In this document: piece after piece, positions 1 to 64,000 of the stretch
How positions within the stretch are numbered: position 1 is the first letter of the stretch
Layout of the letters: each line of letters begins with the position of its first letter
From: Trypanosoma brucei
Lineage: Eukaryota
Assembly (NCBI GenBank): GCA_000002445.1
Contig: CP000071.1
Span: 2,112,001 to 2,176,000 of the forward strand
Direction: 5' to 3'
Length of the DNA stretch: 64,000 nucleotides
The notes under the pieces: model-generated
The model's input: the letters and a program-made list of their open reading frames with translations, nothing else
Databases searched by the model: none
Told to the model about the DNA's origin: nothing
Program-made: the position numbers and the translations under genes

Positions 1-1489
1 TACCAACACAACGCCAAAATCCTCGCACCACGTATTGTTGATTCAGGACAAAGATAACAACTGTGCGTCTACCTTCCTAATGAAGAATTAATAGCAAAAA
101 CAAAACACAGAAATCAATAAGTGTTCAACAAGTGCGCACAGAGATAAAATGACTCAATGAAACAAAAAGCAAAACAAAAGAAACGTGAGCAAATGAACAA
201 GGAGATAGTATATAAGACCAAAGTAGTTTGAGCGGATTCCAAAACAGGCCGTGTCCCACTGAAATTTTCTAACTCCTCAGCAGGTACTTTTTACCTAATA
301 TGTGTTTTACCATACATAGGATACCTCACTAAAGCATATCTTCAACTCCTTGAGCCGTGGTGAGTGACGTACCGGGCGTCTTTACGTCGTCCATCTCCTT
401 TACGCAAGTGAAGCTGACCGGTATTAATCGGAGTAGGTTCCTTCCAGCGGGATTAAGAGTTTTGGCTTTTCTACGCTAATGTTTCGGGTGCCATTTTCTT
501 TTTTTTTTGTACCATGATGAAGAAGTGAAGGAAACTACATTTTCATTGGGGTTCCGGTCTTGACTGACACTAGATGTGACGGAAGTGGATGGTTGGTAAC
601 AGATTTTCACCGTTCCAGTGGGTTTGTGCTTCGAAAATTGAGGACCCTTTGATAATATGGATGCAATCCATATTTTGAAGAAGCGATCGTGCTAACCAAC
701 GATAATTTTCAGGAAAGATTAAGGGGAATCCTCGCCATATTCCGCTGCTGATACAGTACCACATAATTTCCCCTCTAAATTGAACCTTGTAACCTAGTTT
801 ATTCCATAGGTAACACGTTTACCACATTTCTTTCATGGCAGTTTGCACGACCCTCGATAAGCATTCCATTGCATTAGCAGGGCATGAACTGTTATGTCAC
901 TATATCAGCCCATACCCCAATACTTGCTAGAAAAACAGAGCCAACTCCTTTGAGACATTGCTAGTGCTAGATTCACCACTTGGGACGTCCCGGAGTTCCA
1001 TACCTACCTCAGAGAAGCGCTTTGCGACGCACAGCAACAGCATATGCGGCACCGCAAATGTTTGAAAGCACCTCTCCCATATCCAAAAGTGTGTTACGTG
1101 CCTCGGGCTGATGCCGTATCCACATCGCACGACAACGGCCATCCGGAGGGGGGAAATCGCACCTTAGTGTAGCGGGTTACATTGGTCCCGCCTGTGCGCC
1201 AACTGAGACCACAGAGTGGGAGGAGCAAGTCATTCTTAGTAACACCAAGACGTCCGATGTGTTGCTTGGGTTTGATACGGCAGATGAAGCCGTACCAATT
1301 ACGGTCCTACCACCGCAGAACTCGGGTATCTCCAACATATATCGAATGTTCTCCTAAAAGCTCTCCGCTGCCTTCACAAGGGCGTGATGTCTCCACCATG
1401 AAGTAACTTTGTTACAAACATGTATTGTACCTTACTTTCACACCGTTTTTTCCCCCTGGAAGAACTGCTCGTCACTCCTACGTGTGCTT

Positions 1490-1745
1490 CACCGCATCTA
1501 TTCCCCCCAGGGTCTCCCTCTCCCTCTCTCCTTCTCCCTCCCCTTCTCCCCCACCCAAGGCCATCCCTCATTCGTAAACGCGCACGCCCACATCTAAAGC
1601 CCCAACACCCCAAACCCTCACTTCGAGGACACGATTCCGCGTCCAGGCAACACCAAAAGCCAGCACCTCGGCTAATGACGGTTAAATGCCCATTCCCTCC
1701 CTTCCCCCCCCCCCCCAAACACACACGCACACACACCGCAGAAAA
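1490..1745 (+). repeat. C-rich low-complexity block with a C13 homopolymer (1704-1716) and (CA)n/(CACG)-like tail
   Basis: Direct reading: ccccccagggtctccctctccctctctcc...cttccccccccccccccaaacacacacgcacacacacc. It lies in the ORF-free leader of the window. The G-rich antisense ORF 1374..1775 is an artefact of this bias. Confidence 0.9.
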
Positions 1746-1828
1746 GGAGTAATTGCAACGTCTCGACGGCATCAAGGTTGAGAACGGAACCTGGGGGTTG
1801 CCGCCACCGCGTTGGGTGCCCAGGGGCT

Positions 1829-1844
1829 GAGAGAGAGAGAGAGC
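1829..1844. repeat. (GA)n microsatellite
   Basis: gagagagagagagag read directly. Confidence 0.9.
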
Positions 1845-2093
1845 GAAACAAACGCTAGATCATCTCCACAGACGGCGGAGGTGAGCGCGAAGCCCCATGT
1901 AAGCTTCGCGGCACTGGAGCGCGCTGATGACGCTATGCGACAGGGAGCCCACCACAAAGAACGCGTCGCTGGGAACGTCAACCTCGAGGAGATGCAGAGC
2001 GTGAGAAGTATCCGTGGAAACCCTTCGATTCCACCCCCGTACTTGCATATATAACGTTGAGAGTTTTCACCCACCGTGCCACCATATGGAGAA

Positions 2094-2115
2094 ATATATA
2101 TATATATATATATAT
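2094..2115. repeat. (TA)n microsatellite, about 11 units
   Basis: atatatatatatatatatatat read directly. Confidence 0.9.
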
Positions 2116-3820
2116 GCCCCGAAGGACTTCAACCTCAGCAAAGGCATCATGAGGCGAACCCAAACCTACCGTTTCCACCTCGGCACGGTTCGCGTCATGA
2201 CTGGGCGGTAACGCACAGCCGGTGCGGGGCTCAACAAACGGCTAGACACAAAGTACGGAGGGGCTGCAACGGCTGGTGCGGTTCATGCAAGCGATGATGA
2301 CTACTAGGGCTGCGCGCTTTGCACGCCACACATGGTTTCACCAGCGGGGTGATCATACAGCTCAAGCAACCAAAAGGGGTGTCAAATGGGCCGCATCTTG
2401 TTTTGGGGTGGAATGTTGTCCAAGTTTAGTTGATAATGGCCGATCCAGTGTCAGCTCCACTCTCGCTGGAAGCTGCAAGATTTTTGCCAACCATCGTTGG
2501 GCCTGTCGTTGCAGCAGATCGAATGTTTTTAATTAGCTAACGGCATGCGCTGTGAGATATAATGTGGGCTCGGGGATGGCTCTATCGTTTGCAGTTGAAT
2601 GGTGTACTAATTTATCTTACCTGGTGTCAGGGGATGACATGACTTCTTCGGAACCTGTCCGTATGATAAAACACGGTTTTTGTAACGTCGGGTGATTTGA
2701 TATTTGGGGTAGCGTTGGGTGTTGGGAACCTTCTTCCGTTTTACCACTCCTATCGTTCAAAGCTGGGGTCGTCTTGTGGGTAAGGCTTGATATGAACATT
2801 TGGTGCCACAATCGGGTTGTCCGCAGCAGCACCAGCGTCACAGTGCACAGTTTCCTCCCCCTATTTAAGGGTTCTAGTCATTTATAAAATACCGCTGGCA
2901 TCGTTCTTATCAACAGACGCGCTTCTTTGGCCAACACTTTTGAAACCTATGTGCCAGAGACACTGTAATGAAGTGTCTTGTAATCGTGGCTGCGATCCTT
3001 GAGGTATATTGCTTACGCAGTTATGTTGCTTATGCTGGGTTTTGCGCATGCGAACACCGCATCAAAGCCTTAGTGGGGGGTTTCGCTTCCTGTTCTATAG
3101 TAGACTTTGCTTGGAAAAACTTCTTTCGAACTGTACTCCTTCCTGGACTTAATGGTTATTCTGACACCGACCGTTATGTTCTTTTTTTTTTTGCTTCGGT
3201 TATAAATAGGTAATTCCATACTCTGGTCACTGGCGAATCTGATTAGTAAGATCTAGATCTCTTTAGACAAGTGATTTTTTATCAACTAACTGCGAGTGTT
3301 AAGATAGCAAAAAGAAAAAAGGGGGTTTTGCGTTAAGCTATACATTTTTCTTTTAGCTACCTCTCACGCCACATGTCCCACTTGTGGCTGGTAATTACAA
3401 CTTTGTCGTTGAAGCTAACTAATTTTACCTTGGTATCGTGAAATGTGCTGGAGAATCATGTACGTGCATCCACTTGTTTGGGCATTATTGGGGTTAGGGA
3501 GGGGTCTTGTCACTTACGTGTTCTTTTTGCGGAAGCAACTGTCTTATGCTTGCTCGATAAATAAGTATTTATTCGGAGACTTTCCGACATCTCTCGATAA
3601 TGAAATATACGCTTGTTTGGGTCTGTGGAATGGTGACCGTTTTCAAAAGTTGGTCCGTTGATTGTCGTTTCCACCAGTGCTGTCACAGGGGATATTTAAC
3701 ACGCTTACTTTCGTTCGTCGCCCGTCATGGGGAGGGCATTCGTGCAAAAGTAACTAAGTGCTTTTCAGAGGCTTTGATTGATTTTTATCATTTGGTGTTG
3801 TTGTTTTGGGAGACCTGTTA

Positions 3821-3935
3821 ATATCCATATTACTAGGGAAATTTTGTGTTGTTTTCGGTATTACCTACTATTATTGTCTACATATTTTTTTAACTGTCTT
3901 TCTCTCCTTACTCCACATTTTTTCACGTGTGCTAC
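3821..3935 (+). promoter_or_regulatory. polypyrimidine/T-rich tract, probable trans-splicing acceptor signal for the 4043..7066 gene
   Basis: T/C-rich run (ttttgtgttgttttcggtattacctactattattgtctacatatttttttaactgtctttctctccttactcc) followed by AG dinucleotides, immediately upstream of the most plausible ATG. This is the standard kinetoplastid SL-addition signal arrangement. Confidence 0.45.
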
Positions 3936-4042
3936 TAAATCTTAAAATAGCGGTCAGAGAGACATCATCAGCCACGCACCCTCGTTTACTGTGGCGTGTA
4001 CGCAGACCCTCAGAACTGGCTGGGTATTATGTACCCGGACAG

Positions 4043-7000
4043 ATGCTTCTGTGCCGTCCCGAGCGGTGTTTCACCTCTCCACCTGAAAAAAGTCAAGGTG
4101 ACCGAGATGTTGCAACTACAGCTTTCCCTGGTCCTTATCCGAAGGTGAAGCGGAGCCACGCCAATCGCCACCATGGCACTACAAGATGTGGGGGAACGAG
4201 CGCATTAGATGCCGCTGAACTATCAAGGTTATGTTTAACACTACCTGTGCTTAACGCTGAGGAACACCATGCGGCGCGCAAAGAGATAAAGCGGGTCCCA
4301 TTAGTGCCCGGGCGCAAAGGATACAGTAGTGATGCCGAAGAAAAGGCAATAACTTACCTCCTGAACCATTGTCGTTTCCCTACTGAAGACTGGTGGACAT
4401 CCTTGAGTCTTCTTGCTCGTTGGCGTGAACTACCTCAGCAAAAACTGTTAAAAGAATCCCCTCTGGGCACATCAGCATTGTTCCCAAGACATATGTCAAT
4501 GGCTGCAAGTTCTCAGCTAATGCGATGTCTTTCCTATACCAAGCATGCGTGGGTAGATGTGTTAACTCTGTACGAGACTACAACACGAAATTCAGCGGTA
4601 TTAGGTGAAGTTCATGACGTAAAAGAGGATGATAAGGGCAAAAGTTGCTGTAGTGATGTCAGCCACCAAGCACTCCGCTGGATGCGACATGTGGCACTAA
4701 CGTCGCTTTTAAGTATTGGTCGGTGGAAAGAATCCTTACAGTTTTATCGTCATATGCTGTATCAGCGCGAGATGCCAAGTTATATTTGCACAGGTCATTT
4801 GATACAACGTCTTGGTGAGGTTGGACGGTGGGAACCGGTGTGTAACATTTTCAGTATCAGTCTTAAAATTCTTAAGGACGCTCGGGAGCGTGCCCCAGCA
4901 AAAAAATATCCAGAAGTGGTTACATATTCCTCACAGCAAATGATGTCGCGGGGAACAACCTCGAAAAGGCGAAGTGAGTGGGGTACAATGTTCTCTATGG
5001 CTCTGGACGTTGTATGTCGGTTATGTCATCAGCCTTACGTAGCCAAGTTAATGTTTGATCAGGCATACAGTATGAATGGAAGTGGAGTATTATTTCAGTG
5101 GGATGGCAATTTCTTGTCAGCGGTTCAGGCGTTACATTCAGAAAGGGAAAGGGCTGATATGCTGTGTCGTGCTCGCGCTGCTGGTCAGTTGGACTCCTTT
5201 AAACTTGTGCGCGGTCTTAACCATCACCAAAAGTGGCTGGATGCCATAGCTATATTTGCTGAGGCTGTGGAAACAGGGCAATTGACAAAGAGAGAAGTTG
5301 GGCAGTGTCGATTGAATATTCTTCACGCTAGTAACGTGACTAATATTCAGGGGATCGTGAGCCGTATTCAAGAAATCTGCAAACGCTCAGCGGATTCACT
5401 ACTACTAAATGATGCTGAGGTTGAGTGTGTTTTTTCAAAACATTACAACTTTAAAACGTTCTCGAATGCTTCAGTACCTATGCGAGTATATACCGTGGTC
5501 CCTCATTGGTTGTTTTGTCTCCGGCTTTTGTCGTACAACTATCCGCGATATCTGCTCGAAGATGACAAAGTACCAAGAACGGGGCAAAAACGCCTCCCCA
5601 ACGCCCGTATGATGTCTCTACTTCTCCGTCACTCCATGCCATGGACTGTAGCTATCCGTCTTCTTACTATTGCTCTGAGGCTGGGCGAACATTCAAACAC
5701 AAAAGCAATGGAAGCCACTTCCGATTCGCCCAGTGCAGCTCTAATGGTGAATCACGTCGCGGAAATTCTCTATGCACAAGGGCAAAGAGCCCGTGCGATA
5801 AGTTTGCTGGATTCAGTTTCGCACAGGCAATCGCTGTCTCCGTCCGCAAAAATGCTCGAATGCATACCGCTGACAATGTTGACGGCGGGCGGCAAAACTA
5901 AGGGAGGGACAGGACTAAAGGTTGACAACAAGGTTATTTATCATTATATACAGACAACAACGAATTGGATGCGGGCGCTCTCTGTTATCGAGGCCGTGGT
6001 ATATCAACGATCTTCTTCCACCAATCCTCTCGCTTCTTTACCTGCCTCTGTGCATTGCAGTGTTCTTCAGATGCTGCAACGTTGCTCACTACGAAATGCG
6101 TGGCTGCTTTCGTTTTTTTACTTCAAGTACTCAATGTCTGCAGTGCGGTTATTGGACAAAAAACAAGGGACAGTCCTGTGTCATGATCAACCGCACCTTC
6201 TGCAGAAGGAGGACCTACGTAATACGGTTTACAGCGTCATGTACGAAACCTTGCTGAATATTCTTAAAGCGCTGATTGATGAGTCCGACAAATGTAAAGA
6301 GAATGCGTGTTTCGAACTTGTTAGCGCTGTCATGACATTTTGCGGAGGGCGTGTTCCTGCGCATATGTTGCTTCCTAATCAAATGGATCGCCTTCTTCCA
6401 CGTGCAGCTGGTGCATTCAACACAGTACATAACGTGGAGCTGCGTGTGCGAATAGGGTTGAAACTTGTGCAGAGTGTTATTGAGCTTCTTTCGAAAGAGG
6501 TGAAGAAACAAAGGGGAAATTGTCGTGATAGCGACGTATTGTCTCTTGCCGTCATGTTCCACGGGTTGCAGAAGCTGTTATGCCGGGGGACAGAACACAA
6601 CCGGCGTATCCGATATACCGATGAGCTTTTACAACTCGGTTCCCCTCAACCGACACCCCACATGGGAGGTAGAGGAACAATAATGCAGGGGAAGCCTACC
6701 ACCTGCGGTGTGGAGGACAGTGTGCTGTGGCGGTATTCCCTTGAGTTGCTTGCTTTGCAGTGCGAGTGGTGCGGAACGTGCACTATGGCACCTGGAACAT
6801 TGAAACTTGTGTACCGCACGTGCGCTTATTCCGGTGGCCAATGGGGCGCTGCCCTACTCGCTACGCAATATATCCTGATGGAGCAACAACGAGATACAGC
6901 GATGAAGGGGCCGGTGGGACCGGATAACTGTTCCCTTTATTGTTCCCTGTTCGGTTGGGAAAAGGCACTCGGGTTTTGGTCCCTCCACTTCCCACATCGT

Positions 7001-7066
7001 GCACTAAGTGAGGTGCTACCTTATCCCAAGGGCGTAGACTACTGCATGAGCGACACTGAGCGTTGA
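4043..7066 (+). CDS. hypothetical protein, possibly a helical-repeat (PPR-like) mitochondrial protein
   Basis: Long uninterrupted ORF (3806..7066). The first 79 codons overlap a T/pyrimidine-rich tract (3821-3935) and encode an implausible hydrophobic peptide, so the start is probably the ATG at 4043 (MLLCRPERCF..., presequence-like). Internal ~35-aa segments resemble PPR/TPR-type helical repeats (e.g. RWKESLQFYRHMLYQREMPSYICTGHLIQRLGEVGRW). I recognise no enzyme motif. Confidence 0.7.
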   Translation: MLLCRPERCFTSPPEKSQGDRDVATTAFPGPYPKVKRSHANRHHGTTRCGGTSALDAAELSRLCLTLPVLNAEEHHAARKEIKRVPLVPGRKGYSSDAEEKAITYLLNHCRFPTEDWWTSLSLLARWRELPQQKLLKESPLGTSALFPRHMSMAASSQLMRCLSYTKHAWVDVLTLYETTTRNSAVLGEVHDVKEDDKGKSCCSDVSHQALRWMRHVALTSLLSIGRWKESLQFYRHMLYQREMPSYICTGHLIQRLGEVGRWEPVCNIFSISLKILKDARERAPAKKYPEVVTYSSQQMMSRGTTSKRRSEWGTMFSMALDVVCRLCHQPYVAKLMFDQAYSMNGSGVLFQWDGNFLSAVQALHSERERADMLCRARAAGQLDSFKLVRGLNHHQKWLDAIAIFAEAVETGQLTKREVGQCRLNILHASNVTNIQGIVSRIQEICKRSADSLLLNDAEVECVFSKHYNFKTFSNASVPMRVYTVVPHWLFCLRLLSYNYPRYLLEDDKVPRTGQKRLPNARMMSLLLRHSMPWTVAIRLLTIALRLGEHSNTKAMEATSDSPSAALMVNHVAEILYAQGQRARAISLLDSVSHRQSLSPSAKMLECIPLTMLTAGGKTKGGTGLKVDNKVIYHYIQTTTNWMRALSVIEAVVYQRSSSTNPLASLPASVHCSVLQMLQRCSLRNAWLLSFFYFKYSMSAVRLLDKKQGTVLCHDQPHLLQKEDLRNTVYSVMYETLLNILKALIDESDKCKENACFELVSAVMTFCGGRVPAHMLLPNQMDRLLPRAAGAFNTVHNVELRVRIGLKLVQSVIELLSKEVKKQRGNCRDSDVLSLAVMFHGLQKLLCRGTEHNRRIRYTDELLQLGSPQPTPHMGGRGTIMQGKPTTCGVEDSVLWRYSLELLALQCEWCGTCTMAPGTLKLVYRTCAYSGGQWGAALLATQYILMEQQRDTAMKGPVGPDNCSLYCSLFGWEKALGFWSLHFPHRALSEVLPYPKGVDYCMSDTER

Positions 7067-10000
7067 TGTGCACGAAAAGGATGCCTTGTGCACATTCTTT
7101 ATGTTGCTCGGGTATTGTGGGAAAAGTATGTGTGCACAATGTCGGTAGTGTTGTTGCTGTTGTTGTTTTTTTGTAGCGCTCCTACCTCAGTCATGCTCCA
7201 TGCGCCAGGTTGTGACTTGCTGCCCACATTAAGTCAGCTTTCCGTTCTGCGTTAGCTTCGGGCAAGGATGGCGTTAATAGTGTGGACTCATCAAACGGCA
7301 GCGGCATATCTTCTACAGCGATACTGGAACACCCATTTTCCCTCGGTTTTTTCCTGTTGGAGTGACTTGGGTGGCTCTCTGATTGATCTAACCGATTTCA
7401 TTCCCCTCAACGATATGAAAACCCAGTGTGATGCAGAACCGTGGCTCGAGGTGTGGAGAGTCAATAACTGCTATGGCCGTTCATCTATCATTACCTCTCA
7501 TACTTTCCCCTTGTTACCTTCGCTCGCCCGCTATCATTAACGATGGTAGGGTACTTCGTGGTTGATAGTGACAAGTCGAAGCGCTTGCAATAAGTTGAAC
7601 ATCGTGCCTAACAACGAAAGTGGAAGAATTGGCAAGAGTGTGTACAAATTTAATCAATTCAATATTGTCGGTCTACTGTCAGCTTTGTGGCCAATTGATT
7701 GTGTTTTCCTCTTGACGCTAAGCTTCTCTTCTTCACTTCAACCTCCTTTCATCGTTGCCATCAGAGTTAAAATCAAAGCAGGATCACAGCAAGCACCATC
7801 ATCTTCTTCTTCAGCTCTGCTTTTTCGTCCTACAGCTCGCCTACATGGTCAGGGGGCGGGATGTGTAAATTAGCAGTGAAACTCAATGTGCACGAGCGAG
7901 CACGCCAAGCGGTGCTTTGTCTGGGTGCCTGTGTTTATGATTGCTTTTTGGAAAGCAAGGGGTGTTGGTCCAGAAGGTTGGCACATTTTACCCTGGTGGA
8001 CGCCGCAGGCAAGTCGCCCACCGACAAAACCTTCGGCAGCGTAAAATGAACGTGTAGACATCATTCACATAAACCCTCGTTACTGGTTGTGTGGGTTCTT
8101 TGAGAAGTGTTTGACAATGGCAAAACCAGAAAGTGTCAAACGATGAAAAGGACTTAGTTGTATGCCCGGAAAAGTCGTGTCATTTACGTTGGAGGATGGG
8201 CAAACACGGAATGGCTCAAATTACTGACCAATGGATTTCAACAGGATTGCCCGTGTGCGCGTACCGCGCGGGGTGCCCTCCGGAAAAGGTAGCATAAAGG
8301 AGATGCTCAGGTATTAGCCATTATGAGTTGAGCCCCTTGCACAATGCCAAATGCGTCATCGCGCAGCCAGAGTCCAGTGGTTTCGGGGGCCTGACTCCGT
8401 GGGGAATCTAAATTTCACCACAGAACGGCACCTGGCTGTGACGTCGGGGGCCACTACCCCGTATTGTTGTGGAAAGGGAGAACCCCACAAGGCTCCTTAA
8501 ATGAAAAACTCCGACGCGCCACAAATACAGCCTCAGGCAGTGCAAAAACTGACTGTGCCGCGCAGAAACGCCGTTTCCTTGCCGTCGGTCTCTGCACGCG
8601 TGCCAGCGCGCCATCAGCAGAATGTGTCACTCCGTATCGCTGTGGGAAGAAAGCACAAGTAGTCGTTTCCGACTACCAACGGGTCAGGGAAAGTGTTGAA
8701 GCATAGGGCGGCGTTTTGGGAGCCTCTACCGCATTACGCATCAGCGTTTTTTGTTCGGAGGTGGAGGAACATCTCTTGATAGTGCACACGTGTAGCTTTG
8801 TTGCTCATCGTTTCGTCCACCATTTAGCGGGATGTTGAATGGCATGGCGGAGCCCATTATTGGCGCTATTTGAGACTGAACTGTCGGGTGGCTTTTTGTT
8901 TGAGGGGCTCGACAAGTCGTCCTTTTACATAGAGCAGGACGGTGCCGGCCATATAATCATCATGTGACTGTAATCTCTGGAAGGTGCAGCGAGCCACAGC
9001 GCACAAACTGAGTGCGGAGGAGCGGTAGTCTCAGTCAGAGCCATTTGAACGTCCACAGCTGCACATTAGCGCCGACTTGGCGGTGAATACGCACAATCAT
9101 GGTATGGATGTAGTGATGATCCCGGGGAGATGACTGGTTGCATTTGGAGGCGTAACCACTGCTGTTTGTACCGTATCACACCACCTGTGAGAAGACGATG
9201 GGGAAAAAGACTTGGAAGTCAGAGTTTATCCAATCATTTTGTGTCGGGGTCAGAAGAGTCGAAAGCAAACGCGTTGACGCATGTGCGGCAGAAGCGGAAT
9301 CGGTGGCCGTTCCAGCTGCTTCTGCAAGTGTAGCTACAGAGTTTTTGATCCGCCTCATTACTTTACTGCAGTGGAGCTGGGTGACGAGAAAGGGTTCGTA
9401 TTCGCTGCTATAGCGGCCGCCACGGTTGATTAAGCTGCATTTTGTCTTAGTGCTCATCCCGTGGAAAAAGGGGGCTCAAGGCAGGGGTAGGACTACTACT
9501 GGTGTATGGATTAGGAAAGAAAGTGCTGCAGGGGTAAAATAGTGGGATACATGGCTCAATGCTGAGCGCCATGCGGGAACGTGCAAACCTTTCGATGCCG
9601 CGATTCCAGGTAAGAGGAAAGGAGTTGCGATCTTGATCTCTTGGCACGGCTGGTTTTCTTCGGACCCTCATCTATTTATGCGAGTTTCAGTTATTCTCAG
9701 TGTTGGCACTGTGTTGGTGTGTTCAGCGCGAAGGCCCTTTACACGTGGAAGTGCCTGCGGCACCGGGGGTCCATAACCACTGCCATCACACCACGTGGTT
9801 AGTTATATCCTTATCTCCTTCCTGTTCATTTCGTTTTGCACTGAGTTCCTGTGATGTTATTACCCTTCCTCTACTGCTTTTTTACCTCTCATTTCCCACC
9901 ACTTCTTAACTCTTCATGGTGTGTTTGTGGATGCTTATCGATGATCAGTGATATTTGCGTTAGGTGAAGAACGGCGTGAGGGGAAGAGAAGTACTTAGTA

Positions 10001-10180
10001 ACACGGTATCTTTCGCGGTCCCTGGACAATATCTGAAAGTGAGCCGGTACCACTTCTGCCTCCTCCGCTCCACCTTCATCCTAGTGGATTTTTAAATTGG
10101 TGTGACCAACACACATTGTTATATAAACGGAGTCACAGAACTGCGTTCCAACCGCCGCTACTGCCAGCACATAAACGGCT

Positions 10181-11194
10181 ATGGGTTCCGGGGTAGGAAG
10201 ACTCGGAGAGAAAAGCCACGGCCATGAGGGGGGAGTCTTCAGAGGAGAGAACGGTAATAAAACTGACAACACTATCGCAGCCGCTGGAGACAGCGTTGGT
10301 GAAAATGGCCCGCGTCTGCTAGATGGGCTGCCCGCAGTATCGACGGCGAGAGGAAGCAAAATAGCTGAGGACGATGTGGACGCCGACGATGAGGAAAGTG
10401 ACTGTGATGCAAACCAGGATGATAACAGTCGTACGCAAAGGAAGAAGTTGGCACTCATCGTTAACAATGGCGATTGCGCCATTGCCCCAGAAAGTAGCCA
10501 GCAATTCAATGCAGTCCCTTGCACTGACCACCTTCCACAATCTACGCATCCTGCTGGGGGTGAAGAGATGATGAGAGTGCAGCAAACCTCAAACTCCGTA
10601 CCCAATCCCGCAGAAGCAGTGGGTACAGAAACTATCGGTGATAGGGAGCGGACGCGTGACAGTGCTGACTGTCAACTCAGACTAAGTGCCTCACGCCGCA
10701 GGATCACACACGGCAGGGACGATAAATCCAACAGCACAAAGACAGCGCCGTCCTCGGAGTTTATCCTGGAAATGGATAAAACAGCGAACGGCTTATCAGA
10801 CTACCCGAGCGACGGACCTGCACGCTCTAGCACCCAAGTCTCCCTGAGAGAACGAGGGCTGAAAGACATGACGTCGGTGCACAACCCGCAAGCTACACCC
10901 ACAAGCATCCTGCGAAAAAACAGCTGTGAGACGCGTGAGCTATCCCACAACCTGCAGTCGAACGCAAGCGACACAAACACCATCGACGGATCAGATATCC
11001 CCTCGCGAAGCCCCCGAATGGGGCCGTCTCTCCCCGTGTCAACGAACATAAACGATGCTGATATGCTTAGTAGTCACGAGGAGATGGAAGATGACCTACA
11101 GCGCATCTCTGCGTTGATCAGACGTATGCACCAGCAGGGGAATGACCCCCTACCGGGGGAAGCAGGGGGTGCCTCTGTGGGTTACTACCCGTAA
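10181..11194 (+). CDS. hypothetical acidic, Ser/Asp-rich low-complexity protein
   Basis: 337-aa ORF in the same orientation as the flanking genes, with polypyrimidine tracts on both sides. Composition is biased (D/E/S/N-rich) with no recognisable domain. Coding status rests on ORF length and strand consistency. Confidence 0.55.
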   Translation: MGSGVGRLGEKSHGHEGGVFRGENGNKTDNTIAAAGDSVGENGPRLLDGLPAVSTARGSKIAEDDVDADDEESDCDANQDDNSRTQRKKLALIVNNGDCAIAPESSQQFNAVPCTDHLPQSTHPAGGEEMMRVQQTSNSVPNPAEAVGTETIGDRERTRDSADCQLRLSASRRRITHGRDDKSNSTKTAPSSEFILEMDKTANGLSDYPSDGPARSSTQVSLRERGLKDMTSVHNPQATPTSILRKNSCETRELSHNLQSNASDTNTIDGSDIPSRSPRMGPSLPVSTNINDADMLSSHEEMEDDLQRISALIRRMHQQGNDPLPGEAGGASVGYYP

Positions 11195-12083
11195 TATCTA
11201 CTTACTTTTTTAAGGTGTACCTGTTTTGTTTTTTACCCTCTGGTTTAGTTGTATTGACTTGTTATGTTTTGCCGCACCATGCCCCCCCCCATCATCAATT
11301 TCATCTTTCCGCAGTGGTACATCTGCCTTAGTTGTTCTACCGTGTTGTGGGGGATGCACGTTGCCGCACGCGGCTAAATAGTATGTTTCCCCTTCTTTCT
11401 CCCCCCCCCCTCTCATATCCGCTCGTATTTTCTTGTTTTTTTTTTTTTGTGATTGCTCCCTTACAAGTAAATAAGCGAACGAATTTGTTCATTTAACTGT
11501 CGATGAGAGCATTATTTCAGATGTCTAATTTTTGTTTTCTTTTCAACTTTGTCCGTTCGTTTGCCTTGTCGTGCTGGCATGCAGTGCACGCTGCACACGT
11601 GTAACCCATCGGTTGAGCCGCAAGAGAGGACCACCGTGAGGATATGTGTATGTATATATACATACACATGCACAATCTTTGTGGCCTATGCATTTATGAA
11701 AATTTAACACTCTTGAGCACCACGAAGAGCACAAAAACTGGACGATTACACCCCCTCCTAACACTTGCTCCCGCCCCCCTGCAAACGCAAAACCCCCCCC
11801 CCCTTCTTCTGTCCCTTTCATCTTGTCTCCCACCTTCTGCGGCACGACCCAAAACTTAGAGTCAAACTTTGGCAAAAAGTACACAAGGTAAGGAGGAAGG
11901 AAATAGGGGTTGCTTTCTTTTTAAAAAAAGAGAGAGAAAATAAAGGGGGGCTGACAAACAGCACTCCCTCCTCAAAGTCTCCAAATCTAACTTGGACGGC
12001 AGCAGTGAGGGCGGTGCTATACGTAGAACTGGTTAGCAAATCGAATCAGCAAGCGGCACGCAACCTCGACGTGAAAAGCCACC

Positions 12084-13724
12084 ATGTTACGGCACACGCG
12101 TTTCTCCTTCACGCACCAGCGACCACACCTCGTACATTGGCAGTCGCTCGGCAAAACACATTTCGACGTATGTGTCATCGGCGCCGGTCCCGCTGGCATT
12201 GCGGCAGCCCTACGAGCTGTGGACTACAACAAACGGGTCTGTCTTGTAGAAGCAAAGCGTATTGGCGGTTGCGATCTGTGGAATGGCACACTTCAGTCGA
12301 AAACGTTGTGGGAAATGTCAAATTTTTTGGGGCGCGCGAGGGGAAGTTCCGCCGAACGGGTGTATGGAACTACCATTTCAAATTTTATGGAACTCGACGA
12401 TGAACGCATGCTGCAGACATTGCAAGAGGTGAGCGAGACGCGGGAAAAGCAGGTACTATCTGCCCTCAGCGCCTCTAACGTGGCGTTACTCTACGGTCGC
12501 GCCGCTTTTGCTAGCCCTCATGAGTTAGAGGTCAGTAGCCGCGAGGCAAAGGAGTACCGAACGGTGACGGCTGATTATTTCATCATCGCCACAGGTTCTG
12601 TCCCTGTCACGCAGCCACATGTGCCCGTGGACCACAAGAACGTGGTGACTTCCGATGACCTTATGACGTTACCGCTGCCAAAAAGCATGGTAGTGGTGGG
12701 TGGCGGCGCGCTTGGCAGTGAATTCGCGACGACATACGGCAGGCTTGGTAAGACCAAGGTGTTTCTACTAGACAAGAAGGAGCGCATAATGCCGAAGGAA
12801 GATGATGATGTGGCAGCAACGATACAGAAGGGAATGGAAAAGCATGGCGTAGAGGTGCACCAAGATTGCTTGCTGTACAGCTTACAATCACTGACCAAAA
12901 GTGAGAGTGATGGCCAGGAGACACCAAATGACGGCACCTCGGGGAATGGAGTTCGCTATACCATCATGCACCGCAAGACACATGAACTTCAGACGTACGA
13001 AGTGGAGCGGGCCCTCATCGTGACTGGGCGCCGACCGAATTACTTCGGACTGGGCCTACGTAATACTAACTGCGAAGTGCGCGACGGGGTACTTGTGCTA
13101 GACGAGTTTGGCAGGTGTGTAAACCAAAAACACATTTACGCCGTGGGAGACGCAACAGGTCGTGACAGGTCAGTTAGTATGGGCGAAGCGAAGGGGCGGT
13201 TGGCAGTAGATCATATATACAGTCCACACATAACGGAGCCGCTTCACCCCGACCATTCCAGAATTGTATTCCTAGACACTGCCGTAGCTTCCGTGGGAAA
13301 AAACGAAAAGCAGTGCAGAGAAAAAAATGTATCGTATGTAGTGGCCAAGTATGGGTTTGAACTCTGCAGTCGCAACGTGGCTGCGAGCAACACCGAAGGG
13401 TTTGTAAAAATACTCGCGAGTAATGACAGTAAAAAGACGCTTCTCGGCGTTCACGTAGTGGGATGGAGCGCAAGTACTATCGTAGAGTTCGCTACCGCGG
13501 CGATTCAACGTAAACAGTCGGCATACGAGCTGAGTGAAATGCTCACAGCGTACCCATCCGTTTCACAAGCATTTCTAGAGTGCTTGCGCGTCATATTGGG
13601 CACATCCATGTTAAAACCCGGTACATTCCCCGGTCTCGTCTGCAATACATGGACTCCGTCTGACTGTGAGCGAGGTCGGGGCTATTGTTCGCTGGGAAAT
13701 GCTCAAGGCGGTGGCAAACAATAG
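12084..13724 (+). CDS. FAD-dependent pyridine nucleotide-disulfide oxidoreductase of the dihydrolipoamide dehydrogenase family, predicted catalytically inactive
   Basis: Two Rossmann GxGxxG motifs (DVCVIGAGPAGIAAA; MVVVGGGALGSEFA), the FAD-site HIYAVGDATG motif, and a C-terminal dimerisation region aligning with DLDH (AYPSVSQAF vs AHPTLSEAF). The redox-active CxxxxC is degenerate (GGCDLWNGTLQSK: first Cys retained, second Cys replaced by Thr, near 12270-12290). The catalytic His-Glu dyad is replaced by Tyr-Gln (TAC at 13551-13553). A presequence-like N-terminus and an extra Cys-rich C-terminal tail are present. Confidence 0.85.
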   Translation: MLRHTRFSFTHQRPHLVHWQSLGKTHFDVCVIGAGPAGIAAALRAVDYNKRVCLVEAKRIGGCDLWNGTLQSKTLWEMSNFLGRARGSSAERVYGTTISNFMELDDERMLQTLQEVSETREKQVLSALSASNVALLYGRAAFASPHELEVSSREAKEYRTVTADYFIIATGSVPVTQPHVPVDHKNVVTSDDLMTLPLPKSMVVVGGGALGSEFATTYGRLGKTKVFLLDKKERIMPKEDDDVAATIQKGMEKHGVEVHQDCLLYSLQSLTKSESDGQETPNDGTSGNGVRYTIMHRKTHELQTYEVERALIVTGRRPNYFGLGLRNTNCEVRDGVLVLDEFGRCVNQKHIYAVGDATGRDRSVSMGEAKGRLAVDHIYSPHITEPLHPDHSRIVFLDTAVASVGKNEKQCREKNVSYVVAKYGFELCSRNVAASNTEGFVKILASNDSKKTLLGVHVVGWSASTIVEFATAAIQRKQSAYELSEMLTAYPSVSQAFLECLRVILGTSMLKPGTFPGLVCNTWTPSDCERGRGYCSLGNAQGGGKQ

Positions 13725-14458
13725 GTGGCAAAGCAGCCGATGGTGAGGCAAAGCTGAAAAGCAACCGAGGATATCGGGCGACTCTAAATGTTTGTGGAAG
13801 CACACAAGCCTACGGCCCCGTAAAGGGCCCAAATTGCGGATGGCGTGACTGCTGGATGTTCAGTTACAGCTCTTCCATCGTCATGTGTATACGTTTTAGG
13901 GATATGTGAGAGTACTGTTGTGCGCTGGTCCAAAGCAGATCGCATGAGGGCATAAGATCCAGGACAGTGTATTATTACTTCCCTTCCCTCACCCTCATCC
14001 ATTTTCTTCTTTTTTTACCACCCCTCTTATCAGTGAGTTCATAATCAATCGTCTCCTTCCTTCGAAGGTGAGAGACCTATCGACTCCCTACCTTACCTGT
14101 CTTTCGCCTCTCTGCTTTGTTTCATACCGTGCAGTGTTCTGTATACCGTTATGGCCATGGCTGAAATGCGCGGGGAGGGCGAAATCCTCCCCGCGATAAG
14201 CAGTCATTACCAACGGCAACGGGAAAGAAAGCACGTCATCGTGATATAACTTTGAAACGTCTGCGTGCGGACGTTACAACGATCCAAATGTGTGTGTGGG
14301 TGGGGGGGAGGGACTACCCCGATGTTTGAGTACTCACTATGGCGAGGGCCTCATGCATGATGTTTTATCGGACACACATACACACAAATGAATGTCGTAT
14401 CTTAACCAACTTGTAGGCAGGCGCGCTGTCCTTTAGCCGTTGGAACTACTTTGATTGC

Positions 14459-14560
14459 TGTAGCTTGACTGAATTTTTTTTTTTTCGTTCGGCCGATCCA
14501 CTTTCTCTCAAACCTTGTCCCTCATTATTAGTGCTTCGACATTGCTTCTAGTGTTTCTGT
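14459..14560 (+). promoter_or_regulatory. polypyrimidine tract (includes T13) upstream of the PP1 gene; candidate splice-acceptor/polyadenylation coupling signal
   Basis: ctgaatttttttttttcgttcggccgatccactttctctcaaaccttgtccctc, about 450 nt upstream of the ATG at 15001. Confidence 0.45.
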
Positions 14561-15000
14561 CGGAGTGCTTCGGTGTATTCCCGCGGGTGCTGCAGTCGAG
14601 GCGGTCCCACAAGGCAAAACCGCGACGAAGGAGGGAACGTTAGGAAAGGAGCAGAAACTGAAGAAGAAGCCCAAGGAGCTGAAAAAATAAGAAAGGTTTA
14701 ACAACAGGTAACAGGGGTTGAAGTGGAGTTAGAGAAGGGAAGATTAGAAAGTCGGAGGGGAGAAGCGGGGGGAGGAATTACAGAACTGCAGAAAGGGATA
14801 CGGGCCAATCCACTTAGCCGCCCGTCCCTCGTGGCCGTGTTGACCCGTTGGACAAACGGTTGCTTTGTACGGCTATCGGCCACGACGGGACGTCATCTAG
14901 TGATCAGCTGGACAAATCAAATATCACAGGTTGCGAGTTAACACATACAGCAGAAGTTCTAGTGAGCGACTCACGTAGTGGCTAAGCAACTGAAGTTTCA

Positions 15001-16041
15001 ATGAATTGTCGTGAGATCATAAGGAAGCTTCTGCTCAACCCAGCGCACAACAATGCCGCCACAAGAACTGCCCAAGGAGATAATGGAGACAGTAACCAGC
15101 GGGCGTACACTCGCATCTCACGCCTTGCCGCGTTCCAGAGCGCCCAGACACAAGAAAGCACTCCTAAAACCAATGGAACCGGACGGGCAACGACAGAGGG
15201 GTTAACGGAGGCTGAGGTGCGGTGGTTAGTGATGGAGTCCCGGGCGCTGTTCATGTCGCAGCCGATGCTAGTAGAAATTGCCGCCCCCGTGAGAATTTGC
15301 GGGGATGTGCACGGACAGTACACCGACCTCCTGCGACTCTTCGACTTGGGAGGCTTCCCTCCAGATGCAAATTACATTTTTCTCGGGGACTACGTAGACC
15401 GTGGTGACCAGTCATTGGAAACAATCTGTCTCTTGCTCGCATATAAGTTGAGCTTCCCTGAGACCTTCTTCCTCCTACGTGGCAACCACGAGTGTAGTAG
15501 CATCAACCGTATATACGGTTTCTTCGATGAGTGCAAGAGGCGGTATAGTGTCCGCTTGTGGAAACAGTTCACCGATACTTTCAACTGCATGCCAGTGGCT
15601 GGATTGGTTGAAGGACGTATCCTCTGTATGCATGGTGGGCTCAGTCCCGAACTCACTGATCTCGATCAGATACGTCGCATTCTCCGCCCCACGGACGTGC
15701 CCGATAGTGGACTGATATGCGATTTGTTATGGTCTGATCCCAGCACGAATATGGAGAGTAACTGGAGTGAGAATGACCGCGGCGTGTCGTGGACCTTTAG
15801 TGAGAGTGTCGTGAAGTCTTTCAATAAGAAGTTTGACCTCGACCTCATTTGCCGTGCGCACCAGGTGGTGGACGCGGGTTATGAATTCTTCGCAGCACGG
15901 CAGCTTGTGACAGTTTTCTCTGCGCCGAACTACTGCGATGAGTTTGACAACGCCGGTGCATTTATGTGTGTGGATGAAAATCTGATGTGTAGCTTTGTAC
16001 AGATTGAACCAACACGTACGCTGCTGAGGTACTTCTTTTAG
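15001..16041 (+). CDS. serine/threonine protein phosphatase PP1 catalytic subunit (PPP family)
   Basis: Canonical PPP motifs: GDVHGQ (15301-15318), GDYVDRG (15386-15406), LRGNHE (about 15478-15492), plus LWSDP, SAPNY and RAHQVV. The PP1-like N-terminus (IIRKLLL) contains a roughly 50-aa low-complexity insertion (aa about 15-65) before the conserved core. Confidence 0.93.
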
Positions 16042-16740
16042 CGTTATGGAAGGTACTCATGCGGTTGTTGGGAGACCCTTGGATTCAGGGAGTGGATCGT
16101 GGGGCATGTGTCAGTGCGCATGCCTGGAGGGTACAAAGGAACGAGGAATAAATCGAAGATGAGGTGTCGCGCACGGACAATGCCTCTCTCCCCTCCACGT
16201 GCACCCGCCTACCCTTTTTCCTTCGTTACGGCGCTGCTTGTGTCTGCTCTACTTCCGCGTGTACATGGGGATCCCTTGCGGCTCAACGCAGCACGGCCCC
16301 GCGCGCAGATGAAATCCAAAGGAGTGGGTAGCGCGAGATTGGAAGGGGGACTCAAAGGGAAGGGAGGGGGAATTTGCACAGTATAACGTATGTTAAACTT
16401 TTATACACACACCGAAGTGACAGAGTACAATTACATAATGTGCATGAAACGGAGTAAAAGAGGCGCCAGATAACGGCTGACAGTGGAGTGTAACCAACAC
16501 ATCCTCTTCGCACCTCTATAGATGGGCTTCCCCCGACGATAAGGAGTGGCTCGGAGGGAGTCGAAGGGCGGACTTTGGGCCAGGTGTTGGACAGAAAAAG
16601 TGAAACACTGCTTTCCCGCCACTGTTTTTCTCTGCTGCGCCTTTATGTATTACCTCTTCCTCACTGATCCTAACTCACAACGACAACTTTGCATCTTATC
16701 GCATGGCTGTGCGCTGATAAACTTTCGAGGATGATCCGAC

Positions 16741-16860
16741 TTGTGAGTTCCTTCGGGTTTCTTTCAGGATATACATCCGGTTTACTATCTGTTTATTGCT
16801 TTAATTTTATCCCCATCCTCCTGGTCATTGCTTTTTCGCACCCTCCAGTAGAAGCAAGTC
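16741..16860 (+). promoter_or_regulatory. polypyrimidine tract upstream of RPB1
   Basis: Pyrimidine-rich run (cttcgggtttctttcaggatatacatccggtttactatctgtttattgctttaattttatccccatcctcctggtcattgctttttcgcaccctcc), 180-300 nt upstream of the RPB1 ATG. Confidence 0.45.
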
Positions 16861-17044
16861 CTCCCCTTGCATAGGTTAAACCACATACGCGAAGTGTGGA
16901 GAGCGTAGAAACCAAAAAGTGTTGAAAGGGTAAGTAAAATAAACGTTAAAACGCAAGGGGGAATCGAGCACATAACTTCCATTTTCTTTTGCTTTGATAG
17001 GAAACGCTGAGACATTACCGGAGAGGCCAAAAAGTAGTGCAAAC

Positions 17045-20000
17045 ATGTCAGGTGGTGCGGCCCTACCGGTTTCCCAGATGGAGTTGCACAAGGTGAATGA
17101 AGTGCAGTTCGAGATATTTAAGGAGAGGCAAATCAAAAGTTACGCCGTGTGCCTTGTCGAGCACGCCAAGTCGTATGAACGCGGCCGACCAGTCCGGGGA
17201 GGCATCAATGATTTGCGTATGGGTACCACTGACTTCGAATTCGCATGCGAGACATGTCATAGGAAGCACCCAGAGTGCCCTGGACACTTCGGATACATCG
17301 AGCTCGCAGAGCCTGTCTTTAATATTGGCGTCTTCGATCTTGTACTGCAGGTGTTGAAGTGTGTTTGCAAAACGTGCGGGGCTCTCCTCCTTAACACGCG
17401 CGAACAGGACGTACATAAGAAGTTGCAGCACATGACAGGCCTCAACCGTCTTCGGCAAGTTGCGAAGATGGCTGAGGCAAAGTGCCGCGTCTCCACCAGC
17501 ACCGAAGACGATATGGGGATTGACGGCTTTGATAGTGCCCCTTTCAATGGCGGATCAGGAATGGGGCCAGGCGCGACACGGGGTTGTGGTGCGTCTCAAC
17601 CCCGCGTAAGTCGCTTTTATGGTATCTACCCAACACTCGTTATCAAGGCAGTACATGAGGAACAAGACGCCGAGTGGCACGCTGATAAGGTGCGACAGGT
17701 GCTTGACCGCGTGTCCGATGATGATGCTCGCTTGATGGGCTTCGACCCTCAACGTTGCCACCCACGGGATCTTGTGCTCACTGTGCTTCCAGTTCCACCC
17801 CCGCAGGTGCGGCCCGCAATATCCTTCGGCGGTCTCAGGTCAGATGATGAACTCACGCATCAGATCATGTCCATTGTGAAACGCAACAACCAACTACGCA
17901 GGGATAAGGAGTCAGACGTGCAGGCAGCAATTGACCGGAGCCGGGCTTTATTGCAAGAACATGTGGCGACATATTTCAATAACGCTTCCACATACTATAA
18001 GCCAACGAAGGTGAATGACACAAAGAAGCTAAAGTCATTAACGGAGCGCTTGAAGGGGAAGTACGGTAGACTGCGTGGAAATCTAATGGGGAAGCGGGTG
18101 GACTTCTCCGCTCGAACCGTCATCACAGGCGATCCGAACATTGACGTGGATGAAGTAGGTGTACCCTTTTCTGTCGCGATGACGCTTACATTCCCCGAGC
18201 GAGTGAACACAGTAAATAAGAAGCGACTGACGGAGTTTGCCCGGCGCACGGTCTACCCGTCGGCGAATTACATACACCATCCGAATGGCACCATAACAAA
18301 ACTCGCGCTCTTGCGTGACCGCTCCAAGGTGACGCTAAACATCGGTGACGTTGTGGAGAGGCATGTGATTAATGGGGATGTCGTCTTGTTCAACCGACAG
18401 CCGACATTGCATCGCATGAGTATGATGGGCCACAGGGTTCGGGTTCTCAACTATAACACTTTCCGGCTTAATCTCTCTTGTACCACACCATACAATGCTG
18501 ACTTCGATGGTGACGAAATGAATTTGCACGTGCCGCAGAGTCTCTTAACGAAAGCAGAGCTGATTGAAATGATGATGGTTCCAAAGAACTTCGTCTCGCC
18601 CAATAAGTCTGCTCCGTGCATGGGTATTGTGCAAGACAGTCTGCTGGGTAGTTACCGGTTGACGGACAAGGACACATTCCTCGATAAGTACTTTGTGCAA
18701 AGCGTGGCACTTTGGCTGGATCTTTGGCAGTTACCCATTCCCGCCATTCTGAAACCCCGACCCCTCTGGACCGGAAAGCAGGTATTTTCACTTATCCTTC
18801 CTGAGGTTAACCATCCAGCAACACCACAGGACCGGCCCCCCTTTCCTCACAATGATTCCGTAGTGATGATACGACGTGGTCAGTTGTTATGTGGACCAAT
18901 CACTAAGAGTATCGTTGGTGCTGCACCGGGATCACTCATTCACGTTATATTTAATGAGCATGGATCTGATGAAGTGGCACGCTTCATCAACGGCGTGCAG
19001 CGCGTGACGACGTTTTTCTTACTTAACTTCGGTTTCAGCGTTGGGGTTCAAGACACCGTAGCTGACAGTGACACCTTGCGGCAGATGAATGATGTCCTCG
19101 TGAAAACACGGAGGAATGTTGAAAAAATTGGTGCGGCTGCCAACAACCGTACACTGAACCGCAAGGCTGGTATGACACTTCTGCAGTCATTCGAAGCAGA
19201 TGTCAACAGCGCACTGAACAAGTGCCGCGAAGAGGCAGCAAAGAAGGCACTGAGCAACGTCCGTCGCACTAACAGCTTCAAGGTGATGATTGAAGCGGGC
19301 AGTAAGGGTACAGATCTGAACATATGTCAAATTGCCGTCTTTGTTGGGCAACAAAACGTCGCGGGAAGCCGTATTCCATTCGGTTTTCGTAGGCGCACGC
19401 TTCCACACTTTATGCTTGACGATTATGGTGAGACGTCACGCGGCATGGCAAACCGTGGTTACGTTGAGGGTCTGAAACCGCACGAGTTTTTTTTCCACAC
19501 AATGGCTGGTCGTGAGGGTTTGATCGATACTGCGGTGAAAACCTCTGATACAGGCTACCTGCAGCGTAAGCTTATCAAGGCGCTAGAAGATGTCCACGCA
19601 GCCTACGACGGTACTGTGCGAAATGCAAACGATGAACTAATTCAGTTTATGTACGGTGAAGACGGTCTTGACGGGGCCCGTATAGAGGGTGGGCAGCTGT
19701 TCCCTCTTCCCTTTCGGGACGATAAGGAGATGGAAGACACGTACAAATATGAGTACGACGTGGATGGCACCTTCAGTGGGAAGGTTGGTGGTAACTATAT
19801 GGATCCCCACGTTAGGAAGATGCTACGCGCTGATCCCCAAAATGTTCGGAAACTTCAGGAAGAATATGAACAGCTTACGGCGGACCGCGAGTGGTCACGC
19901 AAAATGCTTGACCTCGAGGATCGTGATAAACTGAAGCTTAACCTCCCTGTTAATCCAGGTCGACTTATCCAAAACGCGCGCAGTACTATGGGCAAACGTA

Positions 20001-22342
20001 GTCAAGTGTCCAACCTGAGCCCCATCACTATTATCGACCACGTGCGGAAACTTCAAGAAGATCTCATGAAACTCTTTCCATCTTACCACCGGGGAGGGGA
20101 TGGATACATCAGGAATACGTTGAGTCGTGAGCGCATTGAAAGTGCGCTTACTCTCTTCAACGTTCATTTGAGGCAGCTACTTGCGTCAAAAAGGGTGCTG
20201 AAGGAATATAAACTTAACGATAGGGCTTTTGAGTATCTTCTCAAGGAAATTAGAACCAAGTACCACCAGTCACTCACCACGCCGGGTGAGAACATTGGGG
20301 CAATCGCTGCGCAGTCGTGTGGTGAACCTGCCACACAAATGACACTTAACACGTTCCACAATGCGGGAATTTCCTCAAAGAACGTTACCCTCGGTGTGCC
20401 ACGTTTACTGGAGCTTCTAAACGTCTCACGAAACCAAAAGCACGCGAGCATGACAGTGTCTCTGTTTCCACCATATGATGAAAAGCGAAATGCGCAAAAG
20501 GCCCAGCATCTCATTGAATACTGCACGCTGGAGAGTATCACAAGGCGCATACAGTTCATCTACGACCCTGACCCACGTCACACCGTTGTGGAGGCTGATC
20601 GTGACATCCTAGAACTAGAGTGGAATGTTATGGATGAAAGCGATGCAGAGCTAAGAATACAGGAGGTAGTGGCAGGTTCGCCATGGGTGGTGAGGTTGGA
20701 GCTCGACGTGGATATGGTCACCGACAAGGCCCTCGATATGAAGGATGTGAAGCAAGCTATCCTGCGAGTGGATGAAAGCTACATAATTGAAACGGGAATG
20801 GCTAACAATGTGCGCCAGCGGACCATAAGAATGCGGTCCAGATATAACGAAGGAGCTGACTCGATCCCACAGCTTAAGCGTGAAATCCCAGCCCTTCTTG
20901 CGCGGGTTCACTTGCGTGGTATTCCCGGTGTGCGTCGGGCGCTGCTGAAGGACACCACCGAATTCACTGTAGATCAGGCAACGGGGAAAATGAGTGGCAA
21001 CAAAATATGGGCAATAGACACGGACGGCACGGCATTGCGACGTGCTTTTATTGGTGTCGTAGGTGAGGATGGTAAGAACATTATTAATGCGGTGAAAACG
21101 AGTAGCAACAAAGTGCCTGAGGTATGTAGTCTTCTTGGTATTGAGGCGGCGAGATCAAAGATGTTGACGGAACTTCGTGAGGCTTACCTGGCCTATGGTC
21201 TCAATATTAACTACCGCCACTATACTATACTGGTGGATACGATATGTCAGCATGGGTACCTGATGGCTGTTTCTCGCTCAGGAATCAACCGCTCCGATAC
21301 GTCGGGTCCGTTGATGCGCTGTTCATTTGAAGAAACTGTTAAGGTGCTTATGGCGGCTGCATCTTTTGGCGAGTGCGATCCCGTGCGTGGGGTATCAGCA
21401 AATCTTGTGCTCGGTAACCAAGCGCGCGTTGGTACGGGGCTTTTCGATCTTGTTCTCAACATGGCAGCGCTGCAGCAGGCTGTACCGCAGGCAGAAGCGG
21501 TTGCACCCGGAAAGGATGTAAATGTGTATCACAGTCTCGGGTCCACGCTGCAGCAAAATATCCAATCCTCCATTGCGTACCGACCAAGAGATCATGATGC
21601 AACACCGTTTGTAAACAATGCCAGTCTGTTTCTCCGCCAGGGTTTCGGTGGGGGGTCCTCCTCCGCACCAGTAACGGCCTCGGCCCCATACAACCCTTCG
21701 ACGACGTACCACGGCGGTCGGCTCGAAGCGAGCGCAGTGCACAGGAGTCAAGCTTATTCTACATCCCCCGCTTTGGAATACGGAGGGCGGGAAGCAAGCG
21801 CCTCACAAATGTACAGCGTTATGTCTTCCGCCAGCGCGTTCAACCCAGTTTCAACGCGGATGTCGTCAGTGGCACACAGTTATTCCGAATACAGTGAAGC
21901 CTCTTCTTACCACCTGCAACACAGCGTGGCGCCAACTTCCATGCAAGCTTCACTACCAAGAACCGACAACTCTATGACCATGCAAGGTATCGGTAGTGTT
22001 TCAGTACCGTACACGCCCCATGCCATGTCCAGTGCTGCCCCACCGTCGCAGGTATACGCCAGCACAGAAGTCGGCCGGTCGCACAGCGAGGACTCGCGGT
22101 CCCAGTCAGCTCTCTACGTTCCGACACTCTCACCCACCCACGCGGGTTACGCTATACGAGGTGATGAGCCATCCACACATCGTAGTGACTCAAATGTCAT
22201 GTGGCGGGAGGCTGGCGGGGGAAGGGAACAGGATGAGGAAGATGACCTCTCCACGAATTATATGCCCACTGCAAAGACACCCCAGCAGGTGGCACCGCCG
22301 ACAGCCGCAGAGTTTGGGGACGAGGAAGAGGAAGAACAGTAA
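17045..22342 (+). CDS. RPB1: DNA-directed RNA polymerase II largest subunit (RPB1)
   Basis: 1765-aa product from the ATG at 17045 (MSGGAALPVSQMEL...); the 6-frame ORF begins 17 codons upstream at 16994. It has the zinc-binding N-terminus (CETCHRKHPECPGHFGYIEL), the catalytic NADFDGDEMN Mg-binding motif (about 18490-18530), and conserved trigger-loop and cleft regions. The C-terminal approx. 290 aa are S/Y/P/A-rich without YSPTSPS heptads and end in an acidic EFGDEEEEEQ tail, as in trypanosomatid RPB1. Confidence 0.97.
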   Translation: MSGGAALPVSQMELHKVNEVQFEIFKERQIKSYAVCLVEHAKSYERGRPVRGGINDLRMGTTDFEFACETCHRKHPECPGHFGYIELAEPVFNIGVFDLVLQVLKCVCKTCGALLLNTREQDVHKKLQHMTGLNRLRQVAKMAEAKCRVSTSTEDDMGIDGFDSAPFNGGSGMGPGATRGCGASQPRVSRFYGIYPTLVIKAVHEEQDAEWHADKVRQVLDRVSDDDARLMGFDPQRCHPRDLVLTVLPVPPPQVRPAISFGGLRSDDELTHQIMSIVKRNNQLRRDKESDVQAAIDRSRALLQEHVATYFNNASTYYKPTKVNDTKKLKSLTERLKGKYGRLRGNLMGKRVDFSARTVITGDPNIDVDEVGVPFSVAMTLTFPERVNTVNKKRLTEFARRTVYPSANYIHHPNGTITKLALLRDRSKVTLNIGDVVERHVINGDVVLFNRQPTLHRMSMMGHRVRVLNYNTFRLNLSCTTPYNADFDGDEMNLHVPQSLLTKAELIEMMMVPKNFVSPNKSAPCMGIVQDSLLGSYRLTDKDTFLDKYFVQSVALWLDLWQLPIPAILKPRPLWTGKQVFSLILPEVNHPATPQDRPPFPHNDSVVMIRRGQLLCGPITKSIVGAAPGSLIHVIFNEHGSDEVARFINGVQRVTTFFLLNFGFSVGVQDTVADSDTLRQMNDVLVKTRRNVEKIGAAANNRTLNRKAGMTLLQSFEADVNSALNKCREEAAKKALSNVRRTNSFKVMIEAGSKGTDLNICQIAVFVGQQNVAGSRIPFGFRRRTLPHFMLDDYGETSRGMANRGYVEGLKPHEFFFHTMAGREGLIDTAVKTSDTGYLQRKLIKALEDVHAAYDGTVRNANDELIQFMYGEDGLDGARIEGGQLFPLPFRDDKEMEDTYKYEYDVDGTFSGKVGGNYMDPHVRKMLRADPQNVRKLQEEYEQLTADREWSRKMLDLEDRDKLKLNLPVNPGRLIQNARSTMGKRSQVSNLSPITIIDHVRKLQEDLMKLFPSYHRGGDGYIRNTLSRERIESALTLFNVHLRQLLASKRVLKEYKLNDRAFEYLLKEIRTKYHQSLTTPGENIGAIAAQSCGEPATQMTLNTFHNAGISSKNVTLGVPRLLELLNVSRNQKHASMTVSLFPPYDEKRNAQKAQHLIEYCTLESITRRIQFIYDPDPRHTVVEADRDILELEWNVMDESDAELRIQEVVAGSPWVVRLELDVDMVTDKALDMKDVKQAILRVDESYIIETGMANNVRQRTIRMRSRYNEGADSIPQLKREIPALLARVHLRGIPGVRRALLKDTTEFTVDQATGKMSGNKIWAIDTDGTALRRAFIGVVGEDGKNIINAVKTSSNKVPEVCSLLGIEAARSKMLTELREAYLAYGLNINYRHYTILVDTICQHGYLMAVSRSGINRSDTSGPLMRCSFEETVKVLMAAASFGECDPVRGVSANLVLGNQARVGTGLFDLVLNMAALQQAVPQAEAVAPGKDVNVYHSLGSTLQQNIQSSIAYRPRDHDATPFVNNASLFLRQGFGGGSSSAPVTASAPYNPSTTYHGGRLEASAVHRSQAYSTSPALEYGGREASASQMYSVMSSASAFNPVSTRMSSVAHSYSEYSEASSYHLQHSVAPTSMQASLPRTDNSMTMQGIGSVSVPYTPHAMSSAAPPSQVYASTEVGRSHSEDSRSQSALYVPTLSPTHAGYAIRGDEPSTHRSDSNVMWREAGGGREQDEEDDLSTNYMPTAKTPQQVAPPTAAEFGDEEEEEQ

Positions 22343-22817
22343 CGAAAGGAAATTAGTGAGGTGGGAAGGTCAAACCTTGTCAACCTGTTTGGTGTGTATT
22401 CTGTAAGCAGCGCTAAACTGCTAAGTGCCAGCGTGCAGTTGAGTGGAAGCAGAAAAGGTGGGAACGAAGGTGCAGAGGATATCAGCGTTTTCTTGGAGAC
22501 CCTACAGAGGAAAGGAGAGGATTATTTGTGGTCGGGAAGCTTTCGAGATGTTGTGTATGTTTGCTTGTTGAGAGCTATACACCCAATGGGGCGGGCAAGG
22601 GTGGAACTCAAAAAATAAAAACGGTGAAAGAGAATGGCAGTTTCCCTGCACAACCTAAAGTTTAGCCGTTTTGGATGTGGAGAAGGAGGGCACATGTCGA
22701 TACGGTCATTCTGCCATTCGTGTCAACAATCTCTTCTTTACTGTGTTCAACATGGATGCAGTCACTTCAGATGACTAATCGTCGACGTTGTAAGGGCATG
22801 CGCAGCAAATATCACTA

Positions 22818-22860
22818 TTTCCCATCATATTTTTTCTAAAATAAGACTCTTTTTGACGCA
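22818..22860 (+). promoter_or_regulatory. polypyrimidine tract upstream of calreticulin
   Basis: tttcccatcatattttttctaaaataagactctttttgacgc, about 100 nt upstream of the ATG at 22955. Confidence 0.4.
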
Positions 22861-22954
22861 AAACATTTCAAGGAGTAACCAGCGATTTAAAAAAGATTTT
22901 AATATAAGACTTGAATAAATTCAATATAAGTCAAAACAAAGGCATCTGATAATA

Positions 22955-24142
22955 ATGCTAATGTGCATGCGCCCAGTAGCGGTCGCCTGTGTCTTCGTGG
23001 CTCTTGCAACGGTGGCAACTGTTCACGGCGCCATCCATTTCCATGAGAAGTTCAGCAGCATTGACCACTGGACAGCCTCAAAGGCACGCAGTGATTACGG
23101 CAAAGTGGAGCTGTCTGCCGGCAAGTTCTACGCGGATGCGGAGAAGAGCAAGGGCCTTCGACTTACGGAAGATGCTCGCTTCTATGCTCTCTCCACACCA
23201 CTCCCCACTCCCATCACAAACGAGAAGAAAGACTTCGTTGTTTCTTTCTCTGTGAAACATGAGCAGGACCTCCGGTGCGGCGGCGGGTACATTAAGCTCC
23301 TTCCACAGATGGATCCAGCTGAGCTCAAGGGGGAAACGAAGTATTGGCTCATGTTCGGACCTGACCGCTGCGGATACGACAAGAAGATTCACATCATCAT
23401 CAGCTACAACGGCGCAAACAGAGAGTGGAAGAAGCGCCCAAGCTACCCTGATGACAAACTAACCCATGTCTACACGCTGCACATCACCCCCAGTAATTCG
23501 TACGAGTTCTTCCTTGACGGCGTTTCGAAAGAAAAGGGAACCCTGGAGGCTGATTGGGATTTCCTCCCCGAAAAAGAAATTGATGACCCCGAAGACAAGA
23601 AACCCGCCGACTGGGTGGACGTGCCAACCATCGACGACCCAGAAGACAAAAAGCCGGAGGACTGGGACAGCGAACCGGAAAAAATTGTCGACCCCGAGGC
23701 GAAGAAACCAGAAGACTGGAACGATGCTGAGGACGGTGCATGGGAGGCCCCTATGATACCAAACCCAAAGTCGAAGGGCCCGTGGGCACCCCGTAAGATC
23801 CCGAACCCGGCCTACAAGGGTCCATGGGCGCCACGCAGGATCCCCAATCCAGCGTATAAGAATGATGAGGAACTTTACAAAATTCCTGAGCCTCTCACAC
23901 ATGTTGGCATTGACGTGTGGCAAGTGGAATCCGGCAGTATCTTCAAGGACATTATCATCGGCGATGATGTGAAGGAGGTGCTGGACATTGTGAAGAGCAC
24001 TTATGATGGCATGAAGAAAGCAGAAGAGGATGCCCTCGCAGCCTTCGAGAAGAAGAAAGAACAAGATAAAAAGGAGGAAAACAAGAAGGAAACCGACGGG
24101 GAAGAGGACAAAAAGAAGAAGGAGGATAAGTCAGACTTGTAG
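22955..24142 (+). CDS. CRT: calreticulin
   Basis: N-terminal signal peptide (MLMCMRPVAVACVFVALATVATVHG), a globular lectin domain (CGGGYIKLL..KYWLMFGPDRCG), P-domain repeats (KPADWVD / KPEDWD / KPEDWND and GPWAPRKIPNPAYKG x2, about 23590-23860), an acidic KKEE-rich C-domain and a C-terminal -KSDL ER-retrieval-like tail. Confidence 0.95.
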   Translation: MLMCMRPVAVACVFVALATVATVHGAIHFHEKFSSIDHWTASKARSDYGKVELSAGKFYADAEKSKGLRLTEDARFYALSTPLPTPITNEKKDFVVSFSVKHEQDLRCGGGYIKLLPQMDPAELKGETKYWLMFGPDRCGYDKKIHIIISYNGANREWKKRPSYPDDKLTHVYTLHITPSNSYEFFLDGVSKEKGTLEADWDFLPEKEIDDPEDKKPADWVDVPTIDDPEDKKPEDWDSEPEKIVDPEAKKPEDWNDAEDGAWEAPMIPNPKSKGPWAPRKIPNPAYKGPWAPRRIPNPAYKNDEELYKIPEPLTHVGIDVWQVESGSIFKDIIIGDDVKEVLDIVKSTYDGMKKAEEDALAAFEKKKEQDKKEENKKETDGEEDKKKKEDKSDL

Positions 24143-25643
24143 AGCTCAACACACGTCCTTCATTAACATGTCAGTGAAAGTATAGTTCTTTCAACTGTTT
24201 ATGTGGTCACGGCTTGTTCAGAGGAGTTTGTGAGGGGCGATGTCTCTCCGTGTTTTTGTGTGGTTGCTTTATATATTGCCTTGTAACATTTAAACCCATA
24301 AGACTTCAGTAAAACAGAGAAAGGGGGAATGAAAGGTATCAAATGGGGAAAGAGAATTTCCACAGGGAGGGGAAAAAGCTACCAGGGTTTCCGAAAGGAG
24401 GGAAAAGAGGTGTGCTCATAAGGACGTGGTATGTAGAAGGGAGAGAAGTACAGGAAGCGCATTTGAGGAGAAGGGTGACGAAGAATTCTAAAAAAAAAAA
24501 AGAAGGAAGGGGCAGTCCAATGGGTTTCCAAAGCGCCAAGTGGGTCATGCAATTCAGAGGCGCGACAACCTCCCTGGACTTTGATTTATCAAAGGATGGG
24601 GGGAATGCGCAGTTTTGCCTACTGCTGCTGCTGTGGTCCTTCTCTCGGTTCCGTTGTCCCTCCATATACCGTCTGGTTCTTTGTTGTTTTTTTCTACCCG
24701 GGGTCTGGTGGCAGGCGGCCCTGCATCAAAAAATGACAACGCTTGAGTCTGTGGGCTGCAGGGAATGGGGAAATGAAAACCGGATGGCTTTCATGCATGG
24801 AAACATTTGCCTCAGTGTCTCCAGTGGCAGGACTACTGTAAGGGAAAAGAAGATACAAGAGGAGTGGAAGAGTGGCAATGGTGAGGAGAAAGGATTTATG
24901 ATCAGCAACAGATGTCAAGGTCGAACCGCAGAAGGAAAGTGAGCGAAGTGGATGGAGGAAGGAAAGAAGGGGAGTTAAGAAGCAAGAAGGGGCTCCGCTG
25001 TGGGATCTCTTCATGCTTCCCGTAGACGCAGGCAAATGTTTCCTCTTGTTTTGTTTAACGTGCTTTGGGGTATTTGGCTTTTTAACCTTCTTTTTGCATG
25101 TTTTTCATCAGCCGGATCCCTTCTTACTTTCCTGTTTTCACTTGTCTGATTCATACTTACCGGCACTTCGAGCTATCAAAGCAGTCGCCGCTGCATACCC
25201 ATATATATATATATTTGCCTATTGGGTGGCGTACCTGCTAAACACGTCCACTTCTCTCGCCACCGCTGTGATTCTTTTGCCTTGCTCGTATTTAGTCCTT
25301 TTCCATCTGTTAGGAAACACCTCTGCCGTCAGTGGCGGCTGGAGGGAGAAACTCTGAGTGAAGAATCATATACCAGGAAGAAGGAAAAAGGTTAGTAAAG
25401 GGCAACGCCTTCGCACGCGCACACAACTTCTGCTTGTACAGGAAGAGGTGGCAGTGGTTTATATATTCCTACATAGTCCCCGCCTTGTACTTCCGCAGTG
25501 TGTGCTTGGTGCAGGTAAGACAGGAGGCGAAGTGATAAGTAGAAGCTGCAAAACAAATACACGCTTACAGCTGCAGCCGTTCGTATACATACATATATAG
25601 AATTTACTACATCATATAGTGCAAGTCGGAAGGGGAGGAGAAG

Positions 25644-28223
25644 ATGTCAGCCCAGCTGCAGCAAAAGTTATTTCGCATTCCCGGAAATATTGCCGTCTCC
25701 GTTGGCCTCCACTGGGATTTCGTCGGCGCGGACCCCGTGGACCTTGATCTGAGTGCTGTAGCTTTTAGCAGTGAGGGAGTCCTGCTTGATGTGGTTTTCT
25801 TCAATCATCCTTTTCCAGTCGGCACCGATGAGGAGGCGCTACGAGACTGCGGCTTCCTCGTTGACCCGCAGCAACTGCCTTATATGTTTATCAGTGGCGA
25901 CAGTCGTATTGGAGGCGAAGAAGAGAACCGTCTACCAGGACTTGCACTCGCTGCTCGCCGCCGTGCTCTCCAAATGCGGGGCGGAAGAGACGACGAGCTG
26001 AAGCGGTTTGGAGTCATTGAATCTATTTTCTCCCGCATCTACAACGAATCGGAGCTAGAGATGGTTGAGGAGGTGCTGAATGACAAGCGTGGCGGAGGTC
26101 ACATATTTGATGAAGATGGACGAGCGTTTCGTAGCGAAAACTCTCGCGAGATGTGCGACGAGTCTGTAACGTTCGTGATGCACAAGATACCGTCCGAGGC
26201 GGCGGTCATATTTCTCGTTGTGACCAGCTACACCGGAGCTGACTTTTCTGTACTACCCACTGTCAAGCTTGTTGTGGTGAATGAAATGACAAATGAGCAG
26301 GTGGGGACAATTGATCTGAAGCACGCCACTGGAAATGGCACGGCAAACTTGGCGTGCATGCTCTGCCGCGTTCCTACGAGGCTCAGCGGTAGCACAGCAC
26401 CTGGAAGTGCCAATGGAACAATAACAATGGACGGGGGTTCTCGTCAGTTATGGGACTTGCGAGAGCTGAACATCCGGACGTTTGGTTACACTTTTGTAGA
26501 CACGCTACCCACCATGATGGACGTCCTTGGAGTGGAGGTGAACTCCCGCACTAATGCGGTCTGGCAACTTCCAGACTACTCATTATCAAAGGATTCATAC
26601 GGGGCGTTGCGGCAGCCGCTCTCGGATGTGCGGTTCGGGGTTGGTTGGGGTGGTGATCACGATTTAGATTCCTTCATGGTGTTTTTAGACGAAAAGAATA
26701 ATTACGTAGACCACATTAACCCAAAACCGGTTAAGCTACAATCGAGATTCCCACACACCGCACGTCATTCGGGGGATGCAATTAATGGATATAGTGCCGT
26801 GGGCGATGAAGAATTTATTGACCTAGTCACGTACCGCCTCCCGTTGGAGGTGCACACAATTATATTCGGTGTGTGTTACGTAGAGGGCGGCCGTAGCACA
26901 AGGAGCATTATGGATGTGCCCAAGTTCTACATGCGGCTGCAGAATCGCACGGCAGCATGGCCGAACGCCATTGAAGTAGACCGCTGGAATGTTCATGAGG
27001 AAATAAAGCGGGCAGATGAGGAAAGAAAAAGGTTGAAGGAAGCGCAGCTGCAAGGCTCCAAGTCAGCGGACAACCTTCCAAAGGTTAGTGAGTTGTCCTC
27101 ACGCCTCTTACACACCTACAAGGGAGCCGACGGTAAGATGTTTCCCGTGCGTGCGCTGGTGCTCGGCATGATGGTCAAAACTGCAGAAGCTCCGCTTAGG
27201 GAACTCTACCCGGAGGCTTGCGCTCAGAAGCCTGAAGGGGAGTTGGGGGAAGTGGAACGGCGAAATTCGAGCGGATCTCCACGTGACTCCGACGCTCAAG
27301 TAGCAACGGAAGAGGAGGACGGGAATGCAGCGGGTGCTGATCCGCTTCCAGAAAGCGATACTGTTGTTTCCGTGTTTCAGTATCTCCCCATTCACGAGTA
27401 CGTTCCCATCAGCAATGCAAAAGGGTTTGTGGAAATGATGCCGTATATGCGCTGCATAGCAAAGTACTGTCGGAACAAGCCTAGCAGCAATTTAGCAACT
27501 CGAAGTAGTGCGGATCAGAATATTAATAACCCACTACGACTGCAAACCTTCCAGCCGCAGCTAAGCACACAGACTTCTATGTGGGATCAGGTACGAGCTT
27601 CCAGTGGAGTGCTTTCCTACCACGCCGTGAGGGTGCAGTTTCTTGAGGTGCGGCATCTGCAACCGGAGCTGCCACACGTATTCAAGTGCCACGGTGAGGT
27701 GTGGGTATGCGAAAAGACACCCTTTACGGAGAAGCGCTCACTAACCGTATACGACCAACCAACCTTCCGCACACCATACTTAATGCACAGGCAGAACATG
27801 CAGTGGGACGAAAGCAACCCAGCCACGGCCGCGTTACTCTTCGTACGGGAATTTGATCGTATCCGTGTGGTTATATACGAGCGCGCCGCCTTCGGCTACG
27901 TGGACATTGACCTTATGGATATTAACGAGTTGTGGTCACAGAACCCGCAACCTGATCTGTTCGTGCCAAATGCAACGCAGCCGGCGAGTCTTATGTCCGC
28001 CACCCCGGCGCAGGACCGGTGGTTTCAGTTAAGCGGTGGACCACTTAGTGATGGGTTAGTGCGGCTGCGCATATCTCGTGCTCCGATTGGAAAGCTGCTC
28101 GAGGAGAGTGAGCGAACCATTGCAGCAGCAAAGAAGAAAAGGCGAGACCATGCGAGGGCTGTGGAGGAAGAAAAACATGAGGCTGCTAGAGAAAGGTACT
28201 CAGGACCGTGCTGCATCATGTAA
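25644..28223 (+). CDS. protein with two tandem TerD-like domains and a C-terminal C2-like region
   Basis: N-terminal region (about 25686-26378) matches the TerD (tellurite-resistance / cAMP-binding CapA-like) fold: VDLDLSAVAFSSEGVLLDVVFFNH ... GDSRIGGEE ... AAVIFLVVTSYTGADFSVLPTVKLVVVNEMT. A second TerD-like module lies at about 26436-26963 (GVGWGGDHDLDSFMVFLDEKNNYVDHINP ... HSGDAINGYSAVGDEEFIDLVTYRLP ... IIFGVCY). After a coiled-coil/acidic linker, aa about 620-800 look C2-like (beta-sandwich-type hydrophobic pattern). Confidence 0.75.
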   Translation: MSAQLQQKLFRIPGNIAVSVGLHWDFVGADPVDLDLSAVAFSSEGVLLDVVFFNHPFPVGTDEEALRDCGFLVDPQQLPYMFISGDSRIGGEEENRLPGLALAARRRALQMRGGRDDELKRFGVIESIFSRIYNESELEMVEEVLNDKRGGGHIFDEDGRAFRSENSREMCDESVTFVMHKIPSEAAVIFLVVTSYTGADFSVLPTVKLVVVNEMTNEQVGTIDLKHATGNGTANLACMLCRVPTRLSGSTAPGSANGTITMDGGSRQLWDLRELNIRTFGYTFVDTLPTMMDVLGVEVNSRTNAVWQLPDYSLSKDSYGALRQPLSDVRFGVGWGGDHDLDSFMVFLDEKNNYVDHINPKPVKLQSRFPHTARHSGDAINGYSAVGDEEFIDLVTYRLPLEVHTIIFGVCYVEGGRSTRSIMDVPKFYMRLQNRTAAWPNAIEVDRWNVHEEIKRADEERKRLKEAQLQGSKSADNLPKVSELSSRLLHTYKGADGKMFPVRALVLGMMVKTAEAPLRELYPEACAQKPEGELGEVERRNSSGSPRDSDAQVATEEEDGNAAGADPLPESDTVVSVFQYLPIHEYVPISNAKGFVEMMPYMRCIAKYCRNKPSSNLATRSSADQNINNPLRLQTFQPQLSTQTSMWDQVRASSGVLSYHAVRVQFLEVRHLQPELPHVFKCHGEVWVCEKTPFTEKRSLTVYDQPTFRTPYLMHRQNMQWDESNPATAALLFVREFDRIRVVIYERAAFGYVDIDLMDINELWSQNPQPDLFVPNATQPASLMSATPAQDRWFQLSGGPLSDGLVRLRISRAPIGKLLEESERTIAAAKKKRRDHARAVEEEKHEAARERYSGPCCIM

Positions 28224-28469
28224 TGGTTGGAACCGGGGTTGTCGTTTGCTTTGCTCTACCTCTTGTCGACATCACCAATATGGTATATTATAGACTAACT
28301 TCCATTTCGTTAGATGTTGTGTGTTGAAGTTATGTATTCGAGGAATTTCTTCCAGCGTTGCGATTTCGCATTGCATGACGCTCCCCGTACCGTTTCCACC
28401 TTTTTACTTTGGTGATGTTGCAACTAAAAAAAGGTTCTCCAATGCAGAGATGCAGTTGCAGAGGGACAT

Positions 28470-28575
28470 TTTGCTCCCGTCCCTCTTCTTCTTTTATTGT
28501 TTCTCGCCACAGTGCTACTCTTATCCCTACTGTTTGCCTTTACCCACCTCGCTATTTTCCCTACACCCCCCGAAA
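28470..28575 (+). promoter_or_regulatory. polypyrimidine tract upstream of the QCR6-like small ORF
   Basis: C/T-rich run (cccgtccctcttcttcttttattgtttctcgcc...cctactgtttgcctttacccacctcgctattttccctacacccccc) 60-170 nt upstream of the ATG at 28640. It supports the small ORF being an independently processed gene. Confidence 0.4.
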
Positions 28576-28639
28576 CAAGGCCAAGCAGTCACACCCATAA
28601 ACATACGAAGCACAGTGCAAAAAAAAAAAGAAGTCTTTT

Positions 28640-28855
28640 ATGGCCGACGAGGAACCACGCGACATTAAACTTGATCTTGAAAAGGACTGCCTGGCGAACA
28701 ACTGCCAACATAAAGTGCTCGCCTACAGTGCCTGCCTCGAGCGCATCAAGGATATCCCTTCAGAAAAGGAGCCTCACTGCTACCACCAATACTTTGATAT
28801 AGTTCATTGCGTCGATGTGTGCGTTGACCCAAAGCTGTGGCCAACGTTGGTGTAA
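28640..28855 (+). CDS. ubiquinol-cytochrome c reductase hinge protein (QCR6/UQCRH-like), small acidic twin-Cys protein
   Basis: 71-aa ORF (MADEEPRDIKLDLEKDCLANNCQHKVLAYSACLERIKDIPSEKEPHCYHQYFDIVHCVDVCV). It has an acidic N-terminus and two Cys pairs, and the segment YFDIVHCVDVCV matches the UQCRH FDFLHARDHCVAHKLF hinge region. A polypyrimidine tract lies at 28470-28575 upstream. Confidence is moderate because the ORF is small. Confidence 0.6.
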   Translation: MADEEPRDIKLDLEKDCLANNCQHKVLAYSACLERIKDIPSEKEPHCYHQYFDIVHCVDVCVDPKLWPTLV

Positions 28856-30546
28856 CGTCAACGGGACTAAAAAAAATGGGGGAGAGGGTATGATGCTATG
28901 GGAGGGATCAAATCAAAGCAAGAAGGAGCAATGCAGTTCTCACTGGTTGTGACTGGGTTCTTGTCCACTTATTCGCTTATTTACTTTAACTATCGGAATT
29001 GAAGGAAAAGGGTAGGGAAATATATACGACCGTCACTTTAAGATCCGTGCGTAGGAGTGAGCAACCCCTTGCCGCAATTGTGGTTTGACAGTCGGCAAGC
29101 GATTGGAAAAAGTTTGTTAGGTGTTGTTTTGTTCGTTCGATTGTTATTTTTTTTTTCTTTTTGTTTAAGAATGGAGGAGATGCCTGACTCACCCCGCCGC
29201 GGTCGCAAGGTGAGAGGGGCGTCAATTCGACGTGTGGAAGTCTGTTCTACATATTGATGCACCGCATACGACGGGGGGTATTTATTTTCTGGTTGTTGTT
29301 ATTTTCAAGTAAAGGAATTTTAGCATTATATTACGTTTGGGGTGGTGAAACGGGTGGAGATTGGTCCACAGAGGATGTTTAGGCTCGTGAAGGGACATGA
29401 GGGGATTAATTGAGCGCATTTGTAGAGAATTTCAAATGCATTCGTTTGCGAGAACGTCTTCTCCACGATATTCGTGACCCTGCAACTGCGGAAGCCTCCA
29501 ACTGCATTTTGTGGTTACATGACTTTGTCAGTGTAATTTTGCTGTGCGTTCACCTCTTTTTTTTTTGTCTTGCGTTTCTCTTTTTAAAACTTTAATCTCC
29601 TCCCCCTACGACAATTAACACCAATGCAGTTTGTACACAACTGCGCTGTGACCCACCACAGTGCTACATAGGGGTATGCTTTCCGCGACTGTCATTGTTG
29701 GAGAAATAGGGTGCAATTAAAGGCTTTCGCAGCTCCGGCTGTCGTTGGCGCACTTCATGGGCTGTTGATGTCACAATGAGAGCAGTGGTAATGGTCAATA
29801 TAACGATAGCATCAACAGTGGCAACGATGGGTCCTCAACTCCAGGAGCAATCCGCGTCAATGTGACAACCGCTGAGGGGGAAAAGAAAAAGCATTACGTC
29901 ATCCGCTTAGGCGGGGGAACTCATGCAGCCGCAGAATTCCCCATATGGAAAAAAAAATGTTACGTTACCGTCATGATATCCTAGGGTACAGAGAACAACC
30001 GCCTCTTGTTGCTATACTGCCTCGTCATCTTCGGTTCCCGTGCGTGTGACGCTGTGCGGTTGGCAGCATCGCGCACACGAACTTATCACTGAGATGCCAA
30101 AATACTCCACGGCGGTGGCTGATGTTCACACTAGTGGGAAGTTGACCCCCCCCCCCCCCAACAAGGGAGGAGGAAAATCAGAAGAAAAAAAGAAAAAGCG
30201 ATGAGACAACGACTAAGTTGGTTATCGCCTGCACATCGCAGTAGGAACGGTTTCTGACCGATGGTTGCGGGGAGTGGCATTGCGAATGAAGTGAATAACG
30301 TGTCGGTAAATTCTCTTTGACTTAGTTCTGCCTGTTCACTTTTATTCTTTTGGTCCTATTTGTAATATGGAAATGTTTTGATGTCTTGCCTCCCATTTTG
30401 TTGTGTCGTTTCCGTCGTTACAGCTTCATCTCCGTGTTGTTTCTTGTTGGTTTGCAAGACAGTGAGCAGGGTCGTAGATATCAATACACACAAATCTGTA
30501 TTCAAAAACAATTCTCTGTTTTGCCCGTCGATCGCATCGACAAAAG

Positions 30547-31653
30547 ATGAGTGAGCGGAAAGGCAACCACATGGCGCGCCCGTATTCTTCGTTCCGCAAC
30601 TCACTCTCCAACCTCGCCCCCATCGTTATCGTTTGTTTATTCAGTTTCCCGGTACATTTTAAATACGCCTTTGCCGACTACTCGGAGGAGACGGCGTTGT
30701 CTGCTTTAAACTTTTCCAAGGTTTCGTATTGCAATGCCGACCTCATCCGTAATTGGACCTGTGCGGCATGTCGTAATGAGTCTGCGTTCGTCTTGAAGGG
30801 GCTGTTTGAGAATAAAACGGAGGGCACACTGGCGTTTGCAGGGACGAGCGAAGGTAAAATTGTAGTAGCGTTCAGGGGTTCCCTGAATATCGCCAACTGG
30901 GTGGACGACATAAAGTATTGGGGGACTCCATACCCCAACGCGAGCTGCGAAAATTGTTTGGTTCACAGAGGCTTTTTCGATGCTTTCGAGTCACTTAGGG
31001 CACAAGTACGGCAAGCGCTACATGAGCTAATTGTGTCGGAACCAAATTTTCCAGTTCTCATCACAGGACATAGCCTTGGTGGAGCCCTCGCCCTCCTCAC
31101 AGCTGTTGATTTAATGTCTTCCCCTCCAGTAGTGCCATCACTTCAAGGTGGCAATTACCCGTCAGTACAGCTCTATACGTTTGGGAAGCCACGCGTAGGT
31201 AACCCTGCCTTTGTACAGTGGGTGAAAACATTGTTCCGTAGCGGGAGCCATGAGCCCTACCGCGCCGTGCACCGAAAGGACATTGTTCCCCACCTTCCAC
31301 CATTGTTCATGGGTTATGTGCATGCGCCACACGAACTGTGGTTTAAGTATGATGATCCGTTGGAGTGCCTGAACTGCAGCGATATGGACGATATTAACTT
31401 TTCCACGGGAAGTGTAGGGGAGGACTATTGTTGCAGTGACAGCTTGGATTATCCATCTGTGGCGGATCATCTGATGTATCTCGGAGTTTGCACCGGATGC
31501 GCATGCGACGGTCCCACAACAGCATCCATCCCTGGCTTAAATATTTCGTGGGAAACGCGGCAAATGTTGGCGAAGGACCGCGCATATGCGCAGAGGAAAC
31601 GACCCAGGAAATCGTGCTCGGTCCTCCGCGCTGTCGACAAGCCTGCGGACTGA
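30547..31653 (+). CDS. secreted class-3 (fungal-type) triacylglycerol lipase-like protein
   Basis: Hydrophobic signal-like N-terminus, the nucleophile elbow ITGHSLGGALALL (31063-31089), and an upstream lid/oxyanion region (VAFRGS..NW). Multiple Cys residues are consistent with a disulfide-stabilised secreted lipase. Confidence 0.85.
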   Translation: MSERKGNHMARPYSSFRNSLSNLAPIVIVCLFSFPVHFKYAFADYSEETALSALNFSKVSYCNADLIRNWTCAACRNESAFVLKGLFENKTEGTLAFAGTSEGKIVVAFRGSLNIANWVDDIKYWGTPYPNASCENCLVHRGFFDAFESLRAQVRQALHELIVSEPNFPVLITGHSLGGALALLTAVDLMSSPPVVPSLQGGNYPSVQLYTFGKPRVGNPAFVQWVKTLFRSGSHEPYRAVHRKDIVPHLPPLFMGYVHAPHELWFKYDDPLECLNCSDMDDINFSTGSVGEDYCCSDSLDYPSVADHLMYLGVCTGCACDGPTTASIPGLNISWETRQMLAKDRAYAQRKRPRKSCSVLRAVDKPAD

Positions 31654-32746
31654 AATGGATGTGGGTTGCGTGAAGGGATGGAGATAGGAGAAACCCTCGC
31701 GTGCACACGACACCACTTGATATTGGACTTGATCTCTGGAATCGAGGGTTTCCCCTTTAAACTTTCCTTCTGGACGAAAGGGATCCGTTAAATTTGCGCG
31801 TTGATACTGGCGGTAAAGATCAGTATACGTATTCCACTCTTTCACGTTTGTGAGCAGGAGTTTCTTACCTAGTTTTGCATTGTTTTCTTTTTTTTTGTTG
31901 TTGTTATTTTGGGGTGCCTCGTTTTATTGCTGTTGTTTTATCCTTTTCCCCGATGAAACTTGTGGGCTTCCGATAACTGTTGTCCACGCACTCAGCTCTC
32001 CCCACCTCCCTCCTTCAGTGGTGCTGTGGTTTAACCGCAGTAACAGTAACAATCCGTTGGTTGGTCAACGAACAAAAGTGAGGTAATTTTTTTTGAGTTT
32101 GTGAAAACCGTTGGCAAAAAGTTGGCTATAACTCAATAGTAGATTCTTGGTGAGCCAAGAAAAGAAGGAAAAAAAAGAGAAAGAAGACCGACTGCAGTCG
32201 GAGGTGACTCACGCGATAGGGAGATCGAGGCTTAGATGCAAAAATGTACTTGAAGTGGGGGGAGAGGAAGAGTAGAAAACTGGTGCACATGCCTCGATCG
32301 TAACTTATACGCGCGACTATGTTATTGGTCATTGCTCTTCATTTTTTGTTTTTTGCTTGTCTGAGCATTTGGTTCACATCCCCTTGATTACGCAGCGCTG
32401 CCAGTTGGCTCCGCGCTGCATTTCCATTAACTCTCATCCCCACCATCGCATCCTCCCGTGCGCTTCTTATTTTGCCCTTGTTGATATTGCTGTTTGCCTC
32501 CTTATCACTGTTATAGTTCCCGCACGCATAGTTTTTGCTTAGTCACTAGTAGGTGCTATCAGTAGTCTGAAGCCGGTCCTGTGGGGATTCTTGCGGACGG
32601 CGTCGTGAAGCAAAGCACAAGAGAGGCCCAGGTAGGATCACACTGTAAAGGAGGAAAACTATTTATAGGCATACATATACGTTCTTCCCTCGTTCTTACC
32701 TTGCGGGGGCGCATTGCTTCTCTGAGCATCAATCGTACAACTACAC

Positions 32747-33775
32747 GTGTATTTATCTACACATTTGGCAGTTCGCATTTTGGTCAAACTAATGCAGCCC
32801 GCGGGGGGGAACTCGAGTCCGAAATCCACAGGCGAGAGTTGCATTTGTAGCGCCACGAAATATATTTACAGCTTTCGGAAGAAGGAATGGGTTGTGTTAG
32901 CCACCAATGTCGAAATTATAACGCCACTCAAACCCTTTGCTAAGGGTGGCATGCGGGTCTGTTATGAGGTTGAGGAAATCGAAGACGACGGCAGCCGCAC
33001 GCGCTGCATTGCCAAGTTGTTCCTTAAGGTTGTGAGTGACGTGAAGGAAGAGGATTATTTCTGCGAAGGGGAAGCGCAGTGTCTCTGCGAAGAATTTGCG
33101 AGCAACTTCAACAAGGCTCCCTTCAATGGACCTAATAAACCGCGCATATCATTCTTACAGTGTCAGGTGTTGCGTATTAGTCGTAATATCATCCCCCGCG
33201 AGTACCGTCAGCTGAAGGATGGGTTCTTCTCCCACCGCACAGTCGACACGGGAGATGTTCTTTTCGTGATGGAACCCAAACTTGGGGGACACTTCACAAA
33301 GTATAACAGCAACTACGGTGACGTCTATGAGGATGATAAGCACTGCAAAACGGACTCCCAGAAACGGAAGCGTCAGCATATGTTGCACGTGGCTGAAGCT
33401 TTCTCTCATTTCACTCTCGTAGATAGCCTGGGCTCGATGCTTTTGTGCGATCTGCAGGGCGTCAATGACTTGTTGACAGACCCGCAAATTCACACGGAGG
33501 ACGGTCGGGGCCTCGGGTTGGGGAACATGGGCACGGAGGGCATTACGAGGTTCGTGGCCAACCACAAATGCAACGAAATTTGCGAGGGTTTGGATCTGAA
33601 GCCGCTGACAGGTGTGGTGCCGGAGTCTAGTGATGAAGCAAAGAAGTCAAATGTTTACGCGTACCTGCGGGCCCAACTCCGACAGGATTTCATCCCACCT
33701 CCTAAACCGATATCTGAGATGACAGAAGAGGAAAAGTTTGAGCACGCGCTGCAGCTGTCCCGCGTCACTTACTGA
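32747..33775 (+). CDS. alpha-kinase domain protein (atypical protein kinase, eEF2K/MHCK family)
   Basis: Signature alpha-kinase motifs: LCDLQGVNDLLTDPQIHT (DxQG...TDPQIHT, 33453-33497), the Gly-rich GLGNMGTEGI segment, and a conserved N-lobe (GGMRVCYEVEEIED...CIAKLF). The catalytic domain is at about 32880-33650. The exact start codon is uncertain. Confidence 0.8.
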   Translation: MYLSTHLAVRILVKLMQPAGGNSSPKSTGESCICSATKYIYSFRKKEWVVLATNVEIITPLKPFAKGGMRVCYEVEEIEDDGSRTRCIAKLFLKVVSDVKEEDYFCEGEAQCLCEEFASNFNKAPFNGPNKPRISFLQCQVLRISRNIIPREYRQLKDGFFSHRTVDTGDVLFVMEPKLGGHFTKYNSNYGDVYEDDKHCKTDSQKRKRQHMLHVAEAFSHFTLVDSLGSMLLCDLQGVNDLLTDPQIHTEDGRGLGLGNMGTEGITRFVANHKCNEICEGLDLKPLTGVVPESSDEAKKSNVYAYLRAQLRQDFIPPPKPISEMTEEEKFEHALQLSRVTY

Positions 33776-35993
33776 ATGAAAGGGGTGTGGAAGTGGGTGG
33801 ATACACTTGGTATTCACAAGCTAAAGGGGAAGACGGGAGAAATGAGTGTTGCTTCTACATCTGTCCGGACTACGGTTGCAGCCAACGTCGCCGTTGGTGT
33901 TGTCATAAATGCCAAAGGTGGTGCCGTTGTTGCTGCTGCAAACGCTGCTCGCATCATAGTGCATTCCTTAGAGCACGGCACAGTTATTCGAAGCGGGACG
34001 TTTTAAACCAACAAGAGGGGGAGGCCGTCTCTGTTGCTGTTGTTGTTGTTCACGGTCCCTTGTACGTTTCTTTTTTAGTGTCACTCACGCTTCAATATGT
34101 TCCGCTTTGCCGCGGCGGGCAGCAACGTCACTGCTATTGTGTGTGTACGCGAGTGTTTGTTGCTGAATGGTCCGTCGGTGCTGCTGCTGTCGTGAGTTAC
34201 TGACGTTATAAATTTCGCGCACCTGCTTCTTTCTTTGCTCAATTGTAAGAATTCGCTTCAGCCGTCCGTGTAATTTGAGCTCGTGATCGCGCCCCGCGTT
34301 GTCAACCACGTCACCGCATGATGATGCGCTTTTTCTGCGGGTGAGTGGTTCTCTGCTTCCGCTTCCGACAGTCTGGAAATGATAAATACTGTCAGCACGC
34401 GCAGGGTGGAGAAGATCGGGGTTAGCGAGGACTGGGGGCCATGTTTTTTTCTGCCTTCATAAGGGAAAAGAGAAAAAGTGAAAGGAGAGGACGGGCTGTC
34501 GCGCAGCCTTTATCAGGAAGCTAATTGCGGCCGCCTTGCTTCTGCTCTTTTTCGTCGAGCGTTGTATATTTCCAACCTCGCTGTTCGCTTAGTGTCTTCT
34601 CTCTGTCTTTCTTTTTGTGCCGTTGTGTGGTTCTTTTATTCTTCAGCTTATATGGAGTCTTGTATATCATATAATTTACGGTGGTCCGCCTTAACCGCCC
34701 CCCTAGTTGGTGTTCCCCAGCGCGCACCCTTCTGCTGCAAGACACCTCACTTGCCCCTTTCACAATATTACTTTGCTTTTGGCGCTGCATTTGATTTGTA
34801 CCTGCGGGGAACCGTTGGAAGTTACACACAAACATTTCCTCTCCTTCATTCTTTAGGCATCGCTGTACATTCTGTGGTGCCCGCGCTTGTGGTATGAAGG
34901 CGAGAAACCGGCGTCGCGGGTGCGTGAAGCACTCAGCAGTGTGTCCGTCCTTCTTCAAATGTCGTTTTACCCCTCGTTGCTTCTTCCCCAAATACAAAAA
35001 GTGCACTTACGCACACAAATACACACATCGACTTCTTTTTCCTCGCTTACTCACTTAACGGAAAACGGGGGATGTTATGCTGAGGCGCACTTTTTATCAC
35101 TAGGGGAAAAGTTTGCCACGCCAAGTCTGCGGTTTAACTTCAGTGCGGCGGTCGCCAAACTATAGCCCCGAGTGTATTATGATCCCTAAATTGCTGCATA
35201 TATTTTGTGAATGTTTCAGTGCAGACATGATTTTTCCCCCTCTCCTTCAACGTGGCTACTCCTCTGCCCATCTTTGCTTTTTCCTCCCTTCCCCACCCCC
35301 CTTTCCTCCATGGCTTGGATTCACCAACACCACCTTGCGACACGCCAAATGGTGAAGGAGGTACGAGTGCGGCGGCGGCGGCGCGGCACGGGTTGCTATA
35401 GACTTTTGCAAACAAAAGTTAAGAAGGAAAAAGTTGGAAAGAGGCTAAACGACATTGAAGTGCGGCCGCACGGCAATCGCAAGGGAAGATATAAGCAAGA
35501 AAAGAAGGAGTGTTCGGATTTCGAAAATCGGGGTCAGCACATAACGCCACACTAAACTGAATATAAGTTCAGGAACGCAAGTGACTCAAAGTTCAGAAAG
35601 AGCAGGAGGAGTGTAAAGCAGAGGGTGTTGAAATCGTGTCAAACAGGGAGAAATTCGAGTTGCAAAACGGTTGTGGCTCTTCGTTGCTGTCGTCGGCTAT
35701 AGGGGAGCGTCTACCGTTTTGTAAGAACTACGCGGGTGTTTATATAAATATAGACGGAGTGAGTAACGAATCCAACGGCACTGCGCAAACAAGTGTGTTT
35801 CATCAAGGCAGTGTACCAGCGGCTAGGCTTTGTGGAAGCGGCAACCGGCAAAGTGGAGAACTGAGAAGCGGGAAAGAACAACATTGCTTCAAATCGTAGG
35901 ATTCGGTGAGGAAGGATCGCATTCGCATCGCGAGGTGTGTCGGGGCACGTTATTTTTGGTAGGCGTGTAGTTGATTGGAGGACGGCTACGAGC

Positions 35994-37409
35994 ATGGAAG
36001 AGGCAAGTAGCGAGCACCAGCGGCTCCTTCCCTGCAGCTCCGGCCCACACTCGAACTACAACGCAGCAGCCGTGGAAGTGGGCACTCCAGCGGCACCTTC
36101 CCCATGGGGTGGGTTGGAGGACGCAGATCAACAATCCTTGAACTCGACGGAAGTGCGGCGGCGCCATGAGTCGAAGGTATTGTTAGCTGCCCTCATGTTC
36201 TGTTTCGTGTTCATGCTGGTAGAGCTCATGTTCGGCGTGGTGGCACACTCCCTGGCACTTCTGACTGACGCCTCGCATCTCCTCATCGACGTGGGCGCCT
36301 ATGCGCTGAGTATCATGAGCCTACGTGCCGCCTCGAGGACCTCCTGCGGGAAGTACAGCTACGGCTGGCACCGCGCGGAAGTCATCGGAACGCTTGTTTC
36401 GGTCTTCTCCATTTGGGCCCTTGTCGTCTGGATTGTCATGGAGGGGTTGGATAGGTCATGGAATGTAGTGAAGTGTAGCCGTATCCATGCTATGCTTGCT
36501 ACCACTGCTCAACAGTACAAGCGGAATAATAGCACCAGCTATTACGGCTTCGGTAATATTTCACAGCGCCCTACGGTCGACAAGGATGGAGCGCTGACAG
36601 AGGCGACGCATATGGAAATGTGTACAAGTATCGACTCACCCATCATGGTTGTGGTGGGTGTACTAGGGATGGTGGTAAACGTTGTATGCGCCGCTATTTT
36701 GTACTTCGGTGGTTCGCACGGCCACAGTCATTTTGGTGGATCACACCATCATAGCCATAGCGGTAACGGGGAAGAAGAGGATTCACTATGCGAGGAGAAT
36801 ACTGGGCACAATCACAGTCACGACCATGGACATGGACACGGGCACAGCGGAAGTGAAGGTGAAGGTCATGATCACAGTCACAGTCACAGTGGCAGAGGGT
36901 TCGCCGTTCACGCTGCTCTGCTTCATGCGTTGGGTGATTGTGTCCAGTCTCTCGGCGTCATCCTCGCTGGAATCTTCATTTATGTCGCAAACCGTTATTC
37001 GTACGGTGTTCCATCATATCGCTACTCCATTTACAACCTTGCAGACCCGCTGTGCTCGCTACTGTTTGCCGTCATTACGCTCAACATGACGCGACCGTTG
37101 CTGCGGGACCTTCTGGGAATTCTCATGGAGAGTACCCCTCCGGGTATTAACTACTCCGAGTTGTTGAGTGCCCTGCGCAGTATTAAAGGTGTTGAAGGCG
37201 TACACGACCTTCACGTGTGGTCGATTGCCTCCGACTACGCAGCGCTTTCGGTTCATCTTGAGGCAGACGATAAGGATGCAGCCCTTCAGGAGGCACAGGA
37301 GGTTTGCAAGAGATTTGGCATCACCCATACGACCATTCAGGTGGACACGGTGGAAAATGGGGCAGGTCTATGTCACTCCCTGTGCGCCTCGGCACAAACT
37401 ATCGCCTAA
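35994..37409 (+). CDS. cation diffusion facilitator (ZnT/SLC30-like) zinc transporter with a His-rich loop
   Basis: CDF signature HSLALLTDASHLLIDVGAYALSIMSL ... YGWHRAEVIGTLVSVFSIWALVVWIV, six predicted TM helices, and a cytoplasmic His-rich loop (HGHSHFGGSHHHSHSG...HNHSHDHGHGHGHSGSEGEGHDHSHSHSG, about 36715-36895). The ORF begins at 35937, but the ATG at 35994 (MEEASSEHQ) is the more plausible start. Confidence 0.9.
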   Translation: MEEASSEHQRLLPCSSGPHSNYNAAAVEVGTPAAPSPWGGLEDADQQSLNSTEVRRRHESKVLLAALMFCFVFMLVELMFGVVAHSLALLTDASHLLIDVGAYALSIMSLRAASRTSCGKYSYGWHRAEVIGTLVSVFSIWALVVWIVMEGLDRSWNVVKCSRIHAMLATTAQQYKRNNSTSYYGFGNISQRPTVDKDGALTEATHMEMCTSIDSPIMVVVGVLGMVVNVVCAAILYFGGSHGHSHFGGSHHHSHSGNGEEEDSLCEENTGHNHSHDHGHGHGHSGSEGEGHDHSHSHSGRGFAVHAALLHALGDCVQSLGVILAGIFIYVANRYSYGVPSYRYSIYNLADPLCSLLFAVITLNMTRPLLRDLLGILMESTPPGINYSELLSALRSIKGVEGVHDLHVWSIASDYAALSVHLEADDKDAALQEAQEVCKRFGITHTTIQVDTVENGAGLCHSLCASAQTIA

Positions 37410-38480
37410 CTGCGCAATGGTGGAACACCAGATGGGTGAAGTGTATGATGTGTACAAGGGCACACACACACACATTCGGCCCACTGATTTTTCTTTCTAT
37501 CCTTCCACAGTAAGTGAGCAGATGCTTCTATGCCTCCGTGTGGTAGTATCGTCTAACATTAACTTTACCTATAAAAACAACGCGGGGAAGAGTAAGGAGA
37601 TGGAATAGAGTGGAAAGTGCATTATGTCGAGATGATCAGGCTCCCATACCCTTCTTCCGTAACCTTCTTTCCCTCTTTTCGCTTCGCAAGCTTCATCACA
37701 ATAACGGTGGTGTGCTCCCCCCCCCTACTCATTCGGGTGCTTGACTGATGTCTCCCCATTTGGCTGTTTATCCTAACTCTCAGGATACCAACTTCTCTCA
37801 TATTCCACAGCGTGTGCGCCTAGGTGCACATCCTGGATGTGATATACAGATAGAGATGCTCTATGTATCACCCTTCACGCCCCCAGAATGGAGAGGTCGC
37901 GCTGGTGCCCTACGACAGATGGTGTTGGATCTTTTGCGCATGCCATTTACAGAGAAGTGAATGGAACAGAGGGGAAATTGACGGCAAAAAAGAGAAGGAC
38001 GGTTGAGGTTGAGATGATTACAATTATTGATGCTACATATATATATGTATTCTCTTTTGTCCCATCTAAAACTGCCTCAATTTTGCTTTCCCTTCCTCGT
38101 TTTTTTTCGAGGTTTATTGTGTGTTTTTGCTCCTCGATTGACAGGAAGAATAGAGTACAACTAGTGCACAGCCGAAAAGGGTGGGCGGAATGTCTAAACC
38201 TTGTGCTTGTGCGACGAAAGAGGAAGGAGGAAAGAGGAAACGGTTGTGAAAGAAGGTTGTAGCTGAGCGCACACGTGCTTTCTATGAGTAAACAATATTC
38301 ACTTGTCTTTCTTTTGCACTCGGAGCCCGTATTTTACCGATTGTTTCACAACCCGGTATTGAGCACATCCTCAACCACGCATATCTACGCTCCTCAACTT
38401 TCTGTGCAATAACTGACCTCTGTTTAAATGGTCATATAGGCATCTATAGCGAGCAAGGAAGGGTGGACCTCGTTTGAATC

Positions 38481-40193
38481 ATGCAAAGCGGCAGTGAGAA
38501 GCGGAACGGTCAAAAGCGCCCCCGACATGCAGGTGAAGCAGCGGCCTCTTCACCAGCGGTATCACTCAAACAAAAGAAACTGAAACCGAAGAAAAAGACG
38601 GATAATGCAGGTGAAGGGAATGAGGACCAACTTCAGCAACGGCGGCGGCAACAAGAGGAAAAGCGAAATTTACCGATTGCATCATCATCACCAGCGGCAG
38701 CGCAGCAAGTGAAGAGTCCGGTGTTGGATCAAGTGCAGGCGAAAGTCCCTACTGAAGAGTGTCGCAGCGCCCTGCTGGTCATTGGAACATATCACTCCGT
38801 CATGGCGGGGTTGCTCTACCGGCGTCGCCGCTTCGGCCTGCTTTTTTCCATCAAGCACCATGTCGGATGCATCAACGCTGTCACAGCTGGGGGCGGGGCG
38901 AAGTATATGGCTTCGGCGGGCACGGATGAGCGGGTATTTCTATTCACCAATAAAAGTCACAGCGTTCAAAAGCAACTGAAGCTCTTGAAAAAGAAGCAAA
39001 AACGGCAAGCGAAAAGGCTGAAGAAAGGTGGTGAACCATGTGAGAACGGTGGGGAAATGGAAGAAACCCTGGCTTTTGCTGGTCCTTCCGCAGAAACAAA
39101 TAGCGGCAGCAGCGCTGAGCCTCTTGCTCTCAGACTTACCGATTTGGGTCACGTCTCACCACCCAGTGAAGTACGTTGTATGAAGATAACGAGTAACTCA
39201 CAGCTGATGTTGTGTGGTTGTACTGACGGGCAGCTTATAACATACCGCACACGTGATTGGTCCATCAACTCGGCTATTCCATTACATGAGAAATGCATCT
39301 CTAGCATTGCCCTACATCCGGGAAGCAATAATGACGGCGGTTCCGGTGCGGCGCTTGCCATTACTTGCTCGGCAGAAGACCACCATATTGTAGTTGTAGA
39401 CTTGTTGAGGGGTCGGTTACTAAGCAAATGGCGCTACAGTACATCACTAGCAACAGCAATAAGTCGATACAGTGCCAACAAAGACAACGGTGGAAGGGAT
39501 AATGTCGCGTCTCCGGCTGCTGTACAAACAACAAGCAACAGCGATGAGCCCGGGAGGCCGGTGAAGCTGGCGAAGTGGGAGCGGCACGACGAGCCACGTG
39601 AGGTCCACTTCTCCCCAGTAGGTTCTTACTTCGCCGTTCTGTCCAGTCACGCTCTACTTGTTTATGAGACGGCCACGATGCGGGCTGTGGCGCACTACCG
39701 GGCTCCTTCTCCGCTGCAGCCGCACAATGAAATGCACACCTTCTGTTTCATGGACGAACAAACCATAATGATTGGTGATGAGTCGGGAAACATACGATGC
39801 TGCTGTGGGCCATGGCAGGGGGCTTGCGTTCCGGGGATCGTGGAACGGCGTATTCCCCATGGTAGTGAGGGCGGTAACGTTGGAGTTTGCGGTACTAACA
39901 ACAGCAGCGGGGATACGACTGGCAGCTTTGCCGCTGGTTCTGATGCGTCACAGCATTCGGGACGTCACCCCACAAAGCATTCAACGCGTGTGAAAGCACT
40001 GCATTGTGCTGGCCGAACCCTCTTTTCATTGGATGCGGCGGGTGTCGCTATCGCTTGGAATGTGGATAAAGGAGGCATCAGCAGTAATAACAGTATCAGT
40101 GCGAGTGGCAAAAGCTCAGATTTGATGCTCCACTACATCTGTAGTGCAAACTGCAGGGGTCGTGTGACGACGATGGATGTGTTGCGGCTGTAG
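38481..40193 (+). CDS. hypothetical WD-repeat-like protein with basic (NLS-like) N-terminus
   Basis: 570-aa ORF. The N-terminus is rich in K/R (KQKKLKPKKKTD) followed by QQRRRQQEEKR. The downstream region has beta-propeller-like blades (HVGCINAVTAGGGAKYMASAGTDERVFLF; CGCTDGQLITYRTRDWS; ITCSAEDHHIVVVDL). This resembles nucleolar ribosome-biogenesis WD proteins, but I cannot name a specific family. Confidence 0.6.
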   Translation: MQSGSEKRNGQKRPRHAGEAAASSPAVSLKQKKLKPKKKTDNAGEGNEDQLQQRRRQQEEKRNLPIASSSPAAAQQVKSPVLDQVQAKVPTEECRSALLVIGTYHSVMAGLLYRRRRFGLLFSIKHHVGCINAVTAGGGAKYMASAGTDERVFLFTNKSHSVQKQLKLLKKKQKRQAKRLKKGGEPCENGGEMEETLAFAGPSAETNSGSSAEPLALRLTDLGHVSPPSEVRCMKITSNSQLMLCGCTDGQLITYRTRDWSINSAIPLHEKCISSIALHPGSNNDGGSGAALAITCSAEDHHIVVVDLLRGRLLSKWRYSTSLATAISRYSANKDNGGRDNVASPAAVQTTSNSDEPGRPVKLAKWERHDEPREVHFSPVGSYFAVLSSHALLVYETATMRAVAHYRAPSPLQPHNEMHTFCFMDEQTIMIGDESGNIRCCCGPWQGACVPGIVERRIPHGSEGGNVGVCGTNNSSGDTTGSFAAGSDASQHSGRHPTKHSTRVKALHCAGRTLFSLDAAGVAIAWNVDKGGISSNNSISASGKSSDLMLHYICSANCRGRVTTMDVLRL

Positions 40194-40611
40194 CTTTTTG
40201 GTGACGGGTCGATGATGGGCGAAGCTGAGAGTTTCCTTCTGTAAGTGGGCACCGAGGTTCGTACCTCTCGTTGGGGAAACATGCAGAGATTCTCCCCCGA
40301 GCAAACGTAAGAGGGATACTGGTGGGGGGAGGGAGGAATAAAAGCACCTGAAGCGAGTAATTATAATAGCGGTATGATTTAAGTTGTTAATCAAAAGCAC
40401 GGTTTCTAAAGGGTGGAAAAAGAAAGTGGTGTCTACAAGAAAGAAGTGGGCATCCACTATGACAAGTACACGACCTCTACTTTACGACCGACTGCTGTTT
40501 CTTCTTCCTTACATTACCTATAGAGTCAACACCCAAAATACTGAGTGACGAGGAGTAACCGATAATCAAAGAGAGAGATATATACATATATATAAATAAC
40601 AAGAAAGACAA

Positions 40612-42519
40612 ATGAAGTCTCGTGGTTTTACTCGACAACCCTCAGACAGCCACGATGGAGTCTCCGGAAGTTCGCCATATTTCGCTCGTTGGGGCGTATA
40701 TGACGCCCATGAGGATAAAAGTCACTTTAGCAGCCACGACGACAGGCGAAGCAGCAGCGGTAACATTAACGACAGCTACGGTAGCCGTTACGTCCGAAAT
40801 AATAACAGTAACGACGAGGAACCTAACAGATGGTGGCAGAGCAGCGAAGATGACATGACTTCCCGCAGCAGCGCGTTAAACATTCACGTACGGGAAAAGC
40901 AATGGAGGTCCAGCACAAACCACTGGGCTCCTATGCAACGACTAGTGCCGGGTGTTGGTGTCGCCAAGCAAACCCATCAGATGGTGAACACACTTTTCAT
41001 GGGAGACGGTGGGGATGAAGACGGTGATGTCGGCGACCGCATTGACGGCGACACTGTTGTCGTTGACGATGACGTCATTTACGGGTCCAATATTGGAGAT
41101 ATTAATGGAGCCAACAACAGTAAAGAAGGTGATGGTGAAAGCAGGCAAAACTGGCTAGATTACTGTTATCATTATAATTGTCAAAACAACAATAGTTACA
41201 CGTACAACGGTGATAATAGCAGCAACGGTAACAACTATAACAGGAACGATAGGCACAATGGCCAGAGCTACGGCGTGTACAGTGCGCTCAGCAGGTTAAT
41301 GGTGACCGGCAACGGGGAAGCCGAAGAAAGAAGAGACGGCAGAAAGAGATCCCCAGCAACAACACCAATTATGGCAGGGACGGGCGGGGAACTGACGCAG
41401 CCGTGCAGAGTTGCGAGCAGCGGTGGGGCGCCACTGGTGTCGTCTGGCACGGCAGTTTATACAGCAAATCGCGTGAGGTACAGCAACGGCAGAGGTACTG
41501 ACAGTGTATACACGAGCAATACTTACAGCATTACAGTCGGAGACGGCAGCATCAACGCCACTAACAAGAACACAGTTTTTGCCGGGCAAGCGCCCACTGC
41601 ATCCGCAGGCACTTCCTCGACGCCAGCATCAACGGCTGGCTTTGAAGCGGCAGCAGCGAGTATCATCGCGGCGGCCGGTTTGCCTCTCGGCACTTTTTCC
41701 TTAGCGAATTACATCGTAGAGGGCCAACCACGGTTTCCTTCAATGGAGCTAAGGCGGCAGCAGCAGCAAACCGTCTTTGATCAAAACCAGCATGAGACCA
41801 TCTTAGGGGAGTACCCCGTCTCAGTAGCATCACCACCTTCATACTGTGGAAGCCCCAGGAGCAACGGCTCCAGTCTTAATACGGCTCATCTCTTGAACAC
41901 CGCAACCACTGACGTGCACACCTCAGCTTGGTCTGGGCACACAAGGGACAACCAACGGAACTTACTGACCACTTACAACCAACACGCGCAGCAGCAACAG
42001 GCTAAGGCGTACAGTGAATACCTCAGTGATTTACTTTATTTCCACGCTGACTTCTTCCCACCTCCGCCCCCGCCACGAGGTCTTTCGTTTCCCTCTTACT
42101 CGCATTTCTTTACAAAGCTGTCACTGCCACCGGCGTACTCCTTGCCGCGAACATTGTCACTTGTTGCGTCGAACTGTCGGCGGCGCGCAGCATTGTGGTA
42201 TCATTACGCGAACAAGTGGAACATCACCCGTCGCCTCCCTCCTCCTCCCCGCACACCGTTGCCCGAGATGATGGAGGAGGAGGAGGAATCGAGAAGGCTC
42301 AGGCAGCTGCAGCATCCTCAGTGGTCGCACAAAGGAAATGGAACACTCGGACACCACAACCAGCAGAGCCCCCCGCGCACTCCGTACGACATCAGTGAGT
42401 GGATGAAAATGTGTGAGCGCTGGTTCGATGTGGCGCAGCGACAGTTCGAATACCCACCGGAAAATGTCCCCACGAGGGTCCCACCGAGCTTTATATTGCG
42501 CCATGTGGTGCAATATTAG
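40612..42519 (+). CDS. hypothetical low-complexity (N/S/G/Q-rich) protein
   Basis: 635-aa ORF in gene orientation with strongly biased composition (runs of N, S, D, G, Q and a PPPPPP segment). No domain recognised. Confidence 0.55.
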   Translation: MKSRGFTRQPSDSHDGVSGSSPYFARWGVYDAHEDKSHFSSHDDRRSSSGNINDSYGSRYVRNNNSNDEEPNRWWQSSEDDMTSRSSALNIHVREKQWRSSTNHWAPMQRLVPGVGVAKQTHQMVNTLFMGDGGDEDGDVGDRIDGDTVVVDDDVIYGSNIGDINGANNSKEGDGESRQNWLDYCYHYNCQNNNSYTYNGDNSSNGNNYNRNDRHNGQSYGVYSALSRLMVTGNGEAEERRDGRKRSPATTPIMAGTGGELTQPCRVASSGGAPLVSSGTAVYTANRVRYSNGRGTDSVYTSNTYSITVGDGSINATNKNTVFAGQAPTASAGTSSTPASTAGFEAAAASIIAAAGLPLGTFSLANYIVEGQPRFPSMELRRQQQQTVFDQNQHETILGEYPVSVASPPSYCGSPRSNGSSLNTAHLLNTATTDVHTSAWSGHTRDNQRNLLTTYNQHAQQQQAKAYSEYLSDLLYFHADFFPPPPPPRGLSFPSYSHFFTKLSLPPAYSLPRTLSLVASNCRRRAALWYHYANKWNITRRLPPPPRTPLPEMMEEEEESRRLRQLQHPQWSHKGNGTLGHHNQQSPPRTPYDISEWMKMCERWFDVAQRQFEYPPENVPTRVPPSFILRHVVQY

Positions 42520-45500
42520 GGGGCCAATGCGTGACCTAGCGGGTATCGAATTGTTGGCTGAAATCTCGTTTCCAACGGGGAGGGGGGGAGGGAAGCACTT
42601 GCAGGCGTCGGTGCACTAAAACGCTTCCAAGTTCACAGCCGATGGAAAACCTCATGTTTGATCGATCTGTTTGTTTCTCTCTGCGGCTCTTTCCCTGGGT
42701 TGAAATCATGTCATGACCTGTGAACCGCTCCCGGTTTTCGTTGCTTCATTGGATGATTACAACCGCAGTAACGCGAAATAGAAGGAAGAACAGACACCCC
42801 AAGTGAAGAAAGCAGGCGGACAAGCGGGTAAGAAGATGAATGACGGAAATAAGGGAAGTGTCCGCATGCAGGTGCATCTTTCCCTGACTATGTTAATCTT
42901 AGCGTATCACCCATGTATTTATTTTACATGCATCGTCCTACATTTTTGGTGGGGGAATCCCTCCTTTTCTGCTGTTGTTACAGCCACCGTACTTTTTACT
43001 CTGTTGCTGCTGATTTCGTTTTCATCCGGGCGTGCGATTATGTGGGAGTGTGGTAAAGCAGTGGGGAGAGAGGCACAGTAAATTGTTTGATATTCAATGC
43101 GCATTACAATTCCTAATGGCAAGCATAAACATACATTAATATATCTACACATATACGCATATGTACATGCGCATATGCCAGACGTTCTTTGTTGACATGC
43201 TACAGCGTTGCAAGGGTGTCTAAAGCTGCAACATTGGGCTATAAACAACCAAGAGAAGGTTTAACAGATTTAAAAATATATAAATAAAGCAGATGAGAAG
43301 AGAGGAGATGAGGGAAGGGGGAAAGGGAGAAATTTAAGAAGGCAAAAAATAATGAACAAGCAATTGTAAATGGTATAGTAGACGAGAAGCAGAAGAGAGC
43401 TGTGACATTTTGGTTTTGGTCTTATCTGTTAAAGTAATCACATGGATCGGCGGGTACATTTCTCCATCCCACTTTTCAATTCCCGCACAACTTCTACCAC
43501 TCGTTTTGACACCACCACCGGCATCTAGTCAAATACTTTATTGTTTATTTTTTTTTCACTCATTTTCTCGCTTTCATTTTCCTTTTCGGCACTAACGGCG
43601 TCGCAATGGTGGTCATTGGGATCCAAATGCACACAAACCACTGGTTCAACACAACATTTAACTTCCTTCTGGTGCGTCTGTTTGTTTCTAATATTTTGTT
43701 TGTCTGGGCGGGAAATCAGAAAAAGGGCAGTGTGTACTGTAAGTTGCGGCAATATCGTCGTCATTGCTGTCGTTTCCCCTTTTTACTTCTTCCTTAATTC
43801 AGCTGCAATGCTTTGACACGTTAATTAACCCCTCCTTCTCTTCGCTCCTTCATTCATTACCTTCTTCCGTTTATATGTGTATGTGGACATTTTTACTTTT
43901 CAACCTGATCGTTTTGGTTCAGCTTTTTTGTTGTTGTTGTTCCTGTTCTTTTTCCACCTTTTCTCAATTTTAATTTCGATATTGGCGGGGTCTACTTTTG
44001 CTCTTCTCCGTCGTCGGAAAAGTCGTGTTTAATCATTCAAATGCATGCACTGCACGCAATTCCTCTTGTTATCTGCTCGGCTTCAGATCTAGCGTTGGTT
44101 CAACGCCCCCTGTTCTATTGACCTTTTTTTTACTTATGCGTACCTCACACCTCCTTTTTCTTTTTTGTCTGTTAACTCTTCCCCCTCCTTTTTTTTCTAT
44201 TACCGCCTCCTTAACAAACGCAAATATTTATTTGGCTCGGTGTTGTTGTTGTTTTTGTTTGTTTGTTTGTTTCTTCGACGTCTCGTTTTGTGTGATTTGG
44301 TTTACAGATTCTTTTGTGCTTTCTTCTTTTTTTTTTTCAGCATACCTCCCGCTCCCCCTCATCTGTTGTTGTTGTTTTTACTACTTTTTGTTGTTCGGTT
44401 GATTAAATTATTATTTGGATTCCAATGGACTCCTCCGGTTCAAGTTACGCACGACAGGTGTTAGTGGAACCCGTGAATTGTCGCCCTCCTTTTCCACAAA
44501 TGCATCACCTTTTCTACTTTAACCAGTAACAATAAACAAAAAAGAAAAGATAACAATGATAATGATAATGAAATGGCTGTATGAATGAAAGGGAAAGGTA
44601 GAGGCAGAGGCAGAGACCTCTTAATAAATAAATGTTTATTTATTTATATGTATTTGTTCTGTTTTATTAGAAGGGAAATAAGCATTAGCCGTGAGGCAAA
44701 GAAAAATTATGCTAAAAAAGAAAGGCGAAGATCTTTTGTTAATCACCGTTGTGAACTGAGGGTAACGAATAAATGAATAAATGATGGGAAAGTCGGCACA
44801 TTTAGATAGAGGCGGAAATAAGTGAAGAAGGCAAACAAAGCAAATAGGTTTGCACTCCCTCAGCCCAGTCGTCATTAGCCATTGTGTAGTAAGCGGAGAG
44901 AGAATAAAGCATCAAAAAAATAAAAGAGAGAGGTGGCATTTCTCTTCCCCACCGTACCAGATGATCAGTGATTTGTCTTTCCCTCTTGTTATTTATTTTT
45001 TCCCCTGTTTGTCTCATTATTATCTTTATTGTTATTATCACTATTACTTGTTTTTTTTTTTCGGTGGCTTTGGTCTCCACTAGCACCCACTCGTCTTCTC
45101 TCTGTTTCGCTTGAGTTGCTGCTGTAATACCAACTCGCTCACAGCCACGGTCCCACCTTAAGGTTAGGCTAAATGAGACAGAACCATGAGGAGTGAATAG
45201 CTGTAAGCCGTTATCCTACAGCAAAATTAACACTGAGAAAAGGGGGGAGCTGAAAAGGTAGAAGTGCGTCACATATCAGTGGTAACTGTAACGGCGTATT
45301 AACAACTTTTTGTCCATCTTTTCTTCCCCACACACACACACACACACACTTGAATGTTGTACTTGAGGTGATTCCTCGCTATTTTGTCTCGCTCTCTCTC
45401 TCTGTCTTTATTGGCTGTGGCCTCCCCTGGAACGCGGACATAACACATTGGTTTCCAGGTCTAGGTGCACGTAACTAGACAAGTGCGCCCAAAAAAAGTT

Positions 45501-45669
45501 AAGGAGGGGAATAAACCCGACGCGCACACATACAAGCGCGGGTGGACACTCGAACCCGCAGTCTCACGTAGCAGACGTACAAAATTCCGGCTAGTTTGGT
45601 GGACTGTTACAACCGATTGAAAAGATATTCTCGGGAAGTAAACGGAAGTTTGGGGTTGGGATTTACTTC
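42520..45669 (+). other. 3.1-kb ORF-poor intergenic spacer, extremely pyrimidine (T)-rich on the + strand (43540-44470), with purine-rich blocks at 43260-43400 and 44520-44960
   Basis: Direct reading. The ORFs within it (e.g. 43998..44402) translate to poly-F/L/C low-complexity peptides and are not credible genes. Confidence 0.7.
45328..45349. repeat. (CA)n microsatellite followed by (CT)n at 45386-45400
   Basis: cacacacacacacacacacac read directly. Confidence 0.9.
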
Positions 45670-48600
45670 ATGGAAGCCTTCATCGAAGCGGCAAGGCAGG
45701 CCGTAACGGTAGCCGCAGTAGACTTCAGTCCCGTCCAACAGCTCGCTGAAGACGCAGCCAAGGGCGTTGCTGATGGTGAAGCACTAAGAGAAACCATCAC
45801 AACATTAGTCGACACGTACAGCGCAGCCGATAGCTCACAGGTGGTGCTGCAGTGCTCTCTGATGAAAGCTATCGGGAGTATTCTATGTGCCACAGCATCA
45901 AACGTTGGGGGCGGTAATTGCCAACTTGTGGTGGATGATTATATTCTTCTTGCGCTCTTTTTTAACGAGATATCAACGGTAGGTGACGTTCAGTTGTTTT
46001 CGCTTCTGACAGAAGCCGTGACAGCTCTCTTCCGGCAGACGGCTGCAGTGGCTTTTAAATCAGTTCTGCCGCCAAGCAGTAATGAGACCGAAGATTGCTC
46101 ATCCATCACATCGCTGCGTGGGGAACTGCAGTCCCTCCGGCTCGTTATGGCGAAGCGGCTCGTTGGTCCTTCTAACGCTTCCGAATTCGTAAGTAAACAA
46201 CATCAACGCCACGACACCGCCATGCAGCTGAAGGTGATAGATTGTCTGCGTGTCTTGCTTCTCTCGCTTCTGGAAGTATCCAATAGTGAGGACGCGACAT
46301 TAGCAGCGGTTAAGGAAATGCAGAAAGACGGAACAGGCAATGAAGCTGCCCTGCAGGCGGCGCGCCAGGTCGTTGAAGGGTTGCTTTTGCCCCTTTCCAC
46401 TGCAGTGGACGCCCTCCGTCCTCATGTGACCAATAACAGCAGTGGCAAGGGAAGGTTGTTGGTTACACCGCAACCAAATGGTGCACATGGCACGGCCGTT
46501 TCGCCACTAGTGCTGGTAAGCACTTTTCGTGTAGTAGAGGAGCTACTGTGGCATTGTGCTGGACGCGGAACCGATGACTCGATTGCTGTCGTTGGGCGTT
46601 TCGCAGCGAACCGCTTGCTGACGGCCGTACAGCAATATTTAGTGCTCCAACAACAAAAATCTGTAGAGTCCACAGGAACCGAATCACAGGAAAAACCGGC
46701 GGCAGCGTTTGATGTGCTTCGCGCCGCTGGACCTCAGCGCGCTATTCGCCGGCTGCTTTCAGTGGTCCACCGGCAACTGCCTGTGTTCCCCTCGATTGAA
46801 AGTGCGGTGACAGCGGCCATTGGTGTCTTTGGTGGGCAATTGGATGTTGACGACCCACTCAAACTTACGAATTTGCAACAAGACGGAGTCGGTGCTGAGA
46901 ATCGTTGTAATAATGCAACCGACGTTAGCGGCGATAACCGCATTTGTGCTGCTAAATGGGAAGAGGCACCGTCCTCGTCAGCAACCTCGCGGCTGCGTGA
47001 GTGTGAGCAGATATTACCTGCGCCCAGCAGTGATGCAGTAGTTAATGAAGGCGCAGCGGCTGACTTTGATGACCCAACGCTTATGGAAGATGGTGCCGAT
47101 GGAGGGCCACGGGAGACGCTCCTTAAGAGTACTGTCGGGCCCCTCCCGGCGAACGCTCTCGTAGAGATGGTGTTCTTGAGTATCTCACGCCTCGACATTA
47201 TGAATGAGCAGGGAATTCAGTTGCTGCACATGCAGGGACTTCAACAGCAACAGTATGAAGCAGTACGACGAGCACAAAGGGCAGAACTACAGCGACTTCG
47301 TCGTATTGAACAGCAGGGTGTGGAAAATATTCCCGTCGGCAGGTTGTTGGAGCACTTGAAGGAAAGCACGGCAATGTACGCAGCTGGTGCACAACTGCTC
47401 AGCAATGAGTCCGGTCTTGCCACAATGCAGCGCGCCGCTCTTTTCTCGTTACTTGACGCATACGATCTGTTGGTGGATGCGCAAGAGGGTCGTGTGCGAG
47501 AGGCCCAAGCACTCATTGCCCGTACAATCGCTCAGATGCCCTCGTCGATGATGGATTCTGCGTTAGATGCCGTCTGCGCCCGCTTGAAAAAAGAACTGGC
47601 TGCGGCGAGTAGTTTTCAGAAGACGAGAGGAGGGAGCCCAGTAGCGAAGGTTCCACCACTTACATCGGCGTACCAGCTGGCCCTTCAGGTACTCTTCATG
47701 CTATACTCAGCACAGGCACCGGTGCATGAACATGACGGCAAGGCGCTGATGTTTGCGGTTTCCCCCTCTTCTGCCTTTGCTAACATGGGGGGTGAGATGC
47801 AGCTACAGTCACGTGCAGTTCTCACTATTGATACGGAAAACCCAGTTGACTGGCTGCAGGCACCGGATATGCAGAGTTCGCTAACTGACCGCAAGCGGCC
47901 ACGTGACGATGGTAGCTCGTTTGGCGGAAACGATCTCGACTCTTTCCACCGTGAACGCGTAAGTGGTAGTGAAGAGGCACAGTCGGCAACGGATGGTCCT
48001 TCGCGCTTCTTCCGTGAGGACTCTATACAAAACCCTTGTGTGTATAGCCACTTTCTCTGCCGCATGATGGAGGTGCTGACGGAAGGCGAGATGCCAGTGT
48101 TGCTTCTCGACTTGCTGTTGCAGTGCCCTCGCATTACTCGCTATGTTTGGCACTGTCTGCACAAACACTATTGTCTTTCGCCGGAAAAGGCACGTTGCCT
48201 GCTGGGAATGTGGCTCCTAAAAAGTGTCGCCGCGCGCCGCGCAGTTTGTCGACGCTACGCCCTAAACAGCCTTCTCTACATGACTACATCGAGGAGTGAG
48301 TATCCACGTCGCCTCGCAGTGAAACAATTAGGTGCTTTACTGGCCTCATCCGTCGGGCTGGACGGCCGGCGCGTGATTGACGATAATGTGGAGACCCTTC
48401 TTGTGCGGCACGCCAAGCGGCAAATAGCCGCCATACCAGTCACTAGGCTCCCAACAGCAGTTACGTCTTCAGGGAGTGCTGTGGCGAAACAGGAAGAAGG
48501 AGAAACGACCATGACGGGAGGTGATGCGGCGGAAACTCGAGCGAAGGAGTTACAGAAGCTGACCGAAGCACTGGACCGCCATCTTGGGCCATTCCTTATG

Positions 48601-50007
48601 TTGTGTGCCCGGCAACCGCGTGAGCTCATTCCAGCACTTCTTGACGTGTTTAAAGAGTGCGTCGAACGGCAAAACACCGCCATGGTCCAATTGCTTGCTG
48701 ATCATGTAGACGTGCGCCGCATGTGTCAGCGGCTCTTTCAAACGGACGCCCTCTCCTTCATGTCGAATGTGATGCCGTATCTCCGTCGGTACAGCAACAG
48801 TGCCACGATGCTTGTTCAGAGGATATTGTGGGCGGTTAGTGCTGAGCTACGGTCGATGGGGAAAGGTGGTGAGGTATCAGCAGCGGATCTGGAGGGAATA
48901 GCCGCAGCTCTGCTCGGCCACGCACGTGTGATGTATGAAAATAGCGAAATACCTTTCGTATATCACAGTGCTCTCGCGAGCAACGGTGAGCCCGCTGACG
49001 TGGTAAGCGTGCAGGAATCGCCTGCGTCCCTTCACGACGTGCGGTTTATTGCCCCTTTTATGAGTCTCATTCCGATGGAGGAGCTTAAGAGGACTTACCT
49101 CCGTTCGTTTCTGCACTTTGTGGAACAACAGCTCCAGCAACGGGCCGAGGAAACAATGGACAATGACACAGCACCAGAGTCGATGCGCATGAGCGAGGAG
49201 GAAATGTCTCAGCTCATTCGCGATGTTGCACAAGAAGTCCTTGTCCGCTCACCAGTGCAGTTTAGTGACGGCTCCCCACGCGGGGTTTCGCGTGTGGATC
49301 TTCTTGTTTATTTGCATCACGCTACACGTGGAGTACGCGATGGGGATGCATATCAAAGCAAAGCTCATCAATCCTCTCCCCACTCAACTGTTGTGGAGAC
49401 ACCAATGAGGACTCATGCAGAAACACGTGGCATTCTCAGTTCCTCCGGCCCCCAGTCTCCTGATGGCAGTGTGGTTGGTAACAACGCAAAAGCAAGGACA
49501 GCGGAAGGCGAAACCTCGCTCATCGCTGAGAATCTTCCCCTCAGTGCCCTCACAACGAAAGAGGTGATTTGTGTGCTGCTAAAACTGCGGCGGACCTTCG
49601 ACGAGAGCACGACCGAATACCTCTACGGACCAGCAGAAATCAAAGGGGCAGTGCGACAGTTAATGAAGAACACTGGAGCTACAAAAGTTCCCTCACAGTT
49701 GATGGCAACACTGATTTTCGCCTGCGGTCTCCACCCACCACGCGCGGCCGTGGACCTCGTTCGATTTGTCCATCAGGAGGTCTTACTTCCACTAGCGAAG
49801 GACGGAACATGGGAAAAGGATGTTCAGCTGTGGCGCGGTGTCCTCCTCTTCGCAGAGATGCACTACCGTGAGTGCAGCAGCTTCCTCGTAAACCTGCCAG
49901 ATCAGGTCCTCATCGAAGCACTCCGCGTCCGCCCACAACTGTGTGAATACTTTAGAGAGGAACATGGAAACAACGCATACTTTGGTCATATTCTCGGTAG
50001 TCTATAA
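45670..50007 (+). CDS. large hypothetical protein (1445 aa), predicted alpha-helical repeat (ARM/HEAT-like) architecture
   Basis: 4.3-kb uninterrupted ORF immediately downstream of a 3-kb pyrimidine-rich spacer. Leu/Ala-rich amphipathic segments are typical of helical solenoids. No catalytic motif identified. Confidence 0.75.
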   Translation: MEAFIEAARQAVTVAAVDFSPVQQLAEDAAKGVADGEALRETITTLVDTYSAADSSQVVLQCSLMKAIGSILCATASNVGGGNCQLVVDDYILLALFFNEISTVGDVQLFSLLTEAVTALFRQTAAVAFKSVLPPSSNETEDCSSITSLRGELQSLRLVMAKRLVGPSNASEFVSKQHQRHDTAMQLKVIDCLRVLLLSLLEVSNSEDATLAAVKEMQKDGTGNEAALQAARQVVEGLLLPLSTAVDALRPHVTNNSSGKGRLLVTPQPNGAHGTAVSPLVLVSTFRVVEELLWHCAGRGTDDSIAVVGRFAANRLLTAVQQYLVLQQQKSVESTGTESQEKPAAAFDVLRAAGPQRAIRRLLSVVHRQLPVFPSIESAVTAAIGVFGGQLDVDDPLKLTNLQQDGVGAENRCNNATDVSGDNRICAAKWEEAPSSSATSRLRECEQILPAPSSDAVVNEGAAADFDDPTLMEDGADGGPRETLLKSTVGPLPANALVEMVFLSISRLDIMNEQGIQLLHMQGLQQQQYEAVRRAQRAELQRLRRIEQQGVENIPVGRLLEHLKESTAMYAAGAQLLSNESGLATMQRAALFSLLDAYDLLVDAQEGRVREAQALIARTIAQMPSSMMDSALDAVCARLKKELAAASSFQKTRGGSPVAKVPPLTSAYQLALQVLFMLYSAQAPVHEHDGKALMFAVSPSSAFANMGGEMQLQSRAVLTIDTENPVDWLQAPDMQSSLTDRKRPRDDGSSFGGNDLDSFHRERVSGSEEAQSATDGPSRFFREDSIQNPCVYSHFLCRMMEVLTEGEMPVLLLDLLLQCPRITRYVWHCLHKHYCLSPEKARCLLGMWLLKSVAARRAVCRRYALNSLLYMTTSRSEYPRRLAVKQLGALLASSVGLDGRRVIDDNVETLLVRHAKRQIAAIPVTRLPTAVTSSGSAVAKQEEGETTMTGGDAAETRAKELQKLTEALDRHLGPFLMLCARQPRELIPALLDVFKECVERQNTAMVQLLADHVDVRRMCQRLFQTDALSFMSNVMPYLRRYSNSATMLVQRILWAVSAELRSMGKGGEVSAADLEGIAAALLGHARVMYENSEIPFVYHSALASNGEPADVVSVQESPASLHDVRFIAPFMSLIPMEELKRTYLRSFLHFVEQQLQQRAEETMDNDTAPESMRMSEEEMSQLIRDVAQEVLVRSPVQFSDGSPRGVSRVDLLVYLHHATRGVRDGDAYQSKAHQSSPHSTVVETPMRTHAETRGILSSSGPQSPDGSVVGNNAKARTAEGETSLIAENLPLSALTTKEVICVLLKLRRTFDESTTEYLYGPAEIKGAVRQLMKNTGATKVPSQLMATLIFACGLHPPRAAVDLVRFVHQEVLLPLAKDGTWEKDVQLWRGVLLFAEMHYRECSSFLVNLPDQVLIEALRVRPQLCEYFREEHGNNAYFGHILGSL

Positions 50008-50509
50008 TTGTAGCACAATGTGGTAAGCGGATGGGCGAACGTATCTGCTCACGTGCGTGTAGGAGGTAACTGACGTGGTGGAAGCCGATGAGAAAGTAGG
50101 GCGGCGGAGAGCCTCATGCACCTGCACGGCAGAGCCACCAACTTGTTTGCTAAAGTTTTCGTCATTCTCCGTTACTGATTTGTGACTTTTTGCATGAGTC
50201 TGCTCATGTGGTCTACCCACAGATTGCCTCATGAGGTTGAAGAATAATGACGCGTCTTGCCTCCACCTTTAATGGACATCACTACCACTGAGTTGGCAGT
50301 CCTTTGGCCACGTCTAAACTTTTGTGTGCTGGTGGCGCGTCGGTGATGCAATATCTTCGATGGTTCCCAACTTGCTCAACGGGGCAAAGAGTTTTTGAAC
50401 CTCTGTTTCTATCTTCTTTGAACATGATATTTCCCCCCCCCCCCTTGTCCATTTACACGAACATAGGCACAAAGGAGCTTCACCCATCGATTCTTCACCG
50501 TCAAGGAGT

Positions 50510-51178
50510 TTGAACCACGTTGCGTCGCACAATCCCAACGCCCCGAAGTACGTGTCGATGGAGAGAGTGGGTGTGGCCATGTTGTTGTTCATTCTTTTTG
50601 TAGTTATCCTAACTTGCATCGTTTTTATCATCTTCGTATGCCTTATTCGTAACAACCACATTGTATTAAGGCTTTTTACAAACGGGCATAGGCCCCCTGA
50701 CGCGCTGCCGCCACCTGCTGTGTTGTGTGAGACCAGGCGACTTCGGGCGCTTGGGGGAGGAGTGAACGGAGCGGTTTTGATAGGGGATGAAAACAGGCAG
50801 TTGCTTAGCACCCTGGACATTCCACTCACCCCGGTGCCTTCCCTATGCGAAGACTGTAAGGAACTGTGCCGTAGTAGCTCTAACTGTTCTACGTTAGATA
50901 TTGCCAACAACGACGGATGCCTCGCAACTCGCGAGTGCGCGAAGGAGAGTGCCGTGTTGGGTGCCCATGACTACGGCAAATGCCAACTGGGTTACTCCAA
51001 AAGGGTTCGCGACCTGTCAACTGATCGTGTGTTTGAGCTGTACGTTAGCCGGCAGCTTTTGATTGCTTGCAGCACCGTCGTGCATATGGGTTCGGGTGAG
51101 GAGACAAGCAGAGTACATTACAGTGCGGTGGGAGGGGAACTGCCCACGAACGCTTCTGCGTGGATGTCTATCGATTGA
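50510..51178 (+). CDS. hypothetical membrane protein (single TM, Cys-rich ectodomain)
   Basis: 222-aa ORF with one strong TM helix (VAMLLFILFVVILTCIVFIIFVCLI) and several Cys residues downstream. It sits on the same strand as its neighbours. Support is weak. Confidence 0.35.
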   Translation: MNHVASHNPNAPKYVSMERVGVAMLLFILFVVILTCIVFIIFVCLIRNNHIVLRLFTNGHRPPDALPPPAVLCETRRLRALGGGVNGAVLIGDENRQLLSTLDIPLTPVPSLCEDCKELCRSSSNCSTLDIANNDGCLATRECAKESAVLGAHDYGKCQLGYSKRVRDLSTDRVFELYVSRQLLIACSTVVHMGSGEETSRVHYSAVGGELPTNASAWMSID

Positions 51179-52108
51179 CGGTTACAGATCGGAACCAACG
51201 GGCGATAGAAACGTCGAGTATGCTGTATTTTCACTTGATGTTCCCCTCTTCCATTAGTTTGAATAAACGGGAGACGAAAGAGAAACACAGAGCGCAAAGG
51301 GTCCTTTACCAACTACCCGAAGGTGGCATTGTTCTCTGAATAAGAGGGTGAATATGCACGTCATCGAGGTTGGATAAGGCAAAGACATAGCGTGGTATTG
51401 CTCAATTTACGCAAGTCATTCCGTCCGAGTAGGGAGTTAAAGGAGAGGAAAGAAAGGGGGTTTGTCTGCCCCCTCAGTGGCAGGTTTCCAACTCGGGACC
51501 ATCAACACCCCCAGCAAGGTCAATCACGCGTTTGGCTCGTTCCTACGAAGGGAAAGAGCATACGTTTCTGTCGTTTTCACTATCTTGATTTGCTCAAGGT
51601 ATTGGTCAGTTTACCTTGATTTTCCGCTATTTTTATCGCTATGATTATTCATATTTGGCATTCTTTGCTATTTATCGCCGCTAACGTTTATGCTCTTTGC
51701 TTCGTGAATAACAACACCCTAACTCTAACCCCTTCATCCAATAGATGGCCCAAACACCTTTACTAACCCTACTTCCTTTGTTGTTTTCATCGCTTGATGG
51801 AGAAGGTGGTTTCTGTCCGCAGAAGACGCTACGCCTGTCGACGCAAAGCCGCTCTCCATATTATAATTTTTTTTACTTGTTCGTTAACGCTCGTTTTGTT
51901 AACATTTCCTTCGCCGTTATTAACGGTGCGCGTTCTTTTGTCTTAACTTTCCTTCTGCTACCAGTGTCGACATGTCGGCCAGTCGCCCTTGGGGTTGTAT
52001 TGTTGTGCAGCGCACGCTTCTGTAGGCATTCCCGTTTTCCTCCGTCTGCATCCCGCCATCTCTGTTTAAATCACCAACATCTAGTAGCTAGAACCGGATA
52101 TTTGAAGG

Positions 52109-53278
52109 ATGGCTAGCGTGTCATCAGGAGTTCCCCTCACCGCCCCGTCAGCGCAAAAACTATTGCAGTCTGTGAAGTACATCCTTCTCGACGTGGATGG
52201 CGTAGTGTGGTCGGGGCCGCGTGTGCTTCCCAACATTCCGCAGACATTGCAGTATTTGCGCTCACTTGGGAAGGAGATCCGCTTCCTCACGAACAACGCC
52301 TCCGTGTCGCGCAGCAGTCTCGCGCAGTTGTTTAGGCAGCGCGGCATTGAGGGCGTTAAAGAGAGTGAAGTGTACAACAGTGGCTATGCTGCCGCCCTGA
52401 GGCTGCGCCGCATTTGTGGCGCTGCAGAGGGTAATCAGGAGCGGCAAGAGGGGAACGAACCAACTAGCGATAAGAGGCTGGTGAGGGGAAATGTATTTGT
52501 TATCGGCGAGGAGGGTCTTCATGAGGAGCTGCAGCGTGTTCTTGCGCCAGGGTACATTACGTATGGGATGGAGTTACACGATGCAGAGAAGGTAGGTGGT
52601 TACAACAGCGCAAATGCAGCCACCGCGTGGAAGGAGCGCATTCTTCCGGCTCCGCTACGTCAACTGAAACCCCCTGATGGTATCACCGACTACGGAAGGG
52701 GCATTTCACTGACAGACCTCTCACCGGTGGCTGTAGTGGTAGGACTTGACCTGCATTTTAACATGCTTAAATTGGCCTATGCTTCACTCTGCCTCCATCG
52801 AGGGGCTGGCAGTAACACTGACAGTGAGGGAGATCGTATTGGAGGAGACCGTGACCGCACGCCGGATAAAGGACTTCAGAAACCTGTTTGCTTCATCGCA
52901 ACAAATGAAGACCCCCAAATACCCATTGGCGAAGAGGGACTCCTCCTTCCTGGGGCAGGTGGAATGGTTTCCGCACTGCGCACCGTATCAGGTCGGAACC
53001 CTGACGCCGTGTGCGGAAAACCGCACGTTGACATGGCGCGGATAATGTTTGAGGCAGAGGGCATCACCGATGCGCGTCAGTGCCTGATGGTGGGTGACCG
53101 CCTGACAACTGACATTGCCTTTGGTAACGCCGCTGGTTGCCGCACGCTATTTGTCCTCAGTGGCGCAGAGTCCATGGCGGACATTGCGAGGGCAAAGAGC
53201 ACCGGGGATTCGCAGCTCCTTCCTGAGTTCGTTGCGCCTTCGTTAGCCTCCTTGATGCCTGATGCACGTGACGACTAA
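52109..53278 (+). CDS. HAD-superfamily subfamily IIA hydrolase (p-nitrophenylphosphatase / phosphoglycolate phosphatase-like)
   Basis: Motif I LLDVDGVVW (52189-52209), motif II FLTNNAS, and C-terminal motifs (VGDRLTTDIAFGNAAGCRTLFVLSG). Overall it is collinear with PHO13/PGP-type HAD IIA phosphatases, with a cap-domain insertion. Confidence 0.85.
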   Translation: MASVSSGVPLTAPSAQKLLQSVKYILLDVDGVVWSGPRVLPNIPQTLQYLRSLGKEIRFLTNNASVSRSSLAQLFRQRGIEGVKESEVYNSGYAAALRLRRICGAAEGNQERQEGNEPTSDKRLVRGNVFVIGEEGLHEELQRVLAPGYITYGMELHDAEKVGGYNSANAATAWKERILPAPLRQLKPPDGITDYGRGISLTDLSPVAVVVGLDLHFNMLKLAYASLCLHRGAGSNTDSEGDRIGGDRDRTPDKGLQKPVCFIATNEDPQIPIGEEGLLLPGAGGMVSALRTVSGRNPDAVCGKPHVDMARIMFEAEGITDARQCLMVGDRLTTDIAFGNAAGCRTLFVLSGAESMADIARAKSTGDSQLLPEFVAPSLASLMPDARDD

Positions 53279-54146
53279 CACAGGCCATGTGTGCATGGAG
53301 CGGCTATGAGCCGGATTACGCCGCTGTGCAAACCGTGTTGGGGAGAACGGTGTGTCCCTTGGAGCCTTGTCTTTCGTGTGTGATCATTGCATGGAAACGG
53401 TGATCAGTCCTGCAATTATCTGCTAGGGGTCAACAATATATGTGCTGCACAAATAACTGTGAGCAACGGAACAGAAATCGGCGTCACCGAGCTCAACGCT
53501 CCACAGAAAATGGTGAACCCCAAGCCAGTGTTTAACTCAAAAGCCCAGAACTGATGCGTAAAGGCAACGGGGTGGAAAAGATACAAAGGGAAATGGCCCT
53601 ACCTACCCCTTGATACAAAGCGATTGATCTACTGTTAACGGTTGCAACCTTTTCTTAACTCAAACCACGCCACTACGGTGACGCGTGCGCACATGTCGTA
53701 CTGCCGAAATATACGTGTTTCCCAAAAGTTTGTTATTAAACACGTCTGTTATTTTTTCCCCTTCCGTACATCGCTAATTTCGTTGACCGGCGGGAATGTA
53801 GCGCAAGTACCGCTCAACCAGTCTGTGTTCCTGCCGCGGTGGGGGAATGCACCGTTGGCGTCCAACGCATTGCACGCTTCAGCTCAACTTCCTGCGCCCT
53901 AGTGAATGTGGCGAGGGCCAACCTCAGGTTCTGCGAGCGGGAGATGCCTACAGTGGGACGTCCACCATCCGTTATTTGCGCTGCGACTCTAAGAAAGACG
54001 AAGGCAGCACCTCACCAGCGGTGGGTTCGCCCACCCGTAACGAGCCGAACGTTGCAATCCCACGCAAAGAGGACGGGCTGCACTTCCACGCCATAACAAA
54101 CATCCCGCATAGCCTCCCGAAGGCCTTGCCCCTCACGCTGCAATCC

Positions 54147-55802
54147 ATGAAGGTGCAGATGGCATCGCAACGCAGCGGAGCCGCGTCTCTAAAAGTGTTG
54201 AAGGTTGTGGACGAAAGCAACAGCATCAGTGATGGTAATAAAAATAATAGTGGAACCGGCCCAACTGGGGCGAGTAGGAGCGATAAGCACGTAAAGAACT
54301 GCGAGGCACGGAAGCGTGAAAAGCAGTTCCTGAAGAAAAAGCAGCGTTGCAAAAACAGTGATGAGCACAACAGCATGGGAGGAGATGGAAGTTGTGAACA
54401 GCAGGCCGACGACCCAGGATCGAAATATGTCTATTTCGAAGGAGGAGCGGACATGCCGGCAGGTTCGACAGTCCTCTTGTCCATAGCATTCACCGGAAGG
54501 GTGCAGGCATGGGACCAAGGTGGCATTTACGCCGGGGAGCAGAGGGAGGGAGGGGCAGGTTCACGAGTTCTACTCACACATTTTGAGGTTGCCTTGGCTC
54601 GCTTGGCTTTTCCATGTCCTGATGATCCACAAGAGTACCGTATCGTATGGCAATTGCAATTACTGCAATTACCGGCGGAGTACAACATGGTGGTGAGCAA
54701 CACAACTGAGATTACAAAGAAGGCTGTGGGAAGCAGAGGCATGCAGTACTCGTTCGCTCCCATTGGACCACTGCCCGCCTATGTGATTGCCTTCGCTGCC
54801 TTCGCAGGAGCAGTTGAGGTGCTAGAAGAAGACTTGCAGCTGCGCGGACTCCCGGCCGTCGAGTACATCGAGCAAACTACTAATGGTAAGAGTCTTTCTG
54901 GCCACGATGGTAAGGGCAACCACGCGATGAGGACAGTAACGATGCGGGTTGTCACTCATGCGACGAGCGGGGTGGCTCCACCTGTACTCGCGCAAGTGGC
55001 CCACACGGCACGTGATGCCATCCGGCTACTGGAAGACTTTTTCGACTCACCGATACCTCTCCAACAGCTGCCGTTCTGTTCCTCACATTCTTCAAACGAC
55101 CACTGGGGTAGCGATTATTACTGTTGTGAGTGGCAGCAGTATGGAGGGGGTGAAACACTAACTATTGTCGTCGCACCAACAATGCCGTACATCTCGGGCA
55201 TGGAGCATCATGGTTGTATCTTTCTTAATGAATCCATCTACAGTCTTACGCAGTCCGTCGGAGGCACAGGTGCCAGAGGAGCATCAAGGTCTAACGCACC
55301 GGGTTCCGAGACCGTCGTCGAGGTGGAACGTGTGGAGCTTATCGTGCACGAGCTTGTGCATCATTGGGTGGGGAATGCCCTCGGAATGCCCTTTGTACTC
55401 AAAGAGGGCGTCTGTCAGTTAATGGAGCAGTGTCTTGGCGATGTGATTATGGGAAGGCCCATGAGAAAAGTGAGGCCTGCTGCGACGGGTGCCAACACGA
55501 CAGCGTCTAACATCAACACGGACTCGGCAAAAACGCGGGCGGATGACGCGAATTTGGTAATTGTGGATGCGGAAAAGGGAAAGGAGTTCACATTCCACTC
55601 CTATCAAAAGGCGCTAAACACACTGAGGAATGTGGTGAGCGTTATGGGGTTTAACGTATTCAAGGAGCGGATGCAACGGATGTACGCGTCGGAAGTGCTC
55701 GAGGACGCAAGAAGTAAAACCTCGTCGCTTCCACCGTATGTATCAGCAACAAAATTCATGGCCTACATGAATCCGCAAGATGCTGCGCTGTACTGTACGT
55801 GA
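54147..55802 (+). CDS. M1-family (aminopeptidase N / LTA4-hydrolase-like) metallopeptidase-like protein, divergent active site
   Basis: N-terminal M1 beta-domain match (THFEVALARLAFPCPDDPQEYRIVWQLQL..MVVSNT). A GMEHHG segment stands in the GAMEN position (about 55197-55214) and HELVHHW (55339-55362) provides HExxH. The downstream Glu (LKEGVCQLME) is 4 residues closer than the canonical HExxH-x18-E. The 6-frame ORF starts at 53847, but homology begins after Met101 (54147). Confidence 0.75.
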   Translation: MKVQMASQRSGAASLKVLKVVDESNSISDGNKNNSGTGPTGASRSDKHVKNCEARKREKQFLKKKQRCKNSDEHNSMGGDGSCEQQADDPGSKYVYFEGGADMPAGSTVLLSIAFTGRVQAWDQGGIYAGEQREGGAGSRVLLTHFEVALARLAFPCPDDPQEYRIVWQLQLLQLPAEYNMVVSNTTEITKKAVGSRGMQYSFAPIGPLPAYVIAFAAFAGAVEVLEEDLQLRGLPAVEYIEQTTNGKSLSGHDGKGNHAMRTVTMRVVTHATSGVAPPVLAQVAHTARDAIRLLEDFFDSPIPLQQLPFCSSHSSNDHWGSDYYCCEWQQYGGGETLTIVVAPTMPYISGMEHHGCIFLNESIYSLTQSVGGTGARGASRSNAPGSETVVEVERVELIVHELVHHWVGNALGMPFVLKEGVCQLMEQCLGDVIMGRPMRKVRPAATGANTTASNINTDSAKTRADDANLVIVDAEKGKEFTFHSYQKALNTLRNVVSVMGFNVFKERMQRMYASEVLEDARSKTSSLPPYVSATKFMAYMNPQDAALYCT

Positions 55803-56336
55803 AGATATATGCGAAAAGACGGGGAGTGGATCTGTACCTTTCGTGATTAAACGTTACTAAGGAATGAGGAGTAAATTTGTTGTGCAACTGACGAGGAAGC
55901 GCGGTCGGCGGTGCTGGTACGTCCCGCAATGGACAAATGACCGCCAACACGACCGCCGGAGCACATGAACTGCTACTATGCTTCTTTGCTTCGGCAGCCA
56001 TATCATCGTTGAGGGACTGGAGCCGCCAATGTTCTTGTCCCCTTGGGCGTTGGCGCTCCTTCACCCCTCATCTCCGCCACGTTGCCTCACCTCAACCCCC
56101 GCCACCAGGCAAGACGAAACGAAAATGAAGGGTTCGGTAAACACATCACCACCGCTTGTTCCTGTTCTTCGTTCATGATCGTCTGCATTTTTCTCCCCCC
56201 TTTTGGCGCACTCTTCTTCATTTGTAGTTTTGTGCACTTGCTTCCTTCTACCCTCTAAGGACAACACCAGAAGAACGGAATCCAACTGCACCAACTGCGA
56301 GACGAAACTGGGAGAGGAGGAAAACAGCAGACGGCC

Positions 56337-57413
56337 ATGCGACGCAGTGTTGTGACATCTCTTCACACAGCTTCGTTTGCTTCACTCACCAGAGTTGGAG
56401 TTTTCAATGTCGCTGCTGTTGCGCATTTAGCGATCCGTTCACAAACAACAATGCACGGGGCACCGGGTAATACTTCCCCAGGGCCCCGACCTCCGGTACA
56501 GCAAGGAACAGTTCCAATGCAACATCACCAGCAGATGCATCCATCGGCAGTGGGTGCGGAGGCAGAAGATGACTTTGAGCCTCCATGCAAGCCGTCGGAG
56601 CCTCCAAAAATGCTGAAGGTAGACACAAGTGACCGGGGCATCACGACAGTAGCACTTAATCGCGCACCCGTGAACTCACTCAGTCTAGAGCTCTTTGAAG
56701 AACTCAACAGTTGGATGTTGTGGCTTGGCAGCGACGAAAGTTGCAGGGCGGTCATCCTAACATCCTCCATACCCACAGTCTTCTCAGCGGGTCTGGACAT
56801 AAACGAGTTACACAATCCAGAGCCCGAGCGCCTCCGGCGCTTTTGGAAGAGCTTTCAGGAGGCGTGGCTCATTCTCAACAGCTTCCCGAAACCAATCATC
56901 GGAGCGGTTAGCGGCAATTCTCCAGCTGGTGGATGCGTTCTCGCTCTTGGTTGTGATTTTCGTGTGATGCTCCGGCACCCGACCGATAAACCCGATCGGC
57001 CATTCCGTATTGGGCTCAACGAGACGAAACTTGGTATAACCACACCACCCTGGGTTGTGCCCGCCTATGCGTACGTTCTCGGTTCGCGACGTGCTGAGAG
57101 GATGCTTCAACTTGGTGATACGCCCACCGCTGACGAAGCACTGCGAGTGGGCTTGGTTGATTTGGTTGTGGATGGGGAACAGCAGCTCCGTGAAGCAGTC
57201 TTGAAGGAGGCTGAGCGCTTCCTGTCAGTTCCACAACAATCCCGCTGGATGCTACGTGACATGCTCCGCCGCGAGTATTTGCAGGTCATTGGCTCCGAGG
57301 AAGACAGAGAATATGACACGCAGTTCTTCGTGGAGCTCATGATGAACCCGGACGTGCAGAAGAGTCTCGAAGCCTTCACAGCGCGTCTGAAGGGAGTGGC
57401 AGCGAAAAAGTAA
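56337..57413 (+). CDS. mitochondrial delta3,delta2-enoyl-CoA isomerase (crotonase superfamily)
   Basis: Presequence-like N-terminus and a crotonase fold (ITTVALNRAPVNSLSLELFEEL ... AVILTSSIPTVFSAGLDINEL ... PIIGAVSGNSPAGGCVLALGCDFRVM) matching ECI/DCI-type isomerases. Confidence 0.85.
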   Translation: MRRSVVTSLHTASFASLTRVGVFNVAAVAHLAIRSQTTMHGAPGNTSPGPRPPVQQGTVPMQHHQQMHPSAVGAEAEDDFEPPCKPSEPPKMLKVDTSDRGITTVALNRAPVNSLSLELFEELNSWMLWLGSDESCRAVILTSSIPTVFSAGLDINELHNPEPERLRRFWKSFQEAWLILNSFPKPIIGAVSGNSPAGGCVLALGCDFRVMLRHPTDKPDRPFRIGLNETKLGITTPPWVVPAYAYVLGSRRAERMLQLGDTPTADEALRVGLVDLVVDGEQQLREAVLKEAERFLSVPQQSRWMLRDMLRREYLQVIGSEEDREYDTQFFVELMMNPDVQKSLEAFTARLKGVAAKK

Positions 57414-57669
57414 CTTAAATAAACTGTCCAGCAAGAGAACGAAGTTTGATTACTATTTTTTTATTTTATTTTCGGTGGCAACCCGTGAACGAAGTGCGCC
57501 TTGTGAAACCGGGGAAACGCAGCCCTTCCCCTCAGTGGTAAAAATGAGGATGGCGAACGGGTATTTAACGCATTTAATCACAAACGTATCGTATGCAAAA
57601 ACACTCACAGGTGTGTGGAGAAGTTCATAAAGAAAGCTACATCAGAAAAGGGGGCGCAAAGTCGCGTGT

Positions 57670-60600
57670 GTGGTGCGCCTGCAAACCTTTTACCGCCCTT
57701 TCTTGCGTAAAAATTGTTGGCAAAAGGGTAAAGAGGGTCAAAGGTGTCGAAGACTAGTTGCACATGTTACAGACGTTGTAATAAACATGTGTGTGGGTAC
57801 AGTGCCCACACTCTCCCTTGCGTTACGTTTACCTCACGCGCATGGTTACTCACCTTTCATTTTCTCTGGCATCTACGCTCTCTCGTATACCATTAGTGAT
57901 CGTAGGACAACGAAATTGATAGGAATGCTGGACACCAATGGGACTGCAGAACTCACCGTGCACTGTGCGAGTCCGCTACAGCCCTCAAGTAACAGTCGTA
58001 ACTCGAAGCAGTTAAGCCCCATAACACCGATCGCCAGCACCATCCACTCGGCAAGCGCCAACAGTCCACTCTCTCAATGCCAGCAGAACACCGCAGAGGT
58101 TGGCATCGGGGGACCGCACTTTGCGCTTGCATTGACTGCTGTCGGGGCTGACACCGCTGCCGGGGAGGCGGTTTCCATTGCAAACGGAACATTCAGTGGC
58201 AACGGGCTCTCGGCCTACGTATCGAAATTGTCGGAAATAGTTGGTGAACCGCCATTTACAGAGGAAGAGATACTTGAAGAATTGGAAAAACTGCGCACAC
58301 GCTCACAGCTAACGTCAGCACCTTTCAACCGTCGATTATTACCCATACTTGCACGGTATCAGCTAAGAGAGAAGTGGGGGCCAGCAGCGGAGCCGTACGC
58401 CGAGCGTCTCGTCACAGATGATGGTTCAGTGGTTCCTTCATTCCTCCCAGAATTGCATCGTATTCGTGAAAGACGGCAGCAGCTGGATAAGGTGCAGAAG
58501 TGCCGCTCCTTCCACTGCTACAAAATACCACCACCACCGCTCCGACCCCAAGGAGAAACATCCACCACGCGACCACTACTGGAGGAGGAGTTAGTCGCGG
58601 CCAAACAGTTTACACGTTCTTGGCTGGGGCCTTCTCACAAAGCAACGCCTGATACCAATGATTACAAACACACTTTCAACAACGAGGGACAACAAACGCC
58701 AAGGGGGAAAAGAATCCCTGATGTGTTTTCCAGTCCGCAGACACCACAGACGCCGACAACGGAAAAAGATCACACGGCTCCGCAGCGGTTGCAAACTCCC
58801 ACCCAGATACACACGGCAATGCAGTCCAGTCGCACCAAGACTATGCTGGTTAACAGTACCATAGACATCCCAAATAATCAGGGAAACGATGCCAATGAAT
58901 CCCGTATACGAGGTATGAGTGCCAGCAGCCTGCTGGTTAACAGTACCATAGACATCCCAAATAATCAGGGAAACGATGCCAATGAATCCCGTATACGAGG
59001 TATGAGTGCCAGCAGCCTGCTGGTTAACAGTACCATAGACATCCCAAATAATCAGGGAAACGATGCCAATGAATCCCGTATACGAGGTATGAGTGCCAGC
59101 AGCCTGCTGGTTAACAGTACCATGGGCATCCCAAATAATCAGGGAAACGATGCCAATGAATCCCGTATACGAGGTATGAGTGCCAGCAGCCTGCTGGTTA
59201 ACAGTACCATAGACATCCCAAATAATCAGGGAAACGATGCCAATGAATCCCGTATACGAGGTATGAGTGCCAGCAGCCTGCTGGTTAACAGTACCATAGA
59301 CATCCCAAATAATCAGGGAAACGATGCCAATGAATCCCGTATACGAGGTATGAGTGCCAGCAGCCTGTTGGTTAACAGTACCATGGGCATCCCAAATAAT
59401 CAGAGAAACGATGCCAATGAATCCCGTATACGAGGTATGAGTGCCAGCAGCCTGTTGGTTAACAGTACCATGGGCATCCCAAATAATCAGGGAAACGATG
59501 CCAATGAATCCCGTATACGAGGTCTGAGTGCCAGCAGCCTGTTGGTTAACAGTACCATGGACATCCCAAATAATCAGGGAAACGATGCCAATGAATCCCG
59601 TATACGAGGTATGAGTGCCAGCAGCCTGTTGGTTAACAGTACCATGGGCATCCCAAATAATCAGGGAAACGATGCCAATGAATCCCGTATACGAGGTATG
59701 AGTGCCAGCAGCCTGCTGGTTAACAGTACCATAGACATCCCAAATAATCAGGGAAACGATGCCAATGAATCCCGTATACGAGGTATGAGTGCCAGCAGCC
59801 TGCTGGTTAACAGTACCATGGGCATCCCAAATAATCAGGGAAACGATGCCAATGAATCCCGTATACGAGGTCTGAGTACCAGCAGCCTGTTGGTTAACAG
59901 TACCATGGACATCCCAAATAATCAGGGAAACGATGCCAATGAATCCCGTATACGAGGTCTGAGTACCAGCAGCCTGTTGGTTAACAGTACCATAGACATC
60001 CCAAATAATCAGGGAAACGATGCCAATGAATCCCGTATACGAGGTATGAGTGCCAGCAGCCTGTTGGTTAACAGTACCATGGGCATCCCAAATAATCAGG
60101 GAAACGATGCCAATGAATCCCGTATACGAGGTATGAGTGCCAGCAGCCTGTTGGTTAACAGTACCATGGGCATCCCAAATAATCAGGGAAACGATGCCAA
60201 TGAATCCCGTATACGAGGTATGAGTGCCAGCAGCCTGCTGGTTAACAGTACCATGGGCATCCCAAATAATCAGGGAAACGATGCCAATGAATCCCGTATA
60301 CGAGGTCTGAGTGCCAGCAGCCTGCTGGTTAACAGTACCATAGACATCCCAAATAATCAGGGAAACGATGCCAATGAATCCCGTATACGAGGTCTGAGTG
60401 CCAGCAGCCTGTTGGTTAACAGTACCATGGGCATCCCAAATAATCAGGGAAACGATGCCAATGAATCCCGTATACGAGGTATGAGTGCCAGCAGCCTGTT
60501 GGTTAACAGTACCATAGACATCCCAAATAATCAGGGAAACGATGCCAATGAATCCCGTATACGAGGTCTGAGTGCCAGCAGCCTGCTGGTTAACAGTACC

Positions 60601-61254
60601 ATAGACATCCCAAATAATCAGGGAAACGATGCCAATGAATCCCGTATACGAGGTCTGAGTGCCAGCAGCCTGTTGGTTAACAGTACCATGGACATCCCAA
60701 ATAATCAGGGAAACGATGCCAATGAATCCCGTATACGAGGTCTGAGTACCAGCAGCCTGTTGGTTAACAGTACCATGGGCATCCCAAATAATCAGGGAAA
60801 CGATGCCAATGAATCCCGTATACGAGGTCTGAGTGCCAGCAGCCTGTTGGTTAACAGTACCATGGGCATCCCAAATAATCAGGGAAACGATGCCAATGAA
60901 TCCCGTATACGAGGTATGAGTGCCAGCAGCCTGTTGGTTAACAGTACCATGGACATCCCAAATAATCAGGGAAACGATGCCAATGAATCCCGTATACGAG
61001 GTCTGAGTACCAGCAGCCTGTTGGTTAACAGTACCATAGACATCCCAAATAATCAGGGAAACGATGCCAATGAATCCCGTATACGAGGTCTGAGTGCCAG
61101 CAGCCTGTTGGTTAACAGTACCATGGGCATCCCAAATAATCAGGGAAACGATGCCAATGAATCCCGTATACGAGGTCTGAGTGCCAGCAGCCTGTTGGTT
61201 AACAGTACCATGGGCATCCCAAATAATCATGGACGGAGTGCGAAAAATATTTGA
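57670..61254 (+). CDS. large repetitive protein: unique N-terminal region (about 390 aa) followed by about 27 tandem 29-aa repeats
   Basis: ORF of 1194 aa. From about nt 58846 the sequence is an 87-bp unit (LVNSTIDIPNNQGNDANESRIRGMSASSL) repeated head-to-tail in frame to about 61230, then a short unique tail (GRSAKNI*). Each unit contains an N-S-T sequon. Units differ at only a few positions (TID/TMG/TMD; GMSAS/GLSAS/GLSTS; one QRN). Confidence 0.8.
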   Translation: MVRLQTFYRPFLRKNCWQKGKEGQRCRRLVAHVTDVVINMCVGTVPTLSLALRLPHAHGYSPFIFSGIYALSYTISDRRTTKLIGMLDTNGTAELTVHCASPLQPSSNSRNSKQLSPITPIASTIHSASANSPLSQCQQNTAEVGIGGPHFALALTAVGADTAAGEAVSIANGTFSGNGLSAYVSKLSEIVGEPPFTEEEILEELEKLRTRSQLTSAPFNRRLLPILARYQLREKWGPAAEPYAERLVTDDGSVVPSFLPELHRIRERRQQLDKVQKCRSFHCYKIPPPPLRPQGETSTTRPLLEEELVAAKQFTRSWLGPSHKATPDTNDYKHTFNNEGQQTPRGKRIPDVFSSPQTPQTPTTEKDHTAPQRLQTPTQIHTAMQSSRTKTMLVNSTIDIPNNQGNDANESRIRGMSASSLLVNSTIDIPNNQGNDANESRIRGMSASSLLVNSTIDIPNNQGNDANESRIRGMSASSLLVNSTMGIPNNQGNDANESRIRGMSASSLLVNSTIDIPNNQGNDANESRIRGMSASSLLVNSTIDIPNNQGNDANESRIRGMSASSLLVNSTMGIPNNQRNDANESRIRGMSASSLLVNSTMGIPNNQGNDANESRIRGLSASSLLVNSTMDIPNNQGNDANESRIRGMSASSLLVNSTMGIPNNQGNDANESRIRGMSASSLLVNSTIDIPNNQGNDANESRIRGMSASSLLVNSTMGIPNNQGNDANESRIRGLSTSSLLVNSTMDIPNNQGNDANESRIRGLSTSSLLVNSTIDIPNNQGNDANESRIRGMSASSLLVNSTMGIPNNQGNDANESRIRGMSASSLLVNSTMGIPNNQGNDANESRIRGMSASSLLVNSTMGIPNNQGNDANESRIRGLSASSLLVNSTIDIPNNQGNDANESRIRGLSASSLLVNSTMGIPNNQGNDANESRIRGMSASSLLVNSTIDIPNNQGNDANESRIRGLSASSLLVNSTIDIPNNQGNDANESRIRGLSASSLLVNSTMDIPNNQGNDANESRIRGLSTSSLLVNSTMGIPNNQGNDANESRIRGLSASSLLVNSTMGIPNNQGNDANESRIRGMSASSLLVNSTMDIPNNQGNDANESRIRGLSTSSLLVNSTIDIPNNQGNDANESRIRGLSASSLLVNSTMGIPNNQGNDANESRIRGLSASSLLVNSTMGIPNNHGRSAKNI
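58846..61230 (+). repeat. 87-bp tandem repeat array, about 27 copies, >95% identical, in-frame within the 57670..61254 CDS
   Basis: Direct reading: CTGGTTAACAGTACC starts at 58846 and again at 58933 (period 87) and continues to about 61230. Variants are limited to a few codons. Confidence 0.95.
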
Positions 61255-62410
61255 AAAGGGGCTAGTTTTGCCTCATTTTCTCAAGTTACATTTTTATTTA
61301 AGTGGGATGCCCTTAAATTTTTCAGTGGTTACGCTCTTTCGTTTCCTAGTGTGGCCTTTTGTGGCGTTGTCTTTTATTGGAGATTTTAACGTTCGAGGAT
61401 GGCTGCGGGGCCTCCAGTTGTTACTAGCTTCTGTTGAGAGTGATTGTTCTTTTTCCTTTCTCTCTACATACTTTACATGAAGAAAGCTGCTATGTTTCTG
61501 TTTTCTAACCATATTTTCCTCTTGTTGATATATTTGTTACAGTCGTTGCTACTGTACGCACTTAAATTTTTTACTCAGATGAATTTCCGTCGTCATTATT
61601 AATATTATTCCTACTTGTCCATTTCACTGCTAAGGTGAGTGTTAAATAGAGTTGTGTACATATCTGGCATTAACATGGTGTCCAAACCAAGATAAATTGA
61701 AACGTAGTCAACTTATTTTTTTTTTTTCAAACATTTTAGAATGTGCGCTCGGGTGTCGTGGGGATCTTTTCACGCTATTTGAGGTTGATGATTGTTACTT
61801 GGATATACTCGAAATTGAACTTTAAGTCACGGCCATCATTCTTGTGGGGACACACGCTGGTTGGCAGTTGCATTTTCTTACGGGAAAGGTAGGGAGGGTA
61901 AAGCAAAGCAAAACTAAAAGTGTGGAGGAGGGGTCCTGCACTTATTTATTGACGGACTAATTTGTCACGTTTACTTGACGAATTATTTTCCCAGGGGAAA
62001 GAGGTGCTTTGGAAGCTGCTGCAACAAAAGTAAAGGAGGGACAGTGGCGCTCGCGCTGCCATCCCCGATGGGGAATATTCCAATAATTGCGCGTGCATCC
62101 GCATCCTTTTCTAGTGTCTGACCGTGTGATTGCCGGCTTTATTTTTTCTTTTTCATCCACGCTTCTCACCTCCTTCGTTTCTTGGCGTCACCACCGCGGT
62201 TATTGTTATTGATGTCATTGGATTTTTGCGGAAGTTTGCTGCTTTCTTTTTCGTTCCGCCTGTTTATGTATCCTACTCTCGTTGGCTTTGTTTGATCCTA
62301 ATCACAGTCCACAGGGGGTTGCCCAGGTGAAGTAACGTAAGTACTTAGTGGAGGTGCTTTAGTGAACAAGAAGATAAATAGAAAAAGGTGCGGGAGAGGT
62401 AGAGAGGGAA

Positions 62411-63943
62411 ATGCCCCAAACGGTTCAGAAGCGACAAACACACGGAAGGAGCCGGCGTGGTTACGATTTTGTCCTTGAAGGCGTCCCTATGTACGATTCA
62501 CCGGACATAAGTAGTGACAGCAGTGACATAGAGCGTACACGCACCATGGCACCACCCCATGGACAAAATTGGGGCCCAGCCGCGTATCCTAAACCATCAG
62601 CAGCGGGTGCGGTAGCTCCACCGTACCGCCACCAGAAACAACAACAACAACAGCAGCAACAGCAGCAAGAACATGCCCGGCAACAACTACTCTTGCAGCA
62701 AAAGTGGTTGGAACAACAACAGGCGGCATTCCACCAACGACAGCAGGAGTTGTCTCGTGCAGAATATCAACGATCTCACAAAACACAACAGCAAAGCCAA
62801 CAGTCATCCCACAACCACACAGAAACGCGCGATGCACGCAGAACTATCATGGGCGACTCCACGGGACGCGGCAGCCGCGAACGCTGCCCGCCAGTGGATG
62901 ATATTGACTACGTAAAATACTTCCCGGAGAGGGGGCCACGCGTAATGGAATACACGTCACCTGGGTTCAATACCAACCCCTCCACCACCGTAGCCCAACA
63001 CATTCAAAGTGGCCACAATGCACAGTTCACCACCATGCGGCCTTCGGCCCGTAGCCAGCAGCATTTGGAATGTCCCGGCAACCACAACAACACCGTGGTG
63101 GGAGCCTACGGGACGGGGGAGACAGCTGATACGAGAAATACGGGGGCCAGGGAGACGGCAATCGTTGGTGGAGGCGTACATTACGGGGCCCAGAGCTTAC
63201 AAGCCACCGGCAAGTGCGCGGCCAGGTATGCAAGTACGCTTTATTTGGAAAATGACCATCCGTCAGCTCAAGTGCCCAACGGGTACACCGTAGAGATGGG
63301 AAACTCAGGTCTTTTCACTCTAGCTAACTATCCTGATGCGGACAAGGGGGCCGTAACGAACGAAAACCGCTTCAGCGGCGGAGCCGTCAAGCCGCGGTGG
63401 ACATCTGTGAGCACCACCCCCATGGAATGTCGTACACCACCTTCAGTTGCCACTGCACCGCAGTACAGGAACACAGCAGCTTGTGATTCTACAGGCGGAG
63501 ATATCTTCTCTGGGGATTATGAATTTATGCCTGTTGAATTGGGGCAGTGTGACTTCCGCACCCTCCACGCGGTTACCCTCTCTACAGAACCCACACCACC
63601 CTTCACGCCGTCGCACGCTAGTGTGGAATCGAGAGGCGGAAAAAGGAACGCCCTATTGCCCCCAGTGGGGCACAGAGACTTATCGTATTTTGAATCATTG
63701 CCACAGAAGCAACAAAAGCAGCAGAGACGAACATCTAAACAGGGAGATGTGCAAGACGTTAGTGAAGCATCTCTCCCATTCGCGGTACCACAGGAGTACC
63801 AGTATTTAAACAATGACTTGACCGATCCAAATTCGAGTCTTCCGGCCCCTGCTATGTCGGTTGAAACCACACATAAGTCTGAGAAGGCACAAACGCGGAA
63901 GGTTATCGACTCGTCCAATCCCCGACGGTGGATTGTGCTGTAG
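62411..63943 (+). CDS. hypothetical Gln-rich low-complexity protein
   Basis: 510-aa ORF with a poly-Q/QQ-rich segment (QKQQQQQQQQQQEHARQQLLLQQKWLEQQQ) from CAG/CAA repeats at about 62640-62720, Ser/Thr/Pro-rich flanks, and the same orientation as neighbours. Confidence 0.6.
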   Translation: MPQTVQKRQTHGRSRRGYDFVLEGVPMYDSPDISSDSSDIERTRTMAPPHGQNWGPAAYPKPSAAGAVAPPYRHQKQQQQQQQQQQEHARQQLLLQQKWLEQQQAAFHQRQQELSRAEYQRSHKTQQQSQQSSHNHTETRDARRTIMGDSTGRGSRERCPPVDDIDYVKYFPERGPRVMEYTSPGFNTNPSTTVAQHIQSGHNAQFTTMRPSARSQQHLECPGNHNNTVVGAYGTGETADTRNTGARETAIVGGGVHYGAQSLQATGKCAARYASTLYLENDHPSAQVPNGYTVEMGNSGLFTLANYPDADKGAVTNENRFSGGAVKPRWTSVSTTPMECRTPPSVATAPQYRNTAACDSTGGDIFSGDYEFMPVELGQCDFRTLHAVTLSTEPTPPFTPSHASVESRGGKRNALLPPVGHRDLSYFESLPQKQQKQQRRTSKQGDVQDVSEASLPFAVPQEYQYLNNDLTDPNSSLPAPAMSVETTHKSEKAQTRKVIDSSNPRRWIVL

Positions 63944-64000
63944 AGACTCCAAAGGAGAGCGGAGCAAACCTGCACATGAAGACGCGCGGAGAAAGTTCGG

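What the first reader, a model, noticed from the sequence alone, without database searches (positions are those of the whole stretch)
12084..13724. Dihydrolipoamide-dehydrogenase paralogue with every catalytic residue substituted (C..T instead of CxxxxC; Tyr-Gln instead of His-Glu)
The fold is clearly class-I flavoprotein disulfide reductase (two GxGxxG motifs, FAD-site GDATG, dimerisation domain). However, the redox-active disulfide is broken (GGCDLWNGTLQSK, second Cys replaced by Thr). The C-terminal base pair that activates the disulfide is AYPSVSQAF instead of AHPTLSEAF. Both changes at once indicate a dead enzyme retained for another role (scaffold, FAD/NADH sensor, or moonlighting subunit) rather than a sequencing error. 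It also carries a presequence and an extra Cys-rich C-terminal tail (CNTWTPSDCERGRGYCSLG). I recall TriTryp annotation of a DLDH 'point mutation' gene next to RPB1, which this would match.
Basis: partly seen in the sequence, partly recalled or inferred. Interest (0 to 1): 0.6.

Follow-up and report, generated by a model that had tools for sequence, protein, structure and literature searches.

The report
Cysteine-less lipoamide-dehydrogenase-like mitochondrial flavoprotein
This Trypanosoma brucei gene encodes a mitochondrial protein with the lipoamide dehydrogenase fold but without its catalytic cysteine pair and His-Glu dyad; it is already annotated and belongs to an old, strongly conserved cysteine-less family that also occurs in bacteria, so it is more likely a working flavoenzyme with different chemistry than a dead copy.

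Summary
The ORF at 12084-13724 (+), 546 aa, is real. It has a confident class-I flavoprotein disulfide reductase (FDR) fold, with lipoamide dehydrogenases (LipDH) as the best matches. All four LipDH catalytic positions are replaced: Cys to Asp64, Cys to Thr69, His to Tyr490, Glu to Gln495. The one cysteine in the loop (Cys63) sits one residue out of register and varies among homologues.

[quoted passage not shown] RPB1 lies 3.3 kb downstream.

The substitutions are not recent decay. 111 euglenozoan homologues, in at least three kinetoplastid paralogue groups including GCVL-1, all carry Asp64 and Tyr490. 64 bacterial relatives also lack both cysteines but keep His-Glu. All share a C-terminal extension with a conserved Cys500.

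FAD and NADH fingerprints are at least 97% conserved. The former disulfide loop is the most conserved stretch of the protein. The protein is detected in procyclic cells as part of the mitochondrial importome.

E. coli SthA and M. tuberculosis LpdA are active enzymes with similar losses, and a Leishmania paralogue is reported to be active.

The gene is known by annotation and of modest interest.

The parts
12084..13724 (+). Complete CDS: 546 aa, 60.014 kDa, TAG stop at 13722-13724. Orthologue of Tb927.8.7380.
   Evidence: ORF list and translation. 99.6% identical to the T. b. gambiense protein P0001. The mass equals that listed for Tb927.8.7380/Q57YU0.
12084..12161 (+). N-terminal presequence-like region (aa 1-26, MLRHTRFSFTHQRPHLVHWQSLGKTH).
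   Evidence: 9 basic (R/K/H) and no acidic residues. Orthologues start with MLR(R) but are otherwise poorly conserved, mean 0.26. TargetP-positive and in the ATOM40-dependent importome in PMC5436138.
12180..12197 (+). FAD-binding GxGxxG (G33-G38). Glu56, the FAD ribose ligand position, follows at 12249-12251.
   Evidence: G33/G35/G38 are invariant and E56 is present in 174 of 175 family members.
12264..12302 (+). Former redox-disulfide loop GGCDLWNGTLQSK (aa 61-73). Asp64 (12273-12275) and Thr69 (12288-12290) occupy the two catalytic Cys positions. Cys63 (12270-12272) is out of register. Lys73 is the conserved flavin-N5 lysine position.
   Evidence: Gap-free alignment to LipDH sequences. D64 in 111/111, W66 in 106/111, K73 in 108/111, C63 in only 19/111. 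Most conserved 13-aa window of the protein, rank 1 of 496.
12699..12773 (+). NAD(H)-binding fingerprint GGGALGSE (aa 206-213) and the acidic residue Asp230 at the end of the second strand (12771-12773).
   Evidence: G206/G208/G211/E213 are invariant or nearly so. Position 230 is D or E in 175 of 175 family members. An acidic residue here is the classical marker of NAD over NADP preference (established knowledge).
12885..12974 (+). Lineage-specific insertion or surface loop (aa 268-297) relative to LipDH.
   Evidence: Gap in the alignment to 1dxl. pLDDT 63-65 in the model. Conservation 0.21.
13134..13160 (+). FAD-site motif IYAVGDATG (aa 351-359).
   Evidence: G355 invariant; D356 in 174 of 175.
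13260..13577 (+). Dimerisation (interface) domain (aa 393-498). It contains AYPSVSQ (13548-13568), with Tyr490 in place of the catalytic His and Gln495 in place of Glu.
   Evidence: Pfam PF02852, 1.1e-18. Y490 in 110/110 euglenozoan sequences; Q495 in 91/110; bacterial relatives have H and E.
13578..13721 (+). Family-specific C-terminal extension (aa 499-546) beginning ECLRVILGTSMLKPGTFP, with conserved Cys500 (13581-13583). The T. brucei-specific tail cysteines lie at 13641-13694.
   Evidence: The QEC.R.LLG.S..KP..F motif is shared by the bacterial and euglenozoan clades and absent from LipDH, SthA, LpdA and Gor. C500 is present in 108/110 and 59/62 sequences. Modelled with pLDDT 86-96 up to about aa 530. 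Tail cysteines are not conserved.

Best explanation
The gene encodes a mitochondrial, probably homodimeric, FAD- and NADH-binding flavoprotein. It belongs to an old disulfide-less branch of the class-I flavoprotein disulfide reductase superfamily.

It cannot run the classical LipDH relay (NADH to FAD to Cys-Cys disulfide to lipoamide, assisted by His-Glu of the partner subunit), because all four relay residues are replaced.

Most likely it is still redox-active. NADH would reduce the flavin on the re face. The electron acceptor or donor would then react directly with the flavin, either at the NADH site in ping-pong fashion as in SthA and LpdA, or in the si-face pocket vacated by the disulfide. 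That pocket is now lined by the invariant Asp64, Trp66, Lys73 and, from the partner subunit, Tyr490.

The physiological substrate is not known. Candidates are a quinone or another small oxidant, or weak direct turnover of lipoamide.

Shown: the fold, the substitutions, the conservation pattern, expression and mitochondrial import. Inferred: cofactor binding, dimer geometry, redox activity and the nature of the acceptor.
For: Fold:
- The AlphaFold2 model has pLDDT 91.8.
- It superposes on LipDH structures with target-normalised TM 0.92-0.95.

Cofactor sites under LipDH-like constraint across 175 family members:
- Both GxGxxG motifs, E56, K73, E213, D356 and an acidic residue at position 230 are at least 97% conserved.

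The replaced active site is conserved, not drifting:
- D64 is present in 111/111 sequences, W66 in 106/111 and Y490 in 110/110.
- The loop at 61-73 is the most conserved 13-aa window, 0.89 against a core mean of 0.60, rank 1 of 496.

Coupled replacement:
- D64 always occurs with Y490.
- G64 occurs with H490/E495 in the bacterial clade.
- There is one intermediate among 196 sequences.

Purifying selection:
- 7 synonymous and 2 non-synonymous differences against T. b. gambiense.
- 40-86% identity across kinetoplastids.

Expression and location:
- 18 unique peptides and 48% coverage in procyclic cells.

Precedents for active enzymes with similar losses:
- E. coli SthA has C....T and Tyr.
- M. tuberculosis LpdA has A....C, Tyr and no Glu. 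It is an NAD(P)H quinone reductase.

Same-family paralogue:
- Leishmania GCVL-1 (LdBPK291950.1) is reported to be catalytically active but 'not classical' (PMC11949353 citing PMID 29466712 and 32750477).
- Family membership of the GCVL-1 group was shown here.
Against: - No activity data exist for this orthologue group.
- The primary papers on the Leishmania paralogue could not be read. Their assays and controls are therefore unverified.
- High conservation of the loop could reflect only its packing against the isoalloxazine ring.
- FAD and NADH binding alone would also suit a non-catalytic sensor.
- Bacterial loci gave no operon partner that hints at a substrate.
- The Asp64-Tyr490' contact is inferred from LipDH geometry. 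It was not measured, because only a monomer model was available.
Confidence: 0.55

Rival explanations
1. Pseudoenzyme. The protein keeps the fold, and perhaps FAD/NADH binding, but has no catalytic turnover. It would act as a scaffold, a redox or nucleotide sensor, or a structural subunit of a mitochondrial complex.
For: - All four canonical catalytic residues are replaced.
- The score is below every curated NCBIfam cutoff.
- A conserved extra C-terminal extension could be an interaction module.
- No substrate can be named.
Against: - Active precedents with similar losses exist: SthA and LpdA.
- The substituted site is the most conserved part of the protein, and the replacing residues are invariant.
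- The flavin-tuning K73-E213 pair and the NAD-ribose acidic residue are kept in at least 97% of 175 sequences.
- Bacterial members keep the His-Glu dyad without any cysteines, which argues for chemistry at that site.
- A Leishmania paralogue is reported to be active.
Confidence: 0.22
2. It still serves as an E3 (lipoamide dehydrogenase / acetoin dehydrogenase E3 component) for lipoylated complexes, as the database name implies. The dihydrolipoyl dithiol would reduce the flavin directly, without an enzyme disulfide.
For: - LipDH is the closest family by profile score and by fold.
- The database names say so.
- A secondary report states that Leishmania GCVL-1 acts on the same substrate as the true LipDH, with lower activity.
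- Small residues (Ala/Thr69, and Gly64 in bacteria) could open space next to the flavin. This point is inference.
Against: - The defining CxxxxC and His-Glu are absent.
- TIGR01350 scores 283 bits against a cutoff of 408.8.
- None of the three bacterial loci examined sits next to E1 or E2 genes.
- T. brucei has a canonical LipDH, Tb927.11.16730.
- The NJ tree groups the family with LipDH in only 2% of bootstraps.
Confidence: 0.12
3. It is a soluble NAD(P) transhydrogenase of the SthA type that supplies mitochondrial NADPH.
For: - It shares with SthA a Thr at the flavin-proximal Cys position and Tyr in place of His.
- SthA is the second-best NCBIfam hit at 226 bits.
Against: - The score is far below the SthA cutoff of 465.
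- SthA's retained Cys and Glu are absent here.
- Position 230 is D or E in 175 of 175 sequences, where E. coli SthA has Asn. This disfavours binding of the NADP 2'-phosphate (the Rossmann rule is established knowledge).
- Grouping with SthA is not supported, at 20% bootstrap.
Confidence: 0.07
4. It is a decaying pseudogene or an assembly or sequencing artefact.
For: The chromosome-4 duplicate (Tb927.4.5050) is described as undergoing pseudogenisation (PMC2212663).
Against: - The ORF is intact.
- The ratio of synonymous to non-synonymous differences against T. b. gambiense is 7:2.
- The same residues occur in all orthologues.
- 18 unique peptides were detected by mass spectrometry.
- The window shows the single-copy arrangement that PMC2212663 describes for chromosome 8, with no second paralogue present.
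Confidence: 0.01

Closest known systems
Dihydrolipoamide dehydrogenase (E3, EC 1.8.1.4; TIGR01350; e.g. 1dxl, 6uzi, T. cruzi 2qae)
   Same: Four-domain class-I FDR fold, target-normalised TM 0.92-0.95. Both Rossmann fingerprints, the GD motif, the Lys-Glu pair at the flavin and the interface domain are present. It is the best-scoring family by sequence profile.
   Different: No CxxxxC (Asp64, Thr69) and no His-Glu (Tyr490, Gln495). It has a roughly 45-aa C-terminal extension with Cys500 and an insertion at 268-297. The score is 283 bits against a cutoff of 408.8. It does not group with LipDH in the tree, at 2% bootstrap.
Soluble pyridine nucleotide transhydrogenase SthA/UdhA (E. coli b3962; PDB 9n4y)
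   Same: A disulfide-less class-I FDR that is catalytically active. It has Thr at the flavin-proximal Cys position and Tyr in place of the catalytic His.
   Different: SthA keeps the first Cys and the Glu. It has Asn rather than an acidic residue at the NAD-ribose position and no C-terminal extension. The window protein scores 226 bits against a cutoff of 465.
M. tuberculosis LpdA (Rv3303c; PDB 1xdi), NAD(P)H quinone reductase
   Same: A LipDH-like fold lacking a complete disulfide and the His-Glu dyad (GGAAVLDDCVPSK, VYPSLSG), yet an active flavoenzyme that contributes to virulence (PMC9213004). It is the weakly supported nearest outgroup in the NJ tree, at 55%.
   Different: LpdA keeps the second Cys. 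It lacks Asp64, Trp66, the QSK context, and the EC...KP..F C-terminal extension. The window protein scores 204 bits against a cutoff of 479.
Kinetoplastid GCVL-1 (Tb927.3.4390; L. donovani LdBPK291950.1) and Tb927.4.5040, paralogues in the same family
   Same: They share the GGAD[LF]WNGALQSK loop and the C-terminal W.P....RGR tail, at 43-50% identity to the window protein. Both T. brucei paralogues are also in the mitochondrial importome. The Leishmania enzyme is reported to be active and 'not classical class-I'.
   Different: They form separate orthologue groups. GCVL-1 is shorter at about 505 aa. Leishmania GCVL-1 is reported to lack a targeting signal and not to be mitochondrial. No biochemical data were found for the Tb927.8.7380 group.
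Uncharacterised bacterial 'NAD(P)/FAD-dependent oxidoreductase' clade (e.g. P0067 from Myxococcales, P0097 from Polyangiaceae, P0069)
   Same: No catalytic cysteines (GGAGxxxGALSSK). Same C-terminal QEC.RMLLG.S..KP..F extension with Cys500. 35-41% identity. It forms a 100%-supported clade with the euglenozoan sequences.
   Different: Gly instead of Asp64. It retains HPHP...E, the His-Glu dyad. It lacks the W.P....RGR.Y tail and the presequence.

Membership tests
Class-I flavoprotein disulfide reductase superfamily (fold level) | FAD domain, NAD domain and C-terminal dimerisation domain, with two GxGxxG fingerprints and a GD motif | tested here: met
   Pfam PF07992, PF00070 and PF02852 are all above cutoff. 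AlphaFold2 pLDDT 91.8. Foldseek target-normalised TM 0.92-0.95 to LipDH structures.
Dihydrolipoamide dehydrogenase (E3, TIGR01350) | Redox-active CxxxxC next to the flavin | tested here: not met
   GGTCLNVGCIPSK aligns without gaps to GGCDLWNGTLQSK, giving Cys to Asp64 and Cys to Thr69.
Dihydrolipoamide dehydrogenase (E3, TIGR01350) | His-Glu acid-base dyad (HxxxxE) in the interface domain | tested here: not met
   AHPTMSE aligns to AYPSVSQ, giving Tyr490 and Gln495.
Dihydrolipoamide dehydrogenase (E3, TIGR01350) | Score at or above the curated equivalog cutoff | tested here: not met
   282.9 bits against a cutoff of 408.8. Family members P0069, P0097, P0166, P0135 and P0035 are also below cutoff.
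Dihydrolipoamide dehydrogenase (E3, TIGR01350) | Binds E2/E3BP and re-oxidises lipoyl domains of 2-oxoacid dehydrogenase or glycine cleavage complexes | not testable with these tools
   Three bacterial loci show no E1 or E2 neighbours, which is weak negative evidence only.
Soluble transhydrogenase SthA (NF003585) | Single retained Cys (CxxxxT), Tyr-x4-Glu, and a score above the cutoff | tested here: not met
   The Cys position is Asp and the Glu position is Gln. 226 bits against a cutoff of 465.
Soluble transhydrogenase SthA (NF003585) | A site able to take both NAD(H) and NADP(H) | tested here: inconclusive
   Position 230 is D or E in 175 of 175 family members, against Asn in E. coli SthA. 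This suggests NADH preference but is a sequence-rule inference.
LpdA-type NAD(P)H quinone dehydrogenase (NF005883; Rv3303c) | Score above the cutoff; AxxxxC loop; Tyr with no Glu | tested here: not met
   203.6 bits against a cutoff of 479. The loop and the C-terminus differ.
Disulfide-less LipDH-like family (kinetoplastid 'DLDH point mutation' / Tb927.4.5040 / GCVL-1 plus bacterial relatives), defined here | No Cys at either catalytic position; L70, S72, K73 and W76 context; C-terminal extension E-C-x-R-x-L-L-G-x-S-x-x-K-P with Cys500 | tested here: met
   Motif tables. The clade has 100% bootstrap support.
Euglenozoan subclade of that family | Asp64 with Tyr490 (usually Gln495), Trp66, and the W-x-P....R-G-R tail | tested here: met
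   D64, W66, Y490, Q495 and WTPSDCERGRGY are present in the window. The subclade has 100% bootstrap support.

The most novel reading that the evidence does not exclude
The kinetoplastid 'point-mutation DLDH' / Tb927.4.5040 / GCVL-1 proteins and their bacterial relatives would form a functionally undescribed class of FDR-fold flavoenzymes. In this class the substrate enters the cavity left by the lost disulfide and reacts directly with the flavin. An acid-base pair was re-invented twice: His-Glu is kept in bacteria, and Asp64-Tyr490' arose in Euglenozoa. A family-specific C-terminal lid carrying Cys500 would cover the site. Three or more paralogues would then supply a so far unassigned NADH-linked redox activity in the trypanosome mitochondrion.
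Probability: 0.3. Interest if true: 0.55.

Novelty: already known. Interest (0 to 1): 0.3.

Why it matters
T. brucei imports at least three cysteine-less LipDH-like proteins into its mitochondrion alongside one canonical LipDH. All of them carry database names (DLDH, GCVL-1, acetoin dehydrogenase E3) that imply an activity their active sites cannot support in the classical way.

Metabolic models and drug-target lists already count them as LipDH (PMC2927427). A recent Leishmania study invokes GCVL-1 as a possible back-up for the deleted true LipDH (PMC11949353).

It therefore matters to recognise that they belong to a separate, ancient, disulfide-less family with its own invariant residues. This corrects annotation, guides interpretation of knockouts, and points to a testable, unassigned mitochondrial NADH-linked activity.

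The finding does not reveal a new kind of system. Disulfide-less FDR enzymes (SthA, LpdA) are established, and this gene's mutated active site is already flagged in its name.

Tried and rejected
- **Literature on the gene.** Searches for the gene IDs and product names gave only lists and the chromosome 4/8 duplication paper. No functional study of Tb927.8.7380 turned up.
- **Papers not held.** The two primary papers on Leishmania LdBPK291950.1, and one DOI tried from memory for a T. brucei LipDH paper, are not in the library. Activity claims for GCVL-1 rest on a secondary citation.
- **Bacterial gene neighbourhoods.** Three loci show no shared partner and no E1 or E2 genes, so there is no functional hint.
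- **Deep phylogeny.** NJ with 200 bootstraps resolves the family at 100% but not its sister group: MtLpdA 55%, SthA 20%, LipDH 2%. A first attempt timed out.
- **Fold search against afdb50.** This was meant to give taxonomic spread, but the library is unavailable.
- **Second copy or relic.** A search of the window for the tandem paralogue found none.
- **Read-through of the stop.** A tblastn alignment appeared to extend past the stop, but translation shows multiple stops and nothing recognisable.
- **Cys63 as a shifted remnant of the catalytic Cys.** Rejected: the flanking GG and G....SK anchors leave no room for a shift, and the residue is Ala in most homologues.
- **The Cys-rich tail as a MerA- or TrxR-like C-terminal redox centre.** Rejected: those cysteines are absent even in T. 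congolense and T. vivax.
- **Lateral gene transfer.** LmjF.31.2650 and Tb927.8.7380 appear in the gene list of a Leishmania LGT study. Their status there could not be resolved from the main text.
Full report
**1. What is in the sequence**

A 546-codon ORF runs from an ATG at 12084 to a TAG at 13722-13724 on the + strand.
- The best solved relatives are lipoamide dehydrogenases, LipDH (1dxl E 6.6e-50; T. cruzi 2qae 2.6e-43), followed by mercuric reductases, soluble transhydrogenase, glutathione reductases and Rv3303c LpdA.
- An AlphaFold2 model built on a 93-sequence alignment is confident: pLDDT 91.8, pTM 0.88.
- The model superposes on LipDH structures with target-normalised TM 0.92-0.95.

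So the fold claim stands.

**2. The catalytic positions**

HMMER and MAFFT align the loop without gaps. LipDH GG(T/V)CLNVGCIPSK matches the window's GGCDLWNGTLQSK.
- The two redox cysteines therefore correspond to Asp64 and Thr69.
- The window's only cysteine in the loop, Cys63, lies one position upstream.
- Cys63 is Ala in 76 of 111 close homologues and Cys in only 19.
Both cysteines are gone.
- In the interface domain, AHPT(L/M)SE corresponds to AYPSVSQ, giving His to Tyr490 and Glu to Gln495.

The title statement 'every catalytic residue substituted' is correct.

**3. Identity and context**

- The protein is 99.6% identical (2 differences) to the T. b. gambiense DAL972 protein named 'acetoin dehydrogenase e3 component, putative'.
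- The T. congolense orthologue is named 'dihydrolipoamide dehydrogenase, point mutation'.
- Its computed mass, 60.014 kDa, equals that tabulated for Tb927.8.7380/Q57YU0.
- Downstream lie a PP1-type phosphatase (15001-16041), RPB1 (16994-22342) and calreticulin (22955-24142). The same gene order is seen in the gambiense record.
- PMC2212663 describes this locus as part of the chromosome 4/8 duplicon. The chromosome-4 duplicate Tb927.4.5050 is decaying, and the tandem partner has been lost from chromosome 8.
- Consistent with this, no second copy or relic is present in the window.

**4. Not decay but a family trait**

I examined 196 homologues collected in two database searches, plus the E. coli and M. 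tuberculosis reference sequences, and found three groups.

(a) 111 euglenozoan sequences.
- They comprise at least three kinetoplastid paralogue groups: the Tb927.8.7380 type, the Tb927.4.5040 type, and the GCVL-1/Tb927.3.4390 type.
- They also include environmental sequences. The two contigs examined (P0052, P0054) have kinetoplastid-like gene arrays.
- All have GG-x-D-[LF]-W-[ND]-G-[AT]-L-Q-S-K and A-Y-P.
- Asp64 is present in 111/111, Trp66 in 106/111, Tyr490 in 110/110 and Gln495 in 91/110.

(b) 64 bacterial sequences.
- Examples come from Myxococcales and Polyangiaceae, and from a contig with Bacteroidota-type secretion-tail genes.
- They have GGAGxxxGALSSK, so no cysteine either, but retain HPHP...E.

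(c) Canonical LipDHs, with CxxxxC and HxxxxE.

Groups (a) and (b) also share a C-terminal extension, QEC-x-R-x-LLG-x-S-x-x-KP-x-x-F, that is absent from LipDH, SthA, LpdA and Gor. It carries a cysteine (Cys500 in the window) conserved in 108/110 and 59/62 sequences.

In an NJ tree with 200 bootstraps:
- the euglenozoan clade has 100% support;
- its union with the bacterial clade has 100% support;
- grouping with LipDH has 2%;
- grouping with MtLpdA has 55%.

The deep branching is unresolved by this crude method. No family member reaches any curated NCBIfam cutoff. No solved structure lies inside the family.

**5. Is it a dead enzyme?**

Several observations argue against this.

- *Cofactor sites.* The residues that hold and tune the cofactors are kept as strictly as in LipDH. 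Both GxGxxG motifs, Glu56, Lys73 with Glu213, Asp356, and an acidic residue at position 230 at the end of the NAD-domain second strand (D or E in 175/175) are all conserved.
- *The former disulfide loop.* It is the single most conserved 13-residue window of the euglenozoan clade, at mean 0.89 against 0.60 for the core, rank 1 of 496. This is level with the Rossmann fingerprints.
- *Coupled replacements.* Asp64 always occurs with Tyr490, and Gly64 occurs with His490/Glu495, with one intermediate. In LipDH the catalytic His of one subunit faces the interchange Cys of the other (established structural knowledge). The Asp/Tyr pair would therefore meet across the dimer interface. This is an inference and was not measured.
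- *Bacterial members.* They keep a His-Glu dyad with no disulfide to serve, which suggests acid-base chemistry on something else at that site.
- *Selection.* It is purifying, with 7 synonymous and 2 non-synonymous differences against T. b. gambiense.
- *Expression.* In procyclic T. brucei the protein was identified with 18 unique peptides and 48% coverage. It fell 0.72-fold on ATOM40 knockdown (p 0.012). It was classed in the ATOM40-dependent mitochondrial importome, as were Tb927.4.5040 and Tb927.3.4390 (PMC5436138 Supplementary Data 2-3).
- *Precedents.* E. coli SthA has GGGCTHWGTIPSK and NYPTMAE. M. tuberculosis LpdA has GGAAVLDDCVPSK and VYPSLSG. Both are active flavoenzymes. LpdA is an NAD(P)H quinone reductase that contributes to virulence (PMC9213004). 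His to Tyr is thus a recurrent feature of FDR enzymes that abandoned the disulfide relay.
- *Paralogue.* PMC11949353 reports, citing Chiranjivi and Dubey 2018 and 2020, that Leishmania GCVL-1 is catalytically active, though less so than the true LipDH. [quoted passage not shown] I showed that the GCVL-1 group carries the same GGAD[LF]WNGALQSK loop. I could not read the primary papers.

**6. Most likely mechanism**

Shown:
- the fold;
- loss of the relay residues;
- conservation of the cofactor sites and of the re-modelled pocket;
- expression and mitochondrial import.

Inferred:
- The protein is a homodimeric FAD enzyme that is reduced by NADH. The acidic residue at 230 argues for NADH rather than NADPH.
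- It passes electrons directly from the flavin to an acceptor, with no dithiol-disulfide step.
- The acceptor site is either the nicotinamide site (ping-pong, as in SthA and LpdA) or the si-face cavity lined by Asp64, Trp66, Thr69, Lys73 and Tyr490'.
- The C-terminal extension (pLDDT 86-96 to about residue 530) may cover the old lipoamide channel.
- The substrate is unknown. A quinone or other small oxidant, or slow direct lipoamide turnover, are the leading candidates.

I put 0.55 on 'redox-active, disulfide-independent flavoenzyme', 0.22 on pseudoenzyme, 0.12 on a non-classical but genuine E3, 0.07 on transhydrogenase and 0.01 on pseudogene or artefact.

**7. Presequence and tail**

- Residues 1-26 have 9 basic (R/K/H) and no acidic residues, and start with MLR as in the orthologues.
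- Together with the TargetP call and the importome data, a mitochondrial presequence is well supported.
- The tail segment W-T-P-x-x-x-E-R-G-R-G-Y is conserved across kinetoplastid paralogues.
- The three tail cysteines (C520, C528, C535) are not conserved: T. congolense has SGLERGRSYCAAN and T. vivax has PGYERGRAHCGV.
- A MerA- or TrxR-like C-terminal redox centre is therefore unlikely.
- The conserved cysteine is Cys500, upstream of the tail.

**8. Novelty and verdict**

- The gene is already annotated with exactly this caveat.
- Disulfide-less FDR enzymes are a known kind.
- A paralogue has been studied biochemically.

What the analysis adds is the family picture:
- the bacterial relatives;
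- the coupled Asp64/Tyr490 switch;
- the shared C-terminal extension with Cys500;
- the fact that database names such as GCVL-1 and 'acetoin dehydrogenase E3' rest on fold similarity only.

Interest is modest (0.3). The substrate and role of three imported paralogues remain an open and testable question.

Noticed in passing
window 13581-13583 (Cys500) and 12171-12173 (Cys30): Two cysteines are family-specific and highly conserved although the catalytic pair is gone. Cys500 is present in 108/110 euglenozoan and 59/62 bacterial sequences and is Ala in LipDH. Cys30 is present in 106/111 and 54/64. Whether either is near the flavin or the other is unknown.
   Followed up: partly
P0067-P0103, P0165-P0195 (bacterial homologues; loci L008-L010): Bacterial relatives lack both catalytic cysteines (GGAGxxxGALSSK) yet keep the His-Glu dyad (HPHP...E). 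NCBI names them only 'NAD(P)/FAD-dependent oxidoreductase'. They reach no NCBIfam cutoff and have no conserved gene neighbours in three loci.
   Followed up: partly
P0135, P0138, P0140, P0143 (GCVL-1 group; Tb927.3.4390 type): Proteins annotated as GCVL-1, the glycine cleavage system L protein, carry the same cysteine-less loop GGAD[LF]WNGALQSK. The name probably over-states what is known. PMC11949353 treats GCVL-1 as a possible back-up for the true LipDH.
   Followed up: partly
P0109 (462 aa, metagenomic): An SthA-like protein that groups with E. coli SthA at 93% bootstrap has no cysteine at all in the loop (GGAGLQTGTIPSK), with NYPTLAE. Even SthA's single retained Cys seems dispensable in some relatives.
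   Followed up: no
P0005-P0008 (T. theileri, T. conorhini, T. rangeli and an unnamed relative) versus window 13722-13991: Orthologues from non-African trypanosomes (stercorarian and T. theileri-type) carry a further 70-90 aa acidic or coiled C-terminal extension ending in PGSFF. It is absent from T. brucei, T. congolense and T. vivax. The window sequence after the stop shows no recognisable remnant.
   Followed up: partly
P0035 (T. b. gambiense, 605 aa, Tb927.4.5040 type): This protein has about 24 extra N-terminal residues before an internal M(I/L)R start that aligns with the starts of its orthologues. The annotated start is probably too far upstream.
   Followed up: no
window 16994-22342 (+): The RPB1 ORF as listed starts at a TTG and gives 1782 aa. 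The called gene in a near-identical public assembly is 1765 aa, so the real start is probably a downstream ATG.
   Followed up: no
window 25644-28223 (+): An 859-aa ORF has a TerD-domain match (E 1.5e-12, aa 314-437), a domain best known from bacterial tellurite-resistance proteins.
   Followed up: no
window 57670-61254 (+) and 58591-61230 (-): A 1194-aa ORF is almost fully overlapped by an 879-aa antisense ORF. This suggests strongly biased or repetitive coding sequence.
   Followed up: no
window 3806-7066 (+) and 10181-11194 (+): Two ORFs upstream of the gene, of 1086 aa and 337 aa, have no Pfam match at E <= 1e-5. The 337-aa ORF is also called as a gene in the two public assemblies.
   Followed up: no

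What the first reader, a model, noticed from the sequence alone, without database searches (positions are those of the whole stretch)
32747..33775. Alpha-kinase (atypical eEF2K/MHCK-type kinase) with intact DxQG...TDPQIHT catalytic core
The motif string LCDLQGVNDLLTDPQIHT is essentially diagnostic for alpha-kinases. The Gly-rich loop (GLGNMGTEGI) and N-lobe (CIAKLF...) are also present. Alpha-kinases are sparse and phylogenetically patchy (Dictyostelium, metazoa, a few protists). A compact 342-aa alpha-kinase with no obvious regulatory domains is an attractive, drug-targetable atypical kinase whose substrates in kinetoplastids are unknown.
Basis: partly seen in the sequence, partly recalled or inferred. 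Interest (0 to 1): 0.5.

Follow-up and report, generated by a model that had tools for sequence, protein, structure and literature searches.

The report
Known trypanosome alpha-kinase with UIM tail
This is the already annotated Trypanosoma brucei alpha-kinase gene Tb927.8.7450, an intact atypical protein kinase whose knock-down gave no growth defect; the one thing not apparently reported is a conserved ubiquitin-interacting motif at its C-terminus.

Summary
The ORF at 32747-33775(+) encodes a full-length Pfam Alpha_kinase domain (E=1.5e-51). The catalytic Lys/Glu/Asp/Gln/Asp and all four zinc ligands are identical to Dictyostelium MHCK A, and the predicted fold matches only alpha-kinases. The real start is the first ATG at 32792, giving 327 aa rather than 342. 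The protein is 100% identical to XP_847574.1, T. brucei TREU927 Tb927.8.7450 ("myosin heavy chain kinase A, putative"). It has a 94%-identical paralog on chromosome 4, Tb927.4.4970. The pair was catalogued in the 2005 and 2009 kinome papers and discussed in the 2007 chr4/chr8 duplicon paper. It was knocked down in the 2014 kinome-wide RNAi screen with no loss of fitness in that screen. Substrates remain unknown, and the "MHCK A" name rests on similarity only. "No regulatory domains" is wrong: the last 23 residues form a ubiquitin-interacting motif. A profile of these tails hits only solved UIMs in PDB (S5a UIM2, RAP80 UIM1, E~4e-6). The motif is conserved from Bodo saltans to Leishmania. Overall this is an ordinary, already known gene with one modest new detail.

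The parts
32792..33775 (+). Coding sequence of the alpha-kinase Tb927.8.7450 (327 aa plus stop).
   Evidence: Searches give the ORF, the first ATG at 32792 and no upstream in-frame ATG. One search shows the exact sequence equals XP_847574.1/AAZ13508.1. Searches show the published Tb927.8.7450 RNAi primers match perfectly.
32939..33583 (+). Alpha-kinase catalytic domain (aa 50-264), matching the Pfam PF02816 profile end to end.
   Evidence: E=1.5e-51, profile 1-185/185. Foldseek top 44 PDB hits are all alpha-kinases, with MHCK A at E~1e-18 and TM(target) 0.74-0.79. AF2 mean pLDDT 81.4.
33005..33022 (+). N-lobe strand CIAKLF containing the catalytic Lys75 (33014-33016). It aligns to MHCK A Lys645 in 'FVLKLY'.
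   Evidence: alignment. K75 is invariant in 19 kinetoplastid orthologs.
33272..33274 (+). Glu161 in 'VMEPKL', equivalent to MHCK A Glu713 in 'SIEPLL'.
   Evidence: alignments. Invariant.
33443..33496 (+). Catalytic core LCDLQGVNDLLTDPQIHT with Asp220 (33449-33451), Gln222 (33455-33457) and Asp230 (33479-33481). These correspond to MHCK A Asp756, Gln758 and Asp766.
   Evidence: in chain 4zs4 (D756A) the Ala aligns to D220, and in 3lmi (D766A) the Ala aligns to D230. The entry titles call both mutants 'inactive'. All three residues are invariant.
33509..33544 (+). Gly-rich loop GLGLGNMGTEGI in the C-lobe (GxGxGNxG), aligned to MHCK A 'GFGLGNLGKAGI'.
   Evidence: G240, G242, G244, N245 and G250 are invariant.
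33407..33409 (+). His206 in 'AFSHFT', the first zinc ligand (MHCK A His742).
   Evidence: Identical 'AFSHFT' in MHCK A. Invariant. The identification as a zinc ligand comes from established knowledge of the ChaK and MHCK A structures.
33563..33583 (+). HKCNEIC: His258, Cys260 and Cys264, the remaining zinc ligands (MHCK A His794, Cys796, Cys800 in 'HKCNAVC').
   Evidence: alignments. H258, C260 and C264 are invariant.
33704..33772 (+). C-terminal ubiquitin-interacting motif (aa 305-327, KPISEMTEEEKFEHALQLSRVTY). The core, MTEEEKFEHALQLS, lies at 33719-33760.
   Evidence: a profile of 25 orthologous tails hits only solved UIMs among the top 11 of 177,635 PDB sequences (S5a UIM2 E=3.6e-6, RAP80 UIM1 E=4.4e-6), and the next hit is at E=0.32; sub-threshold Pfam UIM, UIM_2 and RAP80_UIM hits in register on 7 of 8 tails; present in essentially all close homologs; predicted helix at 312-326.
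33257..33746 (+). The fragment targeted by the published RNAi construct pTL141 (Jones et al. 2014).
   Evidence: primers TLO281 and TLO282 match at 33257-33276(+) and 33727-33746(-) with 0 mismatches.

Best explanation
The locus is Tb927.8.7450 of Trypanosoma brucei brucei TREU927 (chromosome 8). It is one of two near-identical paralogous genes for a small, catalytically competent alpha-kinase. Shown by sequence and predicted structure: a complete alpha-kinase fold; the ATP-phosphate-binding Lys75; Glu161; the catalytic-loop Asp220 and Gln222; the metal-binding (and in MHCK A phospho-accepting) Asp230; the C-lobe Gly-rich loop; and a His/His/Cys/Cys zinc module. Inferred from this: the protein transfers the gamma-phosphate of ATP to Ser/Thr of protein substrates in the same way as MHCK A, eEF2K or TRPM7. 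It has no WD40, coiled-coil, calmodulin-binding, SEL1 or channel domain. Its only accessory element is a single C-terminal UIM helix that closely resembles S5a/Rpn10 UIM2 and RAP80 UIM1. Also inferred: this UIM tethers the kinase to ubiquitin, or to a ubiquitin-like domain, on a partner or substrate, and/or promotes regulatory ubiquitination of the kinase itself. Reported: knock-down in bloodstream-form culture causes no growth defect, so the function is dispensable, redundant or condition-specific. Substrates are unknown.
For: Pfam Alpha_kinase hit at E=1.5e-51, full length. Best solved relatives are MHCK A (E=1e-27), eEF2K (3e-22), Entamoeba AK (6e-16) and TRPM7/ChaK (2e-10). All catalytic and zinc residues are identical, and D220 and D230 align to the Ala of the inactive D756A and D766A mutants. 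The AF2 model (pLDDT 81.4, pTM 0.78) matches only alpha-kinases by Foldseek, with the top 44 hits at E from 7.6e-19 to 1.1e-7. Those residues are invariant in 19 orthologs spanning Trypanosoma, Leishmania, Phytomonas, Angomonas and more distant sequences. The sequence is exactly XP_847574.1 and the RNAi primers match. Paralog divergence is 27 synonymous against 20 nonsynonymous codons and spares every catalytic residue, which indicates purifying selection on both copies. UIM evidence comes from the PDB profile search, the Pfam sub-threshold hits, conservation in about 46 of 50 homologs and in Bodo saltans, and the predicted terminal helix. [quoted passage not shown] PMC2716717 counts 2 alpha kinases. 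PMC2212663 names the pair. PMC3894213 Table S1 gives Alamar Blue ratios of 1.04 and 1.02 for Tb927.8.7450 and 1.005 for Tb927.4.4970.
Against: No kinase activity, substrate, localisation or ubiquitin binding has been measured for this protein, so catalysis and UIM function are inferred from conservation. Single UIM tails fall just below Pfam's curated cut-offs (best 20.7 bits against 21), and the T. brucei tail itself scores only 13-15 bits. The T. brucei motif has Phe at the hydrophobic position and ends 4 residues after the conserved Ser, lacking the trailing acidic residue of the textbook consensus. The RIT-seq column of PMC3894213 Table S1 lists 'Day 3 BSF' loss of fitness for Tb927.8.7450, which conflicts with the targeted RNAi result. 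The targeted RNAi fragment is about 95% identical to the paralog, so which copy or copies were depleted was not established here.
Confidence: 0.9

Rival explanations
1. The protein is a true orthologue of Dictyostelium myosin heavy chain kinase A, as its database name says, and phosphorylates a myosin heavy chain to control filament assembly.
For: MHCK A is the best solved-structure match, and databases name the protein 'myosin heavy chain kinase A, putative'.
Against: Similarity is confined to the catalytic domain at 27-29% identity. The domains that define MHCK A outside the catalytic core, an N-terminal coiled coil and a C-terminal WD-repeat that targets myosin II filaments, are absent. Pfam finds nothing but Alpha_kinase in 327 aa, and only about 50 and 60 residues flank the domain. 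From general knowledge, not tested here, kinetoplastids lack a myosin II with a filament-forming coiled-coil tail. Sister paralogs in Leishmania are named 'elongation factor-2 kinase-like' just as arbitrarily.
Confidence: 0.04
2. The protein is an eEF2 kinase analogue that phosphorylates elongation factor 2 to throttle translation under stress.
For: eEF2K is the second-best solved relative (E=3e-22, Foldseek E~4e-18). Some paralogs are annotated 'elongation factor-2 kinase-like'. A stress-only role would fit the absence of a growth phenotype in culture.
Against: There is no calmodulin-binding segment N-terminal to the kinase domain, and the C-terminal SEL1-like helical repeats that recruit eEF2 in eEF2K are missing (one search shows no such Pfam hit, and the tail is only about 60 aa). 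No experiment links it to eEF2.
Confidence: 0.1
3. The C-terminal motif is not a ubiquitin reader. It could be an acidic phospho-regulatory tail, with T311 in 'MTEEE' as a CK2-type or autophosphorylation site that docks back on the kinase like Thr825 of MHCK A or Thr348 of eEF2K. Alternatively it could be a generic amphipathic helix.
For: Alpha-kinases are commonly activated by a phospho-Thr in a C-terminal tail (established knowledge for MHCK A and eEF2K). The Thr/Ser after the invariant Met is conserved. Single-sequence Pfam UIM scores are sub-threshold. The basic position equivalent to the MHCK A phosphate-pocket Lys684 (K116) is mostly K/R in orthologs.
Against: The profile search finds only bona fide UIMs, and nothing else, in the whole PDB sequence set. 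The conserved positions (acidic run, hydrophobic, x, x, Ala, hydrophobic, x, x, Ser) are exactly the ubiquitin-contacting positions of UIMs. The 'MTEEEQ' prefix is itself shared with S5a UIM2 and RAP80 UIM1. The two functions are not mutually exclusive.
Confidence: 0.2
4. The gene is a decaying or functionless duplicate, or a pseudokinase, left over from the chr4/chr8 segmental duplication.
For: It lies in a duplicon where many paralogs have diverged or been lost (PMC2212663), and RNAi gave no growth defect.
Against: The reading frame is intact. All catalytic and zinc residues are conserved in both copies and in all orthologs back to Bodo. Synonymous changes exceed nonsynonymous ones despite roughly three-fold more nonsynonymous sites. 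Jackson 2007 cites this pair as an example of 'extreme conservation'.
Confidence: 0.03

Closest known systems
Tb927.8.7450 / Tb927.4.4970 (T. brucei 'myosin heavy chain kinase A, putative'), the small trypanosomatid alpha-kinases of Parsons et al. 2005
   Same: It is the same gene. The protein is 100% identical to XP_847574.1, and the published RNAi primers map inside it. Orthologs are present in T. congolense, T. vivax, T. cruzi, T. grayi, T. theileri, Leishmania, Phytomonas, Angomonas and Bodo.
   Different: Nothing differs. The only addition is the C-terminal UIM, which the papers I could read do not mention.
Dictyostelium discoideum myosin II heavy chain kinase A (MHCK A), alpha-kinase domain (PDB 3LKM and related entries)
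   Same: The catalytic fold matches (Foldseek E~1e-18, TM 0.74-0.79). The Lys, Glu, Asp, Gln and Asp residues, the Gly-rich loop and the zinc ligands are identical.
   Different: Identity is only 27-29%. There is no coiled-coil or WD-repeat domain. A 16-residue Lys/Arg-rich insertion (KHCKTDSQKRKRQHML) precedes the 'AFSHF' helix. A C-terminal UIM takes the place of the WD40 targeting domain. The myosin II substrate is not expected in kinetoplastids.
Eukaryotic elongation factor 2 kinase (eEF2K; PDB 7SHQ)
   Same: The alpha-kinase catalytic core matches (E=3e-22, Foldseek E~4e-18).
   Different: There is no calmodulin-binding element, no regulatory loop and no C-terminal SEL1-like repeat domain. 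The protein is 327 aa against 725 aa.
Entamoeba histolytica alpha kinase (PDB 4KUJ/4NL0)
   Same: It is another protist alpha-kinase solved as a catalytic domain of about 288 aa (E=5.9e-16, E~2e-14).
   Different: It is a more distant sequence at 25-26% identity. The UIM tail profile gave no hit to its deposited chain in the PDB search.
UIM2 of proteasome subunit S5a/Rpn10 (PSMD4) and UIM1 of RAP80
   Same: The tail profile aligns 'PlseMTEeEQleyAIklSll' to S5a '[20 protein letters not shown]' and RAP80 'IAQMTEEEQFALALKMSEQ' at E~4e-6. It is a single predicted helix.
   Different: S5a and RAP80 use tandem UIMs for chain-type selectivity, whereas here there is one UIM at the extreme C-terminus, attached to a kinase. 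Ubiquitin binding has not been tested.

Membership tests
Alpha-kinase family (Pfam PF02816) | Profile match above the curated threshold over the whole domain | tested here: met
   175.5 bits against a cut-off of 21.3, E=1.5e-51, profile positions 1-185 of 185.
Alpha-kinase family (Pfam PF02816) | Catalytic residues: N-lobe Lys (MHCK A K645), Glu (E713), catalytic-loop Asp-x-Gln (D756, Q758) and metal-binding Asp (D766) | tested here: met
   K75, E161, D220, Q222 and D230 are identical. D220 and D230 align to the Ala of the inactive mutants in 4zs4 (D756A) and 3lmi (D766A). All are invariant in 19 orthologs.
Alpha-kinase family (Pfam PF02816) | C-lobe zinc-binding module (His, His, Cys, Cys) | tested here: met
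   H206 in AFSHFT and H258, C260, C264 in HKCNEIC align to the identical MHCK A residues and are invariant. Zinc binding itself was not measured.
Alpha-kinase family (Pfam PF02816) | Alpha-kinase three-dimensional fold | tested here: met
   The AF2 model has pLDDT 81.4. The Foldseek top 44 PDB hits are all alpha-kinase domains, and conventional kinases appear only at E~1e-2. This is a predicted structure, not a solved one.
Alpha-kinase family (Pfam PF02816) | Ser/Thr protein kinase activity | not testable with these tools
   I found no biochemical data for any trypanosomatid alpha-kinase.
Myosin heavy chain kinase A (the annotated name) | C-terminal WD-repeat domain and N-terminal coiled coil flanking the alpha-kinase domain | tested here: not met
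   no WD40 or coiled-coil family at E<=1. Only 49 aa lie N-terminal and 63 aa C-terminal to the domain; the flanks are beta-strands of the N-lobe and short helices.
Myosin heavy chain kinase A (the annotated name) | Phosphorylates the myosin II heavy-chain tail | not testable with these tools
   No data exist. Absence of myosin II in kinetoplastids is general knowledge and was not checked here.
eEF2 kinase | N-terminal calmodulin-binding segment and C-terminal SEL1-like repeats | tested here: not met
   no Sel1 or other repeat family is detected. The protein is too short, with a tail of about 60 aa. A short CaM-binding motif cannot be formally excluded by Pfam.
Ubiquitin-interacting motif (UIM; Pfam PF02809/PF23625/PF18282) | About 20-residue helix with the pattern acidic run, hydrophobic, x, x, Ala, x, x, x, Ser | tested here: met
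   MTEEEKFEHALQLS at aa 310-323. The pattern is conserved in about 46 of 50 homologs. S323 is invariant and A319 is at least 90% conserved. A helix is predicted at 312-326.
Ubiquitin-interacting motif (UIM; Pfam PF02809/PF23625/PF18282) | Significant profile similarity to established UIMs | tested here: met
   the family-tail profile against PDB returns solved UIMs of S5a and RAP80 as the top 11 hits (E=3.6e-6 to 0.04), with the next unrelated hit at E=0.32. A caveat is that single tails against the Pfam UIM models are just sub-threshold (best 20.7 against 21 bits, with the T. brucei tail at 13-15 bits).
Ubiquitin-interacting motif (UIM; Pfam PF02809/PF23625/PF18282) | Binds ubiquitin or a UBL domain | not testable with these tools
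   This needs NMR, ITC or pull-down experiments.

The most novel reading that the evidence does not exclude
The kinetoplastid small alpha-kinases may form a distinct, ancient subfamily, present from free-living Bodo saltans to Leishmania and Trypanosoma, in which an alpha-kinase is fused directly to an S5a/RAP80-type ubiquitin-interacting motif. They would then be ubiquitin-guided (or UBL-guided) kinases that phosphorylate ubiquitinated proteins, proteasome-shuttle components or endosomal-sorting components. I found no paper reporting this coupling of alpha-kinase to ubiquitin reader.
Probability: 0.4. Interest if true: 0.4.

Novelty: already known. Interest (0 to 1): 0.15.

Why it matters
As a gene discovery it matters little. 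Three points are still useful. (1) The database name 'myosin heavy chain kinase A' is a similarity label that fails the membership test and should not be read as a function. (2) Alpha-kinases were left out of the Leishmania kinome deletion study, and no substrate is known in any trypanosomatid, so the family remains a real functional gap. (3) The conserved C-terminal UIM gives a concrete, testable handle, namely ubiquitin or UBL binding and a UIM-dependent interactome, for finding what these kinases do.

Tried and rejected
(1) I first suspected the window came from an unsequenced relative of T. brucei, because the best database hit was only 94% identical. I rejected this: the 90% cluster representative is the paralogous type, and the exact sequence is TREU927 XP_847574.1. 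(2) look-up of encoding contigs found no record for the exact window protein or for the chr4 paralog P0047, so the TREU927 chr4 DNA could not be compared directly. (3) I suspected unusual positive selection between the paralogs, given 20 aa changes at the '98% identity' reported by Jackson 2007. I rejected this: the gambiense and T. equiperdum copies of the other type (L001/L002), used as stand-ins for Tb927.4.4970, differ from the window CDS at 50-54 nt, with 23-27 synonymous and 20 nonsynonymous codons, which is ordinary. (4) A Pfam scan of the whole protein at E<=1 gave no accessory domain, and the only extra hit (SVA, E=0.027, sub-threshold) is noise. The UIM emerged only from ortholog conservation and a tail-specific profile. 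(5) Literature searches for 'alpha-kinase' with 'ubiquitin-interacting motif' or 'UIM', and for DAL972 with 'chromosomes 4 and 8', returned nothing. (6) The Leishmania kinome-deletion paper and the 2022 review contain no alpha-kinase data, and the 2021 membrane-kinome hit was a false positive on 'eIF2 alpha kinase'. (7) I considered mapping the MHCK A phosphate-pocket residues (K684, R734, T736).
Full report
**Observation.** The ORF reported at 32747-33775(+) is present, and it contains the quoted motif strings at the expected places. Position 32747 is a GTG that only a bacterial-code ORF caller treats as a start. The upstream in-frame stop is TGA at 32723, and the first ATG in frame is at 32792. 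For a eukaryote the CDS is therefore 32792-33775, giving 327 aa, which is the annotated length of all T. brucei copies. A pyrimidine-rich stretch followed by AG lies about 65-110 nt upstream of this ATG. That fits a trans-splice acceptor, but it is an inference only.

**What it is.** Pfam Alpha_kinase (PF02816) matches end to end (profile 1-185 of 185, 175.5 bits against a cut-off of 21.3, E=1.5e-51). The closest solved proteins are:
- Dictyostelium MHCK A (E=1e-27)
- human eEF2K (3e-22)
- an Entamoeba alpha-kinase (6e-16)
- TRPM7/ChaK (2e-10)
- ALPK1

In the alignments the N-lobe Lys (K75 in CIAKLF against FVLKLY) and the Glu (E161 in VMEP against SIEP) are identical to MHCK A. So are the catalytic loop D220-x-Q222, the metal-binding D230 in TDPQIHT, the Gly-rich loop, and the zinc ligands H206, H258, C260 and C264.

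The PDB holds the inactive mutants D756A (4zs4) and D766A (3lmi), with titles shown. In one search their Ala residues align exactly to D220 and D230. This ties the window's residues to experimentally essential positions. An AlphaFold2 model built on a 19-sequence alignment has mean pLDDT 81.4 and pTM 0.78. Foldseek against the PDB returns 44 hits at E<=0.001, all of them alpha-kinase domains. Conventional kinases appear only at E~1e-2. Every one of these functional residues is invariant across 19 orthologs and paralogs.

**Identity and prior knowledge.** The 327-aa protein is exactly XP_847574.1/AAZ13508.1, 'myosin heavy chain kinase A, putative', of T. brucei brucei TREU927, on the 2,481,190-bp record (chromosome 8). 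The RNAi primers published for Tb927.8.7450 match the window perfectly at 33257-33276 and 33727-33746. The primers for the paralog Tb927.4.4970 each have one mismatch. The published record is as follows.
- Parsons et al. [quoted passage not shown] ' Their Table S4 lists Tb08.10K10.110 and Tb04.3M17.320.
- Nett et al. 2009 (PMC2716717) count two alpha kinases in T. brucei.
[quoted passage not shown] (26: Tb927.4.4970 and Tb927.8.7450)' as an example of extreme conservation between chr4/chr8 duplicon paralogs.
- Jones et al. 2014 (PMC3894213) made RNAi lines for both genes. Alamar Blue ratios were 1.04 and 1.02 for Tb927.8.7450 and 1.005 for Tb927.4.4970, meaning no loss of fitness in bloodstream-form culture. 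The RIT-seq column of the same table lists 'Day 3 BSF' for Tb927.8.7450, a discrepancy the table leaves unresolved.
- The Leishmania kinome-wide deletion study covered only ePKs and PIKKs, so alpha-kinases were not tested there.

No paper in the searchable library reports activity, substrate or localisation. The finding is a correct reading of a known, annotated and already screened gene.

**Surroundings.** The gene sits in a long same-strand array typical of trypanosome polycistronic units. The order on the + strand is RNA polymerase II largest subunit (16994-22342), calreticulin (22955-24142), a TerD-domain protein (25644-28223), a class-3 lipase (30547-31653), the alpha-kinase, a cation-efflux/ZT_dimer transporter (35937-37409), and a WD40 protein (38481-40193). 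Trypanosome gene order does not imply shared function, and nothing here suggests a functional module.

**The paralog.** The two T. brucei 'types' differ at 20 residues (94% identity). At codon level the window differs from the other type at 54 nt, with 27 synonymous and 20 nonsynonymous codons. This is ordinary purifying selection, and no catalytic or zinc residue is touched. Five of the differences cluster in the first 15 residues, which are disordered in the model (pLDDT 39).

The claim of 'no obvious regulatory domains' does not hold. In the ortholog alignment the extreme C-terminus is conserved as M-[TS]-[DE]-x-[EQ]-x-hydrophobic-x-x-A-hydrophobic-x-x-S. M310 and S323 are invariant, and E314 and A319 are at least 90% conserved. 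In the window this is MTEEEKFEHALQLS at 33719-33760, and it fits the ubiquitin-interacting motif pattern. The evidence is:
- Pfam's UIM, UIM_2 and RAP80_UIM models hit 7 of 8 tails in the same register, but all just below the curated thresholds (best 20.7 against 21 bits).
- A profile built from 25 non-redundant tails (A3) was searched against all 177,635 distinct PDB sequences. The top 11 hits were exclusively solved UIMs: S5a/PSMD4 UIM2 (1P9C, 1UEL, 2KDE, 1YX4; E=3.6e-6 to 4.5e-5) and RAP80 UIM1 (2MKG, 2RR9, 3A1Q; from E=4.4e-6). The next, unrelated hit was at E=0.32.
- The motif is found in essentially all close homologs, including the free-living kinetoplastid Bodo saltans. It is absent from 125 of 143 more distant alpha-kinase representatives.
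- The model predicts a terminal helix at 312-326.

No paper in the library holds both 'alpha-kinase' and 'ubiquitin-interacting motif' or 'UIM'. I could not check whether InterPro already lists it.

**Mechanism.** Shown: an intact alpha-kinase catalytic apparatus under purifying selection, plus a conserved UIM-like helix. Inferred:
- ATP-dependent Ser/Thr phosphorylation occurs as in MHCK A, eEF2K and TRPM7.
- The zinc module stabilises the C-lobe.
- The UIM recruits the kinase to ubiquitin or UBL-bearing partners, or mediates its own regulatory ubiquitination.

Unknown: substrates, activation mode, localisation and physiological role. The absence of a growth phenotype suggests a dispensable, redundant or condition-specific function.

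**Comparison and membership.** The protein is a member of the alpha-kinase family, and all testable defining features are met. It is not a member of the MHCK A or eEF2K subfamilies in any architectural sense, because the WD40 and coiled-coil domains and the CaM-binding and SEL1 domains are absent. The database name is a best-hit label. Relative to MHCK A it carries a 16-residue Lys/Arg-rich insertion before the AFSHF helix, and it has a UIM where MHCK A has its WD40 targeting domain.

**Verdict.** Interest is low (0.15). The residual novelty is the conserved alpha-kinase plus UIM architecture, which is worth a quick database check and a simple binding experiment.

Noticed in passing
window 22793-43771, compared with loci L001-L004: The chromosome assignment of the duplicon differs between assemblies. 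The window (TREU927 chr8, the 2.48-Mb record) is colinear at 98.5-98.7% over 21 kb with T. b. gambiense DAL972 FN554967.1 (1.43 Mb, chr4; L004) and with T. equiperdum CM010675.1:966-987 kb (L003). All three have a class-3 lipase gene upstream of the kinase. Gambiense FN554971.1 (2.23 Mb, chr8; L001) and CM010675.1:1999-2020 kb (L002) have a ferredoxin gene upstream instead, and they match the window only in patches at 93-98%. At protein level the 927-chr8 copy pairs with the gambiense-chr4 copy and vice versa. This is either a real reciprocal exchange between the chr4 and chr8 duplicons or a scaffolding mis-assignment in a reference-guided assembly. The T. equiperdum assembly places both copies on one scaffold. 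A literature search found nothing.
   Followed up: partly
window 32792-32836 (aa 1-15): Five of the residues that distinguish the TREU927 chr8 copy (P3, N7, S9, S12, E15) cluster in the first 15 amino acids. They are unique to this copy: the 927 chr4 copy and both gambiense copies share 'MQSAGGDSTPKPTGA'. This suggests either local rapid divergence in 927 or a short gene-conversion tract in the others. The region is disordered in the model (pLDDT 39).
   Followed up: no
window 33332-33400 (aa 181-203): Relative to MHCK A there is a 16-residue Lys/Arg-rich insertion (DKHCKTDSQKRKRQHML). It extends the helix that leads into the zinc-ligand motif AFSHF. It lies where MHCK A has its phosphate-pocket residues R734 and T736, so it might alter the activation mechanism or act as a nuclear-localisation-like patch.
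   Followed up: no
proteins P0051-P0055 (e.g. Leptomonas pyrrhocoris XP_015659949.1, 1303 aa): The best-scoring representatives in the exhaustive search are 1174-1303-aa proteins with 3-4 separate matches to the query. These are tandem multi-alpha-kinase-domain proteins of Leishmaniinae without a detectable UIM. They are probably the '>1000 aa' Leishmania alpha kinases mentioned by Parsons et al. 2005.
   Followed up: no
window 16994-22342 (+): This is one of the two RNA polymerase II largest-subunit (RPB1) genes of T. brucei, and it lies 10 kb upstream in the same duplicon. In the gambiense chr8 locus L001 the RPB1 region is called as fragments and calreticulin is missing, which points to an assembly gap or collapse there. 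That is relevant to the chr4/chr8 discrepancy above.
   Followed up: no
PMC3894213 Table S1: The two RNAi datasets conflict for this gene. RIT-seq lists 'Day 3 BSF' loss of fitness for Tb927.8.7450 and 'No LOF' for Tb927.4.4970, while the targeted RNAi lines show no defect for either. Because the paralogs are about 95% identical in nucleotide sequence, read mapping in RIT-seq and cross-knock-down in the targeted RNAi are both ambiguous.
   Followed up: no

What the first reader, a model, noticed from the sequence alone, without database searches (positions are those of the whole stretch)
57670..61254. Protein with about 27 near-perfect 29-aa tandem repeats, each carrying an N-S-T sequon
The 3' 2.4 kb of this gene is an 87-bp unit repeated about 27 times with over 95% identity. 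Variation is confined to three codon positions (I/M, D/G, M/L, A/T), giving a small set of repeat alleles (TID, TMG, TMD; GMSAS, GLSAS, GLSTS). Near-identical repeats like this imply ongoing concerted evolution, and copy number is almost certainly collapsed or uncertain in short-read assemblies. In trypanosomatids, tandem-repeat proteins are typically immunodominant B-cell antigens or cytoskeleton (microtubule)-associated proteins. The repeat is polar (N/S/Q/D/R-rich) with one N-x-T sequon per unit. The opposite strand also reads open through the repeats (879-aa - strand ORF), which is a compositional artefact but a trap for gene callers.
Basis: seen in the sequence. Interest (0 to 1): 0.6.

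Follow-up and report, generated by a model that had tools for sequence, protein, structure and literature searches.

The report
Repeat array of flagella-connector protein FCP3
The 27-copy, 29-amino-acid repeat is real, but it is the tail of an already named Trypanosoma brucei protein, FCP3, a cytoskeletal part of the junction that ties the new flagellum to the old one, so the finding is a known gene with ordinary repeat dynamics.

Summary
An 87-bp unit is repeated 27.4 times at window 58846..61233, with 97% identity and no indels, inside a + strand ORF.

The window is T. brucei brucei TREU927 chromosome 8. The gene lies between Tb927.8.7530 (enoyl-CoA isomerase) and Tb927.8.7550, so it is Tb927.8.7540. 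That gene is FCP3, published as a component of zone 4 of the flagella connector, the dense layer under the old-flagellum membrane.

The protein has no signal peptide or membrane segment, so the N-S-T sequons are very unlikely to be glycosylated. I found no evidence that it is an antigen.

Copy number differs between assemblies:
- TREU927: 27.4 units.
- T. b. equiperdum: 23.4 units.
- T. b. gambiense: at least 38 units, with an assembly gap inside the array.

Orthologues across trypanosomatids share a conserved helical N-domain. Most also carry their own tandem arrays, with units of 18 to 48 aa, and a C-terminal domain that T. brucei FCP3 lacks. A short motif of that C-terminal domain opens the downstream gene Tb927.8.7550.

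The role of the array itself is untested.

Verdict: already known, low interest.

The parts
57925..61254 (+). Coding sequence of Tb927.8.7540 (FCP3), 1109 aa plus stop: a unique N-terminal 307 aa followed by the repeat array.
   Evidence: ORF. Start supported by the alignment with T. congolense and by the T. b. gambiense gene model, which starts at the same ATG. Gene identity: upstream gene is Tb927.8.7530 (PMC2212663 supplement) and downstream gene is Tb927.8.7550. FCP3 = Tb927.8.7540 (PMC6771564).
57670..57924 (+). In-frame upstream extension of the mechanical ORF (GTG start, with an internal ATG at 57787). Probably 5' UTR rather than coding sequence.
   Evidence: Not matched by the T. congolense or T. 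theileri proteins. The gambiense model starts downstream of it. Neither tested full-length translation, from the ATG at 57787 or from the ATG at 57925, is in the protein collection.
58195..58560 (+). Conserved, kinetoplastid-specific helical N-domain (core PFTEEEILEELEKLR...FNRRLLPILARY.LREKWG...YAERL...SFLPEL.RIRERR).
58846..61194 (+). 27 full 87-bp units. The consensus unit encodes LVNSTMDIPNNQGNDANESRIRGMSASSL.
61195..61254 (+). Truncated 28th unit (LVNSTMGIPNNH), then the unique tail GRSAKNI and the TGA stop. The same tail is found in T. b. gambiense and T. b. equiperdum.
58591..61230 (-). 879-aa antisense ORF. It is a by-product of a unit that has no stop codon in that frame, not a gene.
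   Evidence: All 21 other ORFs of at least 200 aa in the window are on the + strand.
61255..62410 (.). 3' UTR and intergenic spacer between FCP3 and Tb927.8.7550. It is T-rich with no detectable remnant of coding sequence.
   Evidence: Sequence. tblastn with orthologues finds nothing significant here.
62411..63943 (+). Tb927.8.7550. Its residues 13-41 (window 62447..62533, RSRRGYDFVLEGVPMYDSPDISSDSSDIE) resemble the start of the C-terminal domain found in FCP3-family orthologues.
   Evidence: Exact match to the named protein. hhalign of C-domain profile A2 against this protein: E 4.1e-5, probability 70%, 29 columns. BLASTP against T. vivax: E 9e-4. The T. congolense orthologue keeps the motif.

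Best explanation
The feature is the C-terminal repeat array of Tb927.8.7540, or FCP3 (flagella connector protein 3), in T. brucei brucei TREU927 chromosome 8.

Shown here:
- A 1109-aa cytosolic-type protein with no signal peptide and no membrane segment.
- About 300 unique residues that contain a roughly 90-aa conserved helical domain, found in 12 trypanosomatid or unnamed orthologues.
- Then 27.4 near-identical 29-aa polar units, running almost to the stop codon.

From the literature:
- FCP3 marks zone 4 of the flagella connector, the electron-dense layer under the old-flagellum membrane.
- It stays on detergent-extracted cytoskeletons.
- It persists for about 11 minutes after cytokinesis.
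- Its depletion is not among those reported to sever the connection.

Inferred:
- The array is kept homogeneous by unequal recombination or gene conversion, and its length drifts (23 to at least 38 units among Trypanozoon assemblies).
- The conserved N-domain is the specific docking module.
- The array acts as a length-tolerant, multivalent polar scaffold or spacer that adds mass and interaction sites to the dense plaque. I give this about 35% likelihood.
- The N-x-S/T sequons are a by-product of the N/S/T-rich composition and are not glycosylated.
For: Identity of the gene:
- Neighbouring ORFs are exact matches to TREU927 proteins AAZ13514-16 and AAZ13518, the last named Tb927.8.7550.
- Enoyl-CoA isomerase is Tb927.8.7530, directly followed by 7550 in the paralogue list (PMC2212663 supplement).
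- Tb927.8.7540 is FCP3 (PMC6771564).
- FCP3 is assigned to zone 4 (PMC11555346).

Array.

No membrane or signal segment.

Family:
- Profile search and species names.
- Conserved N-domain with a confident helical model.
- Arrays in orthologues with periods of 18, 24, 25, 40 and 48 aa, and 29 aa in T. theileri.

Copy-number differences between assemblies. In L. braziliensis assemblies the count ranges from about 5 to 25 units.

Synteny with T. vivax.
Against: - The deposited Tb927.8.7540 protein sequence could not be retrieved for a direct comparison. The exact translations are not in the collection, so the identity rests on position and numbering.
- The original FCP3 paper (Varga et al. 2017) is not held.
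- No experiment addresses the array's role.
- FCP3 is not among the connector proteins whose depletion gave a phenotype (PMC9826329).
- The T. congolense and T. vivax orthologues have no array, so the array is dispensable for whatever the family does in those species.
- Similarity of the unit between species is weak (z about 2). Common descent of the arrays is therefore suggested, not proven.
Confidence: 0.75

Rival explanations
1. The array folds into a rigid beta-solenoid rod, one 29-residue coil per unit, which forms the ordered dense layer of zone 4.
For: AlphaFold2 on 10 units gives mean pLDDT 80.6 and pTM 0.82, all-beta, with the same strand pattern in every unit. The nearest PDB folds are beta-helix proteins such as tailspikes, AlgE epimerases and curli. 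The unit has alternating hydrophobic positions (V-x-S-x-I-x-I) and an N/G-rich stretch that could form turns.
Against: AlphaFold2 gives confident beta-solenoids for 41% of random perfect repeats (PMC11795689). Foldseek matches are weak, with best E 0.03 and TM no higher than 0.31. Only about 7 of 29 residues are hydrophobic, and charge-hydropathy sits on the order/disorder boundary. Orthologue units vary from 18 to 48 aa with different composition.
Confidence: 0.2
2. The repeat is an immunodominant B-cell antigen of the kind common among trypanosomatid tandem-repeat proteins.
For: General precedent only (my own knowledge of repeat antigens such as Leishmania K39 or GM6). High copy number and a hydrophilic unit.
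Against: The protein sits inside the flagellum, in one small structure of the procyclic insect form. Bloodstream forms use a groove that has limited protein overlap with the connector, and FCP3 is not among the 13 groove proteins (PMC9826329). Neither the gene id nor the peptide appears in any antigen paper in the searchable library.
Confidence: 0.07
3. It is a secreted or surface mucin-like protein whose sequons (two per unit, about 55 in all) carry N-glycans.
For: N-S-T and N-E-S in every unit. N-x-T is also present in the T. theileri and Angomonas units.
Against: No signal peptide or transmembrane segment from either candidate ATG. The published location is the cytoplasmic face, under the flagellar membrane. 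The Leishmania units lack the sequon.
Confidence: 0.03
4. The array is an assembly artefact, and the real gene has far fewer copies.
For: Repeat arrays are hard to assemble. The gambiense array contains a 100-N gap and is nearly one haplotype. The equiperdum array has 1-bp indels.
Against: Three independent assemblies all carry at least 23 units with the same 5' junction and the same 3' tail. The TREU927 units show a structured set of linked variants rather than noise.
Confidence: 0.04

Closest known systems
FCP3 (Tb927.8.7540), flagella connector protein 3 of T. brucei (Varga et al. 2017, as cited in PMC6771564 and PMC11555346)
   Same: Same genomic position and gene number, so this is that gene. 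It is a cytoskeleton-associated flagellar protein.
   Different: Nothing differs in identity. The papers I could read do not describe the repeat architecture, the family-wide N- and C-domains, or the copy-number differences.
Other T. brucei cytoskeletal proteins with near-identical tandem repeats: MARPs (38-aa units), FAZ1, GM6, and TAC protein p197. These are recalled from my own knowledge.
   Same: Long arrays of near-identical units in structural cytoskeletal proteins, homogenised within a genome and prone to assembly collapse.
   Different: Unit length and sequence are unrelated. The FCP3 unit is polar, N/S-rich, with net charge -1, and gives no sequence-based reason to expect microtubule binding. 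No Pfam match.
FCP3-family orthologues in Leishmania, Leptomonas, Novymonas, Angomonas, T. theileri and T. vivax (all annotated as hypothetical proteins)
   Same: Conserved helical N-domain. Most have a tandem array downstream of it. T. vivax shares synteny after the HAD, M1 peptidase and ECH genes.
   Different: Orthologues are up to 2300 aa and end in a conserved C-terminal domain (VPGVPYVDSPD...WA.RGL.WQRQE) that T. brucei FCP3 lacks. Unit periods differ (18-48 aa). [quoted passage not shown] The flagella connector is described as present only in T. brucei (PMC6529878), so orthologues must act elsewhere.
Beta-solenoid repeat proteins (phage tailspikes, AlgE epimerases, curli CsgA)
   Same: Only the AlphaFold2 model's overall class.
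   Different: Weak structural scores and no sequence relation, and the model type is a known AlphaFold2 artefact for perfect repeats (PMC11795689).

Membership tests
Tb927.8.7540 / FCP3 | [quoted passage not shown] | tested here: met
   Exact protein matches for both neighbours. Locus tags come and the PMC2212663 supplement. Protein accessions AAZ13516 and AAZ13518 leave exactly one in between.
Tb927.8.7540 / FCP3 | Protein sequence identical to the deposited Tb927.8.7540 product. | tested here: inconclusive
   Translations from the ATGs at 57925 and 57787 are not in the collection. No T. brucei copy was returned by any protein search.
Tb927.8.7540 / FCP3 | Localises to the old-flagellum side (zone 4) of the flagella connector. 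| not testable with these tools
   Literature only: PMC6771564 and PMC11555346.
Trypanosomatid FCP3-like family | Conserved helical N-domain (PFTEE..LE.LR.RS..T..PFN...LPILA.Y.LR.K.G). | tested here: met
   Profile hits with E from 1e-20 to 1e-142 for the 12 listed orthologues with E<=1e-20. 16 invariant columns.
Trypanosomatid FCP3-like family | Conserved C-terminal domain (VPGVPYVDSPD...WA.RGL.WQRQE). | tested here: not met
   The gene stops 7 codons after the array. tblastn with orthologues finds no such segment in 57925..61254. A 29-column match lies instead at the N-terminus of Tb927.8.7550.
N-glycosylated secretory or surface repeat protein | Signal peptide or membrane anchor giving access to the ER lumen. 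| tested here: not met
   Maximum 19-residue Kyte-Doolittle hydropathy is 1.22 from either ATG.
Tandem-repeat B-cell antigens of trypanosomatids | Recognition by sera of infected hosts. | not testable with these tools
   No paper in the library links the gene id or the peptide to serology.
Beta-solenoid fold | One regular coil of beta-strands per unit, supported by more than one method. | tested here: inconclusive
   The AlphaFold2 model is confident, but the method is biased for perfect repeats, and Foldseek gives E no better than 0.03.
Known repeat domain families (LRR, pentapeptide and others in Pfam) | Match to a curated repeat profile. | tested here: not met
   No Pfam family at E<=0.01 for the N-terminal part plus three units, and none in orthologues at E<=0.1.

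The most novel reading that the evidence does not exclude
An ancient pan-trypanosomatid flagellar gene (N-domain, repeat array, C-domain) was split in the common ancestor of T. brucei and T. congolense. FCP3 kept the N-domain, and in T. brucei also the array. The downstream gene Tb927.8.7550 descends from the C-terminal part and still works with FCP3 at the flagella connector, which would make it an unrecognised connector component. On this reading the retained and expanded array is what adapts the protein to the T. brucei-specific connector plaque.
Probability: 0.15. Interest if true: 0.45.

Novelty: already known. Interest (0 to 1): 0.22.

Why it matters
The gene is already named and localised, so the finding adds no new kind of element.

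Three points are of practical use:
- The array makes this locus unreliable in assemblies. It is gapped and split into two gene models in T. b. gambiense, and frameshifted and unannotated in T. b. equiperdum.
- The antisense ORF is a trap for gene callers.
- The sequons should not be read as glycosylation sites.

The comparative picture gives a small, testable lead on how a T. brucei-specific structure was built from older parts. It consists of a conserved N-domain family across trypanosomatids, arrays with changing unit length, loss of the C-domain in T. brucei, and a matching motif in the next gene.

Tried and rejected
- Peptide search in the literature: no hits.
- Varga et al. 2017 is not held, by PMC id or by DOI.
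- Supplements of the TrypTag paper and of PMC11555346 do not contain the gene ids.
- A second word-indexed homology search with the alignment returned only the same two proteins.
- The AlphaFold database library was not available.
- The sigma-70 promoter and terminator scan is irrelevant for a trypanosome and was ignored.
- Test for common descent of the repeat units between species: only marginal scores for T. brucei against T. theileri or Angomonas (z 2.2), and none against Leishmania. I do not claim unit homology.
- Test for neighbour similarity within the array: weak (permutation p 0.07).
- The idea that Tb927.8.7550 is simply the cut-off C-terminus is weakened by motif order. NPRRWI lies at the C-terminus of 7550 but upstream of the GVP motif in T. 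vivax.
Full report
**Observation**

Tandem Repeats Finder reports a single array at window 58847..61233, with period 87, 27.4 copies, 97% matches and no indels. It is the only strong tandem repeat in the 64-kb window.

In codon register there are 27 full units from 58846 to 61194. A 28th unit breaks off after LVNSTMGIPNNH and runs into the tail GRSAKNI and a stop at 61252..61254.

Variation is limited to six nucleotide sites:
- silent C/T in the first Leu codon;
- I/M at codon 6;
- D/G at codon 7;
- one G/R at codon 13;
- M/L at codon 24;
- A/T at codon 26.

Mean pairwise unit identity is 97.3%. Each unit carries two sequons, N-S-T and N-E-S.

The 879-aa antisense ORF is there. It exists only because the unit lacks stops in that frame; just + frame 0 and - frame 0 are open through the array.

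**Where the window comes from and which gene this is**

All but one of the 22 ORFs of at least 200 aa lie on the + strand, as in a trypanosomatid polycistron. The exception is the antisense ORF in the array.

Four neighbouring ORFs are exact matches to T. brucei brucei TREU927 chromosome 8 proteins:
- p-nitrophenylphosphatase (AAZ13514);
- aminopeptidase (AAZ13515);
- the downstream ORF 62411..63943, named Tb927.8.7550 (AAZ13518).

The supplement of Jackson 2007 lists the isomerase as Tb927.8.7530, directly followed by Tb927.8.7550 among retained paralogues of the chromosome 4/8 duplication (PMC2212663). The one gene between them is therefore Tb927.8.7540.

[quoted passage not shown] The exact protein could not be found in the collection for a direct check, so the assignment rests on position and numbering.

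**What is known about FCP3**

- eYFP::FCP3 is seen on detergent-extracted cytoskeletons at the flagella connector from the start of new-flagellum growth.
- After cytokinesis it remains for about 11 minutes halfway along the old flagellum (PMC6771564).
- It is used as the marker of zone 4, the electron-dense layer beneath the old-flagellum membrane that links to the filamentous zone 5 (PMC11555346).
- Depletion of FCP1, FCP2, FCP4 and FC1 severs the connection prematurely. FCP3 is not on that list (PMC9826329).
- The connector is described as present only in T. brucei (PMC6529878).
- Bloodstream forms use a groove that shares few proteins with the connector.

**Gene model**

The listed ORF start at 57670 is a mechanical GTG. 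The T. congolense orthologue aligns from the ATG at 57925, and the T. b. gambiense gene model begins at the same ATG. The protein is then 1109 aa.

It has no hydrophobic segment that could act as a signal peptide or membrane anchor. The maximum 19-residue hydropathy is 1.22 from either candidate ATG. Together with the sub-membrane location, this makes N-glycosylation of the sequons very unlikely.

**Family**

A profile of the unique region found 16 proteins. Twelve are orthologues matching the N-domain:
- T. congolense, T. theileri and T. vivax (two paralogues);
- several Leishmania species;
- Leptomonas seymouri and L. pyrrhocoris;
- Novymonas and Angomonas;
- one unnamed assembly protein.

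A 13th protein, also unnamed, matches the same region more weakly (E 8e-7). The last three hits are a second, weaker T. vivax match and two unrelated repeat proteins.

Most orthologues also have a tandem array downstream of the N-domain, with their own unit:

| Species | Unit length (aa) | Copies |
|---|---|---|
| L. braziliensis | 24 | 21-25 |
| L. mexicana | 40 | 8 |
| L. martiniquensis | 40 | 7.5 |
| Novymonas | 25 | 12 |
| Angomonas | 18 | 23 |
| Leptomonas pyrrhocoris | 48 | 1.6 |

In T. theileri the gene is broken by assembly gaps, but the islands between the gaps carry 87-bp units of 29 aa, the same period as in T. brucei.

Similarity between unit sequences is marginal: z about 2 for T. 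brucei against T. theileri or Angomonas, and none against Leishmania. I treat shared ancestry of the arrays as likely but unproven.

T. vivax, in two assemblies, and T. congolense have no array.

**Concerted evolution and copy number**

The contrast between 97% identity within the genome and near-complete divergence between species fits homogenisation by unequal recombination or gene conversion.

| Assembly | Array |
|---|---|
| TREU927 | 27 full units, diverse variant combinations |
| T. b. gambiense DAL972 | 17.4 units, a 100-N gap, then 21.3 units; nearly all one haplotype; annotated as two gene models |
| T. b. equiperdum | 23.4 units with 1-bp indels that break the frame; left unannotated |

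The 5' junction and the 3' tail are the same in all three. L. braziliensis assemblies likewise range from about 5 to 25 units. Whether each difference is biological or technical needs spanning reads.

**Structure of the array**

AlphaFold2 on 10 units gives a confident all-beta, solenoid-like model (pLDDT 80.6, pTM 0.82). Its nearest PDB folds are beta-helix proteins, with weak scores.

This cannot be taken at face value. Composition places the unit on the order/disorder boundary.

**C-terminal domain and the next gene**

Orthologues end in a conserved domain, VPGVPYVDSPD...WA.RGL.WQRQE. T. brucei FCP3 stops seven codons after the array and lacks it.

The N-terminus of the downstream gene Tb927.8.7550 (RSRRGYDFVLEGVPMYDSPDISS) matches the start of that domain:
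- hhalign E 4.1e-5, probability 70%, 29 columns;
- BLASTP against T. vivax, E 9e-4;
- weaker colinear matches to L. mexicana.

T. congolense has the same two-gene layout, and its 516-aa downstream ORF is a clear orthologue of 7550 (E 6e-34). In T. vivax the syntenic slot between the ECH and CorA genes holds one gene carrying both the N-domain and the motifs of 7550.

This suggests a gene split in the T. brucei/T. congolense lineage. The order of two short motifs does not fit a simple split, so I rate it as a lead only.

**Verdict**

The object is an already named and localised gene, the sequon point does not hold, and the antigen idea has no support. What remains unknown is what the array does. 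My best guess is a length-tolerant polar scaffold or spacer in the zone-4 plaque, docked through the conserved N-domain. That guess is inference.

Noticed in passing
window 62411..63943; L002 1744..3294: Tb927.8.7550 is labelled 'T. brucei spp.-specific protein', but it has a full-length orthologue directly downstream of the FCP3 orthologue in T. congolense (BLASTP E 6e-34). It also has a chromosome 4 paralogue, Tb927.4.4900 (PMC2212663).
   Followed up: yes
window 62447..62533: The N-terminus of Tb927.8.7550 carries the motif GVPMYDSPDISS, which opens the conserved C-terminal domain of FCP3-family orthologues. This may be a remnant of a gene split. The order of this motif and the NPRRWI motif does not fit a simple split.
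   Followed up: partly
L005 4471..8844 (T. b. gambiense DAL972, FN554971.1): The FCP3 array contains a 100-N assembly gap, and the gene is annotated as two models of 799 and 624 aa. The units are almost all one haplotype, which may reflect a collapsed consensus.
   Followed up: partly
L006 5924..8850 (T. b. equiperdum, CM010675.1): The array has several 85- and 86-bp units (1-bp deletions) that break the reading frame after 665 aa. No gene is annotated between the aminopeptidase and the 7550 orthologue, so the enoyl-CoA isomerase gene also appears to be missing from the annotation.
   Followed up: partly
L001 10001..14043 (T. theileri, NBCO01000026.1): The orthologue is cut by four N gaps. The C-terminal domain is split between two frames (VPFVESPD in one, WVRRGLMWQREE in another). 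This is probably an assembly frameshift.
   Followed up: no
L002 27..708 (T. congolense): The orthologue ends without any repeat. The copies of it (TCIL3000_8_7790, TCIL3000_8_7930 and the copy on this WGS contig) have different C-terminal ends. On the contig, the 7930-type end reads in an overlapping second frame downstream of a G-rich run. Jackson 2007 notes that such T. congolense duplicates are probably assembly artefacts.
   Followed up: partly
window 57540..57924: There are upstream ATGs in the probable 5' UTR, including a short upstream ORF at about 57545 and an in-frame ATG at 57787. A polypyrimidine tract at about 57445..57473 is a candidate signal for trans-splicing.
   Followed up: no
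whole window: The window lies in the chromosome 8 copy of the chromosome 4/8 duplication. On chromosome 4 the isomerase and 7550 paralogues have adjacent gene numbers (4910, 4900), so FCP3 seems to be a singleton with no chromosome 4 copy.
   Followed up: partly
window 62630..62670: Tb927.8.7550 has a run of about 12 glutamines within a Q-rich region. The T. congolense orthologue has a shorter one.
   Followed up: no
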